Assembly: GCF_048262615.1 (NCBI RefSeq)
Contig: NZ_JBLXFB010000018.1
Coordinates: 2,631 to 66,630, forward strand
Direction: 5' to 3'
Source of the DNA: Antarctobacter sp.
GTDB taxonomy: Bacteria > Pseudomonadota > Alphaproteobacteria > Rhodobacterales > Rhodobacteraceae
Length of the DNA stretch: 64,000 bases
The position numbers and the translations under genes are program-made. A model generated the notes under the pieces. The model did not search any database and was not told the origin of the DNA. It saw only the letters and a list, made by a program, of their open reading frames with translations. Of the stretch, positions 1 through 64,000 are shown piece by piece (position 1 is the stretch's first letter; every line of letters begins with the position of its first letter).

Positions 1-272
1 ACAGCTTCGCCATTGAGCGCGACGGCGCGGGCGATCATCGCCATGGCTTGCCGGGTCAGGAGGTCGGTGCCGTCAACGTCCGCCATGGCAAAGCCGCCTT
101 CCCAGAGGGAGACACAGCTTTGCACCGTGGCGGTCAGTTCGGCCACGCCGCGCCGCCCGCTGATAAAGCTGTCCCGCGCCGCCATGACCTGGGCGGTATA
201 GCCTGCGCCGCTGGACCGTTCCTCTAGCGGGGTGTCGATCGGGCGCAGTTTGGTTTTCAGCCATCCGAACAT
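1..272 (-). CDS. Phage portal protein, N-terminal part (runs off the left edge)
   Basis: Manual translation from ATG at 272 (not in the ORF track): MFGWLKTKLRPIDTPLEERSSGAGYTAQVMAARDSFISGRRGVAELTATVQSCVSLWEGGFAMADV... It starts 4 nt after the protease stop. Portal identity rests on resemblance and context. Confidence 0.7.
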   Translation of the reverse strand, partial: MFGWLKTKLRPIDTPLEERSSGAGYTAQVMAARDSFISGRRGVAELTATVQSCVSLWEGGFAMADVDGTDLLTRQAMAMIARAVALNGEA

Positions 273-276
273 GGTG

Positions 277-855
277 TCACCTCCACCGGGACAGGTTGTT
301 GTAGGCCAGATTGATCCGGCGCACCTCGGGGGTGGTCGCCCAGTCCCGCGCCTCGATCTGCGCCGCCGGATAGGCCGGTTTGGTGACGGCGCTGATTTCG
401 ATCAGGTCCGCCGCCCGGATGGTGCGCAGGACCGCCTTGCCGCGTTCCTCCACCGTCTCGCCACCGGGCCGAACCCGGAACCCCGGCGACAGGCCACGCA
501 CCAGACCGGCGGCATGGGCGGACAGGAAGTCGCGGACGTAGGACACCTGCGCCATGTCGGCGCTGATCTGCGCGTCAACGGTCAGGGCGTCGTCCGTTTC
601 CGACAGGGTCAGCGTGCCTGCGGAGCGGGACGCCAAGGGCTTGTTGAAGTCATGGCCGGCCAGAAAGTGAATATCCTCTCCGCCGTCGATGCGATCCGCA
701 AAGGCGCGGGCGGCGATCACCTCGCGGCGTTCACCTCGCCTGCCGATGCCCTCCGCCAGTACGGTTTCCCGGCCATAAGGGAAGGTTGCCCGAAGGCGGG
801 TTTCCCCGCCCTCGGTGCGCAGCTCAAGGCTGCCGATATGCGCGCCCCAGAGCAT
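277..855 (-). CDS. HK97-family prohead protease
   Basis: 192 aa; LAGHDFNKPLA (His) and GLSPGFRV (Ser) motifs plus EISAVTKPAYP; TGATG overlap with the capsid stop at 855. Confidence 0.9.
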   Translation of the reverse strand: MLWGAHIGSLELRTEGGETRLRATFPYGRETVLAEGIGRRGERREVIAARAFADRIDGGEDIHFLAGHDFNKPLASRSAGTLTLSETDDALTVDAQISADMAQVSYVRDFLSAHAAGLVRGLSPGFRVRPGGETVEERGKAVLRTIRAADLIEISAVTKPAYPAAQIEARDWATTPEVRRINLAYNNLSRWR

Positions 856-2123
856 CAGGCTTCCAGTTCCAGGCCGGTCAGCAGTTCAAGCTGGGCCGGG
901 CGCGCAACGGTCACGTCCATGGTCGCAAGAGCGGTGATCCGCAGCCCGCCGGACTGGGCATCGCTGTAGGGATCGCGGATCATGTCCACCGCGCCCCATG
1001 CGCCGATAAAGATCGGGGCCACGCCGCCCGCGGCTGTGGTCAGCAGCGCCGAAGTTGCTGAAGGCGTGCCGAACGGCGCGGCAATGGCGTTGTTGGTCAT
1101 AGCAATATTGCCCGAAGGCAGGTTCTTGACCAAGCGATCCCATTCCGACACGGCGGTGCCGCTGATCAGAACGCTGTCGAGGTAGTCCCAAAGCTCGGGC
1201 CGGATCAGTGCCCGCACCGCGTCCGGCGAACCGGCAGCATTGGCGGTCATAAACCGGGTGACAGCCGAGCGGAACGCGCCCCAGCTCGCCAGCGCATCCA
1301 CCGCCGTGGACGTGATGCCGTAGGTTGCCGCGCCGGTGATGACGCCGAGCGGCTGGCCGTTGGCCCCGGTGCCGAGGAACGCCGCCTGATCCATCGCCGC
1401 GCCCATGGCGCCGCTCATGTCGCGCCGCACCGCCTGTTCCAGCGCAGCGCCGGACTGTTTCAGGGTCTTGCGGGTGATGCGCATCTGAATGCCGAGGTTG
1501 TGGTCCGGTGACATGGCCCGGTCGGTCGTGGCGTAAGTGGTCGGGCCTGCCACGTTGGCCGTCTCGCCATCCGCCCAACCTGCGGTGACGGCCGAGGTGG
1601 TCACCGGCCATTCCACAGCGCCCGCGTCGATGCTGATCATCTGCGCCCCCATGCGCGCGGCCACGCTGTCGGGAAACAGCCGGTCGATGATCGGGCGGGT
1701 CTGGGTCGGGTTGGGCGTGCCGCTGGCGACAGTCTCACCGGCGCGGGTTTCAAGCGCCTGCCACGGCACCGGAATGCCCCGGAAGCCGCCTGCGCTGCGC
1801 AGCTCGGTCACAATTTCGGCGGTCTGGCCGTCCAGTTGCCGCCCTTCGTCCAGGGCAAGCGCGACCTGGCGCAGCTCAAACCCCGCCATGAGGTCGGCCC
1901 ATTCCTGGGCAGAACGGGTTTCCAGTTCGGACCCGGCATCACGGCGTTCGGTGTCCTCCGCGATCAGGGATGCGCGGTAGCGGGTTTCGTTGGAACGGTA
2001 TTCCCGATCCAGCGTGTCCATCTGACGGATTTCATCGTCAGATGGGGTTTCCTTGCCTGCCAGTTCGGCAAGGCTTTGGCGGATTTCCGACTGACGCCGG
2101 GCGATCTTCACACTTTCGAGCAT
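855..2123 (-). CDS. HK97-fold major capsid protein
   Basis: Start refined to ATG 2123 (MLESVKIARRQSE, SD AGAAAGGA), 422 aa. Coiled-coil delta-domain-like N-terminus, then capsid-like segments (LEQAVRRDMSGAMGAAMDQAAFLGTGANGQPLG; DPYSDAQSGGLRITA). Confidence 0.9.
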   Translation of the reverse strand: MLESVKIARRQSEIRQSLAELAGKETPSDDEIRQMDTLDREYRSNETRYRASLIAEDTERRDAGSELETRSAQEWADLMAGFELRQVALALDEGRQLDGQTAEIVTELRSAGGFRGIPVPWQALETRAGETVASGTPNPTQTRPIIDRLFPDSVAARMGAQMISIDAGAVEWPVTTSAVTAGWADGETANVAGPTTYATTDRAMSPDHNLGIQMRITRKTLKQSGAALEQAVRRDMSGAMGAAMDQAAFLGTGANGQPLGVITGAATYGITSTAVDALASWGAFRSAVTRFMTANAAGSPDAVRALIRPELWDYLDSVLISGTAVSEWDRLVKNLPSGNIAMTNNAIAAPFGTPSATSALLTTAAGGVAPIFIGAWGAVDMIRDPYSDAQSGGLRITALATMDVTVARPAQLELLTGLELEA

Positions 2124-2464
2124 GTGTTTTCCTTTCTGCTCTTGAGGTTCTTGTCGGGACGCTCGAGCGCCTCGACTGCTTGCCGCCAGTCTTGGCGGTC
2201 TTCTCGGGGCGGCGGGTGGCCGCACTCGATCCGCGTCTTGCGCGTGTGGCAGGACGGGCAAAGGGCTTGCAGGTTCGGTGGGCTGTACGACAGCTCGGGA
2301 TGTGTCCTGACCGGTTTGATATGGTCCACCTCGAGCCGTCCGCCGCAGCCACAGGACTTGCAGCGGTAGCGGTCACGCTCGAGGATCTCGACGCGGAGGA
2401 CTTTCCAACGCTTGGTGCGCGTGACCTTCTGAGAGTGCCGCTGGTGCTCTTTTCTCAAACCCAC
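2108..2464 (-). CDS. HNH endonuclease (gp74-like terminase cofactor)
   Basis: GTG start at 2464 overlaps the terL stop; CxxC (CKSC), EVDHIKP, NLQALCPSCHTRKT; 118 aa. Confidence 0.9.
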   Translation of the reverse strand: MGLRKEHQRHSQKVTRTKRWKVLRVEILERDRYRCKSCGCGGRLEVDHIKPVRTHPELSYSPPNLQALCPSCHTRKTRIECGHPPPREDRQDWRQAVEALERPDKNLKSRKENTCSKV

Positions 2465-4170
2465 AGCATCCTCGCTTTCTTCTGAGGTAGAGCCGCAATC
2501 CGCGCGCCTTGAGCGACTGCCAGTACCGACGCCGCAGCCGCATCTATCCGGCCCGTAGACCGCGCTTTGGCAATTTTGATGTTGTTGGCGGGGTCGCGCA
2601 GGCACACGGTGTCAGCGAATGCCGAGCGCAGCAGCAGCGACGGTTTGGCCATTACCATCCCGTCAAAAGCAGCGCGCCGAAACCGTTCGGCGTCTTCGCC
2701 ACCGTCCCTAAAGCCTTGGCCTCTGAACACCAGCGGCGCGCGGATACCGGCCCGACTGATCGCCTCGCCCAGCTCGGCTTGTTTGTAACGGTCCATGGTG
2801 ATCGCGGCGATCTGCTCATCTTGGACGTGCCGCATTACCTCGACCAACCAAGGTGCTACCGGAACTGTTTTGTCGCCCAGAGTGGTCAACTCGCCACGCT
2901 CTTCCATCTCGACGTAGCGCCCAGCCACGCCATCCGCTTGCCCCCGGTCAAGTAGGGTAGGGGCGCTTGGGAAGGTGCCGAGGGCTTCAAGGCGGCCGGT
3001 CGCAGGCCAGTAAAACGCGGCGGCGGTCATCGACGCCGAACCTCCAAGGTCGATCCCAATGACGCATCCCCCTTCGCGGGGTGGAAGGTCGGACGCTTCG
3101 CAGGCAAGCCATTCGTCCAGTGTGATCAGCATGTCTCGAGCTTCGCCAGAAACTCGTTCATTGCGGTTGTAGAGGCGGAAAGTAGAGAGGCTGGACCCGC
3201 CGCGCGCAATTGCCCGCGCGGCTTGTGCCTCGAGCCAATCAAGCGAGCCGCCAATGCCATGAGGTGCGCCGGGATTGGCAATCAAAAGACTGTCGGGATC
3301 GTCGGCCGGAAGGCCGGGGGGCGGGCGGTGTTCCTGCACATAGGTGCCGGGTGCCGGATCATCGATCCAGCGTGAAAAGGGGTGCGTGTCGTCGGCCGCC
3401 GAGGTGCTGATCAAGAAGGCCCGGCCGCCGCGTTTGCCAAGGCCAGACAAAAGCGCATGTTCCAGCTCGTCGCCGCGATCCAGCGCCCAGTGACCGCGCT
3501 CGTCCAAGATCACGATAGTTGGCGCGCCGCCGAGGGCGGATTTGCCGTCCGCAGCGATAACGCGCAGGATGTGGCCTCCTCCATCGCCCTCGTACTCGAT
3601 TTCAAGCCGGGGTTGCCTGCGGAAGATCAGTTGGCTTTGAATGTCTTTCGGAAGCGATTGGCAGAAGCCCGCCACAAAGTCCCAGATGATCCGGCCCTGA
3701 TCTCGCGTGCGCGCCGCAGCGATGATCTCGCGGCGGGGTTGGTGATCCCAGATCCCGAGGAGGCCGCCGAGGCCAAGGCCAGCGGTGATCGCGGACTTTC
3801 CGTTCCCTCGCCCGATGCTGAGAACGGCAGTTGCGGTTTCTTGCGCCAATGCTCCTTCGATGAACTGGCACTGGAAGGGGGCCAGCGAAACAGGCTTGCC
3901 CGAATTCGGCCCCTCGGGGATGCAAAGCCTATGCATGAATTGCATAGCTCTTTCGGCGGGGGCCGTTCCGTCCAGTTCCAAGCCCTGCGCGAAAAGAGAA
4001 AACTTGGTAGTACGGTTTCCCATATGGCCGGGAATTGCGGCATTGGGACCATCTCGAAATAGGCAGGCCTGCCGGGGATCCGATTGTAAGACGGCAGGTG
4101 AGAGCTTGGGCTCGATCTTCGATCCGTCTGCCTTTCTCCACTGCCTGTCTTTGTTTGCCGCCGTGTTCAT
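2455..4170 (-). CDS. terL: Phage terminase large subunit
   Basis: Walker A GRGNGKS, Walker B IVILDE, nuclease motifs IGIDLGGS and RIDAAAA. Start placed at ATG 4170 (SD AGAGGA). The frame is open from 4269, and later starts (3981 TTG, 3945 ATG) are possible. Confidence 0.88.
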   Translation of the reverse strand: MNTAANKDRQWRKADGSKIEPKLSPAVLQSDPRQACLFRDGPNAAIPGHMGNRTTKFSLFAQGLELDGTAPAERAMQFMHRLCIPEGPNSGKPVSLAPFQCQFIEGALAQETATAVLSIGRGNGKSAITAGLGLGGLLGIWDHQPRREIIAAARTRDQGRIIWDFVAGFCQSLPKDIQSQLIFRRQPRLEIEYEGDGGGHILRVIAADGKSALGGAPTIVILDERGHWALDRGDELEHALLSGLGKRGGRAFLISTSAADDTHPFSRWIDDPAPGTYVQEHRPPPGLPADDPDSLLIANPGAPHGIGGSLDWLEAQAARAIARGGSSLSTFRLYNRNERVSGEARDMLITLDEWLACEASDLPPREGGCVIGIDLGGSASMTAAAFYWPATGRLEALGTFPSAPTLLDRGQADGVAGRYVEMEERGELTTLGDKTVPVAPWLVEVMRHVQDEQIAAITMDRYKQAELGEAISRAGIRAPLVFRGQGFRDGGEDAERFRRAAFDGMVMAKPSLLLRSAFADTVCLRDPANNIKIAKARSTGRIDAAAASVLAVAQGARIAALPQKKARMLWV

Positions 4171-4248
4171 CGTGTTTCCTCTTGCGCGTATTTCTTCGTT
4201 TAACCGTCGTTCAATTCTCACCTGCTCAATGGTGAGGTTCGGAGCGAA

Positions 4249-4298
4249 GGGCATAGGACGACTGCCCACAGCGCAAAGCTGTGGCAGTCCCTACGCCC
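4249..4298. other. Long imperfect hairpin in the non-coding gap upstream of terL
   Basis: gggcatagg-ac-gactgcc-c-acagc / loop gcaaa / gctgt-ggcagtc-cctacgccc; second hairpin ccctacg-aaagcg-cgtaggg at 4513-4532. Confidence 0.55.
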
Positions 4299-4545
4299 TC
4301 CGCGTGCAAGTCCTGCTCAACGGAGCCGGTCCATCGCTTTGGGCCCGTCCGGTCACGCGCTCTTGCCGGTCGGTTAGTTGCTGCTTGCGACACCTGAGCG
4401 CGGTGCCGGGGATCGGGCCTCAACCTTTCGGACTGCCCTGGGCAATGTGATCCCTGCCCGTGTTTGCCCTTAGCTCCTGTTGGCGCACCGTGGTTTCCCC
4501 GACACCGACAGGCCCTACGAAAGCGCGTAGGGGCGCTATTGTTGA

Positions 4546-4776
4546 TCAGTCCTCGATCACCTCACCCATGCTGAACGCTTCGGTGCCCAGTTCGGACACC
4601 AGTCGCCGCATGATCTGTTGTTGCTTGGAAGACGGACGCCACGACGCACGTTTGCCGTGCTTCGCGATTGATCGCACAAAGCCCTTGAGCCATTCGTCTG
4701 AGCCGTCCGCCATTATGCGCCGCAGAACGATGGGCCAGCGGTGGTTCAGAATCTCATCAAGCTCTTGGTCGGTCAT
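4546..4776 (-). CDS. Small basic hypothetical protein of the phage-like element
   Basis: 76 aa; ATGA overlap with the connector stop at 4773-4776 (translational coupling). Confidence 0.75.
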   Translation of the reverse strand: MTDQELDEILNHRWPIVLRRIMADGSDEWLKGFVRSIAKHGKRASWRPSSKQQQIMRRLVSELGTEAFSMGEVIED

Positions 4777-5321
4777 ACCTGAACCCCGCGATACCTTGCG
4801 CCGATCCGGGCCATATGCGGCGATGTGGTGAGGCTTTTGGCGTCCATCGGGGAGCGACCGTCATAGTGCAGCGCCGCCTGATCCATGAGGGCTTGGGCAA
4901 GATCGGGCGGGATGTCCGCCGTGTCTGTGCCAAACCCCGCTTCGTAGATCACAACCATTTCGGCGGGGGCAGGCGGTGCAAGATGGGTTTCCCAATGCAC
5001 CAGCGGGCGAATGCCGCCGACAACTGAAAACGCGTCAAAGGCGGTTCCATCAATTCGGATTGCCACGCTTGTGACGTCGATCAGCGGACCAATGGGAAGC
5101 CTCAAGCACCCCTCCAGCACGGGCCTAACAATGGTCACAGTGATGGTCTGCGTCAGCAGAGCGATCTGTGCAAAGTGCTCAATCTCGGCACAAGCTGCAT
5201 GGCCGATGTTCGTGATTGCCGCGTCTTCTTCGGTGCCGACCACTCGCAGGTGAAGTTTCACGCTATCAAGGTCAAACGGCAGGTCAGTGCCGTCCCGGCT
5301 GCGGTCCACAAGCATTCTCAT
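4773..5321 (-). CDS. Head-tail connector protein (gp6 / phiE125 gp8-like)
   Basis: LDSVKLHLRVVGTEED...AEIEHFAQIALLTQT and YEAGFG...IPPDLAQAL...AALHYDGR pattern; ATGA overlap with the upstream ORF. Confidence 0.85.
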   Translation of the reverse strand: MRMLVDRSRDGTDLPFDLDSVKLHLRVVGTEEDAAITNIGHAACAEIEHFAQIALLTQTITVTIVRPVLEGCLRLPIGPLIDVTSVAIRIDGTAFDAFSVVGGIRPLVHWETHLAPPAPAEMVVIYEAGFGTDTADIPPDLAQALMDQAALHYDGRSPMDAKSLTTSPHMARIGARYRGVQV

Positions 5322-5848
5322 GCCGCCAACTCCACTTCGCTGATGTGTCGGAAGAATGCCGCCTGATCTCCGTCGCTCATGGCTTCAAAGGCCGCAGCTG
5401 CATAGCATTTCAGCTCAGCCCGGCTGGCAAACGCCGCCCAAGACCGGGCCTCAACCATCTGGCCAAGGAACGCAGGGATGGGCGCGCCAGCGGCATGGAT
5501 CGCGGCGCGCGCGGTCAGTTCCGCATGATCAGGATGCAGGGACCGCAGCGCGGCATAGGCCAGCGCGGCGCGTTCCTCAGTCGAAAGGCGCGCGGCGGCA
5601 ACATCGCTGAACCCGGACCATGCCTCAGCGCCGCCCAAGGTCAGGGTGTATCCCAGCATCTTGGACAGGCGTTTGTGTGCCGGAGCCATGAATTTGGCTA
5701 GGCTGGAACGCTTTTTGCGGTTGGACAAAGCGGGAATTTCCGCTTTGTTTTCAGAGGAGATGTTGGCGCCGGTTAGACAACTTATGCAGTTGTTATTGTT
5801 GGATTCTGAGACAACCCTACGGGCTGCCACTTCTTCCCAAAAGAGCAC
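5318..5848 (-). CDS. Hypothetical protein of the phage-like element (start uncertain, may be near 5689)
   Basis: Helical Ala-rich C-terminal ~125 aa; ATGA-coupled to the connector gene. Confidence 0.6.
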   Translation of the reverse strand: MLFWEEVAARRVVSESNNNNCISCLTGANISSENKAEIPALSNRKKRSSLAKFMAPAHKRLSKMLGYTLTLGGAEAWSGFSDVAAARLSTEERAALAYAALRSLHPDHAELTARAAIHAAGAPIPAFLGQMVEARSWAAFASRAELKCYAAAAFEAMSDGDQAAFFRHISEVELAA

Positions 5849-6168
5849 GACGCGGCCGAGATCACCAATCTCTCGATGGCCTGCGCCATGTGAAAACGCC
5901 CGAGAATAATTGAAACCCTTGGCGCAGCCTTCAGCGTCGGGCCGATGGTATGTCGCGACCGCGCGGGCGCTGTCACCTTGCTACGCTGACGGCCATGTCG
6001 GATTCGGTAATCCTGACCGGATCAATGCGCCTTCGGGGGACCAAAACGCAACGTCGACACCGCCGCGATACAATTGGCCCGGCGGGTCGGAATCCAACCC
6101 GGCAGCGCCCCGATCAGGGCGAGGTTCTGTTCGTGAAAACCGGCCTCTCGGACGGCTGTCCGCTTTCA

Positions 6169-6792
6169 TCACCGCAAGGGTGTCTTGGCGATCCAGTCGA
6201 GTACCTCGGTCAGGTGCGCCGTCATGGCTGCGTCAAAGGCCGCAACGACCATCTCTCTGGAGGTGTCAGGGGCCGTCGCCGAACTGTCGAAACTGCGCGA
6301 TGAGACCACCCGACCGTCGCTGTCGCTCAGCAAACTCATCGTGCTCCGGATCACAATTGTCACGCTTTCCGGGCCGACCTCTGCCTGAAACGCCCGCAAA
6401 TCGGTCATCAGCACATAGTCGGGCGACGGCCCCGATCCTGCGGCGGTCACAAGGGCAAAGCGTCCGGAATTCGCCAGCGACCGGACCAGCAACAGTTGAA
6501 CGTGTTCCGTGGCGTCATTGATCCAGCGCGCATCGGGCAGCGACTCGATCTTGAGCGGGGTCGGTTTGACCACGATGCGGTCGCTTGCAAAGGCCCCGGT
6601 GGCGGAGGGCATCGCAACCTCCAGATAGCGGCGGCTTTGCCGGGCGGACACCGTGCCTGCGGGCAGGGGGCTAAGCTCAAAGGTGTCCAGCGGTTTTGAC
6701 GCGGTCTGAATGCTCGAAATGGCAGAGCATCCGGCCATCGCCAGCAGGCTGAGCCCCAGCGCCGTCGAGCGAAGTGTCACAAAAAACGCCAT
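6169..6792 (-). CDS. ABC-type transport auxiliary lipoprotein (PqiC-like)
   Basis: Lipobox LAMAG-C; last gene of the MlaE-MlaF-MlaD operon; ARW...P-type segment (DARWINDATEHVQLLLVRSL) and VLMTDLRAFQ. Confidence 0.85.
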   Translation of the reverse strand: MAFFVTLRSTALGLSLLAMAGCSAISSIQTASKPLDTFELSPLPAGTVSARQSRRYLEVAMPSATGAFASDRIVVKPTPLKIESLPDARWINDATEHVQLLLVRSLANSGRFALVTAAGSGPSPDYVLMTDLRAFQAEVGPESVTIVIRSTMSLLSDSDGRVVSSRSFDSSATAPDTSREMVVAAFDAAMTAHLTEVLDWIAKTPLR

Positions 6793-6798
6793 AACCGA

Positions 6799-8541
6799 TT
6801 ATCTCCTGAACTCAGGCACGTTGTTGCCGAAAAAGAATCGCGCGGGATCGCGTTCCATCTTTTTGGCCAATTGCTCCAGACGGTTGACCAACTGCTGCGC
6901 CTCGCGCGCAAATTTGGTGAATTCCGGCAGCCCGGTTTGTGCAAAGGCCCGGATGGGCGGTGTGGTGGTGGCAACGGTTGTATCGATGTTCTCGACCACT
7001 TCCAACGCCCGCGCCATGATTTTGCGCAAATCGGCGGTGATCGCGGGCAGGTCGTCGGACAGTTTGGCCGTTGTCGTCTTGAACTGGTCGGCGGCGGCGC
7101 GGACGTCAGAGATGGCGGGGCCAAGGTCGGTCGAAATCAGCTTGTCGGCGCTGGCGAATGTGCCCTGCGCGATGTCCAGCGTTTCTGTTGTGGCGCTCAG
7201 GGCCACGTCCAGATTGGCCAGTGTCAGGTTGGCGTTTTTCAGCGTCTCGGTGGCGGCCTTCAACGTGGTTTCGCCGGTTTCGACCAGCGGGTCGAGACGC
7301 TTGGTAAATCCGGTGACGTCTTTCGACACCTGATCGACAACCGAGGTGACAGAGGCAACGGCCTTTTGAACATCGGTCAGGATGGTGGGGACGTCCTCTT
7401 TCAGGATCTTGTCCACGCCAGAGATGGCCTGCTGCACCGATGTCAGGGTCGTGCGGGCATCTTTCAGAAGGGCGGTTCCCTCGCCGTCGATCATCCCCTG
7501 AAAGTTGATCGACGCGCTTTCGATGGCGGCGAGCGACTTGCGCCCCTCCGCCAGCGTCAGGTCCAGAGAGGCGATTGTTTTCTCCAACTCGGCAAACCGT
7601 TTTGTCGCCGCATCGGCGGTCCCGCCGAATTGCGTCAGCACCTTGTCAAGTTGCTGGCTCAGGTCCTTGGTCGCGGTTTCGAAGGACAGGACGGCGGCGG
7701 ACATTTGGTCTGCGATCTTCGGCACCTGTTTCTGGACGAAGGTATCCACCTCGGTGATGGTGGCCTCGGCGGCGGTGAACGCCCCTGTGGCCGATTTCAT
7801 CGTCGGCTGAACCTCGGCAAGGGCGACCTTGGCGACATCCAATGTCTCATCGACCTTGCCCAGCGTTGTCTGGATCGACGTGCTGATGCTGTCCAGACGC
7901 CCGGTGAATTTTGATATTTCGGCTGTACCTTCGGAGACGGTGCGGGAAATCTCGGAGAAATCCGAAAGCGCGGTTTCCAACTTCCCCGACGCGCTTTCTA
8001 GGTTCTTGAGCAGCGAAGCGACAGAGGACTGGTTTTCGGACCCCAGAAAGGTCCGGATTTCCTTGATCGCGGCCAGCGCTTCGGCCACCAGATCGGGCGA
8101 ATCCTCGGTCAAGGCCTGCACCACAGAACGTTCGGTGGGGATCAGCGGGACGGACGAGGGATCGACAGAGGTGCGCAGCAACAGCGCCTCCGGGCTGCCG
8201 CCGCTGAGGGCGACAAAGCCGACCCCGGTGACACCTTGCGAGTTCAGTTGCGCCTTGGTGTCGGTCTTGATCGGCGTGTCGGCGGCCACCTCGATTCGGA
8301 CCCGCACCTTGGCCGGGTCGTCCTCGTCCAGCGCCAGACTGACCACCTTGCCGACCGAAAGCCCGTTGTAGCGCACGTCCGCCGCCATCCCCAGACCGGA
8401 CACGTTTTCGAACAGAACCTCGTACAAGGTGTACTGGCGGTCGATCTCGACCTTCGCGAACCAGACCAGCAGCCCCAGGAGCCCGAGAACCCCCAGCACC
8501 GACACGGCCCCGATCAAAACGAAGTTTGCCTTGGTTTCCAT
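6799..8541 (-). CDS. MCE/MlaD-family protein with long helical extension
   Basis: METKANFVLIG N-terminal TM; MCE domain (VSGLGMAADVRYNGLSVGKV...QGVTGVGFVALSGG); ~430 aa Ala/Thr-rich helical region; C-terminal ERDPARFFFG. Confidence 0.9.
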   Translation of the reverse strand: METKANFVLIGAVSVLGVLGLLGLLVWFAKVEIDRQYTLYEVLFENVSGLGMAADVRYNGLSVGKVVSLALDEDDPAKVRVRIEVAADTPIKTDTKAQLNSQGVTGVGFVALSGGSPEALLLRTSVDPSSVPLIPTERSVVQALTEDSPDLVAEALAAIKEIRTFLGSENQSSVASLLKNLESASGKLETALSDFSEISRTVSEGTAEISKFTGRLDSISTSIQTTLGKVDETLDVAKVALAEVQPTMKSATGAFTAAEATITEVDTFVQKQVPKIADQMSAAVLSFETATKDLSQQLDKVLTQFGGTADAATKRFAELEKTIASLDLTLAEGRKSLAAIESASINFQGMIDGEGTALLKDARTTLTSVQQAISGVDKILKEDVPTILTDVQKAVASVTSVVDQVSKDVTGFTKRLDPLVETGETTLKAATETLKNANLTLANLDVALSATTETLDIAQGTFASADKLISTDLGPAISDVRAAADQFKTTTAKLSDDLPAITADLRKIMARALEVVENIDTTVATTTPPIRAFAQTGLPEFTKFAREAQQLVNRLEQLAKKMERDPARFFFGNNVPEFRR

Positions 8542-8547
8542 TCGAAC

Positions 8548-9327
8548 TCAGCCCTCGGTTCCTAAACCGGCCGCCCGCGCGCGGGGGCCATGGAAATACT
8601 CATGCACCCAGGGGTGATCCACCTTCAACATGTCGCGCATCGTTCCGGTGACAAATACTTTCTTTTCCGACAGAACGGCAATCCGGTCGCAGATTGCATG
8701 CAAACTGTCCAGATCGTGCGTCACCATAAAGACGGTCAGGCCCATCGTCGTTTGCAGTTTCTTGATCAGGGCGTCAAAGTCTGCGGCGCCAATCGGGTCC
8801 AGACCGGCGGTGGGCTCGTCCAGAAACACGATTTCCGGGTCCAGCGCCAGCGCGCGGGCCAGCCCGGCGCGCTTGCGCATCCCGCCCGACAGTTCCGAAG
8901 GGTATTTGTCGCAGGCGATTGGCGGCAATCCGACCATCGAGATTTTCAGTTCGGCCAGCGCGCGCCGGGTTTCGGCCGACAGGTCGGTGTGTTCGCGCAT
9001 CGGAACCTCGACGTTTTCGCGCACCGTCAGCGAAGAAAACAGCGCCCCGTCCTGAAACATCACGCCCCATCGCTGCTCGACGGCGCGGCGGGTTTCGTCC
9101 GGCGCATCGGTGAGGTTGGTGCCAAAAACGGTCACAGTGCCGGCCTGTGGCCGCCGCAGACCGGCGATGGCGCGCAACAGAACGGATTTCCCGGTGCCGG
9201 AGCCGCCGACAATGCCCAGCACCTCGCCCCGATAGACGTCAAGGTCCAGCCCGTCGTGAACCACGTGATCGCCGAACTGGTTGCGCAGTCCGCGGACCTG
9301 GATGATGGCGTCGCGCGCGTCGGTCAT
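8548..9327 (-). CDS. MlaF-like ABC ATPase
   Basis: Start ATG 9327 (TGATG overlap with mlaE stop); GGSGTGKS, LSGGMRKRAGLARAL, FLDEPTAGLDP, VTHD. Confidence 0.93.
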   Translation of the reverse strand: MTDARDAIIQVRGLRNQFGDHVVHDGLDLDVYRGEVLGIVGGSGTGKSVLLRAIAGLRRPQAGTVTVFGTNLTDAPDETRRAVEQRWGVMFQDGALFSSLTVRENVEVPMREHTDLSAETRRALAELKISMVGLPPIACDKYPSELSGGMRKRAGLARALALDPEIVFLDEPTAGLDPIGAADFDALIKKLQTTMGLTVFMVTHDLDSLHAICDRIAVLSEKKVFVTGTMRDMLKVDHPWVHEYFHGPRARAAGLGTEG

Positions 9328-10406
9328 CAGATGCCGATCACGGCGAAGAGGATTGAGAACATGGCATCCGCCACGATGACCAGAAAGATCGACAAGACAA
9401 CAGAGGTCGAGGTCAATCGGCCCAAGGATTCGGCGTCGCCGCCGACCTTCATGCCCTCGTAACATCCTACGATTGCGATGATAACGGCGAAGAACGGGGC
9501 CTTTATCAGGCCGACCGCGTAGTGCCAGACATCGACGGAATCGTACAGTCGGGTCTGGAACATGCCGGGCGACACATCCAGTTCGATCCACGACATCATC
9601 GCGCCGCCCAGCAGGCCCATGACGTCCGCCACGAACCCCAGCAATGGCAGCATGATCACCAGCGCCAGAACACGCGGCAGGATCAGGATCTCGATCGGAT
9701 CGAGGCCAAAGGTCCGCATCGCGTCGATCTCTTCGCGCATCTTCATCGACCCGATGGCCGCAGTGAACGCAGCCCCCGACCGGCCCGCGACAATGATGGC
9801 TGTCAGAAGAATGCCCAGTTCGCGCAGGACAGAGATGGCGATCAGATCGACGACAAACACCTCGGCCCCGAACTGCCGCAACTGGACCGCGCCCTGAAAC
9901 GCCATGACAACGCCGATCAGGAAGGCCATCAACGAGACGATGGGCACCGCGTTCAGCCCGACTTCTTGCATGTGGTGAACCAGCGACGTCACCCGCAGCC
10001 GTCGGGGATGGATCGCGACGTAGCCAAGCCGCGCCAGCACCGCGCCCAGAAAGCCAAGCATTTCGATCACGCCAAGAATGCCGAACCATGTCTTCTGGCC
10101 GATCACTTCCAACCAGTCGAAAAATCCATGACGCGGCTTTGCCGTGGGGGCTTGATCCGGGATGCTCTGTCGGACGACCTCCAGTAGGTCGGCGTGATTC
10201 TGCGATGCGCCCGCGATCTCACACCGTCCGCCCCGGCCCTGAACAGCATTTTGCGTGGTCACAAGCAGCCAGGCCCCGGCGGTGTCCATGGCCTCGACCT
10301 GCGACAGATCCAGCGTGATATCGGCCTCAGTCGCAGGCGCAGTCACCTGCGCCCGGACTTCTTCAAGCCTTGCAATCACCAACCGACCTGACAGCGCGAT
10401 TTTCAT
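9327..10406 (-). CDS. MlaE-family permease with N-terminal STAS (MlaB-like) domain
   Basis: LDLSQVEAMDTAGAWLL (STAS); RELGILLTAIIVAGRSGAAFTAAIGSMKMREEIDAM (MlaE signature). Confidence 0.93.
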   Translation of the reverse strand: MKIALSGRLVIARLEEVRAQVTAPATEADITLDLSQVEAMDTAGAWLLVTTQNAVQGRGGRCEIAGASQNHADLLEVVRQSIPDQAPTAKPRHGFFDWLEVIGQKTWFGILGVIEMLGFLGAVLARLGYVAIHPRRLRVTSLVHHMQEVGLNAVPIVSLMAFLIGVVMAFQGAVQLRQFGAEVFVVDLIAISVLRELGILLTAIIVAGRSGAAFTAAIGSMKMREEIDAMRTFGLDPIEILILPRVLALVIMLPLLGFVADVMGLLGGAMMSWIELDVSPGMFQTRLYDSVDVWHYAVGLIKAPFFAVIIAIVGCYEGMKVGGDAESLGRLTSTSVVLSIFLVIVADAMFSILFAVIGI

Positions 10407-10536
10407 GAACAGAGGCGATACAGTGTAGTTGATGTGTCGGAAACCGGAATATTTTTGCAGTCAGGTCTTGTCGGATGCGGTGTGGGGGATAGGGCAACAT
10501 CATTGCCACCAGCACCCCGGCGCGCGGCGGCGGGGA

Positions 10537-13500
10537 TCACAAGGCGAAATCATCCGCTGTCAGCCCGGTGACATTCGCCACCAGAATTTCGGCGTCCGGG
10601 GCCAGATCGGTGTCCGTGTTGATCTGGACAATGCTCGATCCGTCTGTGGTCTCGATCACCCGGACCTGATTTGCTCCGGTGAAGGGGCCGCTTTCGACAA
10701 ACGTCAAGGTTCCCGCAGCCATGCCCGACAGGTCGATCACATCGACCAATACCTCGAAATCCAGAATCCGGTCGCGGGTCGCCCCGGTGGCGGTTTCGGT
10801 TGTGGATGCAAAGACAAAGACATCCACCTCTTGCCCTCCGGTCAAGAAATCCTGCCCGAGCCCCCCAGTCAGACGGTCCGCCCCGGCGTCGCCGCGCAAA
10901 ACATCACTGCCCGCTCCGCCCTCGATCGTGTCAGAGCCTTCGCGACCAATCAGCGTGTCGCTGCCGTTCCCGCCGCGCAGCACATTGCCCAGATGGTTGC
11001 CGCGTAGAATATCACCAAAGTCTGACCCGGTGAGGTTTTCGACCGACAGGTAACTGTCCGCGCGGGCGTCCCCGGTGTTCACGGTGGCATCCACCAGATC
11101 GGCGATCAGCCCGGCGCTGGCTGTGGCATAGGTCGCGGTATCGGACCCTGCGCCGCCGATCAGGCGGTCGCCGCCCGCGTCGCCGGACAGGGTGTCGTCC
11201 CCGTCATAGCCGATCAAGGTGTCGTCCCCGGCTAGCCCGGTCAGGACGTTGGCGCGGGCATCGCCGCGCAGGCTGTCGCGATAGGCGCTGCCGGTCAGAT
11301 TCTCGACATCCAGATAGCTGTCCCCCAGCGCCTCACCGAGGTTCAGCGAAGGGGTGCCAAGGTCCGCGATCACTCCGGCGGTGGCGGTGACGTAAGAGGC
11401 GGTATCCAGACCCGTGGCCCCGATCAACCTGTCCCGACCGGGGCCACCGATCAGGACATCGTCTCCGGCCCGCCCCACTAGCGTGTCGTCGCCGGCCTGA
11501 CCGGACAAGAGATTGGCCGCGTCGTCCCCCCGCAGGCTGTCGCCAAAGCGCGAGCCTGTCAGGTTTTCGATCCCCAGATAGGTGTCGCCGCGCGCCTCGC
11601 CAAGGTTCAGACCCGCGTCGCCAAGATCGGCGATCACGCCGCCCTCAGAGGTTTCATAGGTGGCGGCGTCCAGCCCGGTATTCCCGATCAGCCAATCCGC
11701 CCCCGCGCCGCCGTTCAGAATGTCGTTGCCGCCCAGACCGTTCAGGATGTCATTGCCATCCCCGGCGTCCAGTCGGTTGGCCATGCCATTGCCAAACAGC
11801 CTGTCGTTGGCGTCACCGCTGCGCAGGTGTTCGATGCTTAGCAGGGTATCGACCCCGTGCCCGGTGTCCTGCGGTCCGGTTATGCTCAGGTCCACATTTA
11901 TGGCATCCGCGCCGGTGTAAGAGGCGGTATCTTCGCCTGCGCCGCCATCCAGCGTGTCGTCACCCGTGCCGCCATCCAGCACATCGTCGCCGTCGCCCGC
12001 CGCGATCAGGTCATCGCCCGCGCCGCCGTTCATTGTATCGTCGCCGCCGCCGGTCTGCGTCACGATGCGCGGCGGCGTGCCGCCGCCCCCAGTCGTTCCG
12101 GGCGACAGCGCCGCGCCGCCGGTGTCGTCCAGCATCAGACCAGAGACCGGGTCGGCGGTCCAATGCGACACCAGCCCCGGTTCGGTCGCCGGATCGTCGA
12201 GGGGGGCAAAGGCCGTGTCGGCGACCTCTGCGCCACTCAGCGCGCGGTCCCAGACGCGGACTTCGCTGACCTCTCCCTGTAGCACCTGATTGGGATCGAA
12301 GCCGCCATTGACCTGATCCTGCTCCTGACCCACCACAAAGGACCCACCCGAAGTCAGGCCCCCAAAAGTGGAAAACACCGGGGCGCGGTAGCTGTAGACG
12401 CTCTGACCGTCGACGTAGAGCGTAAAGCCCGCCTTGTCGCCGGGCGCCACCGAGCCCGGAACCGTGGCAACCGACAGGGTGATCCGGTGCGGCTGGGTGT
12501 CGAACAGCAGGGCGGTGGGCACATTGGTCACGTAAAGCCGGTCATTCAGCCAGATTTCCAGCCCGTTGCCGCCGCGGTTTCCAAAGATCACCAACTCATT
12601 GATGCTGCCCGGAACCGCGTATGAGACAAAAGGGCTGTGCAGCGCGCCAAAGGCCTCTGTCGCGCGGAACATCAGGTCTACCGTAAAGGACCCGCCGGGC
12701 ATGTCGTCATAGCCGTTCAGGCCCAGCATCTGGTCCCGCGTTGCGCCCTCGTTCAGCCGAAAGGCCGGGACATCGCGGGAGTCCAGCAGCCTGTCGTTGC
12801 CGTCGCCCCCCGACAGGATATCATTGCCGCCGTGACCGATCAGCAGGTCGTCCCCGGCGTCGCCGCTTAGCTGGTTGTCCAGATGGTCGCCCACAAGACT
12901 GTCGTCGGACAAAGACCCGGTCAGGTTCTCGATCCCGTCCAGCGCATAGGAATAGGCCGTGCCGGTGGCCAGATCCCGAAATACGGCCAGCCCGTCGCCC
13001 AGGTTGACCGACGCCTGACCAAGCGTTTGCTCAGGCTGCCAGTTGGCCGTGCCGTCGGACAGTGCGCCGCTCTGGTTCGGGCCGAAACTCGCCCTGTCGA
13101 TCCCGGCACCGCCGTGCAGCACGCCGCCGCCCAGCCCGACAACCAGCAGGTCGTTGCCGTTGCCGCCGCGCAGCGTGTCGACGCCGTCCCCGGCGAACAG
13201 GATGTCATTGCCCGCGCCGCCGTCGATCAAATCGTCGCCGCCCTGACCGTTGATTTTGTTGCCCAGATGGTTGCCGGTCAGACTGTCTGCGGACGGGCTG
13301 CCGCGCAGGTTCTCAACGCCGCTGGTCACAATCGAGGCGGAGCCGCCTTGCGACAGGTCCAGCGTGACCGGCCCACTGGCACCAGAGAAATCCGCCGTGT
13401 CGGTGCCGGGGCCGCCGGACAGATGGATCTGAGAGAAGCCGTTGAAGACGCGCAGGATATCATCGCCTTTGCCGCCGGACAGCAGGTCGAGGCCACCGGC

Positions 13501-16500
13501 AAGGCCCGCGCGCTCGGCATTGCGCAGATCGTCATTGCCGTCACCGCCACGGATCGTGTCGTCGCTGCTGCTGCCGATGACGGTGTCGTCGCCGCCGTCA
13601 CCCGACAGCAGATCGCCGCCGGTCCCGGCATGGCCCAGAATGACGTCATTGCCGTTGCCGCCCATCAGGATGTTCGCGCGGTCGTTGCCCGCGATGAAAT
13701 CATCCTGCGCGCTGCCAGTGACCGCTTCAAAGCTCTGGATCTCCAGATAGGATTCCCCCAACAGCAGGTCATAGCTGCCGCCCGGCTGGCCAAGCTGCCG
13801 TTGCAGGCTGTCGAAGGCGGCATAATCCGTCTCATCCGGCAGATCGACCGTGCCGGGTTCATGCCCTTCGGCCACGCCTTTGTACCCCAGTTTGAGCGGG
13901 TCGCCGATATAGCTGCCGTCAAGATCGACGATCCACCCCAGATCGCTGCCGGAAAAATCCAGCCTGTCGGATTCCGTGCTGGTGGCGGGCTCTGTCCGGT
14001 CGCTGCCGTTCAGCAACAACCAGCCCTGTTGCGTGATCTCGACGGTATCGTCGCCGCTGCCGCCTTCGATATTGGTGCGGCCCTGCGCCGGGCGGAACAG
14101 GTCCTCCCCGGCACCGCCATCGTAAAAGTCATGGACGGTAAAGCTGTTTTGCGGATCGGTGGTGTCCCAGATCGGGCGAAAGTTGCGCGCTGTGCCGATG
14201 AACAGGTCGTCGCCCGCGCCACCATAGTAAAAGTCCTGACTGGCCGAACTGGCAAAGGTGTCATCGCCCTCCGCGCCAAAGATCTGAAACCCGCCTTGCG
14301 TCCTGTCGATGCCCGTCAGGGCACCCGCCGCGTCGAATTTCACGACAGAGCCTGCGGGGCCGTTGACATACAGGTGGTCTGGCAGCATCGCGTCGATCTC
14401 GGTCGCCGTCAGGCCAACAGAGGTCAGCGAGGGAAAGCCCGGAAACGTGCTGGCGAAATCCACGCCACCGTACCAGAGGCTGGTAAAGTTGCCGCGTTCG
14501 TTGATGAACAGATCATTCCCGGTCCCGGCGACAAACAGCTTGCGCCCGATGGTCGAGGGGTCCGTGGGGTCATAGTCCACGCCGGTCGCCACCAGCGTGT
14601 CATTGCCCGCATCCCCCAGCATCAGGTCGGTGCCCCTGCCGCTGATCAGGGAATCGTTGCCGCCCAATCCCCGCAACACGTCATTGGATGCGCGCCCGTC
14701 CAGCCGGTTTGCCCCGTCATCGCCCCACAGCCAGTCGGCGTTGTCGCTGCCTGTCAGGTTTTCGACATCGACATAAATGTCTTCGGACACAAAGGGTTGA
14801 CGCGCATCGCCCGGTGCCAGCAACGACGCGAAATGCGCGCTGCCCGCGTCGCCAAGGTATGATCCCACGTCGATTCCGCTGCCGCCGTAGATGCGGTCAC
14901 TCCCCGCGCCGCCCTCAAGGAAATCATCCCCGCTGCCGCCGTTCAGCGTGTCATCGCCGCCGCGCGCGGCGATATAGTCCATCAGCGCGTAGGCAGAGAT
15001 CGCCTCGGCGCTGTCGGTCCCGAACATGAAATCGCGCGCCGGAGCGTCGGGGACCGAGGGCAGCGAAAGACCGTCGCCTTCGGTTTCGCCATTTGCCGCG
15101 TCATAGAAATAGTCGAAGTCCGAGAGATGCAGCGTGCGGTCCTTGAAGATGAAATAGTCGACGTTGGTGATCACATCGGTGCCCAGATCGACCGCGCCGG
15201 GCGCGCCGTGGGTGTGGCTGACGATGATCGCGCCAGTGTCCGTGTCGCGCTTGATGCTGAATTCGCTGAGGTTGCCTTGCAGGATCACACCGTCGGTGTA
15301 GTCGATCCCGTTCACCGTATCGTCGCCGCCGCCGTCGATGATGTCGTCGCCCGCGCCGCCGATCAGGATGTCGTTGCCGAAGCCGCCGTTCAGAACGTCC
15401 CCGCCAAGCCCGCCAGACACCAGATCATCGCCGTCCCCGGCAAAGATCTGCGTCCCCCCGGCGATGATGCCATTGGGATCGCGGGTGTCGAAACCGTCAT
15501 AGCCGACCGCCAGATTGGCGTTGTCATCCAGAATGATGTTCACCGGATCGAAAGGCGTGATCAGTTTGCGTACCTCAATCGCCAGCCGCCCGGCATCGTC
15601 CCGCAGCCGCGCCATCAGGTCGGTCTCCAGCGCGATATCCAGACCGGGCACGGCAACGGTCAGGTCGCCGAACTCGGTCTCGAATCTGCTCAGGTCAAGA
15701 TCGACGCCGGTGAACAGGCTGAGCTCGGGGATCAGCTCGTCGATGGCCCCGGCCATCTTGTCGAACAGGTCGGTGATGCCCAGACTGTCCAGAATTGGAT
15801 CAAGGACGGGGTTGATGACCGCGTCGATCACCGCCTCGGCCGCGTCCAATGCCCATTGCACCGGCTCCAGCGCGTCGTTCAGCGCATTCATCGGCGTTTG
15901 CAGGAAATCCACCTTGCCCAGCATGTCGGTAAAGTCGCGCGCGACGCCCAGCAAGGTTGCGGCCACCGCAGGGAAATCGCCCAGCACCGCGTCGATCCGT
16001 GCGTCCATCGCGTTGATGTCATCGGTCAGATCGGCAATGCCAGAGGTGGCGGCGTTCAGGTTGCCGGCAATGACATTGGCCTCATCGGCGGCGTTTTGCA
16101 GCACAGAGGGGATATCATAGGCCGTCTCGATCGCCCCAGCCGCGTCGGCGATGCCGTTTTCCACCGCAGCCAGTTCAGAGACCGCAATCTCAAGCACGTC
16201 GCGGACGGTTTCCAGCCCGTCGATCATCGCATCGACGCGGTCCTTGAACGCGCCGAACTTGCTGTCCACGTCGATGCCGTTGGCCACGTCCTCGGCGCGT
16301 TCCTCGACCAGCGTGATGACCCGCTTGAGGATCGGCGCGACGCTCGACAGGGGCGGCCCGACCTTGGAGATCAGCGCCAGCGCATTCTTCAACCCCTGCG
16401 CAATGTCCTGAAGTTTTTCCGCGTCCTCGTCGATCTCTTCGAGAACCTCGAACACATCGCTGACCAGTTCCAGCGCATCAATCGCGCCTTCGACCGCGTC

Positions 16501-16569
16501 CAATGATGTCTGCGCCGCTTGTTTTGTGTCCTGAACAGTGTCGTCCAACAGGGAAAGTTGGCTTGGCAT
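10537..16569 (-). CDS. Large RTX (hemolysin-type Ca-binding) secreted protein with pentraxin/LamG domain
   Basis: 2010 aa; many GGxGxDxLx repeats; GQEQD pentraxin-like domain at about 12150-12770; serralysin-like T1SS C-terminus (...LTADDFAL); no Sec signal. Confidence 0.9.
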
Positions 16570-16647
16570 TGGAATGTCTCCGTCAAATCAAGGGTCCGGC
16601 AATCCGGGTCTGCCCGAAACCTACGGACCCCGATGACCGAACTGGAT

Positions 16648-16674
16648 GGGGTGCATCCCCCATTCGGCGGGTGA
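16648..16674. promoter_or_regulatory. Candidate response-regulator binding site, copy 1 (upstream of the RTX gene)
   Basis: ggggtgcatCCCCCATTCGGcggGTGA; the same 11-mer and GTGA recur at 19745-19771. Confidence 0.45.
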
Positions 16675-16693
16675 CATTGACAAAGACGGCGCG

Positions 16694-17347
16694 TTACAGG
16701 TCCGGCGAGGGGGCGATCAGGCCCTCGCGCAGCGCAAAGGCGATCAATTGCGCCACCGAATGCACGTCAAGTTTCTGCATCAGGTTGGTCCGGTGCCGGT
16801 CAACGGTCTTGGCGCTGATGCCCAGAATCCCGGCGATTTCCCGGTTCGACCGTCCCGCGACAATCAGGTTCAGCGTCTGGCGTTCACGGTCCGACAGGGC
16901 CGGGGCCGGGGGCGCGTCCTCCAGCATCTGACGGAACACCTGCGCGATGTGACGTTGCCCGCGCAGGATGCCGGGCAGGGCGCGAAACATCTCTGCATTG
17001 TCGCTGCCCTTGGAAAACAACCCATCGACGCCACTGGCCACCAGTTCACTGATCTTGCCGGTCGCGGTCACACCGCTCAGCACAACCACCCGGCTTTCGG
17101 GGGACCAGCGCCGCGCCTCGATCAGCACTTCGAGACCTCCGGCCATGGGCATCTGCACATCCAGCAGCAACAGCGCCGGGCGGTGCTTGCGCACCGCGGC
17201 AATGGCCGACAGACCGTCCGCCGCCTCTGCCACCACCGCGATTCCCGCCGGTTCCACAAGGCCCGGTGTCTCAAGCGCGGCCCGCAGCCCGCTGCGGACA
17301 ATGGCGTGATCGTCGGCGACAACGGCATGGAAACGGGGCTGGGTCAC
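16694..17347 (-). CDS. NarL/LuxR-family response regulator
   Basis: VVADDHAIVR, LLLLDVQMP (phospho-Asp), HTH LSDRERQTL...GRSNREIA...ISAKTVDRHRTNLMQKL. Confidence 0.95.
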   Translation of the reverse strand: MTQPRFHAVVADDHAIVRSGLRAALETPGLVEPAGIAVVAEAADGLSAIAAVRKHRPALLLLDVQMPMAGGLEVLIEARRWSPESRVVVLSGVTATGKISELVASGVDGLFSKGSDNAEMFRALPGILRGQRHIAQVFRQMLEDAPPAPALSDRERQTLNLIVAGRSNREIAGILGISAKTVDRHRTNLMQKLDVHSVAQLIAFALREGLIAPSPDL

Positions 17348-17382
17348 TGTATGCTTTGTCCGGGACGCATGGAGAGGATGTC

Positions 17383-19377
17383 TTGCGGACAGTCATAGCA
17401 TTTTTCCTGTCCTGTTCGATGGTTCTGTTCGCCGCGTCGGCCCCTTGGGCAGAGCCGCCGCCCGTGCTGGTCCTTGATCCCGATGGCCCGGTGGACCTGA
17501 ACGGCGGGCAGATGCGCTTTGCCCCCGACGTGGGCGATACCCTCGGCGATCTGGCGCAGCGGTTTTCCGATGGCAAGCTGTCGGCCTCCTTTGCTGACAG
17601 CGCCGCCGGGGTGCGGCCCTATCAACCGCTGTGGGGGCTGGTCGAACTCCAGAGCGGCGCACCCCGCGACGGGCGGCCGCCGGACGACTGGGTGCTGGCT
17701 TCGGACATTGACGGGCTGATCGCGCTGGACGTGGTTCTGATCCGGCTGGGTGCCGAAACCGAACAGTTGCTGGCGCATGACATCCGCCGCCCTTTTGCGC
17801 CCGGTGACTACGCCGTCACCCGGCTGGTCAGCGCCCCGTTCACGCTGCGCCCCGAAGAGCGGGCGCTGCTGGTGGTGCGCATGGTCCACGGCGCGGTCGA
17901 GTCGCTGGACCTGCGCCTTGAGCGCGGCGAGGCGGTGCGGGCGCAGGCCTTTGCCAGCGGTCTGGCGCTGGCCGCCTTCTACGCCTTCCTGCTGTCCTGT
18001 CTGATCATCTTCGCGGTGTTCAGCGCGTTGATGCGGGACAGTGTCGGCGTGACCTATGCGGCGCTTTTGCTGCTGGGGCTGGGGTTTGTCGCCTATCTGG
18101 ACAACTTCCTGTTCCGCTGGCTGTACCCCGCGCGCCCCGAATTTCATCTGCCGTTCGGCATCGCCTTTCTGCTGGTCCTCACCGCGCTGGGTTTCTACAG
18201 CGCGGCGCTGTCGCTGAGCCGTTTTGGCGGTGCGCCCGGCGTCAGGCGGCCCCTTGTGGTGCTGGCGGGGGGGACGCTGGCCGCCATCGGTCTGGTTTTT
18301 GTGCTGCCGGTAGAGGTCATGGCGACGGCGGCCTATGTCCTGCTGGCGGGGATGCTGGTGGCGCAGGTTTTTGCGGTCTTTCACTGGGACAGGTTGGGCG
18401 AGCTGTCGCGCCGGTTGTCGCGGCTGATCCCGGTGATTGCGCTGATCGGGCTGGGCGGCGTCGTTGTGCTGGCCATTGCGCGCAGCCCGGTCGGGGCGCT
18501 GTCGATCCCGTGGGCGATCAAGGGCACCTACGCCACGCTGGCCGTCGGGATCATGGCCAGCCTGTCGGCGGGCCTGATCGACATGCGGCGCGCCCATGCC
18601 GCGGCGTTGGCCCGCGAAATGGCCGCCACCCGCAAAGAGGCGGCGACCGCGCGCGATCTGCTGGCGGCAGAGCGGAACCATGCCCGCATGCGCGAACTTG
18701 CGGATCACCGCAGGTTGCAGATGGCGGGCATGTCCCACGATATCCGCCAGCCGCTGGGCGCGTTGCGCCTGTCGATCGAGGGCATGGCGCGCGACGCGCC
18801 GCAAGAGACGCAGGCCCAACTGCAAGAGGCTTTTGATTATATCCAGACGTTGACCGCGCGCCAACTGGACGCGGCAAGGGATGAGGCCCTTGCAGAGGTT
18901 CAGGGCACACCCCGGCAGGACTCGGCCGATGAAACCGAACCCTATCCGGTGTCGCTGGTGCAGGAGGCCGTCGGCCAGATGTTTGCCGATGAGGCGCGGG
19001 CCAAGGGGCTGGACCTGCGCATCGTCGCAAGTTCGGCGCAGGTGCGCGTCCCGCCCCTGCACCTGATGCGTATTCTGTCGAACCTTGTGTCCAACGCGGT
19101 GAAATATACCGATCAGGGGCGGGTGCTTGTCGGTGTCCGCAGGGGCCGCGATCACCTGTGCCTACAGGTGCTGGACACCGGCCCCGGCATGGGTCCAGAG
19201 GATCTGGACCGGACCCGGCAAGCCTGGCAATCGGGTGCGGACAGCACCGGGCACGGGCTGGGCCTTGCCATCTGTCACCAGCTTGCGGCGCAGAACGGGC
19301 TTGACCTGACGGTTGTGTCCCATCCGGGGGCGGGCACGGTGTTTTCCCTACGGATGCCAAGGGAGACGGATACATGA
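17383..19377 (+). CDS. Sensor histidine kinase, 7TM-DISM-like periplasmic and membrane region
   Basis: TTG start at 17383 after GGAGAGG; signal/TM segment, periplasmic domain, multiple TMs, H-box SHDIRQPL, N-box NLVSNAVKYT, DTGPGM, GHGLGLAIC. Confidence 0.9.
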   Translation: MRTVIAFFLSCSMVLFAASAPWAEPPPVLVLDPDGPVDLNGGQMRFAPDVGDTLGDLAQRFSDGKLSASFADSAAGVRPYQPLWGLVELQSGAPRDGRPPDDWVLASDIDGLIALDVVLIRLGAETEQLLAHDIRRPFAPGDYAVTRLVSAPFTLRPEERALLVVRMVHGAVESLDLRLERGEAVRAQAFASGLALAAFYAFLLSCLIIFAVFSALMRDSVGVTYAALLLLGLGFVAYLDNFLFRWLYPARPEFHLPFGIAFLLVLTALGFYSAALSLSRFGGAPGVRRPLVVLAGGTLAAIGLVFVLPVEVMATAAYVLLAGMLVAQVFAVFHWDRLGELSRRLSRLIPVIALIGLGGVVVLAIARSPVGALSIPWAIKGTYATLAVGIMASLSAGLIDMRRAHAAALAREMAATRKEAATARDLLAAERNHARMRELADHRRLQMAGMSHDIRQPLGALRLSIEGMARDAPQETQAQLQEAFDYIQTLTARQLDAARDEALAEVQGTPRQDSADETEPYPVSLVQEAVGQMFADEARAKGLDLRIVASSAQVRVPPLHLMRILSNLVSNAVKYTDQGRVLVGVRRGRDHLCLQVLDTGPGMGPEDLDRTRQAWQSGADSTGHGLGLAICHQLAAQNGLDLTVVSHPGAGTVFSLRMPRETDT

Positions 19378-19709
19378 TGCGACCCGCCAGCGTTATTCTG
19401 CTGTGCACCGCCCTGTGGCCCGCTGCGGGCGGCAACGCCCAGACCACCGTGCCGGGCGCGGGGGCCGTCACCCCGCTGGAGGTGCAGGCCTTCACCCGTG
19501 CGGATGCCAACCGTGACGGGCTGTTGAGCTTTGCCGAATTCCGGGTGTTTGTCCGGCAGATGGCCGCCGGGGGGCAGTCCACGGCGATCACCATTCGCAC
19601 CTTCGGGGCCTACCGGCTTGCATTCCGAAGGGTGGATGCAGACCGCAACGGTCTGGCCACTCCCGGAGAGTTGCGGCGCGCCGACACCGGCTTTCGCGCG
19701 GGCAACTGA
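19374..19709 (+). CDS. Exported EF-hand protein
   Basis: Signal peptide (…AAGGNA-Q); EF-hand loops DANRDGLLSFAE and DADRNGLATPGE; ATGA overlap with the kinase stop. Confidence 0.85.
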   Translation: MMRPASVILLCTALWPAAGGNAQTTVPGAGAVTPLEVQAFTRADANRDGLLSFAEFRVFVRQMAAGGQSTAITIRTFGAYRLAFRRVDADRNGLATPGELRRADTGFRAGN

Positions 19710-19744
19710 GGGGCCGGGGAGCGCGCAAAACCCATCAGGGAATT

Positions 19745-29031: not shown

Positions 29032-30246
29032 CTATATCACCGCCGTTTCCACCGCCCGCCGTTCGCTCAGGATCCGGTCGAACCGCATCGGCGTCAGGTC
29101 GAGACTGCGGAACCCGCCGTGGGTGATCAATTCCGCGATGGCCCGCCCCATGGCCGGGGCTTGTTGCAACCCGTGGCCGGAAAAGCCGTTCTGGAACAGC
29201 AGGTTGTCCACCTCTGGATGCGGCCCCACGATGGCGTTCTGATCCAGCGTGTTATAGGCGTAGTGCCCCACCCATTCGGTGACGACGCGGATCGCCTCGA
29301 ACTGTGGGATGCGGGTGGCGATGATCGGCCAGACGTGATCCTGCCAGCGGTCGTGATCCATGCGAAAATCGTCCGGATCGACCGGCAGATCCTCGGCGGG
29401 GGCGGCCCCGGCCATATAGGTGGTCGGTCCGTCCTGCCGGGTGTGCACGCCCGAGGGGTCGATGGTCAGCGGCAGCGCGCGGTCCAGCGGCTTTTCCGCC
29501 GTATAGACCCAGTTGAAGCGGCGGCGCGGTTCCACCGGCAGGGCGATCCCCGCCATCGCCGCCGTGCGTGCGGCGCGCGGTCCGGAGGCGTTGACCACAT
29601 GGCCGCAGGCGATGACCTCACCCGAGGCCAGCGTGACTGAGGCCACGCGCGCGCCGTCGCGGGTCATGGCCACCACCTCGTTGCCGATATACTCGACGCC
29701 CCGGCTGCGCGCCGACCGGCGCAACCAGTCGAACAGGGTGCCGCCGTCCCAGTACCCTTCGTCCTTGGTGTTGATCGACCCCAGCAGGATGTCGTCCAGC
29801 GCGTAAAACGGATAGCGCGCGGCGATATCGTCCGGGGTCAGCAGTTCCGTCTCGGCCCCGACGCTCCGCTGCATCCGCGCGTTGACCCGCAATTCATCCG
29901 CAAAGCGCGGATTGTCCGCAAGGTAGAGATAGCCGAAATTCTGCACCGACAGACGCGGCGCGCGGGCATCGCCGATGCGGTCCGGCAGGTCCTTGATAAA
30001 CGCGGCGGTGAACTGTGAGATGCGCACGTTCAGCGGGTCGGAAAACTGTTGCCGGATGCAGGAATAGGTGTGCGCGGTCGAGCACATGGCATAGCTGGGG
30101 TCGCGTTCCACCACCAGAACAGAGCCGTCGAAATCCGGGTTTTCGGTCAGGAACCACGCGGTCGCCGATCCCATGATCGCGCCGCCGATGATGATGACGT
30201 CATAGGCCGTTTTGGTGGGCGCTGAGGGAAATTGCAGGGTGGCCAT
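29032..30246 (-). CDS. FAD-dependent oxidoreductase (DAO / sarcosine oxidase beta-like)
   Basis: ATG 30246; VIIIGGAIMGSATA, VLVVERD, GFSGHGLQQAPAMG; 404 aa. Confidence 0.9.
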   Translation of the reverse strand: MATLQFPSAPTKTAYDVIIIGGAIMGSATAWFLTENPDFDGSVLVVERDPSYAMCSTAHTYSCIRQQFSDPLNVRISQFTAAFIKDLPDRIGDARAPRLSVQNFGYLYLADNPRFADELRVNARMQRSVGAETELLTPDDIAARYPFYALDDILLGSINTKDEGYWDGGTLFDWLRRSARSRGVEYIGNEVVAMTRDGARVASVTLASGEVIACGHVVNASGPRAARTAAMAGIALPVEPRRRFNWVYTAEKPLDRALPLTIDPSGVHTRQDGPTTYMAGAAPAEDLPVDPDDFRMDHDRWQDHVWPIIATRIPQFEAIRVVTEWVGHYAYNTLDQNAIVGPHPEVDNLLFQNGFSGHGLQQAPAMGRAIAELITHGGFRSLDLTPMRFDRILSERRAVETAVI

Positions 30247-30396
30247 GTGGCGAACGCTCCATCCTCGGGCAGGGGTGATCCCCCGGCGCGCAATACCGCC
30301 GGGGTGTGAGTCTGCATAGCCAAGGCGGGCGCGGTTTACCATATCCCTGCGGCGCGCGGACCGCTTGACCGGGGCGTTGGCCTGCGCCACTCTGGC

Positions 30397-30577
30397 GGCG
30401 ATGGTGACCGCGCCCCGGCGTGGTCGAATAGGGAATACGGTGCGGGGCAGGCCCCCAAGTCCGTGACTGCCCCCGCAACTGTAAGCGGCGAGCCATCCCG
30501 TAAACACCACTGGGCCATCGGTCCGGGAAGGTTCGGGACTGTGCCTTGACCCGCAAGTCAGGAGACCTGCCATCGCC
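30397..30577 (+). ncRNA. Cobalamin (B12) riboswitch
   Basis: P1 ggcgatggt / gccatcgcc; AGGGAAtacGGTG; CTGCCCCCGCAACTGTAAG (B12 box); CCACTGGG...CCGGGAAGG; AAGTCAGGAGACCTGCC. Confidence 0.95.
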
Positions 30578-30706
30578 GGGCCCGTCTTGGGTCCGTTTTC
30601 ACTGAAACCGGGCGGGGTGCTCCGGAGATGCGAGGACCCATGGCGCGTTACCGCCTGCTGACATCGCTGATCCGATCTGCAACCCGCCCCTTGCGCGGAG
30701 GGCGCG

Positions 30707-31009
30707 ATGTCGATCGAACTAATCCTGACCCAGTTGCAATGCCGGGCCGAAACGCCGGAACGGGCGCATGAACTGGGCTGCATGGGCTACATGCAATGGC
30801 TGGGCGGCTTGCCCGGATGTGCCAGCTATGAGGCCGAGGCGGCGCGCGCATGGCGGCGCGCACAGCCCTTCGCCCGGACCGATCCGGCGGTGGCGGTCTT
30901 TTGCGCGCTGCTGGACGCATCGCTCCGGCAGCCGCTGCGGGCGCTGGACCTGACGCTGCCACGCGCGCAGCGGCGCGGCGGGGCGCGGCGGCGGCGGCTG
31001 TTGCTGTGA
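30707..31009 (+). CDS. Hypothetical protein downstream of the B12 riboswitch (true start may be 30640 across a +1 frameshift)
   Basis: SD GGAGG at 30697-30701; GYMQWLGGLPG core; basic C-terminus RRGGARRRR. Confidence 0.75.
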   Translation: MSIELILTQLQCRAETPERAHELGCMGYMQWLGGLPGCASYEAEAARAWRRAQPFARTDPAVAVFCALLDASLRQPLRALDLTLPRAQRRGGARRRRLLL

Positions 31010-31059
31010 CGCCCGCCGGGCGGGGGCGCCCCCGCCCGCCGAACCACACGGGGCGCGCG

Positions 31060-33378
31060 TCAGGCCGGGGCGTCCTGACCCGTCTCGGGGGTGGGCCGCA
31101 CCAGATGCACCGTCCGTGTGGGAAACGCAAAGGCGACGCCGATCTCTTCGGCCAGTGCAAGGATGTCGAGGATCAGCGCCTGTTGCGCGGCAACCTGCGC
31201 GTCGTAGGTGAACACCTTGAAATGGCCCCACAATTCGATGTCGATGCTCTGCGGCCCCAGCGAGGTGATACCAATGGTGACGTTGTCGGTGTCGGCGTCC
31301 GGCTGATTGCGATAGACCTCTTTCAGCCGCTCGACAAACCGCGCCAGATGGTCACGCGGGGTGTCGTAGGTCAGCTGGATCTGCATCTTTATCTTGCGCC
31401 GCCGACGACTGCCCCAGTTCGAGATCACCTGATCGGACAGTTGCGCATTGGGCATGATCATCAGCGTATCGTCCAGTGTCCGCAGCCGGGTCGACCGCAG
31501 GCCGACCGTTTCGATCACCGCCAATGTCCCCGCCGCCTCGATCATGTCGCCTTTGCGAAAGGGACGGTCCGACAGCAGGATCGCGCCGCCGATGATGTTC
31601 GCCACCGTCTCGCGTGCGGCAAAGGCCACCGCGACGCCGCCGATGCCCAGCCCGGTCAACACGCCCTCGTAGGGCAGGCCGACAACATCCGCGCAGGCGA
31701 TCAGCGCCCCGAGGATGATCAGCAGTTTCAGCAGCCCCTGCGCAAGGGACAGGACAATTTCATCCGTAAAGGCCGAGGTGCGCTCTGCCTGTGTCATCAG
31801 CCCGCCAAAGATCAGCGATACGGTCCGATAGGCCAGCGCCGCCATGGACAGGATCAACAGCACCGCCGACAGCGCCGACACCGGGCCGAAGGCGCGCAGC
31901 GCCAGCCCCAGCCGCTCGCTGGCATCCAGAAACAGCAGCGCCGCCAGCAACAACCCCGCCGGTCCGGCCAGTTGCGCGACAATGTTGGCCAGGACCCCGC
32001 TGCCGGATGCCAACGCCCGCACCACGCGCCATGCCAGTGCCAGCATGACGGCCATCACCAGCAGATAGCCGGCCAGCCCGATCCATTGCCAGATCTCCAG
32101 ACCCAAGACACGGCGTTGCAGCCATCCGGACCATTCAAGAACCGCCTGCCGCGTGGCGAAATACTGCGACAGCGGCGGCGGCGCGCTCAGACCGGGGGCC
32201 AGCGGCATCCGCTCCAACGTTTCGTACAGCGCGGGCAGCGCCTCAATCGTCTCGCGCGAGAACCGCCAGAGCCGCTCGACCGGGCGGCCGTCCTCGTCCC
32301 GGATTTCGGTCGGCGCGATGGTGATCTTGCCCATCGGATGCCGGTAATAGGGATAGGGCAGCGGCCGCGCGGGATCGTCCGGGATTTCTTGCCAGTAGAT
32401 AAAGCCGATCCTGTCGAGGGTCCGCTTGAGATAGTCGGCCATCAGCGCGCCCTCGGCGCGGCGCAACTGGCGCGGCACGTGGTCAAGGTCCAGCGCGCGC
32501 AAGGCCCGCGCGCCGCCCGCGCCATCCCAATCCTTGGACCCAAGGATAAAGTCCATCATCACCATGCGCGGCGACCCGGCCCGCGCCTTTTCCAGCTCGT
32601 CCAGTGTCTCATGTCCGCGCGCCCGGATCAGCCGGGCCAGATCGGCCTGAAGGATCGGGCCGGGCGGCACCACAAGCCGCCAAAGGTCCGCGTCGTCCAG
32701 CCGGAATTTCAACTGGTACGTCGTGCCCGACCCGGCGGGGCCGATCTCAAAGCGCAGCTCGGTGCCCGGCTCTGCCTCGTCTGCGGGCACCGGCGCATCC
32801 CACAGCCGAAAGGTGGAAATGTCGAGGATATGCCAAAGCGCGCGCCGCCGCCGGTCATGATCCGAAGAATCGCCATCGGGTCCGTCATAGGCCAGCAGCG
32901 GCTCGATCCAGCGGACCTGACCCTCGCGGCCATGATATTGCGCGTCGTTGCCCGCGGCGAGAATGCTGCGCAGGGTCGCCTGAGGGGTTGCCCCGCTCCA
33001 CCAGTCGGGGCGTTGCTGCTGGGCGATCCCGGCGCGGTGGCCGTTCCACCAGTCGCCGGTGCCGAAACGTCCGGCAAAGCTTTGGCCATCCTGAGACAGC
33101 ACAAAAATGAAATCGCCGCTTTCCCCCGCCTCTTGCCAGAGGCCGCGCAGAATACCGTCCTGCGTGGTGCCGGTGATCCGCCCGTCGCCGGGTTGATAGG
33201 TGCCATAGACCGCCTCTCCGCGCTGTTCCAGAAGGACAAAGGCCTCTCCGGCGGACCAATAGGTTTGCCAGTCACCGGGCCAGCCGTCCTGCGCCGCACC
33301 ATGGCGGGGCAGGGCGGCGCACAGGCCCAGTATCAGTATCAACAGCGGTATCCGGCGCAGGTCCAGAGGCATCGGCAT
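31060..33378 (-). CDS. MscS-family mechanosensitive channel with large periplasmic N-terminus
   Basis: Signal peptide from ATG 33378; TM3 GLGIGGVAVAFAARETVANIIGG, DRPFRKGD, VGLRSTRLRTLD, FAFPTRTVHL. Confidence 0.9.
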   Translation of the reverse strand: MPMPLDLRRIPLLILILGLCAALPRHGAAQDGWPGDWQTYWSAGEAFVLLEQRGEAVYGTYQPGDGRITGTTQDGILRGLWQEAGESGDFIFVLSQDGQSFAGRFGTGDWWNGHRAGIAQQQRPDWWSGATPQATLRSILAAGNDAQYHGREGQVRWIEPLLAYDGPDGDSSDHDRRRRALWHILDISTFRLWDAPVPADEAEPGTELRFEIGPAGSGTTYQLKFRLDDADLWRLVVPPGPILQADLARLIRARGHETLDELEKARAGSPRMVMMDFILGSKDWDGAGGARALRALDLDHVPRQLRRAEGALMADYLKRTLDRIGFIYWQEIPDDPARPLPYPYYRHPMGKITIAPTEIRDEDGRPVERLWRFSRETIEALPALYETLERMPLAPGLSAPPPLSQYFATRQAVLEWSGWLQRRVLGLEIWQWIGLAGYLLVMAVMLALAWRVVRALASGSGVLANIVAQLAGPAGLLLAALLFLDASERLGLALRAFGPVSALSAVLLILSMAALAYRTVSLIFGGLMTQAERTSAFTDEIVLSLAQGLLKLLIILGALIACADVVGLPYEGVLTGLGIGGVAVAFAARETVANIIGGAILLSDRPFRKGDMIEAAGTLAVIETVGLRSTRLRTLDDTLMIMPNAQLSDQVISNWGSRRRRKIKMQIQLTYDTPRDHLARFVERLKEVYRNQPDADTDNVTIGITSLGPQSIDIELWGHFKVFTYDAQVAAQQALILDILALAEEIGVAFAFPTRTVHLVRPTPETGQDAPA

Positions 33379-33773
33379 GTCCTCGTCAGGGGTTCGGCGC
33401 AGCTTAGGTGCAATGCGCGCCGCTTCAAGCACCCTGCGCCGGGCGTGGCCCTCGTTTTTGTCCGATTCGGTCGGACCAGGAGGCGGGTCCGGGGCCAATT
33501 TGTTGCGAATTGACCACTTTTCCGGCACGGGCCGATACCGGCAATAATTGTTCCAAGCGGTTGAAAACAGGCCTTTTCCGGCCAAGGTCGCACCCCTGAA
33601 CAGAGTGTTTCCCAAATGTGCCCGAAATCGCCACCAGAATGCGAACAGGTCTGTATAGGCTGCGCCCATTCGAGTAACGCAGTTTTGTGGCAACTTCGGG
33701 GCGAATAGGCCCCATGATCGACGTATGAGCTCCCGGTGGATGCGATCCGCCCCGGAAAAAGGGACAACCTGCG

Positions 33774-35453
33774 ATGACGCTGCCAGCGCCGACCGGAACC
33801 TTCACAGGCCCGCTGCGGATTGACGTCGCGGTGCAGTATGACGGGCTGGGCACGGGGCCGTCGCAGCCGTTGGTTGCGCTGGGCGCAGAGGGGGGCGCGG
33901 CGCGCCTGACCCTTGGCCAGCTTGGGGCCAGTCACGATCTGTATTTCGAACTTGTGCAGGGCGGGTCGGTGTACCGGCTGGTGGCCGATGAGGCGCTGGT
34001 GTCCGGTGAAACCGCCAGCTTTGCCGCCGTGATCGACGAAAACGGCGTCATGGCGTTGTTCAAGGATGACACGCTGCTGGCGGAGAGGCCCGCCGAGGTG
34101 CCTTTGGCGCTGCCGGTCGATGACCTGCGCGGACCGGCGACGCCAAACGACGCCACGGTGATCGACCTCACCGTAGAGCCGATCAGCCCGGCCATGGCCG
34201 GCGGTGACATGGCGATTGTCGCGCATCCCGACGATGACCTGTTGTTCATGAACCCGCATGTGGCCGAGACCATCGCCGATGGCGGCCCGATGACCACGGT
34301 TTACCTGACCTCGGGCGACGCCGGGGACGATGCCGGCTATTGGGAAGCGCGCGAAATGGGGGCCAAGGCCGCCTATGCCCAGATGGCGGGCGCCGATCCG
34401 GCGGACTGGGTGGATGAGACCGTGACGCTGGACGTGGATGGCGTCGCCTGGGAGGTGCAAAGCAGCTATCTTGCCGATGATCCGCAGGTGCGGCTGTATT
34501 TCCTGCGCACGCCGGACGGGATCGACGGCGGCGGCACCGACACCTATGGCTTTGGCAGTCTGGAGCGGTTGCTGGAGGGCGAGGCCGACCGGATCACCAC
34601 GGTGGACGGTCTGACGACCTACACCACCGAGGATCTGACCAAGGTGCTGGGCGCGATCATGACCCGGCACATGCCCGACGACATCCTGTTGCAGGACGAC
34701 ACCAGCGAGATCGAGCACAGCGACCACGTCCACACCACCGAGCTCGCCGAGGCGGCTCTGCCGCTGTACGGCGAGGACGTGACGGTGACGCATTTCACCG
34801 GCTACATCAGTTGGGCCGGAGAAGAGAACCTGACCCCGGATGAGGTCGCGCTTGTGACAGGTGTGTTCGAGACCTACGCCGCCTATGATCCGCTGGTGAC
34901 AGACGAAACCGGCGCGCTGCGCGAACCCTATACCGACTGGGTACTGCGCGAATACGTGACCGAACAATACCACATCGTTGACGGTGAACGCATAGACGGC
35001 CCCTTGCCCGAAGAGGACCCTGAGCCAGTTGACCCTGATCCGGTTGACCCTGATCCGGTTGACCCCGAGCCAGTTGACCCGGACCCGGTTGACCCCGAGC
35101 CTGTCGATCCCGATCCGGTGGATCCAGACCCAGTAGACCCTGATCCGGTTGACCCCGTTCCATCGGGCGGCGGCGCTTTCGGCCCGAACGGGGCCTATGC
35201 CCAGTTCCTTGCCGGGAATGCCGGGAAATGGGGCGCTCTGCCCAACCCGACACCGGGGCCGACCGATCCCATCGACCCGACACCGGACCCCGTTGACCCG
35301 CCGCCTGTTGACCCACCGCCCGCCCCGTCCGGTGATCCTTTCGGATCTGGTGGATTGTATGAGCAATTGATGCTGTCGAGCGCCGCACATTGGGAAACGC
35401 TCGCCTCGGTGGACGAAGAAGACCCGCTCGACGACCCAGTTGATGTGGTCTGA
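33774..35453 (+). CDS. PIG-L / LmbE-family deacetylase with N-terminal LamG-like domain and Pro/Asp-rich tail
   Basis: IVAHPDDDLLFM, VYLTSGDAG, EHSDH metal motifs; SD GGAAAAAGGG region; very acidic. Confidence 0.85.
   Translation: MTLPAPTGTFTGPLRIDVAVQYDGLGTGPSQPLVALGAEGGAARLTLGQLGASHDLYFELVQGGSVYRLVADEALVSGETASFAAVIDENGVMALFKDDTLLAERPAEVPLALPVDDLRGPATPNDATVIDLTVEPISPAMAGGDMAIVAHPDDDLLFMNPHVAETIADGGPMTTVYLTSGDAGDDAGYWEAREMGAKAAYAQMAGADPADWVDETVTLDVDGVAWEVQSSYLADDPQVRLYFLRTPDGIDGGGTDTYGFGSLERLLEGEADRITTVDGLTTYTTEDLTKVLGAIMTRHMPDDILLQDDTSEIEHSDHVHTTELAEAALPLYGEDVTVTHFTGYISWAGEENLTPDEVALVTGVFETYAAYDPLVTDETGALREPYTDWVLREYVTEQYHIVDGERIDGPLPEEDPEPVDPDPVDPDPVDPEPVDPDPVDPEPVDPDPVDPDPVDPDPVDPVPSGGGAFGPNGAYAQFLAGNAGKWGALPNPTPGPTDPIDPTPDPVDPPPVDPPPAPSGDPFGSGGLYEQLMLSSAAHWETLASVDEEDPLDDPVDVV
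35016..35156 (+). repeat. Coding tandem repeat, 15-bp unit, 9 copies, encoding DP(D/E)PV
   Basis: gac cct gag cca gtt / gac cct gat ccg gtt ... with synonymous variation between units. Confidence 0.95.
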
Positions 35454-35616
35454 CCGCCCGGACACCCCGGCAGACACCCCGGAATTCACCCGGCCCTGAC
35501 GGCGGCGGGGGCTTTGCCATGTCGCCTTTGGATCATGTTCTGGACATTTCTGTCTAGTGCTCTTTGAAAGCGCCCCCTAGCCTGCCTTCAAACAGCGAAG
35601 CCAGAGAGGGTCGGAC

Positions 35617-38034
35617 ATGAACACTCATTACCGCGTGGTCGTCATCGGCGGGGGCGTTGTCGGCGCGTCTGTACTCTATCACCTTGCGAAACTGGGCTGG
35701 CGCGATGTCTGCCTGCTGGAACGCGCGGTCCTGACGGCGGGGTCGTCGTGGCATGCGGCGGGCGGCATCCACGCGCTGAACGCGGACCCGAACATGGCCG
35801 CGCTACAGGCCTATACCATCGACCTGCTGCCAGAGATCGAAAAGGAATCCGGTCAGAACATCGGCCTGCACATGACCGGCGGTCTGACGCTGGCGGGCAC
35901 GCCCGACCGCTGGGAATGGCTGCAATCGGCCTACCGGGTGTTTCAGTCCATCGGCATCGAGGATTGCGAACTGCTGACGCCGGAAGAGGCGCAAAAACGC
36001 TGTCCGATCATGTCGACCGACGGCATCCTTGGTGCCATGTGGGCCGACCGTGAGGGCTATCTGGACACCACCGGCACCGTTCACGCCTACGCAGGTGCCG
36101 CGAAAAAGCGCGGGGCCACGGTCCACGAACACACCAGGGTTCAGGCGCTGGAACAGACCGGGGATGGCTGGAAAGTGGTGACGGACAAGGGCACGATCAC
36201 CTGTGAACATGTGGTCAACGCTGCTGGCCTGTGGGCCAAGCAGGTCGGCCGCATGGCGGGGATCGACCTGCCCCTGTCGCCGCTGAAACACCATTACTTC
36301 ATCACCGACACCGTGCCGGACATCGCGGCCCTCGATTTCGAGGTGCCGATGACCGTCGACCTTGAGGGGTTCACCTACACGCGGCAGGACCAGAACGGCC
36401 TTTTGGTGGGTATCTATGAGGTCGACCACGAACACTGGGCGATGGACGGCGCGCCGTGGGATTACGGGATGGAGCTGTTTCAGGAACAGACCGACCGCAT
36501 CGAAAAGGAGTTGATCTGCGCCTATGAACGCTATCCCGCGCTGGAAAACGTCGGCATCAAGACTTGGGTCAACGGCGCCTTTACCTTTTCCCCCGATGGC
36601 AACCCGCTGGTTGGCCCGGTGCGGGGCAAGCGCGGTTACTGGTCGGCCTGCGCGGTCATGGCCGGGTTCCTACAGGGCGGCGGCGTCGGCAAAACACTGG
36701 CCGAATGGATGATCCACGGCGAACCAGAGGCCGACGCATGGTCGATGGACGTGGCGCGCTATGGAGATTACGCGCAGAACAAACGCTATATCAAGGAAAC
36801 CACCGGGCAGTTCTATTCGCGCCGTTTCGTGATGACCTACCCGAACGAACAACTGCCCGCTGGTCGCCCGTTGAAAACTGCGCCGGCCTATTCGGCCATG
36901 TCCGATGCGGGCTGCAAATGGGGCGTCAGCTGGGATTTAGAGGTGCCGCTGTATTTTGCCCCCAAGGGGTTTGAGGAGACACCGACGCTCAAACGCTCCA
37001 ATGCCTTTGACATCGTGGGCGCGGAATGCCGCCATGTGCGCGACAAGGTGGGCCTGATCGACATCACCGGCTTTTCGCGGTTTGAGGTGTCCGGCCCGAA
37101 CGCCGAAGGCTGGCTGGACCGCATCATGGCCTCGAAACTGCCTGCGCCGGGGCGGGCAAAACTCGCCCCGATGCTGGAACCGGGCGGGCGGCTGAAGGGC
37201 GATCTTACCGTGTTCAACTGGGGCGATGGCACATGGTGGATCATGGGCAGCTACTACCTGCGCGCATGGCACATGCGTTGGTTTGAGGATCACATCGACG
37301 ACGGCGTGCAGGTCCGCGATCTGGGCGAAGAGGTCTGTGGTTTTGCCCTGACCGGGCCGCGCTCGCGCTCCGTGATCGACAAGGTCTGCGAGCGCGCGGG
37401 CGACCTGCCGTTCATGGGCTGCGCGGCGCTGGATGTGGGTCTGTTCCGGGCGCGCGTCGCGCGCATGTCGGTGGCGGGTGAACTGGGGTACGAGATCAAC
37501 GTCCGCTACGGCGACCATATCAAGCTGCGCGAACTGCTGCTGGAGGCGGGGGCCGATCAGGACATCCGCGAATACGGCTTCAACGCCATGCTGTCGCTGC
37601 GGCTGGAGAAATCCTTTGGCATCTGGTCGGCGGAATTCACCCAAGGGTATACGCCCGGTGAGACCGGCATGGACCGCTGGATCGACTGGGACAAACCCGA
37701 TTTCATCGGCAAACAGGCGGCTCTGGCGGAAAGGGAGGCCGGGGCCGCGCGCCGGGTGGTGACGCTGGAGGTCGACAGCCTGAAGGCCGACGCCAGCGGG
37801 TATGAACCGGTCTGGAAAGACGGCGCAAAGGTCGGCTTTGTCACTTCGGGCGGATACGGGCACACATTGGGAAAATCCTACGCCTTGGCGATGGTCCGGA
37901 CCGATGCGGCGGCAGAGGGCACAAACCTGTCCGTGCATGTGGTCGGCGTCGAATGTCCGGCCCGCGTGATCGCGCCCTCACCCTATGACCCGGCGGGCAA
38001 GGCCATGCGCGCAAAGTCGGGCGCGGCGTCATGA
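35617..38034 (+). CDS. Dimethylglycine dehydrogenase-like FAD oxidoreductase with GcvT (THF-binding) domains
   Basis: VIGGGVVGASVLYHLAK, LTAGSSWHAAG, FSPDGNPLVG, SLRLEKSFG, VTSGGYGH; 805 aa. Confidence 0.92.
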   Translation: MNTHYRVVVIGGGVVGASVLYHLAKLGWRDVCLLERAVLTAGSSWHAAGGIHALNADPNMAALQAYTIDLLPEIEKESGQNIGLHMTGGLTLAGTPDRWEWLQSAYRVFQSIGIEDCELLTPEEAQKRCPIMSTDGILGAMWADREGYLDTTGTVHAYAGAAKKRGATVHEHTRVQALEQTGDGWKVVTDKGTITCEHVVNAAGLWAKQVGRMAGIDLPLSPLKHHYFITDTVPDIAALDFEVPMTVDLEGFTYTRQDQNGLLVGIYEVDHEHWAMDGAPWDYGMELFQEQTDRIEKELICAYERYPALENVGIKTWVNGAFTFSPDGNPLVGPVRGKRGYWSACAVMAGFLQGGGVGKTLAEWMIHGEPEADAWSMDVARYGDYAQNKRYIKETTGQFYSRRFVMTYPNEQLPAGRPLKTAPAYSAMSDAGCKWGVSWDLEVPLYFAPKGFEETPTLKRSNAFDIVGAECRHVRDKVGLIDITGFSRFEVSGPNAEGWLDRIMASKLPAPGRAKLAPMLEPGGRLKGDLTVFNWGDGTWWIMGSYYLRAWHMRWFEDHIDDGVQVRDLGEEVCGFALTGPRSRSVIDKVCERAGDLPFMGCAALDVGLFRARVARMSVAGELGYEINVRYGDHIKLRELLLEAGADQDIREYGFNAMLSLRLEKSFGIWSAEFTQGYTPGETGMDRWIDWDKPDFIGKQAALAEREAGAARRVVTLEVDSLKADASGYEPVWKDGAKVGFVTSGGYGHTLGKSYALAMVRTDAAAEGTNLSVHVVGVECPARVIAPSPYDPAGKAMRAKSGAAS

Positions 38035-39577
38035 GCACGCTGGCGGAAAACACCGGCCGTCGTCGCCGCAAACGCGGCGGCGACACCCCCACCGCCAAAC
38101 GCCACGTCAACTATCGCCAGTTGAAGAACCCTTTCACGCCGCAAACCGTCTTTTCCGAAGACCGCGTTGCCGCGATCCACGACACCTCTTTAAGGGTGCT
38201 GGAGGAACTGGGCATCAAGGTGCTGCTGCCCGAGGCCCGCAGGCTGTTTGCACAGGCGGGCGCGCGCGTCGATGACGACAGCCAGATGGTCCACATCGGG
38301 CGCGATATTGTTACTGCCGCGCTGGCCTCCGCCCCGCGTCAGTTCACCCTGCACGGCGGCGCGCCGGACCGACATATTGACATGCAGTTAGGCAGCCTTG
38401 CGTTCCAGTCCGGGGCAGGGGCGCCGAACTGTTCCGACATGTTGCGCGGTCGCCGTCCCGGCACCTTGCGCGACGTTCAGGAACTGACCAGGATCGTTCA
38501 GCATTTCGACGCCATCCAGATGCTGTCACCGGGGGTAGAGCCGCAGGACATTCCCGTCCATCTGCGCCACTACGCCTTTACCCGGATGCAGCTCAGTATC
38601 TCGGACAAGGTGCCTTTTGTGTTCTCGCGTGGCACGGCGCAGGTCCGCGACGGGTTTGAGATGATCGCGGGTTTTCGCGGGCTGTCGGACGATCAGTTCA
38701 TGCAAAACCCGCATTGCTATACGATCATCAACACAAACTCGCCGCGCCAGATCGACATTCCCATGGCGCAGGGGCTGATCGACTTTGCCCGCCACGGGCA
38801 GGTCTCTGTCGTCACGCCGTTTTGCCTGATGGGGGCCATGGCGCCGGTCACGGTGGCCGGGGCGATCACCCTCTCCCATGCGGAGGCGCTGGCCGGGATC
38901 ACCCTCACCCAGCTTGCCAACCCCGGCGCGCCGGTCTGCTACGGGGCTTTTGCGTCCAACGTCGACATGAAAAGCGGCGCGCCCGCCTTTGGCACGCCGG
39001 AACAGGTCAAGGCCAGCCTTGCCGCCGGGCAACTGGCGCGGCTGGTCGGTCTGCCGTGGCGCAACGCCGCCGGATGCGCCGCCAACACCAACGACGCGCA
39101 GGCCGCGCATGAGACAGAGATCAGCGCTTGGGGGGCGCTGCTGTCGGGGCCAGCATCATCATCCACGCGGCAGGCTGGATCGAGGGCGGACTGACCGTCT
39201 CTTACGAAAAGCTCATCACCGATATGGAGATGGTGCAGGTCATGGCCGAACTCTGCGCCGCCACCCCGGCCGAGGACGCGGACATCGGCTTTGACGCGCT
39301 GGCAGAGGTGCAGCCGGGCGGGCATTTCTTTGGCTGCGCGCATACCATGGACCGCTACGCCACCGCCTTTTATGAACCGCTGGTGGCGGACTGGACCAAT
39401 TTTGGCACATGGACGGAACGCGGCGCGCGGGACGCCAACGACCGGGCGCTGGACCTCTGGCAACAGATCCTGTCCGATCACCGCGCGCCCGCCAATGCCA
39501 CCGGCGACCGTCTGGCGGCGCTGGATGGCTTTATCGCTACACGCACGCAGGAGGGCGGCGCGCCGCCCGCCGACTGA
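38031..39577 (+). pseudogene. Non-pyrrolysine MttB-family (MtgB-like) methyltransferase, split by a 1-nt frameshift near 39146
   Basis: ORF 38031-39194 has MttB motifs (INTNSPRQID, GAMAPVTVAGA, NVDMKSGAPAFGTPE); the C-terminal motifs (IIIHAAGWIEGGLTVSYEK) continue in another frame. Adding one G to GGGG 39146-39149 restores W-G-A-L-L-S-G-A-S-I-I-I-H and a 515-aa protein. Confidence 0.85.
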
Positions 39578-40224
39578 TGGCCGAAGACGACCTCCCCGGC
39601 AATATCAAGGTGACGCGCGCCGACTGGCTGCGCACCGCGATGGAGCTGCTGGTTTCGGACGGTGTGCAGTCGGTCAAGGTGCAGACCATCGGCACCCGCC
39701 TGGGCGTGTCACGCTCCTCGTTCTACTGGTATTTCCAAAGCCGTCAGGATCTGCTGGACCAACTGCTGGCGGAGTGGGAGCGCACCAACACCGGCGTCAT
39801 GATCGCCCATGCCGCGCTGCCCGCGCCGACGATCACCGCCGCGCTCAACAATTTCTTTCGCTGCGTGGTCGATCCTGAGGGGTTCAATCATCAACTGGAC
39901 TTTGCGGTGCGCGAATGGGCGCGGCGCGATGCCCGCGTGCGCGGCGTGATCGACCGGTCCGACACAGCCCGCCAGCAGGCGCTGGCACGGATGTTCGCCC
40001 GCCACGGCTATGACCCGGCAGAAGCCGACATCCGCGCCCGCGTGCTGTATTATCAGCAGATCGGCTACTACGCGCTGGAATTGTCCGAGACCGTCGAAGA
40101 ACGGCTAAGCCGGGTTGAGGGCTATTTGTATTGCTTCACGGGCGTGGTTCCGTCCAAGGAAGAGGTCGAAGACTTCAAACGTTACGCGCGGGGCGTTGCA
40201 GGCGGACACACGCGCCCTATCTGA
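39577..40224 (+). CDS. TetR/AcrR-family regulator
   Basis: ATG 39577 (TGATG overlap); TRADWL...LGVSRSSFYWYF HTH. Confidence 0.92.
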   Translation: MAEDDLPGNIKVTRADWLRTAMELLVSDGVQSVKVQTIGTRLGVSRSSFYWYFQSRQDLLDQLLAEWERTNTGVMIAHAALPAPTITAALNNFFRCVVDPEGFNHQLDFAVREWARRDARVRGVIDRSDTARQQALARMFARHGYDPAEADIRARVLYYQQIGYYALELSETVEERLSRVEGYLYCFTGVVPSKEEVEDFKRYARGVAGGHTRPI

Positions 40225-40343
40225 CAGGCAGAATCCGCGTGTCCGGCGGCACCACGGCAACTCCCCGCCGAAACCCGCGTGATTGTGACTCACCTTTGTA
40301 ATTTGCCTCTTTGCGCCCGCGTCACATCTTATAGGGTGGAACC

Positions 40344-42227
40344 ATGAAAACAGGGCTAGATATACCCTCGCGGGCCGTCAGGTGCCGCCGGACCGCGCGG
40401 GGCACCCCGCGCGCCGCCACCTTGTTGCGCGGCACGGTTTTTGCCGTTCTGACAGGCGTTTGCCTCACTCTGCCTTTCCCCGCGCAGAGCTTTGACAGTC
40501 TCGGCTTCAAGATCATCGGGCCTGACAGGGATACGCTTGAGGACAGTCTGCGCGCGGCCTCCATTCTGGCGCAGCTTGAGAAAGACGGCGACAAGGCCCC
40601 GCAGGACGTGCTGGCCGCCGCACAGGGCGATTACGCGCGTCTGGTCGAGGCGCTGTATGCGCAGGGCTATTATTCAGCCGTGGTGCGGATCACGCTGGAC
40701 GGACAAGAGGCGGCGACCATTCCGCCGTTTTCCGCCCCCAAGCAGATCAACAAGGTACGGGTGCGGGTCGAACCCGGCGCACGCTTTACCTTTGGTGAGG
40801 CCAAGGTCGCGCCCGTCAACAAACGGGCCCCGCTGCCCGAAGGATTCGCCCCCGGCGCACCGGCGCAGGCCACCGTGGTCCGCGACACCGCGCAGGCAGC
40901 GATAGAGGGCTGGCGCGCGGCGGGGTACGCCAAGGCCGAGATCGCCGACCAGAGCATCACCGCCCGCCATGCCGCGGCCAAGCTGGACGTGGCGCTGGCC
41001 GTGGCGCGGGGCCGTCAGTTCCGTTTCGGCGACGTGCAGGTGACATCGGACAGCGCGGTGCGCGAGGCGCGCATCCGCCAGATCGCCGGGGTGCCGCGCG
41101 GCGAAACCTTTGATCCGGTCGCGGTCGAGGATGCGGCGCAGCGGCTGCGCGCCACCGGCACCTTCCGGTCCGTCACCGTGACAGAGGCCGATGAGGGCGG
41201 GCCGGACGACACGCTGGATATCCTGATCGACGTCACCGACCGCAAGCCGCGCCGCTTTGGCTTTGGCGCGGAACTGTCCACCTCCGAGGGCGTGATGCTG
41301 TCGGGGTTCTGGCTACACCGGAACCTTTTCGGCGGGGCCGAGCGGTTCCGGGTGGAGGGCGAGGCCTCGCAACTGGGCGGGGCGGGGATGAAACCGGACT
41401 ACGATCTCACCGCGCGGTTCGAGAAACCGGCGGTCTACGGGCCGGATACGATGTTTTTTGCCACCACCGGTCTCAGCTATGACGATGAGCCGGATTACAT
41501 CGACCGCAGTTTCAATTTCGGCCTTGGCGTGACGCGGGCGTTCTCCAAACAGGTCTCCGGCGAGGTGGGCATTTCCTACAGCCGGTCGAACATCACCGAT
41601 CTCTATCTGCCGGGCGATCCGACGCGCCTGCTGACGATCCTGTCGCTGCCCACGGCGGTCACCATCGACCGCCGCGACGACAAGCTGGACCCGACAGAGG
41701 GGCTGTATCTGCGCGCCGAGCTGGAGCCGTTCGCCATCGTCAACCGGGGCGAAAGCGGCGGGCGCTATGCCTTTGACATCCGCGGTTACCGCGCCTTTGG
41801 CGCCGCTGAATCCGTGGTGCTGGCCGGTCGCTTGCAGGTGGCCGGGATGTTTGGGCCAGAGGCCGCCGACGCGCCGCCCGACTTTCTGCTGTATTCCGGC
41901 GGTGGCGGCACCGTGCGCGGCCAGCCGTATCAATCGCTGGACGTGGACTATTCCGGCACCCGTCTGGGCGGGCGCAGCTTTGTGGGCCTGTCGACAGAGG
42001 TGCGGGTGGATGTGACCGACAGCATCGGCGTCGTGGGTTTTGCCGACGCGGGCTATGTCGGGGCCGAAAGCTTTCCGGACGGCAGCGGCGACTGGCACGC
42101 GGGCGCGGGTCTGGGCATTCGCTATGCCACCCCGGTGGGGCCGATCCGCTTTGACGTGGCCGGGCCCGTGGCCGGTGACACCGGCGAGGGCGTACAGATT
42201 TATATCGGGATCGGGCAGGCATTCTGA
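40344..42227 (+). CDS. tamA: Autotransporter assembly outer-membrane protein TamA (start uncertain)
   Basis: POTRA-like repeats, YSGGGGTVRGQPYQSL (Omp85 VRG motif), YATPVGPIRFDVA, C-terminal IGQAF. Confidence 0.9.
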   Translation: MKTGLDIPSRAVRCRRTARGTPRAATLLRGTVFAVLTGVCLTLPFPAQSFDSLGFKIIGPDRDTLEDSLRAASILAQLEKDGDKAPQDVLAAAQGDYARLVEALYAQGYYSAVVRITLDGQEAATIPPFSAPKQINKVRVRVEPGARFTFGEAKVAPVNKRAPLPEGFAPGAPAQATVVRDTAQAAIEGWRAAGYAKAEIADQSITARHAAAKLDVALAVARGRQFRFGDVQVTSDSAVREARIRQIAGVPRGETFDPVAVEDAAQRLRATGTFRSVTVTEADEGGPDDTLDILIDVTDRKPRRFGFGAELSTSEGVMLSGFWLHRNLFGGAERFRVEGEASQLGGAGMKPDYDLTARFEKPAVYGPDTMFFATTGLSYDDEPDYIDRSFNFGLGVTRAFSKQVSGEVGISYSRSNITDLYLPGDPTRLLTILSLPTAVTIDRRDDKLDPTEGLYLRAELEPFAIVNRGESGGRYAFDIRGYRAFGAAESVVLAGRLQVAGMFGPEAADAPPDFLLYSGGGGTVRGQPYQSLDVDYSGTRLGGRSFVGLSTEVRVDVTDSIGVVGFADAGYVGAESFPDGSGDWHAGAGLGIRYATPVGPIRFDVAGPVAGDTGEGVQIYIGIGQAF

Positions 42228-45200
42228 TGCGTTTTTTACGAGTTTTCTTGGTGCTGGTTCTCTGGCCGGTGACGCTGGTCGCGCAACAGGACGATCGCGG
42301 CTATATTCAGGGTCTGCTGGAGGACGCGCTGTCCGACGCGGGCCGCGAGGTGCGGATCGAAGGCTTTGCCGGGGCGCTGAGTTCGCGCGCCACCATCGAC
42401 CGGATCATCATTTCCGATGAGGACGGCGTCTGGCTGACCGCCAGCGACGTGGCGATGATCTGGACCCGCACCGCGCTGGTGCGCGGCGCGGTCGAGATCG
42501 ATGAGATCACCGTGGGCCGGATCGAGATGCCGCGCTTGCCGGTGCCGCTGGCCTCTGACGCGCCGCCCTCACCCGAGGCGCGCAGCGCGTTCAAACTGCC
42601 GGAACTGCCGGTGTCGCTGCGGCTGGCGGATCTGGACCTGCAAGAGGTCGTGCTGGGCGCGCCGGTGGCGACCGAGGATCTGGTGCTGCGGGTGCAGGGC
42701 AATGCGCAGCTTTCCGGCGGCGAGGGCGATGCCACCCTGACCATCGACCGGCTGGACGCCGGGGGCAGCCTGCGGCTGGCGGGGGCCTACAGCAACGCCA
42801 GCCGTGTGCTGCGGATCGACACCGCGTTTGAGGAACCGGCGGGCGGGCTGGCGGCGCGGATGCTGGGCCTGCCGGGGGAGCCGTCGGTGGCGCTCAGCCT
42901 GAAAGGCGAGGCACCGATCGACGATTTCGCCGCCGAACTGGTGCTGGCCACCGACGGGGTCGAACGACTGGCGGGCGACATCGTGCTGCGCGCCAATGGC
43001 GATGCGGACACGCAGCAGGTGTCGCTGGACATCGGCGGCGACCTTGCCCCGATGCTGGCCCCCGCCTACCGCGAGTTTCTGGGGGATGACATCCGCCTGC
43101 GGGCCGATGCGACCCGCCGCGCCGACGGGGCGATTGCGCTGGACCAGTTGAACCTGCGCGCCGATGCGCTGCGGCTGACCGGCTCTGCCGCCATCGCGGG
43201 CGACGGCTGGCCGCAGCGGCTGGCGCTGTCGGGGCAGATTGTGCCGCCCGAGGGCGAACTGGTGCTGCTGCCGCTGCCGGGCCAAAAGATCTATGTCGCC
43301 GGCGCGACGCTGGAGGGCGGTTTTGACGCCGGTGCCGGCAACGGCTGGACGCTGAACCTTGAGACCACCGGCATCACCACCGATGCGGGCCGCGCCGACC
43401 GGCTGGTGCTGAACGGCGCGGGTGAGATCGATCGCGCCGCGTCGCGCGTGACCGGTGGGCTGCGGCTGGCCGCCGGGGGGCTGGCGCTGTCGGAACAGGC
43501 ACTGGCCGAGGCGGTGGGCACCGGCCTGCGCGGCCGCTTTGACTTTGACTGGCAACCGGGTGCGCCGCTGGTGCTGAGCGCGCTGGATCTGTCGGGGGCC
43601 GACTATGGCCTGACCGGTGCCGTCACCGTGGGCGAGGCTGAAACCCTGAACCCGGTGGTGACGCCGGACGTGCGGCTGTCGGCTGAGGACCTGTCGCGCT
43701 TTGCCGCGCTGTCCGGCATCGCCCTGCGCGGCGCTGCGCAACTGTCGATCAAGGGTGAGGTGCGGCCCGTCACCGGCGGTTTCGACCTTGGCCTTGATGG
43801 CACCACGCAGGGGCTGGCCACCGGCATTGCGCAGGTCGATCCGCTGATTGCCGGGGTCGGCAGCCTGCAACTGGAGGCGGTCCGCGATGAGGCGGGCCTG
43901 CGCGCCGACCGTCTGTTGCTGGTCACGCCAGAGGCACGGATCGAGGGCAGCGGCAGGCTGGTTACCGGGGCCAGCAGCCTGCGGGCAGAGGCCCGCATCC
44001 GCGAGACCGCGCTGGTCCTGCCGGACCTGTCGGGACCCACCACGCTGGACCTCAAGGCCGATCAGAACGGCGATCTCTGGACGCTGGAGGCCAATGGCGC
44101 GCTGGCCGAGGCGGGGCGGCTGATCTACGCGGGCACGGTGGATTTCGGGACCGATGTGCCCAAGGCGTCGGGGCGGCTGGAGGCGGCGATCTCGCGGCTG
44201 TCGGCCTTTTCCGATCTGGCCGGGCAGCCGTTGAATGGCGCTGCCGACCTGACCGTCACCGGCGAGGGCCGCATCGACGGCAGCGCCTTTTCGGTCGCCG
44301 CCGAAGGCCGCACCACGGACCTGCGCCTTGGGCTGCCCCAGATCGACCCGCTGCTGGCGGGACGCAGCGCGCTGAGCGTCAAGGCCGCGCGCACCGCCAA
44401 TGGGCCGATCACCTTTGACCCGCTGACCCTGAACGGGGTGGTGGATGCGACATTCACCGGCACGGTGACGCCCGGTGGCTTGCAAGGCCCCAAGGTGGAC
44501 GGGCGGCTGACGGCGGACATGGCCTCGCTGGCCCCGCTGTCGCGGCTGACCGGCCTGTCCCTGCGCGGGGCGGCGCAGATCGACGCGCAGGCCTCGGGCG
44601 GGGTGCTGAAAGGCCCGCTGGACCTGTCGGCGGTGGTGCGCGGGCAGGGGCTGGGCATCGGCCAGAGCACGGTGGACCCGCTGCTGACGGGCAATACCCG
44701 GCTGGACCTGACCGTGGCGCGGCAGGAAAACGGCGCGTATCGCATCAGCGAGGCGATGCTGGACGCCAGCGGCATCGACGCGCGCGTGACCGGCAGCTAC
44801 GGGCCGGGGGCCGCCGCCGATCTGAACCTTGTGGTCGCGCTGGCCAATCTGGGCGCTCTGGTGCCCGATCTGCCGGGATCGGCGCAGGTCACCGGCAGCG
44901 CGCGGCGCGATGGCGGGCCTTGGCGGCTGGCGCTGGACGGCACCGGACCGGGCGGCATCGGCGCGCGGGTGAGCGGCACGGCGGCCGAGGATTTCAGCCG
45001 GTTCGATCTGAACCTGAACGGCTCCGCGCCGCTGGCGCTGGCCAACGGTCGGCTGGCCCCGCAGGTGGTCAACGGCATCGTCACCTTTGATCTGGGCCTG
45101 AACGGCCCGCCGCAACTGTCGGCTCTGTCGGGCGTGATTGCGACCAATGGCGCGCGCTTTGCCGCGCCCGCGCTCAACATCATCCTGAACGATCTTGGCG

Positions 45201-46288
45201 GGCAGGTGCGCCTGTCGGGGGGCCGGGCGCAACTGTCGGTCACCGGCGCGCTGGACAGCGGCGGACGGGTTGCGCTGGAGGGGCCGGTGACGCTGAGCCC
45301 GCCGTTCGACGGGGCGCTGGTGTTGCGCCTGCGCGACGCGGTGGTGCGCCAGCCCGACTTGTTCGAGACCACCGCCAACGGCGAGGTTCGCATCGACGGC
45401 CCGCTGACCGGCGGCGCGCGGATCGGCGGGGTGGTGGATCTGGGCACGGTGGAGGCGCGTATCCCCAACATCGGCGCCAGCTATGCGGCGCTGGACGGGC
45501 TGCGCCATCAGGGCATGCCGCAGGATGTGGCGCTGACGCTGAAATTCGCCGGTCTGGACGGAGAGGCCGGCGCGGCCCGCGGCCCCGCCGTCAGTTTTCC
45601 GCTGGACCTGACGGTGCGGGCGGTCAACCGAATCTTTGTGCGTGGTCGCGGGCTGGACGCGGAACTGGGCGGCACGCTGCGCCTGCGCGGCACCACGTCG
45701 GACATCGTGCCGGTGGGGCAGTTCGACCTGATCCGGGGCCGTCTGGACCTGCTGGGCCGACGGCTGGACCTGACCGAAGGCTCTGTGGCGCTGCGCGGCA
45801 GCTTTGACCCGGTTGTGCGCTTTGTCGCCACCACGCGGGTCGAGGACACCGACATCACCATCACCATCGAGGGACCGGCCTCTTCGCCGGAGCTGGTGGT
45901 CGGCTCGGTGCCGGAACTGCCGCAGGACGAGGCGCTGTCGTTCTTCCTGTTTGGCCGCTCGGTGACGGAACTGTCGGCATTGCAGGCGGTGCAGCTTGCC
46001 TCTGCCGTGCGCACCCTGTCGGGACGCGGCGGGCTGGGCCTGACGGAATCGCTGCGCAGCGGGCTGGGGGTGTCGGAACTGGACATCGGCACCGCCGACG
46101 ATGGCACCATCGAGGCCCGCGCGGGGGCTTATCTGGGGGAAAACCTGTACAGCGACGTGACCGTGGACGCCAAAGGCGCCAGCGAGATCAACCTGAACCT
46201 GACGGTGAACCCAAACGTGACCGTGCGCGGGAGGTTGGGGTCCGATGGCACCAGCGGGATCGGCGTGTTCTTTGAGCGCGATTACTGA
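42227..46288 (+). CDS. tamB: Translocation and assembly module TamB
   Basis: 1353 aa Gly/Leu-rich beta-taco; DUF490-like C-terminus (FVRGRGLDAELGG...GVFFERDY); overlaps the tamA stop. Confidence 0.92.
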   Translation: MRFLRVFLVLVLWPVTLVAQQDDRGYIQGLLEDALSDAGREVRIEGFAGALSSRATIDRIIISDEDGVWLTASDVAMIWTRTALVRGAVEIDEITVGRIEMPRLPVPLASDAPPSPEARSAFKLPELPVSLRLADLDLQEVVLGAPVATEDLVLRVQGNAQLSGGEGDATLTIDRLDAGGSLRLAGAYSNASRVLRIDTAFEEPAGGLAARMLGLPGEPSVALSLKGEAPIDDFAAELVLATDGVERLAGDIVLRANGDADTQQVSLDIGGDLAPMLAPAYREFLGDDIRLRADATRRADGAIALDQLNLRADALRLTGSAAIAGDGWPQRLALSGQIVPPEGELVLLPLPGQKIYVAGATLEGGFDAGAGNGWTLNLETTGITTDAGRADRLVLNGAGEIDRAASRVTGGLRLAAGGLALSEQALAEAVGTGLRGRFDFDWQPGAPLVLSALDLSGADYGLTGAVTVGEAETLNPVVTPDVRLSAEDLSRFAALSGIALRGAAQLSIKGEVRPVTGGFDLGLDGTTQGLATGIAQVDPLIAGVGSLQLEAVRDEAGLRADRLLLVTPEARIEGSGRLVTGASSLRAEARIRETALVLPDLSGPTTLDLKADQNGDLWTLEANGALAEAGRLIYAGTVDFGTDVPKASGRLEAAISRLSAFSDLAGQPLNGAADLTVTGEGRIDGSAFSVAAEGRTTDLRLGLPQIDPLLAGRSALSVKAARTANGPITFDPLTLNGVVDATFTGTVTPGGLQGPKVDGRLTADMASLAPLSRLTGLSLRGAAQIDAQASGGVLKGPLDLSAVVRGQGLGIGQSTVDPLLTGNTRLDLTVARQENGAYRISEAMLDASGIDARVTGSYGPGAAADLNLVVALANLGALVPDLPGSAQVTGSARRDGGPWRLALDGTGPGGIGARVSGTAAEDFSRFDLNLNGSAPLALANGRLAPQVVNGIVTFDLGLNGPPQLSALSGVIATNGARFAAPALNIILNDLGGQVRLSGGRAQLSVTGALDSGGRVALEGPVTLSPPFDGALVLRLRDAVVRQPDLFETTANGEVRIDGPLTGGARIGGVVDLGTVEARIPNIGASYAALDGLRHQGMPQDVALTLKFAGLDGEAGAARGPAVSFPLDLTVRAVNRIFVRGRGLDAELGGTLRLRGTTSDIVPVGQFDLIRGRLDLLGRRLDLTEGSVALRGSFDPVVRFVATTRVEDTDITITIEGPASSPELVVGSVPELPQDEALSFFLFGRSVTELSALQAVQLASAVRTLSGRGGLGLTESLRSGLGVSELDIGTADDGTIEARAGAYLGENLYSDVTVDAKGASEINLNLTVNPNVTVRGRLGSDGTSGIGVFFERDY

Positions 46289-46360
46289 GCGGGATTACTG
46301 ACCGGAATTTTGGGCCCGCGTTTTTGGGCCGGAAATTTGGGCCGGGAATTTGGGCCGGGG
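46280..46360. repeat. Degenerate 13-14-bp tandem array
   Basis: GATTACTGA twice (46280, 46293); TTTGGGCC four times (46309, 46323, 46336, 46349). Confidence 0.8.
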
Positions 46361-46361
46361 A

Positions 46362-46420
46362 CCGGGGACGGCGCTCGACGCAGCCTGCGGCTGCGACGTC
46401 GCCCCGCCCACCGTCCCCGG
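46362..46420. repeat. REP-like nested hairpin
   Basis: CCGGGGACGG / CCGTCCCCGG outer arms; inner CGCAGCC-tgc-GGCTGCG. Confidence 0.7.
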
Positions 46421-46478
46421 CGGCAAGCGCGCCTTGCGGCGCGGGTCGCCACTTCAAGACTCACCCGCGAACAGGCCC

Positions 46479-46643
46479 GTGGCTGTTCCCCGCAGCCATC
46501 CCTCGCTTTTTTGCTGCCTGAACCAGCCGCCAGCGCCGCGCAAGGGCAGGCCGCGCAAAGGCGCGGGGCTGCGCCCCCTTGCGCGGCCCTGACGCCCGGC
46601 TCTTTTCGGCATCAAGCGAGAGACGGCTCCGGGGAACAGCCAC
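46479..46643. mobile_element. 165-bp MITE/REPIN-like palindromic element
   Basis: 30-bp terminal inverted repeats (27/30 match) at 46479-46508 and 46614-46643; inner 12-bp IR at 46535-46546 / 46576-46587; both pairs centred on 46561. Confidence 0.7.
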
Positions 46644-46671
46644 TTGGTGGCGGGACGGGGGGATGCGCCTG

Positions 46672-47091
46672 TCAGCGCACCACCAGCACCGATTGTCTTG
46701 CGTGGCGGACCACACGGGCGGCATTGGGGCCGACCAGATAGTCACGCAGTTCCGGGCGATGGGCCCCGACCACAATCGCCTCGGCGTCGATGGCTTCGGC
46801 GGTGCGGATGATCTTGTCGTAGACCGTGCCCTGATCGATGTGCAGATGTGCCGCGATCCCCAGTACCTCGTCGACCCATTTGTGCAGGGCGACGCGCGTT
46901 TCCTCCATCATTGTGCCGGCGAAGTCTCCGCCAAAGGCGGAGCCCACCAGCGCGAAGCCCATGTTGGGCACCACGCTGATCACATGGACCTCGGCGTCGC
47001 ACATCCGCGCCAGTGCCGCCCCGTATTCCGCCACGCGGGCGGAGCCTGCGGTGTCGTTCATATCAACCGCCAGAAGGATCTTGCCATACAT
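46672..47091 (-). CDS. Universal stress protein (TRAP-associated, TeaD-like)
   Basis: KILLAVD, AIVVGAH...LVGPNAARVVRHARQSVLVVR. Confidence 0.93.
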   Translation of the reverse strand: MYGKILLAVDMNDTAGSARVAEYGAALARMCDAEVHVISVVPNMGFALVGSAFGGDFAGTMMEETRVALHKWVDEVLGIAAHLHIDQGTVYDKIIRTAEAIDAEAIVVGAHRPELRDYLVGPNAARVVRHARQSVLVVR

Positions 47092-47112
47092 CTTGTCTCT
47101 CCTTGCGTTGGG

Positions 47113-49737
47113 TCAGAACGGCGCTTGCGTGGCGCGGCGGCGCTGGACCAGCACGATGCCGGCCAGCAGCAGCAGCGCCGGGAGAAAGAAGATCTCCTTG
47201 GGGATGCGATCCGCCTCTACCTCGACGCGGGTGATGGTCACCGGGCTGTCGCCGTAATAGTCGAACTCTGTGCCACCCAGTGGCTGGATCACCTCGGGGC
47301 CGCCAAAGGGTTCGTCCAGCAGCAGTTTGCCGTCCTCCTCGAACACCGACAGGCTTTGGTCCGACAGGGTCGACGCACCGGCGGCAGGCAGCAGGACCGT
47401 GACCGGGCGCACCTTGGCGGTGTCGAAGTCCGGCCCTTCGACGGTGATCCGCACGTCCTTGCCCGGATCGGTTTCCTCGATCAGTGTCAGCGCGGCGGGG
47501 CCCTGGGCGGTGACATATTTCTCTGTCACCTGATCCAGGAAATAGCCCGGTCGGAACAGCATGAAGGCGATCAGCAGCAGCACGCCGGTTTCCCACATCC
47601 TCGATTTGGCGATGAAATAGCCCTGTGTCGCGGCGGCAAAGAGCAGCATTGCGGTCAGCGATATGAAGAACACGAAGATCGCCTTGAACAGCCCCACGTC
47701 GATCAGCAGCAGGTCGGTGTTGAAGATGAACAGGAAGGGCAGCAGCGCGGTGCGGATGTCATAGGCAAAGCCCTGAATGCCGGTCTTGATCGGGTCGCCC
47801 CGGCTGATCGCCGCCGCCGCATAGGCCGCTAGGCCCACGGGGGGCGTGTCATCCGCGAGAATGCCGAAGTAGAACACGAACATATGCACCGCGATCAGCG
47901 GCACGATCAGGCCCGACTGCGCGCCGACGCTGACGATGACCGGCGCCATGAGAGAGCTGACGACGATGTAGTTGGCGGTGGTGGGCAGGCCCATGCCAAG
48001 GATCAGCGACAGCACCGCGACAAGCACCAGCAGGATGATCAGGTTGCCGCCAGAGATCACCTCGATCACCTGACCGATGACCTGATGCGCGCCGGTCAGG
48101 GAAATGGTGCCGACGATGATACCGGCGGCCCCGGTGGCCACACCGATACCGATCATGTTGCGCGCGCCAAGGATCAGCCCGTTGACGAAATCACGCCAGC
48201 CCGCGACCAGTTCTGCCGCGTGGCCCTCGCCGCGAAAGAACGCCTTTAGCGGGCGGTGCGTCAGCGCGATGATGATCATGAAGATGGTGGCCCAGAAGGC
48301 CGACAGCGCCGGGGACAGCCGGTCAAGGCTTTCGGTGCGCACCATCAGGTTCCACACGAGGATGAAAATCGGGATCGAGAAATACAGGCCCCCGATCAGG
48401 GTTGGTGTCAGGCGCGGCGCGATGGGCGCGGCGTCGGTGTCCGTGTCCTCTTCGATGTCGGGATAGCGCGCGGACAGTGACACAAGCGCCACGTAGAGCA
48501 CCCCGATCAGCGCCACGGCGGCATAGATCGAGTCGCCCATGATCGGGTCAAGGATGCCGCGCAGACCGATCATCAGGAAGGCGCAGATGCCAAGGAAGAT
48601 AAAGCCCGACAGGAACAGGATCAGGATCATCAGCACGCCGATCTTGCGACCGGGCTTTTCCAGTCCCTTCAGCCCCATCTTGAGCGATTCAAGGTGCACG
48701 ATATAGAGCAGCGCGATGTAGGAAATTACCGCTGGCAGGAAGGCGTGTTTGACCACGTCGATGTAGGGAATATTGACGTATTCCACCATCAGGAAGGCCG
48801 CGGCCCCCATGACCGGCGGGGTCAGCTGGCCGTTGGTGGAGGACGCCACCTCGACCGCGCCGGCCTTTTCCGCCGGAAAGCCGATGCGTTTCATCAGCGG
48901 AATGGTGAAGGTGCCGGTGGTCACGGTGTTGGCGATGGACGAGCCGGAGATCATGCCGGTCAGCATCGACGACAGGACCGACGCCTTGGCCGGTCCGCCG
49001 CGCAGCGCGCCCAGAAGGGCGATGGCCACCTTGATGAACCAGTTGCCGCCACCCGCGCGGTCCAGCAGCGCGCCGAACAGCACAAACAAAAAGATCATGT
49101 CGGCAGAGACGCCAAGGGCCACGCCAAACACGCCTTCGGTCTGCATCCAGTAGTGGCCCAGCGCCTTGGACAGTGAGGCGCCGCCGTAGTTGGTGATATT
49201 GCGGGCCCATTCGGAATAGCCGCCAAAGAAGGCGAAGAGGATGAAACAGGAGGCGATGACCACCAGCGGCAGACCCAGAGAGCGGTAGACCGAGACCATC
49301 AGCACGGACATGCCGACGGCGGACATGACGATGTCCGACGTGCTCCACAGCCCCGGACGGTCGGCGATCTGAAAGCGGAAGACCACAAGGTACAGACAGG
49401 CCGCCACGCCCAGCACCAGTAGCGCCCAGTCATAGGCCGGGATACGGTCACGCGGGGCGGATTTGGTCAGCGGAAAGGCCAACGTCGCCAGCATGATCGC
49501 AAAGGCAAGGTGCACGTACCGCGACTGCGCCACGATATTGGCGAAAAAGCCGATGCCGGTGGAGGTGGCCAGAATGCTGGGCACCTTCGAGGCGATGTAA
49601 AGCTGGAACAGCGACCAGACGATACAGGTGCCGATGATCAGTTTTGCCTGCCATGCGGCCGACGGATTGCGCGCGCCGGTATCGGCCTCTGCGACCATAT
49701 CGTCGGCGCTGCGGTCCTGTGCCTTAGTCTCGGCCAT
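47113..49737 (-). CDS. TAXI-type TRAP transporter fused 4TM/12TM permease
   Basis: ATG 49737; GVFGVALGVS, GGPAKASV, SSTNGQLTPPVMGAAAF, GMGLPTTANYI, ADDTPPVGLAA. Confidence 0.93.
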   Translation of the reverse strand: MAETKAQDRSADDMVAEADTGARNPSAAWQAKLIIGTCIVWSLFQLYIASKVPSILATSTGIGFFANIVAQSRYVHLAFAIMLATLAFPLTKSAPRDRIPAYDWALLVLGVAACLYLVVFRFQIADRPGLWSTSDIVMSAVGMSVLMVSVYRSLGLPLVVIASCFILFAFFGGYSEWARNITNYGGASLSKALGHYWMQTEGVFGVALGVSADMIFLFVLFGALLDRAGGGNWFIKVAIALLGALRGGPAKASVLSSMLTGMISGSSIANTVTTGTFTIPLMKRIGFPAEKAGAVEVASSTNGQLTPPVMGAAAFLMVEYVNIPYIDVVKHAFLPAVISYIALLYIVHLESLKMGLKGLEKPGRKIGVLMILILFLSGFIFLGICAFLMIGLRGILDPIMGDSIYAAVALIGVLYVALVSLSARYPDIEEDTDTDAAPIAPRLTPTLIGGLYFSIPIFILVWNLMVRTESLDRLSPALSAFWATIFMIIIALTHRPLKAFFRGEGHAAELVAGWRDFVNGLILGARNMIGIGVATGAAGIIVGTISLTGAHQVIGQVIEVISGGNLIILLVLVAVLSLILGMGLPTTANYIVVSSLMAPVIVSVGAQSGLIVPLIAVHMFVFYFGILADDTPPVGLAAYAAAAISRGDPIKTGIQGFAYDIRTALLPFLFIFNTDLLLIDVGLFKAIFVFFISLTAMLLFAAATQGYFIAKSRMWETGVLLLIAFMLFRPGYFLDQVTEKYVTAQGPAALTLIEETDPGKDVRITVEGPDFDTAKVRPVTVLLPAAGASTLSDQSLSVFEEDGKLLLDEPFGGPEVIQPLGGTEFDYYGDSPVTITRVEVEADRIPKEIFFLPALLLLAGIVLVQRRRATQAPF

Positions 49738-49786
49738 GGTGTCCCCCTGGTTTGTTTTTCTTGGGCAAGGCTGCGTCAAAGCCCTG

Positions 49787-49915
49787 CAAATGTCTTCGAA
49801 GACATTTGGTGGCGCGGGGTGAAAGCGGCGGTTTGCACGATAATCGGTCAGACCGCGGCCACCGGGTGCCAAAAGACGCAGGGACTGCGTCTGCAAATAT
49901 CTTCGAAGATATTTG
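49787..49915. repeat. Pair of perfect 22-bp palindromes (REP-like)
   Basis: CAAATGTCTTCGAAGACATTTG (49787-49808) and CAAATATCTTCGAAGATATTTG (49894-49915), plus hairpin AGACGCAG-gga-CTGCGTCT just before the second. Confidence 0.85.
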
Positions 49916-49929
49916 ATCGCCCAAAGGAA

Positions 49930-49960
49930 ATGCGGCGGCGGGCATCTCCCGCCGCCGCAT
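49930..49960 (-). terminator. Intrinsic terminator / stabilising hairpin after the TAXI gene
   Basis: ATGCGGCGGCGGG / CCCGCCGCCGCAT 13-bp stem, followed by TTCCTTT on the minus strand. Confidence 0.7.
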
Positions 49961-49972
49961 GTCGGGCGATCC

Positions 49973-50938
49973 TTATTCGATCAGGCCCAGTTCCTTGTAG
50001 GCCTTGGCCGCGCCGTCATGCAGCGGGGCCGACAGGCCGTCCTTGACCATCTGCGCCGGGTCGAGGTTTTCGAACGCCGGGTGCAGCTGACGGAAATCCT
50101 CGATGTTTTCCATCACCGCCTTGGCGACCACATAGACCACGTCCTCGGACACGTCGGCGGAGGTGACAAAGGTCGCGCCCACACCAAAGGTGGTCACGTC
50201 TTCATCGGTGCCGGTGTACATGCCGCCGGGGATGGTCGCGACACGGTAGTAGGGGTTGTCGGCAACCAGCTTGTCGATCGGCTCGCCCACGACGTCGACC
50301 AGTTTGACGTCACAGGTGGTCGCGGCCTCCTTGATGGCGGCGGCGGGGTGACCGATGGTGTAGATCATCGCGTCGATATTGCCGTCGCACAGTTGCTTGG
50401 CCATTTCCGAGCCTTTGTACTCGGTCGCCAGTGCAAAGCTGTCCATGGTAAAGCCGAAGGCCTCCATGACCACTTCCATCGTGGCGCGCTGGCCGGAGCC
50501 GGCGTTGCCGATGTTCACGCGCTTGCCTTCGAGGCCCTCAAAGCTTTCGATGCCGCTGTCGGCGCGCACGATCAGGGTGAACGGCTCGGGGTGGACAGAG
50601 AACACCGCGCGGATTTCCGGGAAGGGGTTGTCCGAGAAGGTCGAGGTGCCGTTGTAGGCATGGTACTGCCAGTCAGACTGGGCGACGCCGAATTCCAGTT
50701 CACCTGCCTTGATGGTGTTGATGTTGTAGACGGACCCGCCGGTGGATTCCACGGCGCAGCGAATGCCATGCTCCTTGCGCGACTTGTTCACCAGACGGCA
50801 GATCGCTCCGCCGGTGGGATAGTACACGCCGGTCACGCCGCCGGTGCCGATCGAGATGAACTCTTGCGCCGAGGCCATCGGTGCGGTGAGCGCCACACCC
50901 ACGGCCGCCATGGCTGCAAGTTTTCCTTTGATAAACAT
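49973..50938 (-). CDS. TAXI-family TRAP solute-binding protein
   Basis: Signal peptide; SIGTGGVTGVYYPTGGAIC, STGGSVYNI, VAQSDWQYHAY, APLHDGA. Confidence 0.95.
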   Translation of the reverse strand: MFIKGKLAAMAAVGVALTAPMASAQEFISIGTGGVTGVYYPTGGAICRLVNKSRKEHGIRCAVESTGGSVYNINTIKAGELEFGVAQSDWQYHAYNGTSTFSDNPFPEIRAVFSVHPEPFTLIVRADSGIESFEGLEGKRVNIGNAGSGQRATMEVVMEAFGFTMDSFALATEYKGSEMAKQLCDGNIDAMIYTIGHPAAAIKEAATTCDVKLVDVVGEPIDKLVADNPYYRVATIPGGMYTGTDEDVTTFGVGATFVTSADVSEDVVYVVAKAVMENIEDFRQLHPAFENLDPAQMVKDGLSAPLHDGAAKAYKELGLIE

Positions 50939-50972
50939 ACTTACTCTCCTGTCGGTTTTGTTGATTGAGGTG

Positions 50973-51842
50973 TCAGTCCGCCCAGAAATCGCCCAGACGT
51001 TCGTTTCTTTCCTCTACCAAGCGAATCTTTTCGCTGACGTCATCTTGGGATTGCGAGACGAGCATCGCAACCAAAGTTTCCATCAAGGCAAGTGTCGCTA
51101 CGTAAGATGAAAAGAACTGCGGGCTGTCCGACGGCACGCAAAATCCGATGTCGGCATGCATCAACGCCGGGCAGGCGTGGCGGTCGGTCAGAACAACTGT
51201 GGTCGCGCCCTGTTCGCGCGCCATGCGGGTCGCCAGAACGGCGCGGCGGGCATAGGGCGTCTTGGTGATCACCAGAAAGACATCCTCTGGACACAGGGTT
51301 TCCAGACTGGCGGCCAGCGGGGTGCCGGAGTGCGACACCACCGTCCAGTCGGCCTGAATGTAGTTGGTCAGATAGGCGACATGTTCCGCCACCCCGTGTG
51401 AGGCAAACGCGCCGAACAGCATCACCCGGCGCGCCTGCGCCAGCCGGTCCACCGCCGTCTGCAACTGGCTCCGGTCGATCTCTTGCGTCAGGGCCGCGAG
51501 ATTGGCCATGCAGGCCCCGACCTGCCGGTCGAGCATGGCGGCCTCACCGTCCCCTTCGCCGGAGGCACGCAATTGCGCCGCTTTTTCGGAGAAGGTCACG
51601 ATCTGCGCGCCAACCACCTGCCGCGACAGCTCGCGCAGGGATTCGTAGCTGTCGAACTCCAGCGCGCGGGCCAGCCGTGAAAAGGTGGCGGGCGAGACGC
51701 TGCTGGACGCCGAGATTGACCGCAAGGATCGCGTCGCCACCTCGACCGGGTGGGCGATGACATAGTCCGCCGCCTCCCGCAGTTTGTGGCTGAGCCCGCC
51801 GTAACGGCGGGCAATGCGTGTCTCCAGACGCTCTACCGGCAT
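50973..51842 (-). CDS. MurR/RpiR-family regulator
   Basis: N-terminal HTH (VSPATFSRLARALEFDSY) plus SIS domain (FGAFASHGVA, VVLTD). Confidence 0.92.
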   Translation of the reverse strand: MPVERLETRIARRYGGLSHKLREAADYVIAHPVEVATRSLRSISASSSVSPATFSRLARALEFDSYESLRELSRQVVGAQIVTFSEKAAQLRASGEGDGEAAMLDRQVGACMANLAALTQEIDRSQLQTAVDRLAQARRVMLFGAFASHGVAEHVAYLTNYIQADWTVVSHSGTPLAASLETLCPEDVFLVITKTPYARRAVLATRMAREQGATTVVLTDRHACPALMHADIGFCVPSDSPQFFSSYVATLALMETLVAMLVSQSQDDVSEKIRLVEERNERLGDFWAD

Positions 51843-51852
51843 CTTCCCCCCG

Positions 51853-51919
51853 GAAAACCTACTGTTTCAAGGTGTTTCATATGTTTTAAATCTTGTCAAC
51901 ATGGGAAACATGTGTTTCA
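51853..51919. promoter_or_regulatory. Candidate RpiR operator(s) in an AT-rich divergent promoter
   Basis: TGTTTCA three times (51863, 51873, 51913); GAAACA-tg-TGTTTC imperfect palindrome at 51905-51918. Confidence 0.5.
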
Positions 51920-52162
51920 TTGGACGCTGCCGCAAGGTCAGCGGTGCGTCGAGAAAAGCAACCGCGCCATGGCGTTTCCCCCGCGATCCCTGCCTTTGTG
52001 CCCCTGCCTGTCGGAGGCCCCGAACGGGGCGGATCGGCACCGCGTCGGTCCTGTGGGCCGCGCACCCGACAGCACAGCGGACAAGTCCGCCCGGTTCCGG
52101 GCCGCGCTGGCGGCGCATCCCGCCGACCCACACGCCCCGCACCCCACAAGGTATTCACCCGC

Positions 52163-53485
52163 ATGACCCATGTCTTTCACCGCAGCAGCACCCATGTTCC
52201 GCCCACGGTCAGCCGGGGCGAGGGCGCGTATCTGTACGACACCACCGGCAAGGCCTATCTGGACGGCTCCGGCGGGGCGGCGGTGTCCTGTCTGGGCCAC
52301 GGCGACGCCCATGTGACGCAGGCCATCCAGCGCCAGTTGGAGGAGGTGGCCTTTGCCCATACCGGGTTTTTCACCTCCGCCCCCGCCGAGGCGCTGGCCG
52401 CGCGGCTGACCGCGTTGGCGCCCGGCGCGCTGAACCGGGCCTATCTGGTCTCTGGCGGGTCCGAGGCGATGGAGGCGGCGCTGAAACTGGCGCGTCAGTA
52501 CCATCTGGAACGCGGCGACACAGGCCGCGCCCGCATCATCGCGCGGCGGCAGAGCTATCACGGCAACACGCTGGGCGCGCTGGCCACCGGCGGCAATGCA
52601 TTGCGGCGCGCGCCTTTTGCGCCGCTGTTGATGGAGGTCAGCCACGTCGCGCCCTGCTATGCCTATCGCGGTCAACAAGACGGCGAAAGCGAAGCGGCCT
52701 ATTGCGACCGGCTGATCGCCGAAATCGAGGCTGAGATCACCCGCGTCGGGCCGGAGAATGTCATGGCTTTTGTGGCAGAGCCGGTGGTCGGCGCGACGCT
52801 GGGCGCGGTGCCGCCGGTGGCGGGATATTTCCGCCGCATTCGCGAAATCTGTGACCGCCACGGCATCCTGATGATCCTTGACGAGGTGATGTGCGGCATG
52901 GGCCGCACCGGCACGCTGTTCGCCTGCGAGCAGGACGGGGTTGCGCCGGATATCCTGTGCGTGGCCAAAGGCTTGGGCGCGGGGTATCAACCGATTGGCG
53001 CGATGCTGTGTACCGAGGCGATGCATGAGGTGATCGCCGGTGGCAGCGGCTTTTTCCAGCACGGCCACACCTATGTCGGCCACCCGGTGGCCTGTGCGGC
53101 GGCGGGCGCGGTGCTGGACCGGCTGGTGGGCGATGATCTGGTGGGGCGCGTGGCGCCCATGGGCGCGGTGCTGCGCGGCTTGCTGGAGGACCGCTTTGGC
53201 CAGCACCCGCATGTCGGCGACATTCGTGGGCGCGGGCTGTTTCTGGGGCTGGAACTGGTGCAGGACCGCGACAGCAAGGCCCCCATCGACGCGGGCCGCA
53301 AGATCCATGCCCAGATCAAGGCGGCGGGTTTTTCCGAGGGGCTGATCTGTTATCCCGGCGGCGGCACCATCGACGGCAAGGACGGCGCGCATGTGCTGCT
53401 GGCCCCGCCGTTTATCCTGACCGAGGATCAGGCGCAGGAACTGGTGGACAAGCTGGCCCGCGCCTTTGTGGCGGTCGGTCTGTAG
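52163..53485 (+). CDS. Class III (omega-amino acid) aminotransferase
   Basis: ATG 52163; YLDGSGGAAV, SYHGNT, LDEVMCGMGRTG, AKGLGAGYQP (PLP lysine). Confidence 0.92.
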   Translation: MTHVFHRSSTHVPPTVSRGEGAYLYDTTGKAYLDGSGGAAVSCLGHGDAHVTQAIQRQLEEVAFAHTGFFTSAPAEALAARLTALAPGALNRAYLVSGGSEAMEAALKLARQYHLERGDTGRARIIARRQSYHGNTLGALATGGNALRRAPFAPLLMEVSHVAPCYAYRGQQDGESEAAYCDRLIAEIEAEITRVGPENVMAFVAEPVVGATLGAVPPVAGYFRRIREICDRHGILMILDEVMCGMGRTGTLFACEQDGVAPDILCVAKGLGAGYQPIGAMLCTEAMHEVIAGGSGFFQHGHTYVGHPVACAAAGAVLDRLVGDDLVGRVAPMGAVLRGLLEDRFGQHPHVGDIRGRGLFLGLELVQDRDSKAPIDAGRKIHAQIKAAGFSEGLICYPGGGTIDGKDGAHVLLAPPFILTEDQAQELVDKLARAFVAVGL

Positions 53486-53499
53486 CGGCGGGCGGGGCA

Positions 53500-53559
53500 G
53501 GGGGCGCTGCCCCCTCGGCCTGCGGCCTCACCCCCGGGTGTATTTGGACAGAGAAGAAG
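53500..53559. repeat. REP-like element after the aminotransferase
   Basis: GGGGCGCTGCCCC hairpin, GGCCTGCGGCC, CCCCCGGG-TATTTGG...GAAG; shares the GCCTGCGGC core with the 46362-46420 hairpin. Confidence 0.6.
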
Positions 53560-53818
53560 CGATAAGACAGCAGCTTTGCCCGCCAGCGGTGCGCGACCGG
53601 GCGGGGAAGGCAGGGTATCGGGAAAGCTGAAAACGGCGGCCGCCGGACGGATCGTCGATCCGGGGTGTCAAACCCGGCCCGATGGGGCGTCGCCCCCGAG
53701 ATCTGCGCAGATCAAAAGGCCCCCAAGCGGGGTCATGATCCGGTTTTCAGTGGTACCGGGGATGGGTATGCGCCCCGATCCTTGACGAAAGCTGAGGGCA
53801 CCGTGCGGTGGGCGGGCG

Positions 53819-54514
53819 TCAGCGCGCCCATGCAAAGGCATTGTCCAGCGCCTTGGCGGCGTTTTCTTTGACAACCGGGCCATGCGCCATGACGATCTGC
53901 TGTACCGGCAGGCGGCGCAGTTTGGCGATGGCCGCGCGCAGGGCGCGGCGGTTGCGAAAGGCGATGCGGACCTTGCGCGGCACCGAGGGATAGTCCCCGG
54001 TCATCAGGTCGGCGCGGGCCACCGTGGCGCGCCCGCCCTTGTACCACCCGGACGGCATTTGTTGCAGCAGGTCGGTGAAGATCAGGGTGCCGCTGGGCTG
54101 ATGGAAAAACACCACTTCCGTGGTGATCATGTTGCCGTCAAAGATCACCTGCTGGAACAGGTCGGCCCAGATGGCGGGCGGGTCCGGTGTCAAGACGTCA
54201 TCGACCACGACGCCGGGGCTTTTCTGCGCCACGCCGGGGGCTGCGTGGACGATGGCCGCCGGAAAGGCCGCAGCCCAGTCGGAGAGAAACCTGTGGTGCA
54301 GATCGTTGGGCGCGACAAGGTGCCGGACCGGGCCCAGCCGGGCGATTTCGGATGTCAGGGCGGCGGTGAGCGCGATCGGGGAGTGGACCCAGAGGCTGCC
54401 GTCGGTCAGCCGGGCAAGGCACATGCGGGTCGGGAAATCAAAGCCACCGGCACCGCGGATCGCGGCGCCCTCGACGGTCCAGAGGTCATGTCCAAGCGGG
54501 ATGAGCGACGTCAT
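53819..54514 (-). CDS. DUF4336-family protein (metallo-beta-lactamase-like)
   Basis: Start refined to ATG 54514; FPTRMCLARLTDGSLWVHSPI, VAPNDLHH, EVVFFHQPSGTLIFTDL, MAHG. Confidence 0.85.
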   Translation of the reverse strand: MTSLIPLGHDLWTVEGAAIRGAGGFDFPTRMCLARLTDGSLWVHSPIALTAALTSEIARLGPVRHLVAPNDLHHRFLSDWAAAFPAAIVHAAPGVAQKSPGVVVDDVLTPDPPAIWADLFQQVIFDGNMITTEVVFFHQPSGTLIFTDLLQQMPSGWYKGGRATVARADLMTGDYPSVPRKVRIAFRNRRALRAAIAKLRRLPVQQIVMAHGPVVKENAAKALDNAFAWAR

Positions 54515-54601
54515 GCGGGTCAGGCCAAGCTGTTGGGATGGTGGCGTGTTCAGCCTAGGTGGGCGTCGCGGCATTATCAACCGCGCGGCCCACGAGACAT
54601 G

Positions 54602-54632
54602 AAAAGACCCGCCCCGGTGCCGGGGCGGGTCT
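54602..54632 (-). terminator. Intrinsic terminator after the sugar ABC operon
   Basis: AGACCCGCCCCGG / CCGGGGCGGGTCT stem followed by T-run on the minus strand. Confidence 0.8.
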
Positions 54633-54654
54633 GAAACGCAGCGGGCAGGGGGCG

Positions 54655-55425
54655 TCAGATCGCCGCCAGTTCGCCCGCGAGGTCGCCCATTTCGGTCCCG
54701 CCGGACATCAGGCGGCGCATTTCCTGATCGCTGATGTCTTCGGATTTGCCTGCGCCGATCACCTGTCCGAGGGCCAGAAAGGTGAAGCGGTCGCCGACCA
54801 GACGCGAGTGGATCTCATTGTGGGTGATGAAGATGATGGCGATATCGCCACGCTTTTTCACCTGCTTGATCGTCTTGAGGACTTCCATCTGCTGCTTTTG
54901 CCCCAGAGCCGAGGTCGGCTCATCGAGGATCAGCACCTTGGCGCCAAAGTAGATGGCGCGTGCGATGGCCAGCGTCTGGCGCTGGCCACCGGACATGGTG
55001 CCCACCGCCTGCGTCGGATCGGAAAAGTCGATGCCGATCTTGAGCATCTCGTCATGGGCGATCTGGTCCATTTCGCGCATGCGCATGGTGCCCAGTGGCC
55101 CTTTGAGTTCACGCCCCATGAAGAAGTTGCGGGTGACGCTCATCAACTGGTTGACGGCGAGATCCTGATAGACCGTGCCGATCCCGGCGTCCGCCGCATC
55201 GCGGGGATTGCGGAAGCTGACCGGTTTGCCCTCGATGTAGAGTTGACCGGAGGTCGGGCTGTGCACGCCCGCCAGCGTCTTGATCAGGGTCGATTTCCCG
55301 GCCCCGTTGTCGCCCAGCAGCGCGTGGACCTCGCCGGGGTAGACCTCAAGGTTGACGCCGTTGAGGGCGATGAAGGGGCCGAATTTCTTGACGATATTTT
55401 CGACGCGAAGATATGGTTCCGCCAT
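54655..55425 (-). CDS. CUT2 sugar ABC transporter ATPase
   Basis: ATG 55425; GDNGAGKS, MSGGQRQTLAIARA, LDEPTSALG. Confidence 0.93.
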   Translation of the reverse strand: MAEPYLRVENIVKKFGPFIALNGVNLEVYPGEVHALLGDNGAGKSTLIKTLAGVHSPTSGQLYIEGKPVSFRNPRDAADAGIGTVYQDLAVNQLMSVTRNFFMGRELKGPLGTMRMREMDQIAHDEMLKIGIDFSDPTQAVGTMSGGQRQTLAIARAIYFGAKVLILDEPTSALGQKQQMEVLKTIKQVKKRGDIAIIFITHNEIHSRLVGDRFTFLALGQVIGAGKSEDISDQEMRRLMSGGTEMGDLAGELAAI

Positions 55426-55426
55426 C

Positions 55427-56539
55427 TCAAATTCCCCCCGTGATGCGCTTGCGGATACGTTCGTTGGCAAAGACGGCGGCCAGCAGGACGACGCCCACGA
55501 AGACGCGGTAGAACGACCCGTCGAGCCACGGAATGTAGAACACTGCGTTGGCCACAAGGCCAAAGGTCACGGCCCCGAAGGCCACCCCGATCACCGACCC
55601 GAAGCCGCCGGTCATCAATGTGCCGCCCACAACCGCGATGGCGATGGCGTTCAGTTCCATCAGGTTGCCCTTGGCGGCGTCGGCGGTGTTGGTGTCGAAC
55701 ACCTGGCAGGCGGCGAAAACCGTCGCGCAGAAGGCGGTGAACATGAACAGGCCGGTCTTGACCCGGTTCACCGGAACACCGTTGGCGCGGGCGCTGTCCT
55801 TGTTGTCGCCGGTGGCGAAGATCCAGTTGCCAAGCTGGGTGCGCGACAGGATGAAATAGGCCAGACCGGCGATGACAATCCACCACAAGACGCGGGCGTC
55901 AAAGCCATCGACCCACTGTTCGCCGCGGCGGTTGATATTGCCGCCCAGCGCGAACCATGCGTCGTAGAACCAGCCAAAGACCTCACCGCCGAAAATCCAT
56001 GCGACCCAGCTTTCTTCCTTGAAATCGGGCAGGCCGGAAATCTGTGTCGACTGGTTGATCAGGCGAAAGGAGACCTCTGTGGTGCCGCGCAGGAAGAACA
56101 GGAAGGCGAGGCTGACGATGAAGCTGGACAGGCCGGAGCGCACGACGATGGTGCCGATCAGCCAGCCCAGCGAGAGGGTCATGGCCAATGTGATGGCAAA
56201 GGCCAGGAACGGCGTCGCCTCGCCCAGACCAAAGGGCAGGCCCCATTTCAACATCATGGCCATGGACATGCCGGCAAAACCGATCATCGAACCGATCGAC
56301 AGATCGAATTCGCCGCCGATCATCAGCAGGGCCGCGCCGGTGGCGATGATCCCGAACTGGGCGATGATGGCCAGATTGTTTTTCAGACCCAGAGCGTTGA
56401 ACGCCTTGAAGTCCGATGCGAAGGTGATCATCGTCACCACGACGATCATGACGATAAAGGCACCGGCTTCCGGGCGGCGCACAAGGCGCGCCAGGGCGGA
56501 TTCCTGAGCCAGTCGGTCCGCTTCACTGCGGTCAGACAT
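55427..56539 (-). CDS. CUT2 sugar ABC transporter permease
   Basis: GGEFDLSIGS; G-D-N-x-x-x-A-x-x-x-G-V-P-V loop; ELNAIAIAVVGGT. Confidence 0.93.
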   Translation of the reverse strand: MSDRSEADRLAQESALARLVRRPEAGAFIVMIVVVTMITFASDFKAFNALGLKNNLAIIAQFGIIATGAALLMIGGEFDLSIGSMIGFAGMSMAMMLKWGLPFGLGEATPFLAFAITLAMTLSLGWLIGTIVVRSGLSSFIVSLAFLFFLRGTTEVSFRLINQSTQISGLPDFKEESWVAWIFGGEVFGWFYDAWFALGGNINRRGEQWVDGFDARVLWWIVIAGLAYFILSRTQLGNWIFATGDNKDSARANGVPVNRVKTGLFMFTAFCATVFAACQVFDTNTADAAKGNLMELNAIAIAVVGGTLMTGGFGSVIGVAFGAVTFGLVANAVFYIPWLDGSFYRVFVGVVLLAAVFANERIRKRITGGI

Positions 56540-56568
56540 GAGACCCCCCAATACTGTTAGGATTTATC

Positions 56569-56601
56569 AAAAAGGGGGACAGCCGTTGCCGTCTGTCCCC
56601 C
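56569..56601 (-). terminator. Intra-operon terminator between binding-protein and permease genes
   Basis: GGGGGACAG / CTGTCCCCC stem followed by TTTTT on the minus strand. Confidence 0.75.
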
Positions 56602-56625
56602 CGTTGTTCCGGTCCGTGCCCGCGA

Positions 56626-57537
56626 TCAGCGGTTCACGCCGGCCTGTGATTTGACGTCGCCCGCGTTGGTGGCGTCGACAAAGCCGGGGCCGGACGGAAT
56701 GTTGGAGCCCGGCAACATGCCTGCGTTGGTGTTGTAGAGGTGCAGGACGATGACCGGCATATAGCCCTGAAGGCGCTGCTGCTGGTCGATGGTATAGGCC
56801 ACATTGCCAGCTTCGATCAGGTCCATCACGCCGGGCGACAGGTCAAAGCAGGCCAGATGCACGTCGGCGCCGACCTCTTCGACGGCGGCCCAGGCGGCTT
56901 CGCAGACGTGCGGACCGGCGGCCAGCAGACCGTCGATCGACTCATCCGCCTGAAGGGCGGCGGCGGTGCGGGTCTTGATCTGGGTGACGTCGTTCGACAC
57001 GTCGATCTGGTTCAGCTCGGCGCCGAACGCGTCGAAATAGCCGGTGCAGCGGTCGACGAGCGCGGTGTTGTAGGCTTCCTGGTTGAGGCACAGACCCTTG
57101 GTCACGCCTTCTGCCTTGGCGCGCTCACCGGCGGCCTTGCCGGCGTCGTACTCGGGCTGGCCGACGTGCATCAGGGCGCCGACGTCTTTCGAGAATTCGA
57201 GACCGGAGTTGATGGTGATGACCGGGATGCCGGAGTCGACGGCGTCACGGATCGCGCCGCCCAGAGCGTCGGCGTCGGGCAAGGAGACGATGATGCCATC
57301 GGGATCGGTTGCGGCGGCCGCTTCGATCAGCTTGGCCATGCCGGACATGTCACCGGAGGGGTCGAAGTTGTATTCGAGGGTTGCGCCAACAGCGGCGGCG
57401 GCGTCTTTGGCACCCTTTTCGACCACTGGCCAGAACGGGTCGGTGCCCTGCGTGTGGGTGATCAGGACATAACGCTCGGCTGCGGCGGCGGATGCCATGG
57501 CTGCGAGGGCCGCGGTGGCCAGCAGTAGTTTCTTCAT
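56626..57537 (-). CDS. Sugar ABC substrate-binding protein (Peripla_BP_4-like)
   Basis: ATG 57537 with SD GGAGGAG; signal peptide; DPFWPVVEKGA, GIPVITINSG, IDQQQRLQGY. Confidence 0.93.
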   Translation of the reverse strand: MKKLLLATAALAAMASAAAAERYVLITHTQGTDPFWPVVEKGAKDAAAAVGATLEYNFDPSGDMSGMAKLIEAAAATDPDGIIVSLPDADALGGAIRDAVDSGIPVITINSGLEFSKDVGALMHVGQPEYDAGKAAGERAKAEGVTKGLCLNQEAYNTALVDRCTGYFDAFGAELNQIDVSNDVTQIKTRTAAALQADESIDGLLAAGPHVCEAAWAAVEEVGADVHLACFDLSPGVMDLIEAGNVAYTIDQQQRLQGYMPVIVLHLYNTNAGMLPGSNIPSGPGFVDATNAGDVKSQAGVNR

Positions 57538-57692
57538 AGATGTCTCCTCCATTGGACAGAATTCCCGGACAGCCGGGCTTTTCTTGACGGATCGGCCCTG
57601 TCCCGGACCTTGTTCCGGGGATGAGCCTAGCAATGCCCCGGTGTCTTGTCAGCAGAGAATGTCCGCTGCCTCCTCCCACCCCGGAACCGGCA

Positions 57693-57706
57693 TGTTATCG
57701 CTAACC
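57693..57706. promoter_or_regulatory. Candidate LacI-family operator
   Basis: TGTTATCGCTAACC, close to the LacI-type palindrome TGTTAGCGCTAACA, upstream of the sugar ABC operon. Confidence 0.45.
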
Positions 57707-57802
57707 GATCCGGCGTCATCCGTCGAGGGGACAGGGTTTTGAAAGCGATGGTTTTCGTCATCCGTGAGAGTCTATTGCATCCAGAATGACGAAATTCCAT
57801 CA

Positions 57803-59092
57803 TCAAGAGGGCGGTGCAGGGGGAATCCTTGCGCCCGTGGGCAGGGTTGGCGGTGCGGCGTTCAGCGCCTCGATGGCAAAGCCGGCGGCCGCCTTGTAGT
57901 CGGCCAGAAACGCGGTGCGCTCTTGCGGTGGAATCACCGCGTCAATGTCGTCGAAGTGGCCGCCGCAACGCTCGTCGACGATGTTCAGCAGACCAAAGGG
58001 GCCAGCCCCCCGGTTGCGCAGGACCAGCTTGGACACCGGGCCACAGAGCCTGTCGTCATAGGCGCGGAGCGCCGCAGGCGTCACGCCATGGGCCACCAGA
58101 CAGGCCCCCAATGAGCGCGCATCCACCACCGCCTGACTGGCCCCGTTCGAGCCGGTGGGATACATCGCATGCGCCGCGTCACCCAACAGCGCCACGCGCC
58201 CCTGTACCCATGTCGGGATCGGGTCGCGGTCGATCATCGGGTTTTCAAAGGCGCGGCTGGCCCCCCGGATCAGCGCGGGCACGTCCAGCCAGTCATAGCG
58301 GAACGGGTCGAAGTGATGCGCAAAGCTGTCAATCGGCACCTCGCGGAACCAGCCGGTCTTGCGCCAGTCCTCGCCCGCGTCCAGCGTGCGCTCGGCGATC
58401 CAGTTGATCTCGGCCAGCCCCTCCGCGTCCGGGTGCGAGATCGGATAGATCACCATGCGGTGCCGGTGCGTGCCCAGCCCGACAAAGCTGGACCCGGTGC
58501 GGATGGGTCTGGCGCGGGTGGTGCCGCGCCACATCAGCGCCCCGCCCCAGTGGATCGGCGGCTGATCGGGAAACATCTGGGCGCGCGTGGCCGAATGGAT
58601 GCCCTCGGCCCCGATCAGCAGGTCGGCGGTTTCGGTGAAAGGGCCATTGGCGCTTTCACCCCGGACGGTGACGTCCTTGCCTGTCTGGTCGTAGCCGGTG
58701 ACGCGACAGCCGGTGCGGATGGCGTCGGGGCCAAGCCGGGCCAGCACCTCTTGGTACAGCATCATGTGAAAGCGGCCCCGGTGCACGGCGTATTGCGGCC
58801 AGTGATAGCCAGCCTCCAGCCCGCGCGGTTCGGCATGGATGTCCGCACCGTTCAGCCCGACCAGCGCCCATTCGCGGGCGGGCAGGCCAACCGTGTCGAG
58901 CCTGTCCGCCCCGATGCCCAGATCGAACAGTTCGCGCACCGCGTTGGGTTGCAGGTTGATGCCGACGCCCAGCGGTTTCGGATCGCGGACGGATTCGAAC
59001 ACGGTGCAGGGCAGGCCGATCTGGTGCAGCGTCAGCGCGGTCACCAGACCGCCGATGCCGCCACCGGCGATAAGGGCGCGGGGGTGTGTCAT
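57803..59092 (-). CDS. Flavin-dependent oxidoreductase / monooxygenase (FAD_binding_3)
   Basis: IAGGGIGG, LGVGINLQP, ADLLIGAEGIHS (DG motif variant), LLGDAAHAMYPTGSNGASQA. Confidence 0.92.
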   Translation of the reverse strand: MTHPRALIAGGGIGGLVTALTLHQIGLPCTVFESVRDPKPLGVGINLQPNAVRELFDLGIGADRLDTVGLPAREWALVGLNGADIHAEPRGLEAGYHWPQYAVHRGRFHMMLYQEVLARLGPDAIRTGCRVTGYDQTGKDVTVRGESANGPFTETADLLIGAEGIHSATRAQMFPDQPPIHWGGALMWRGTTRARPIRTGSSFVGLGTHRHRMVIYPISHPDAEGLAEINWIAERTLDAGEDWRKTGWFREVPIDSFAHHFDPFRYDWLDVPALIRGASRAFENPMIDRDPIPTWVQGRVALLGDAAHAMYPTGSNGASQAVVDARSLGACLVAHGVTPAALRAYDDRLCGPVSKLVLRNRGAGPFGLLNIVDERCGGHFDDIDAVIPPQERTAFLADYKAAAGFAIEALNAAPPTLPTGARIPPAPPS

Positions 59093-59128
59093 GTCAGGCC
59101 TCATGTGGTGCAGGCGGTGGGTGCAGGC

Positions 59129-59152
59129 GGTGGGTTGAAAACCCACCCTACG
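59129..59152 (-). repeat. GTAG-family REP, copy 1
   Basis: Minus strand cGTAG-GGTGGGTT-ttc-AACCCACC; identical 24-mer at 63241-63264. Confidence 0.85.
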
Positions 59153-59200
59153 CGGAACCTGCGGGTCTGTATCGGACAAGAGGTGCGGCAGGGGCCCGCG

Positions 59201-60079
59201 TCAGATGTTCAGCAACCGGCGGGCATTGTCCTTGAGGATCAGCGGGCGCACCTCTTCGCGGATGTCGAGCTCGGCAAAGTCCTTGAGCCAGCGGTCCGGG
59301 GTGATGGCAGGCCAGTCAGAGCCGAACAGCATCTTCTTGCGCAGGATCGTGTTGGCGTATTGCACAAACAGCTTGGGGAAGTATTTCGGCGACCAGCCGG
59401 ACATGTCGATATAGACGTTGGGTTTGTGCTGGGCGACCATCAGCCCCTCTTCGGTCCATGGAAAGGACGGGTGCGCCAGCACGATGGGCGTGTCGGGAAA
59501 GTCGACGGCGACATCGTCCACATGCACCGGGTTGGAGTATTTCAGCCGCATGCCCATGCCGCCGCGCATCCCCGATCCGACGCCGGTCTGGCCGGTGTGA
59601 AACAGCATGATCGCGCCTTCCTCGGCAATCGCCTCATAGAGCGGATAGGCCCAGCGTTCATTGGGATAGAACCCCTGCATCGTCGGATGGAACTTGAAGC
59701 CGCGCACACCGAATTCCTTGACCAGACGTCGCGCCTCACGCGCACCGGCCTTGCCCTTGGCGGGGTCGATGCTGGCGAAGGGGATCAGGATGTCGTCGTT
59801 CTCAGACGCAATCTGGGCCACTTCCTCGTTCGAGTAGCGGCGAAAGCCGGTTTCGCGTTCGGCATCGACAGGAAAGATCACCGCACCGATCTTACGCTCG
59901 CGAAAGTATTCGGCGGTCTGCTGGACCGAGGGCAACATGCCGGAGGCGCCGGCGGGGTTCTTGAAGTACTTCGCCATCCCCGCCTGAAAGTCGTCATAGC
60001 CGTCGTCGCGCGCGCCGCAGCAGGGTTCCTCGGCGTGGGTGTGGAAATCAATGGCGATCAGGTCGTCGGCGTTCAGCAT
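59201..60079 (-). CDS. Amidohydrolase_2 (4-hydroxyphenyl-beta-ketoacyl-CoA hydrolase CouO-like)
   Basis: IDFHTH, FKFHPTMQGF, FHTGQTG, LAHPSFPW, LFGSDWP. Confidence 0.85.
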   Translation of the reverse strand: MLNADDLIAIDFHTHAEEPCCGARDDGYDDFQAGMAKYFKNPAGASGMLPSVQQTAEYFRERKIGAVIFPVDAERETGFRRYSNEEVAQIASENDDILIPFASIDPAKGKAGAREARRLVKEFGVRGFKFHPTMQGFYPNERWAYPLYEAIAEEGAIMLFHTGQTGVGSGMRGGMGMRLKYSNPVHVDDVAVDFPDTPIVLAHPSFPWTEEGLMVAQHKPNVYIDMSGWSPKYFPKLFVQYANTILRKKMLFGSDWPAITPDRWLKDFAELDIREEVRPLILKDNARRLLNI

Positions 60080-60104
60080 GGTGTCTCCTCCCGGGGCTTT
60101 GCCC

Positions 60105-60908
60105 TCAGTGCGCGTCGGGTGCCTGCACCTTGTCGGCGCGTTTTTCCAGAAAATCCTTCAGGCGTTGTTTCGCCTCGGGCGTCATGGTGGCCAGCGAGGC
60201 GACCATGGCCTCTGTGAACAGCCCGCTGTCGGCGGACATGTCGGCGATGCGCGGCAGGGCGTTCAGGATCGCGTAATTGGTGAATTCGGCGTTCTGGGCC
60301 ATCCGTCGGGCGATTTCTGTCGCGCGCGCCAGCGCGGTGCCGTCGGCGACCACGTAGGACACGCCGCCCCAGCGTTCCATGTCCGAGGCCGAGACAGAGC
60401 GCCCGGTCAGCATCATGTCCCCCATGCGCGCGGGCCCGATCAGCCGCGCGATGCGGACCGACCCGCCACCGCCGACAAAGATGCCGCGCGTGCCTTCGGG
60501 CAGGGCGAAAAAGGCGCTGTCCTCGGCGACACGGATGTGGGTGCTGGCGGCCAGTTCAAGCCCGCCGCCCACGGCGGCCCCGGTGATGGCGGAGACAAAG
60601 GGGATTTCTCCCATCTCGATGGTCTCAAAGGTGCGATGCCAGAGGCGCGAGCCCTTGACCGCCTCGAACAGCGGCTTTTCGGAATGTTCGGCAAGGTCCA
60701 GCCCGGCGCAGAAATGTTTGCCATGTCCATGCAGGACGGCGGCGCGCGCCTCGGTCGTGGCGCGGGCCACGGCCTCGCCAAGGGCGATCACAAAACGGTC
60801 GGACAGGGCGTTGCGCTTGTCCGGGCGGTTGAGGCCGATAAGGGCCACGTCCCCGTCCAGTGAATAGGTGATCAGGCCGTCGCCCATGGTCTGTGGTTGC
60901 GCAGTCAT
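60105..60908 (-). CDS. Crotonase / enoyl-CoA hydratase
   Basis: ATG 60908 with SD AGGAG; LNRPDKRNAL, FCAGLDL, GGGLELA, FALPEGTRG. Confidence 0.92.
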   Translation of the reverse strand: MTAQPQTMGDGLITYSLDGDVALIGLNRPDKRNALSDRFVIALGEAVARATTEARAAVLHGHGKHFCAGLDLAEHSEKPLFEAVKGSRLWHRTFETIEMGEIPFVSAITGAAVGGGLELAASTHIRVAEDSAFFALPEGTRGIFVGGGGSVRIARLIGPARMGDMMLTGRSVSASDMERWGGVSYVVADGTALARATEIARRMAQNAEFTNYAILNALPRIADMSADSGLFTEAMVASLATMTPEAKQRLKDFLEKRADKVQAPDAH

Positions 60909-61022
60909 CGCGGAATGCTCCTTCCCTCGAATGCCGGGCTCTCGAATGCCGGGATTTTGGTTTCCAAGTAAACAATCTTTGGGAGGTGAGTCAATCTTGT
61001 GCAGGGCCTGCGCCCCGAGGCT

Positions 61023-61060
61023 TTGACACTTTTCCTTACCCGCGTTCTGGTATACCAAAA
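61023..61060 (+). promoter_or_regulatory. Promoter -35 box plus FadR/GntR-type operator
   Basis: TTGACA at 61023-61028; perfect palindrome TGGTATACCA at 61048-61057 within TTCTGGTATACCAAAA. Confidence 0.6.
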
Positions 61061-61095
61061 TCACAAACGAGGCCCAAGCGGGCCGGGGAGGGACC

Positions 61096-62265
61096 ATGAC
61101 CGAACTGAAACTCGCCGCGGGATTGTCCCGGCTGGGCACCGAATCCGCCTTTGTGGTACTGGCCCGCGCTGGGAAGCTGGCCGCCGAGGGGCGCGACATC
61201 ATCAACCTTGGCATCGGCCAGCCGGATTTCCAGACGCCCGCGCATATCGTCGAGGCCGGGATCAAGGCGCTGCGCGATGGCCATCACGGCTATACGCCCG
61301 CCAATGGCCTGCCCGCGCTGCGGCAGGCGGTGGCCGCCGACCTGCACCGCCGCCACGGCGCAGAGGTCAACCCCGACAACGTGGTGGTGGTGCCGGGCGG
61401 CAAGCCGACGATGTTCTTTGCGGTGCTGATGTTCGGTGAGCCGGGGGCAGAGATCATGTATCCCAACCCCGGATTCCCGATCTACGAAAGCGTCATCAAG
61501 TATTCCGGCGCGACCCCGGTGCCGATCGCGTTGAAAGAGGAAAACGGCTTTGCCTTCAACGCCGAAGAGGTGCTGGGCCAGATCACCGACAAGACCCGGC
61601 TGATCATCATCAACTCCCCCGCCAACCCCACCGGCGGGGTGACGCCCAAGGCCGAGATCGACAAGCTGGTGGCGGGCCTTGCCGATCACCCGCAGGTGGC
61701 GCTGATGTCGGATGAGATCTATTCCAACATGCTCTATGGCGGGCGGGAACACACCTCCTTGCTGAACTACCCCGAAATCCGCGACCGGCTGATCCTGCTG
61801 GACGGCTGGTCCAAGACCTATGCCATGACCGGCTGGCGGCTGGGCTACGCGGTCTGGCCGGATGCCTTGGTGGCTCATGCCACGCGGCTGTGCATCAATG
61901 ACCATTCCTGCGTGAACGCGGCGACGCAATACGCCGGGATCGCGGCGCTGGAAGGCCCGCAGGACGCGGTGCGCGACATGGTCGCCGCCTTTGACGAACG
62001 CCGTCAGGTGATCGTCCGCGAACTCAACGCGCTGCCGGGGGTGCGCTGCGCCGACGCGGCGGGGGCGTTTTATGCCTTCCCCAATGTCGAAGGCACCGGG
62101 CTGACCTCAAAACAGGCCGAAACGCGGTTTCTGGACGAGGCCGGTGTGGCGACGGTTGCCGGAACCTCGTTTGGGGCGTGGGGCGAGGGCTATCTGCGGT
62201 TCTCCTATGCCAATTCGACCGAAAACATTCTGGAGGCGCTGTCGCGCATCCGCAAACTTCTGTGA
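61096..62265 (+). CDS. Class I/II PLP-dependent aminotransferase
   Basis: INLGIGQPDF, NSPANPTGG, SDEIY, DGWSKTYAMTGWRLG. Confidence 0.95.
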   Translation: MTELKLAAGLSRLGTESAFVVLARAGKLAAEGRDIINLGIGQPDFQTPAHIVEAGIKALRDGHHGYTPANGLPALRQAVAADLHRRHGAEVNPDNVVVVPGGKPTMFFAVLMFGEPGAEIMYPNPGFPIYESVIKYSGATPVPIALKEENGFAFNAEEVLGQITDKTRLIIINSPANPTGGVTPKAEIDKLVAGLADHPQVALMSDEIYSNMLYGGREHTSLLNYPEIRDRLILLDGWSKTYAMTGWRLGYAVWPDALVAHATRLCINDHSCVNAATQYAGIAALEGPQDAVRDMVAAFDERRQVIVRELNALPGVRCADAAGAFYAFPNVEGTGLTSKQAETRFLDEAGVATVAGTSFGAWGEGYLRFSYANSTENILEALSRIRKLL

Positions 62266-62280
62266 CAAAAGGCGAGGACC

Positions 62281-63228
62281 ATGAGCGATACGCAACTGCT
62301 GATCTGCGGCAAGAATTTCAAGCAAGAAGAGCGTGACCGGCTGAGCGCGGCCTTTCCGGCGGCCTTTGTGGACGGGCCTGCGGATATCGCGGCGCTGGAC
62401 GCGGGTCTGCGCGCCAGCCTTCGCGCGGTGGCCTTCAAGGGGCACACGGCCTTTGGCGCGGAAACGATGGACCTGCTGCCGCAACTGGGCCTGATCGCCA
62501 ACTACGGCGTGGGCTATGACGCCATCGACGTGACCGCCGCCAGCGCGCGCGGCGTCAAGGTGACCAACACGCCGGATGTGCTGTCGGACGATGTGGCGGA
62601 TCTGGCGGTGGCGCTGTTGATCGCGCAGGCGCGGACGATGATCCGGGGTCATGCGCATGCCGCCTCGGGCCGCTGGGCCACCGAAGGAGAAATCCCGCTG
62701 AACCGCAAGGTGTCCGGGTCGACTGTCGGGATTGTCGGTCTGGGGCGCATCGGGCGTGAGATCGCCGACCGTCTGGCGGCGTTCAAGATGGACATCCACT
62801 ATACCTCGCGCTCTGAAAAAGAGACACCGGGCTGGACCTATCACGCGGATGTCGTGTCACTGGCCAAGGCGGTGGATTTCCTTGTGATCGCGCTGGTCGG
62901 CGGGCCGGAAACCAAGGGCCATGTCAGCCGCGCGGCGATCGAGGCGCTGGGGCCGCGCGGTGTGGTGGTCAATATCTCGCGCGGATCGACCATTGACGAG
63001 GGCGCGCTGCTGGACGCGCTGGAGGCGGGCACCATCGCGGGCGCGGGTCTGGACGTGTTCGAGAACGAGCCGAACCTTGATCCGCGGTTTCTGAAACTGG
63101 ACAACGTGGTGCTGCAACCGCATCAGGGGTCGGGCACCGTCGAGACACGCACCGCCATGGCGGTGCTGCAACTGGACAACGTGGCGGCCTTTCTCGAAGG
63201 GCGCGACCTGCTGACCCCGGTGAACTGA
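62281..63228 (+). CDS. D-2-hydroxyacid dehydrogenase (glyoxylate/hydroxypyruvate reductase-like)
   Basis: GVGYDAID, GIVGLGRIG, VNISRG, GLDVFENEP, QPHQGS. Confidence 0.95.
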   Translation: MSDTQLLICGKNFKQEERDRLSAAFPAAFVDGPADIAALDAGLRASLRAVAFKGHTAFGAETMDLLPQLGLIANYGVGYDAIDVTAASARGVKVTNTPDVLSDDVADLAVALLIAQARTMIRGHAHAASGRWATEGEIPLNRKVSGSTVGIVGLGRIGREIADRLAAFKMDIHYTSRSEKETPGWTYHADVVSLAKAVDFLVIALVGGPETKGHVSRAAIEALGPRGVVVNISRGSTIDEGALLDALEAGTIAGAGLDVFENEPNLDPRFLKLDNVVLQPHQGSGTVETRTAMAVLQLDNVAAFLEGRDLLTPVN

Positions 63229-63240
63229 CCGGGCCGGAAG

Positions 63241-63264
63241 GGTGGGTTGAAAACCCACCCTACG
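63241..63264 (-). repeat. GTAG-family REP, copy 2
   Basis: Identical to 59129-59152. Confidence 0.85.
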
Positions 63265-63343
63265 CCGGATGTCATCGCCATGACTTTGGTCAAGGCGGCG
63301 GCGAGCAAGACCGGCCATCCTCCGCGCCACAGGAGGATGTGCC

Positions 63344-63877
63344 ATGAAACTGCTGATCGCCTATGCCTCGACCGAGGGGCAGACCCGCAAGATCGCCCGC
63401 TTTGTCGCCGACCGACTGGTGGATGCGGGGCATTCCGTCGAATTGCTGCCGGTGTCTGCCGCGCAGGATATTGATCCCGCCCGGTTTGACCGCGTGATCC
63501 TTGCGGCCTCTGTCCACGTTGGCCATTACCAGAGCGAGATAAGCGCATTCGCCGCCACGCAGGCCCGCGCCTTGCAGGCCCGTCCGGTGTTGTTCCTGTC
63601 CGTCTCTCTGGCCGCCGCCGGGCATGATGCCGGGGATTGGCGCGGGCTGGACGGGATCGTAAAGGATTTTGCCGATGCGACCGGCTGGCAGCCGGGGCAA
63701 GTGGCGCAGGTGGCGGGGGCTTACAGACCCTCCGACTACGACATTTTCCGCCGCTTCGTGATGCGCCGCATCGTGGCCGCCAAAGACCCCGGTGCCGATC
63801 TGGATGTGGACCACGAATACACCGACTGGGACGCGCTGGGCGCGCTGGTCGATGAATGGGTGGCCAAGGCAGCCTGA
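63344..63877 (+). CDS. Long-chain flavodoxin, HemG-like protoporphyrinogen oxidase family
   Basis: LIAYASTEGQTRKIA, LAASVHVGHY, FLSVSLAA, EYTDW. Confidence 0.85.
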   Translation: MKLLIAYASTEGQTRKIARFVADRLVDAGHSVELLPVSAAQDIDPARFDRVILAASVHVGHYQSEISAFAATQARALQARPVLFLSVSLAAAGHDAGDWRGLDGIVKDFADATGWQPGQVAQVAGAYRPSDYDIFRRFVMRRIVAAKDPGADLDVDHEYTDWDALGALVDEWVAKAA

Positions 63878-63963
63878 CCGCGCGGACAGACCCGCCCCGA
63901 ATCTGCTAGGCTTGCCCGACAGGACACCGCGCCGGCGCGCGGACCAACAGCAGGGAGACCACC

Positions 63964-64000
63964 ATGAACCAGCGCAGCACAGAGGGGCGCGGGCGTCGCT
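63964..64000 (+). CDS. Start of a CDS running off the right edge (product unknown)
   Basis: AGGGAG-acc-acc-ATG AAC CAG CGC...; only 12 codons visible. Confidence 0.45.
   Translation, partial: MNQRSTEGRGRR

Follow-up and report, generated by a model that had tools for sequence, protein, structure and literature searches.

A putative capsid-forming, tail-less phage satellite in Rhodobacterales and its relatives

Capsid-forming satellites have been reported from the Enterobacteriaceae, the Pasteurellaceae, a few other Proteobacteria, and the Firmicutes, and at least three origins of the cf-PICIs are described (bioRxiv 10.1101/2022.09.08.507074; PMC10085698). The proteobacterial cf-PICIs form a single lineage, in which the packaging module is 50–90% similar to that of the prototype EcCIEDL933, the genes follow the order capsid-protease-portal, the terminase is HNH-dependent, and tail genes are absent; the prototype is 15.4 kb long and the median cf-PICI 14 kb (bioRxiv 10.1101/2022.09.08.507074; PMC10085698). 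In the cfPICI class of SatelliteFinder, tail and holin/lysis genes are forbidden components (PMC10085698).

The locus examined here lies in the window, i.e., the whole analysed stretch of 64,000 nucleotides. We regard positions 1–5836 as the distal part, 5.8 kb in length, of an integrative, capsid-forming, tail-less phage satellite of ~9.6 kb located at the 3′ end of a tRNA-Glu gene, and put the probability of this reading at roughly three in four. Like the cf-PICIs, the element codes for HK97-type capsid, protease, and portal proteins of its own, for HNH and TerL, and for a head-tail connector, here the adaptor Ad1, whereas tail and lysis genes are absent; both are far from all sequenced phages and occur as highly similar copies across host species. 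The element and EcCIEDL933 are also both integrative with a tyrosine integrase, a likeness judged by gene content and description. Thus the capsid/protease/portal set, TerL with HNH, an integrase with att sites, and the absence of tail and lysis genes were all found, while a recognisable terS beside terL and a PICI-type alpA and primase/rep module were not. Further differences from the cf-PICIs were found. One is that the hosts are Alphaproteobacteria, a class not reported in the text of bioRxiv 10.1101/2022.09.08.507074 or PMC10085698. Another is the size: at 9.4–10.4 kb, the elements are smaller than both the 15.4-kb prototype and the 14-kb median. The third is the arrangement, in which the integration/regulation module occupies the interval between the portal and the connectors, not that between terL and the capsid, and HNH follows terL, whereas it precedes terS in cf-PICIs. 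The last is that the head-closure gene is optional in the family and that a conserved structured RNA lies 5′ of terL. Because at least three origins are reported for cf-PICIs, a separate origin of the Rhodobacterales family is plausible. We favour the interpretation that the family is a new, minimal lineage of capsid-forming satellites in the Alphaproteobacteria that borrow their tails.

Other known systems share fewer features with the element. P4 and the marine VEIMEs (PMC9618062) are likewise small, integrate at tRNA genes, and depend on helpers for particles, and the P4 genome (11.6 kb) is similar in size; however, genes for a capsid, a portal, or a large terminase are absent from them, and the VEIMEs were explicitly reported without major capsid genes (PMC9618062). 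HK97-like cos phages share the HK97-fold capsid with a delta domain, and HK97, mEp390, and Rhizobium phage 16-3 have the same TerL type (~28% identity), an HNH partner, and an S78 protease, but these cos phages have full genomes of 36–60 kb arranged as HNH-cos-terS-terL-portal-protease-capsid-connectors-tail-lysis. RcGTA shares the hosts, the HK97-type head genes, and the TIGR02215 adaptor (PDB 6TBA, Rcc01688). The RcGTA-type agents, however, encode tails in the order terL-portal-protease-capsid-adaptor-tail, have no integrase or att site, are inherited vertically, and package random host DNA, whereas the element is tail-less and mobile and its own genome fits the size class. That the element is itself such a gene transfer agent was ruled out by the lack of tail genes, the other gene order, the presence of integrase and att sites, and the varied tRNA targets.

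Gene content and boundary of the element

The features are collected in Table 1. The head-module genes and their order, as recognised in the initial annotation, were confirmed on the minus strand by Pfam, PHROGs, NCBIfam, and the portals of relatives: the 124-aa gene, the adaptor, the 76-aa ORF, a 375-bp gap, terL, HNH, capsid, protease, and the start of the portal. Most junctions do overlap (ATGA, ATGA, a short GTG overlap, a 16-nt overlap, and TGATG), and one is a 4-nt spacer. Purifying selection acts on every one of the eight genes (dN/dS 0.06–0.3; ~0.07 for the capsid and 0.1–0.3 for the 124-aa gene). The portal fragment shares 86% identity with the N-terminal end of the 358-aa Phage_portal proteins found in relatives, and the capsid protein has an N-terminal delta/scaffold region. 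The closest phage matches of TerL belong to HK97-like coliphages and Rhizobium phage 16-3 (~28% identity), and the HNH is of the packaging-associated type seen in HK97-like cos phages. The adaptor matches phrog_442 (8e-16) and, over its full length, TIGR02215 (1.6e-15). About one relative in three has a head-closure gene, Hc1 (phrog_25), located between terL and HNH; the window copy has none.

Table 1. Positions of the element's features in the window
Feature	Position	Strand	Evidence or remark
Portal, first 90 codons, cut at window edge	1..272	−	Phage_portal of relatives
Prohead serine protease, S78, HK97 type	277..855	−	Pfam Peptidase_S78 2e-21; phrog_80
HK97-fold major capsid protein, 422 aa	855..2123	−	Pfam Phage_capsid, residues 140–416; TIGR01554
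HNH endonuclease, ~118–120 aa	2108..2470	−	Pfam HNH 1e-10; phrog_144 3.5e-21
Large terminase TerL, 571 aa, HK97/cos type	2455..4170	−	Pfam TerL_ATPase and TerL_nuclease; phrog_9 5e-62
Structured RNA, ~240 nt	4223..4465	−	orf76-terL gap; covariation
76-aa three-helix protein	4546..4776	−	only in the family; AF2 model pLDDT 84
Head-tail adaptor Ad1, gp6-like (phiE125 gp8/TIGR02215 family)	4773..5321	−	Pfam PF05135 Phage_connect_1
124-aa all-helical protein, first gene of the morphogenetic block	5318..5692	−	homologs only in the family's elements
att core	5815..5836	−	duplicate of tRNA-Glu(TTC) 3′ end, GAAGTGGCAGCCCGTAGGG; marks element boundary

Two small proteins could not be assigned. The 124-aa protein had no match in searches of Pfam, PHROG, NCBIfam, PADLOC, and PDB, nor did Foldseek find one for its AF2 model (pLDDT 77). 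The 76-aa protein was likewise without a match in Pfam, PHROGs, NCBIfam, PDB profiles, and Foldseek on the AF2 model, and all its homologs (172/172) are annotated as hypothetical; it might, as a weak candidate, bind DNA or RNA in partnership with the terminase or with the structured RNA. Searches with Pfam, PHROGs, NCBIfam, and PDB profiles, and with Foldseek on the AF2 models of these two proteins, revealed no TerS. A divergent TerS may be present, and the element provides a compact system for asking whether an HNH/TerL machine works without a classical TerS.

The head module had been taken to span positions 1–5848. The module is real, but the right end of the element lies at ~5833–5836: the homology between the window and the relatives breaks off at 5832–5842, and the identity with the runs X1–X4 breaks off exactly at 5832. 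The relatives adjoining tRNA-Glu are flanked by the same repeat (15–19 bp) as the att core of the window. Since this core falls inside the first codons of the hypothetical 176-aa ORF (5318–5848), that ORF was rejected as over-extended, and the real gene has ~124 codons. A second copy of 5815–5836 was found 9.58 kb away in the X1 contig; this near-identical copy of the element, which comes from another organism, is 98.5% identical to that in the window, and 9.58 kb separate its att copies. Accordingly, ~3.75 kb lies beyond the window edge, and a tail module cannot fit there. We place the intact tRNA-Glu and the second att copy beyond the left window edge; judging from the length of the near-identical copy and from the relatives, the integrase and regulators of the window copy would also be encoded there.

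The family and its mobility

Capsid homologs numbered 2,874 among the 8,000 candidates scored. The gene order of the element was found again at 73 loci in genomes and at 80 in IMG/VR, giving more than 150 relatives, so the arrangement is not due to chance. The initial annotation had called this order reshuffled. The portal is indeed last, unlike in the nearest phages, but capsid-protease-portal had already been described in proteobacterial cf-PICIs. Among GenBank phages, the best matches reach no more than 31% (capsid) and 29% (TerL) identity and come from phages with the canonical order and tails, and no close homolog of the element was found in 50,697 phage records. None of the homologs lies inside a full phage, and the IMG/VR relatives from the capsid scan are all ≤15.6 kb; these IMG/VR entries, mostly ~10 kb, are elements of the family filed as viral contigs, and satellite status for them would correct marine virome and prophage censuses.

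The relatives carry 13–14 genes in 9.4–10.4 kb between att repeats and occur in dozens of genera. This size rules out an intact temperate HK97-like prophage, which would need head, tail, and lysis genes in at least ~30 kb. The att repeats measure 15–58 bp and correspond to the 3′ ends of the tRNAs for Glu, Cys, Thr, Leu, and Phe; the target tRNA varies with the integrase type. An integrase and att sites, which the initial annotation had suggested looking for past the left edge, were found in relatives. In full-length relatives, the portal is succeeded within 1.2–3 kb by a repressor gene, a handful of small genes, and an integrase gene adjoining the tRNA, and no tail or lysis module lies in this interval. 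The additional genes of complete relatives are only a cI-like HTH repressor, 2–4 small genes, a Xis-like gene, and a tyrosine integrase. The small HTH protein is Xis/AlpA-like (phrog_66, E = 3e-5), and no clear AlpA homolog was found in the relatives; nor was a primase or Rep detected in them, their proteins of 195–286 aa having no match. All ORFs in L001 and L156/L157, which are complete relatives, were reviewed; they are assigned to other functions or unassigned, and none is a tail or lysis gene. Neither of the two findings that the initial annotation had named as refuting a satellite, a tail/lysis module past the portal and homologs mainly within complete phages, was obtained, and its interpretation is supported.

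As proposed initially, the family occurs in the Rhodobacterales, but it also reaches a few other alphaproteobacterial orders: besides marine Rhodobacterales, the hosts include Hoeflea, Methyloceanibacter, Ponticaulis, Novosphingobium, and Geminicoccaceae. The family in marine Rhodobacterales is large and apparently undescribed. The capsid-forming satellites would thereby gain a very large family, in the ecologically dominant marine Rhodobacterales, that is smaller in genome size than the described cf-PICIs. The host flanks of the X1–X4 copies could not be mapped at ≥90% identity. Together with a capsid that is up to 95% identical in amino acids between genera, this indicates that the element moves between genera. 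The occurrence of a 98.5%-identical element in hosts with non-aligning flanks makes it a candidate route of horizontal transfer between roseobacter genera, separate from GTAs, plasmids, and phages.

The contigs L156–L160, from at least five runs, differ only in the point at which one 9,823-bp circle is opened; in this circle, the integrase gene is joined to the first gene of the head block. Thus one relative is present as a free circle or concatemer, although a circular assembly alone does not prove packaging. These observations bear on two other explanations. Tail-less phage gene clusters are commonly remnants, and the window covers only part of the element, so a decaying or cryptic prophage that kept its head module after losing tail and lysis genes has to be considered. 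This explanation is largely refuted and hardly credible: dozens of genera share a 9.4–10.4-kb unit whose att repeats are intact, purifying selection acts on all genes, near-identical copies occur in different hosts and flanks, the free circle exists, and there is no full-length phage relative. The circle, on the other hand, was seen in several samples, and the same contigs lack an integrated copy. With several genes unassigned and no helper recognised, these points would be expected of an autonomous minimal virus or virus-like element that does without a helper's tail, such as a tail-less HK97-fold particle with a different way of entry or a self-mobilising element that uses its capsid for another purpose. 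We consider this quite improbable, because a dedicated head-tail adaptor is kept and head closure is present in roughly a third of the relatives, and both are sensible only with an attached tail; moreover, the 13–14 genes of the relatives include neither a lysis gene nor a receptor-binding candidate.

Proposed life cycle and candidate helpers

The possession of head and packaging genes without tail or lysis genes makes it most likely that the satellite spreads by borrowing the tails of a helper, as far as gene content can tell. After derepression, Xis and Int would excise the element. All genes except the repressor are co-oriented in the circle, so a rightward transcript could cross attP and run from the early genes into the head operon. 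TerL and HNH would then cut a cos site, probably within the orf76-terL intergenic region, and fill small procapsids, for which the genome size, in the light of P4 and the cf-PICIs as analogues, predicts T = 4. The neck would be completed by the adaptor, together with the head-closure protein in those relatives that have one. The most likely source of tails and lysis would be a temperate HK97-like siphophage of the host, acting as helper. The element may serve as a compact system for asking what the minimal gene set of a tail-stealing head is.

The adaptor raises another candidate for the helper of the same satellite, an RcGTA-type gene transfer agent as the source of tails and lysis. Its only significant match in PDB is the RcGTA adaptor Rcc01688 (6TBA, E = 7.5e-5), its similarity to TIGR02215 extends over the full length, and tblastn of the 50,697 phage records gave no adaptor homolog. 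The host range of the family also resembles the spread of RcGTA-like clusters. Agents of this type occur in nearly all Rhodobacterales and in many other Alphaproteobacteria, however, so their co-occurrence with the element is uninformative and carries no weight. Furthermore, TIGR02215 adaptors are also found in true phages such as phiE125, and neither the capsid nor the head-closure protein of relatives has a sequence match to the RcGTA parts in PDB. A GTA helper is considered unlikely.

The structured RNA upstream of terL

The gap between orf76 and terL, reported as 375 bp, has exactly this length (4171–4545) but is not empty, since it houses a conserved structured RNA. This RNA consists of a multi-helix 5′ domain, followed by a 21-bp 3′ hairpin and then a near-invariant unpaired block. 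Its fold z-score is −4.5, and RNAalifold on the family alignments gave compensatory changes in 19 of 57 pairs. Pairing holds in 97.5% of cells across 40 distinct sequences, as compared with ≤47% in the slid controls, and both sides have changed in 34 of 54 pairs. The covariance model R1 scores 265 bits on the window RNA. No match to Rfam was obtained at E ≤ 1; the RNA is thus conserved in the satellite family with strong covariation and is absent from Rfam.

Located just 5′ of terL, the RNA might act in cis on the late operon, e.g., by antitermination, processing, or translational control, and the P4 RNA regulator (CI RNA) offers a loose analogy. There is also a small chance that the element is a satellite of a GTA, placing its own heads of ~10-kb capacity on RcGTA-type tails by means of a GTA-family adaptor, with a hitherto unrecognised RNA class (riboregulator, processive antiterminator, or even an RNA for packaging or replication) gating the late operon. 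If so, one 10-kb genome would combine a new RNA class with a "selfish" element riding on a domesticated virus. For the tail-borrowing satellite as such, the element is again a compact system, here for asking what role a strongly covarying RNA plays upstream of terL.

Head and packaging genes at the window edge

The genes of the element that lie in the window are listed in the table below. Their order and the overlapping ATGA/TGATG junctions, as given in the initial annotation, were confirmed from the sequence and by Pfam, PHROGs and NCBIfam. The gene identities also held, except that the first ORF had been drawn to 5848. The att core, the tRNA-Glu-type sequence GAAGTGGCAGCCCGTAGGG, is found at 5815–5833 inside this 5′ extension; thus, the extension is spurious and the gene really encodes about 124 aa (hyp124). 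The 375-bp length of the gap between the 76-aa ORF (orf76) and terL was correct, but a structured RNA lies inside it. The truncated ORF at the edge shows 86% identity to the N-terminus of the 358-aa Phage_portal proteins of the relatives.

Features of the element within the window
Feature	Position	Strand	Remarks
ORF without known function (hyp124), first in transcription order	~5318–5692	−	~124 aa
gp6-like head-tail adaptor	4773–5321	−	Pfam, PHROGs, NCBIfam; TIGR02215 full length
76-aa ORF (orf76)	4546–4776	−	
Gap orf76–terL, 375 bp	4171–4545		structured RNA inside
terL	2455–4170	−	Pfam, PHROGs, NCBIfam
HNH endonuclease	2108–2470	−	Pfam, PHROGs, NCBIfam
Capsid gene, HK97-fold	855–2123	−	Pfam, PHROGs, NCBIfam
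Prohead protease, S78	277–855	−	Pfam, PHROGs, NCBIfam
Portal, start only	starts at 272, crosses the window edge	−	N-terminus match to relatives

The small terminase was not recognised in the family, since hyp124 and orf76 have no match in sequence or fold, and this is the main hole in the packaging model. Homologs of the two proteins were not found outside the satellite family. Their AlphaFold models are both helical bundles (pLDDT 77 for hyp124 and 84 for orf76). In the search for a TerS, neither protein gave any match in a profile search against PDB sequences or with Foldseek against the PDB; hyp124 had no Foldseek match in BFVD either. In a circular member of the family (L157:1683-2498), the HNH protein has 271 aa and combines the HNH domain with a P-loop ATPase/kinase-like domain. 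Its match to phrog_4581, a family labelled 'terminase small subunit', is full-length (E = 2e-43), whereas the window HNH protein (120 aa) matches only the N-terminal part.

Among 50,697 GenBank phage records, the best matches reach at most 31% identity for the capsid and at most 29% for TerL (HK97-like coliphages, cos phage 16-3), and the adaptor has no match. In the closest phages, VP882 and CRP-821, the genes follow the canonical order terS-terL-portal-capsid-connector-tail. TerL also matched the small 'phage' records of Klebsiella phi17.2 (18 kb) and Ralstonia YO088_5 (12.9 kb), which were inspected as cf-PICI candidates; both carry tape-measure genes and are ordinary prophage fragments.

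A tRNA-borne family in Rhodobacterales

A capsid-based scan with one genome per species yielded 73 loci, almost all in Rhodobacterales, and capsids are up to 95% identical between genera. Thioclava sediminum, Aliiruegeria haliotis and Roseovarius lutimaris are among the carriers. The order hyp-adaptor-orf76-gap-terL-(Hc1)-HNH-capsid-protease-portal is kept in these 73 loci and in 80 IMG/VR loci. No IMG/VR contig from the capsid scan exceeds 15.6 kb, and no terminal repeats were found in the IMG/VR contigs. In the relatives, the portal is followed on its 3′ side by a divergent cI-like HTH repressor, 2–4 small proteins without a database match, a gene at the Xis position (phrog_66 in one subtype) and the integrase. 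An 85-aa minus-strand ORF before the integrase was rejected as the shadow of a 61-aa plus-strand gene at the Xis position. The regulation/integration module is mosaic in the family, and the head module is conserved. In the complete members, no ORF matches a tail, lysis or defence family, and no defence cargo turned up among the variable genes run through PADLOC. The head-closure protein Hc1 (113 aa, phrog_25) lies between terL and HNH in about one third of the relatives (e.g., L002:9319-9660). Because Hc1 is optional, and is missing from the window copy (site 2455–2470), the way the neck is completed may vary with the subtype or the helper. A Primorskyibacter locus (L025; tRNA-Glu, 9.86 kb), which also lacks Hc1, serves best as a full-length model of the window copy.

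The genome loci are flanked by direct repeats of 15–58 bp, 9.4–10.4 kb apart, which are the 3′ ends of tRNA-Glu, Cys, Thr, Leu or Phe, and the intact tRNA adjoins the tyrosine integrase. The DNA similarity of the window to the relatives ends at 5832–5842. In four public runs (X1–X4), a copy 98.5% identical over 1–5832 was found; in all four, the identity stops exactly at 5832 and another flank follows, and the host flanking genes fail to map at ≥90% identity. A 23.6-kb contig of run X1 holds both copies of the att sequence (window 5815–5836) at a distance of 9,581 bp; the part of the element outside the window is therefore only about 3.75 kb long. This leaves room for the portal remainder, the regulators and the integrase and is too short for a tail module. 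Since exact-protein look-ups of the window proteins, aimed past the left edge, returned no record, the unseen part was deduced from the contig geometry of this near-identical copy and from the relatives. No tail/lysis module was found past the portal of the relatives, and no complete phage turned up with close homologs in this order; the interpretation in the initial annotation, a tailless capsid-forming satellite of Rhodobacterales, is therefore supported. It is a real, widespread alphaproteobacterial lineage of minimal capsid-forming satellites, apparently not yet described.

Tandem pairs of two diverged members at one tRNA occur at two loci (L005 and L069), for example L005:6095-15870 and 15870-21266 at a tRNA-Cys-derived att site; the tandem members are about 11 kb apart, and their TerLs are 58% and 30% identical to that of the window. 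Members were also binned to Phycisphaerales and Oceanospirillaceae MAGs (rows P0003/P0213; L044), for which mis-binning of a mobile element is more likely than a true host.

A structured RNA upstream of terL

The satellite lineage also carries a structured RNA motif without an Rfam entry: no match was obtained in Rfam 15 at E ≤ 1. The region, about 240 nt long (window 4223–4465, minus strand), shows 81–91% nucleotide identity versus about 77% in the flanking genes and occurs at the same position in relatives (L002–L041 and others). RNAalifold on 25 sequences gave 57 pairs, 19 of which have compensatory double changes. The covariance model located the RNA at this position in the window and in 32 of the 73 genome loci, including a much diverged second sequence variant (44–60 bits over the whole model) and shortened forms with scores down to 37 bits. 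For 40 distinct sequences, 97.5% of the cells are paired, and both partners vary in 34 of the 54 pairs. Fitting to the model biases this alignment towards the structure, but it exceeds by a very large margin a control with the partners slid by 1–3 columns (at most 47% paired and at most 16 pairs with changes on both sides). On the sense strand, G-U pairs are many and A-C mismatches few; thus, it is the sense strand that carries the structure, as RNA or possibly as sense single-stranded DNA, and a DNA palindrome is not what is seen here.

All variants share a central block and a long 3′ hairpin (21 bp in the window), in which the pairing is kept though the sequence differs. They also share two UGAGCAGG repeats, between which this hairpin lies, and an unpaired block, near-invariant in sequence, some 70 nt ahead of the start of terL. 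Our preferred guess is that the RNA is a cis-acting leader of the terL-portal operon and that the near-invariant block by it is a cos-site candidate. Alternatively, the region could be an RNA-primed origin, an idea prompted by the lack of a recognisable replication protein. The exact motif was found in 38 IMG/VR contigs, of which one is 19.7 kb long and none of the others exceeds 14 kb; the gene content was read for those among the capsid-scan loci. In some relatives, the gap contains a 113-aa ORF ('y113'), which was dismissed as non-coding for its low GC3 and its junk-like Arg/Ala/Pro/Gly-rich translation; its region also matches the RNA model. Metatranscriptome contigs from a hypersaline lake and marine samples match the RNA, orf76 and the 3′ end of the adaptor (window 4205–4439 and 4652–4907) with 80–95% identity at low depth, which points, if weakly, to transcription of relatives in nature. 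These contigs and RNA-seq run X7 consist of low-depth fragments, from which the RNA ends are not definable.

Mobility, relation to cf-PICIs and the tail source

Selection on the genes, modular exchange, the differing flanks of the near-identical copies in X1–X4 and a circular form indicate that the element is live and mobile. All eight genes have dN/dS values of 0.06–0.3 (window versus six relatives). For the capsid-protease-portal block (window 1–2452), dS is 0.45–0.8, about half of the 1.1–1.7 for terL, HNH and the adaptor (2455–5832; compared with L004, L013 and L002). This indicates modular exchange, and the head block appears to have been swapped more recently in a mosaic evolution. Five Logan contigs (L156–L160) are exact rotations, with 0 mismatches, of one 9,823-bp circle, whose capsid is 88% identical to that of the window. 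The circle came from at least five runs of one study (SRR31864772/76/79/83/89), shows the 30-nt k-mer overlap that isolated cycles typically have, and places the integrase right next to the first head-block gene; none of the 15 contigs carrying that capsid showed an integrated copy. This circle is an excised circular or concatemeric form. Excision-coupled transcription, tail borrowing and the role of the RNA are inferences.

Proteobacterial cf-PICIs are ordered capsid-protease-portal-head connectors, then hnh-terS-terL, lack tail genes and are far removed from every phage (bioRxiv 10.1101/2022.09.08.507074). The capsid-protease-portal order is common to the Rhodobacterales family; hence, the 'reshuffled' order noted in the initial annotation is real but less unusual than it was taken to be. 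The family differs mainly in that, read around the circle, its integration/regulation module lies between the portal and the connectors, its HNH follows terL, and no TerS, primase/Rep or PICI-type alpA is recognisable. It is also smaller (9.4–10.4 kb) than the 14-kb median of SatelliteFinder's cfPICIs, whose definition comprises 11 core components and excludes tails and holins and for which the main text gives no alphaproteobacterial family (PMC10085698). Marine VEIMEs have no capsid genes (PMC9618062), and our literature search found no description of satellites or cf-PICIs in Rhodobacterales, Roseobacter or Alphaproteobacteria. We file the family as working like a cf-PICI with a variant layout, compared with the prototype EcCIEDL933 by its published description. 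It probably forms a lineage of its own, since at least three origins are reported for cf-PICIs (bioRxiv 10.1101/2022.09.08.507074).

No helper prophage was found anywhere within the 64-kb window. The adaptor is a full-length TIGR02215 protein whose sole significant PDB relative is the adaptor of RcGTA, the gene transfer agent of Rhodobacterales. This allows the speculative but testable idea that the element takes its tails from an RcGTA-type agent. The capsid and the relatives' Hc1 have no GTA match in the PDB, and we consider the idea improbable.

To the right of about 5850, host genes follow, encoding an Mla-like transporter, a 2010-aa RTX protein, efflux pumps, TamA/B and others. A terminator-like hairpin (6047–6067, minus strand) ends the Mla-like operon (6169–10089) just outside the att core, and thus the head block would be shielded from host read-through. 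The 2010-aa protein (10537–16569, minus strand) has 17 matches to RTX calcium-binding repeats and a pentraxin/laminin-G-like lectin domain and is predicted to be secreted, as a large adhesin or toxin-like protein; near its gene lies an AcrB/HlyD-type efflux pair (20237–24720).
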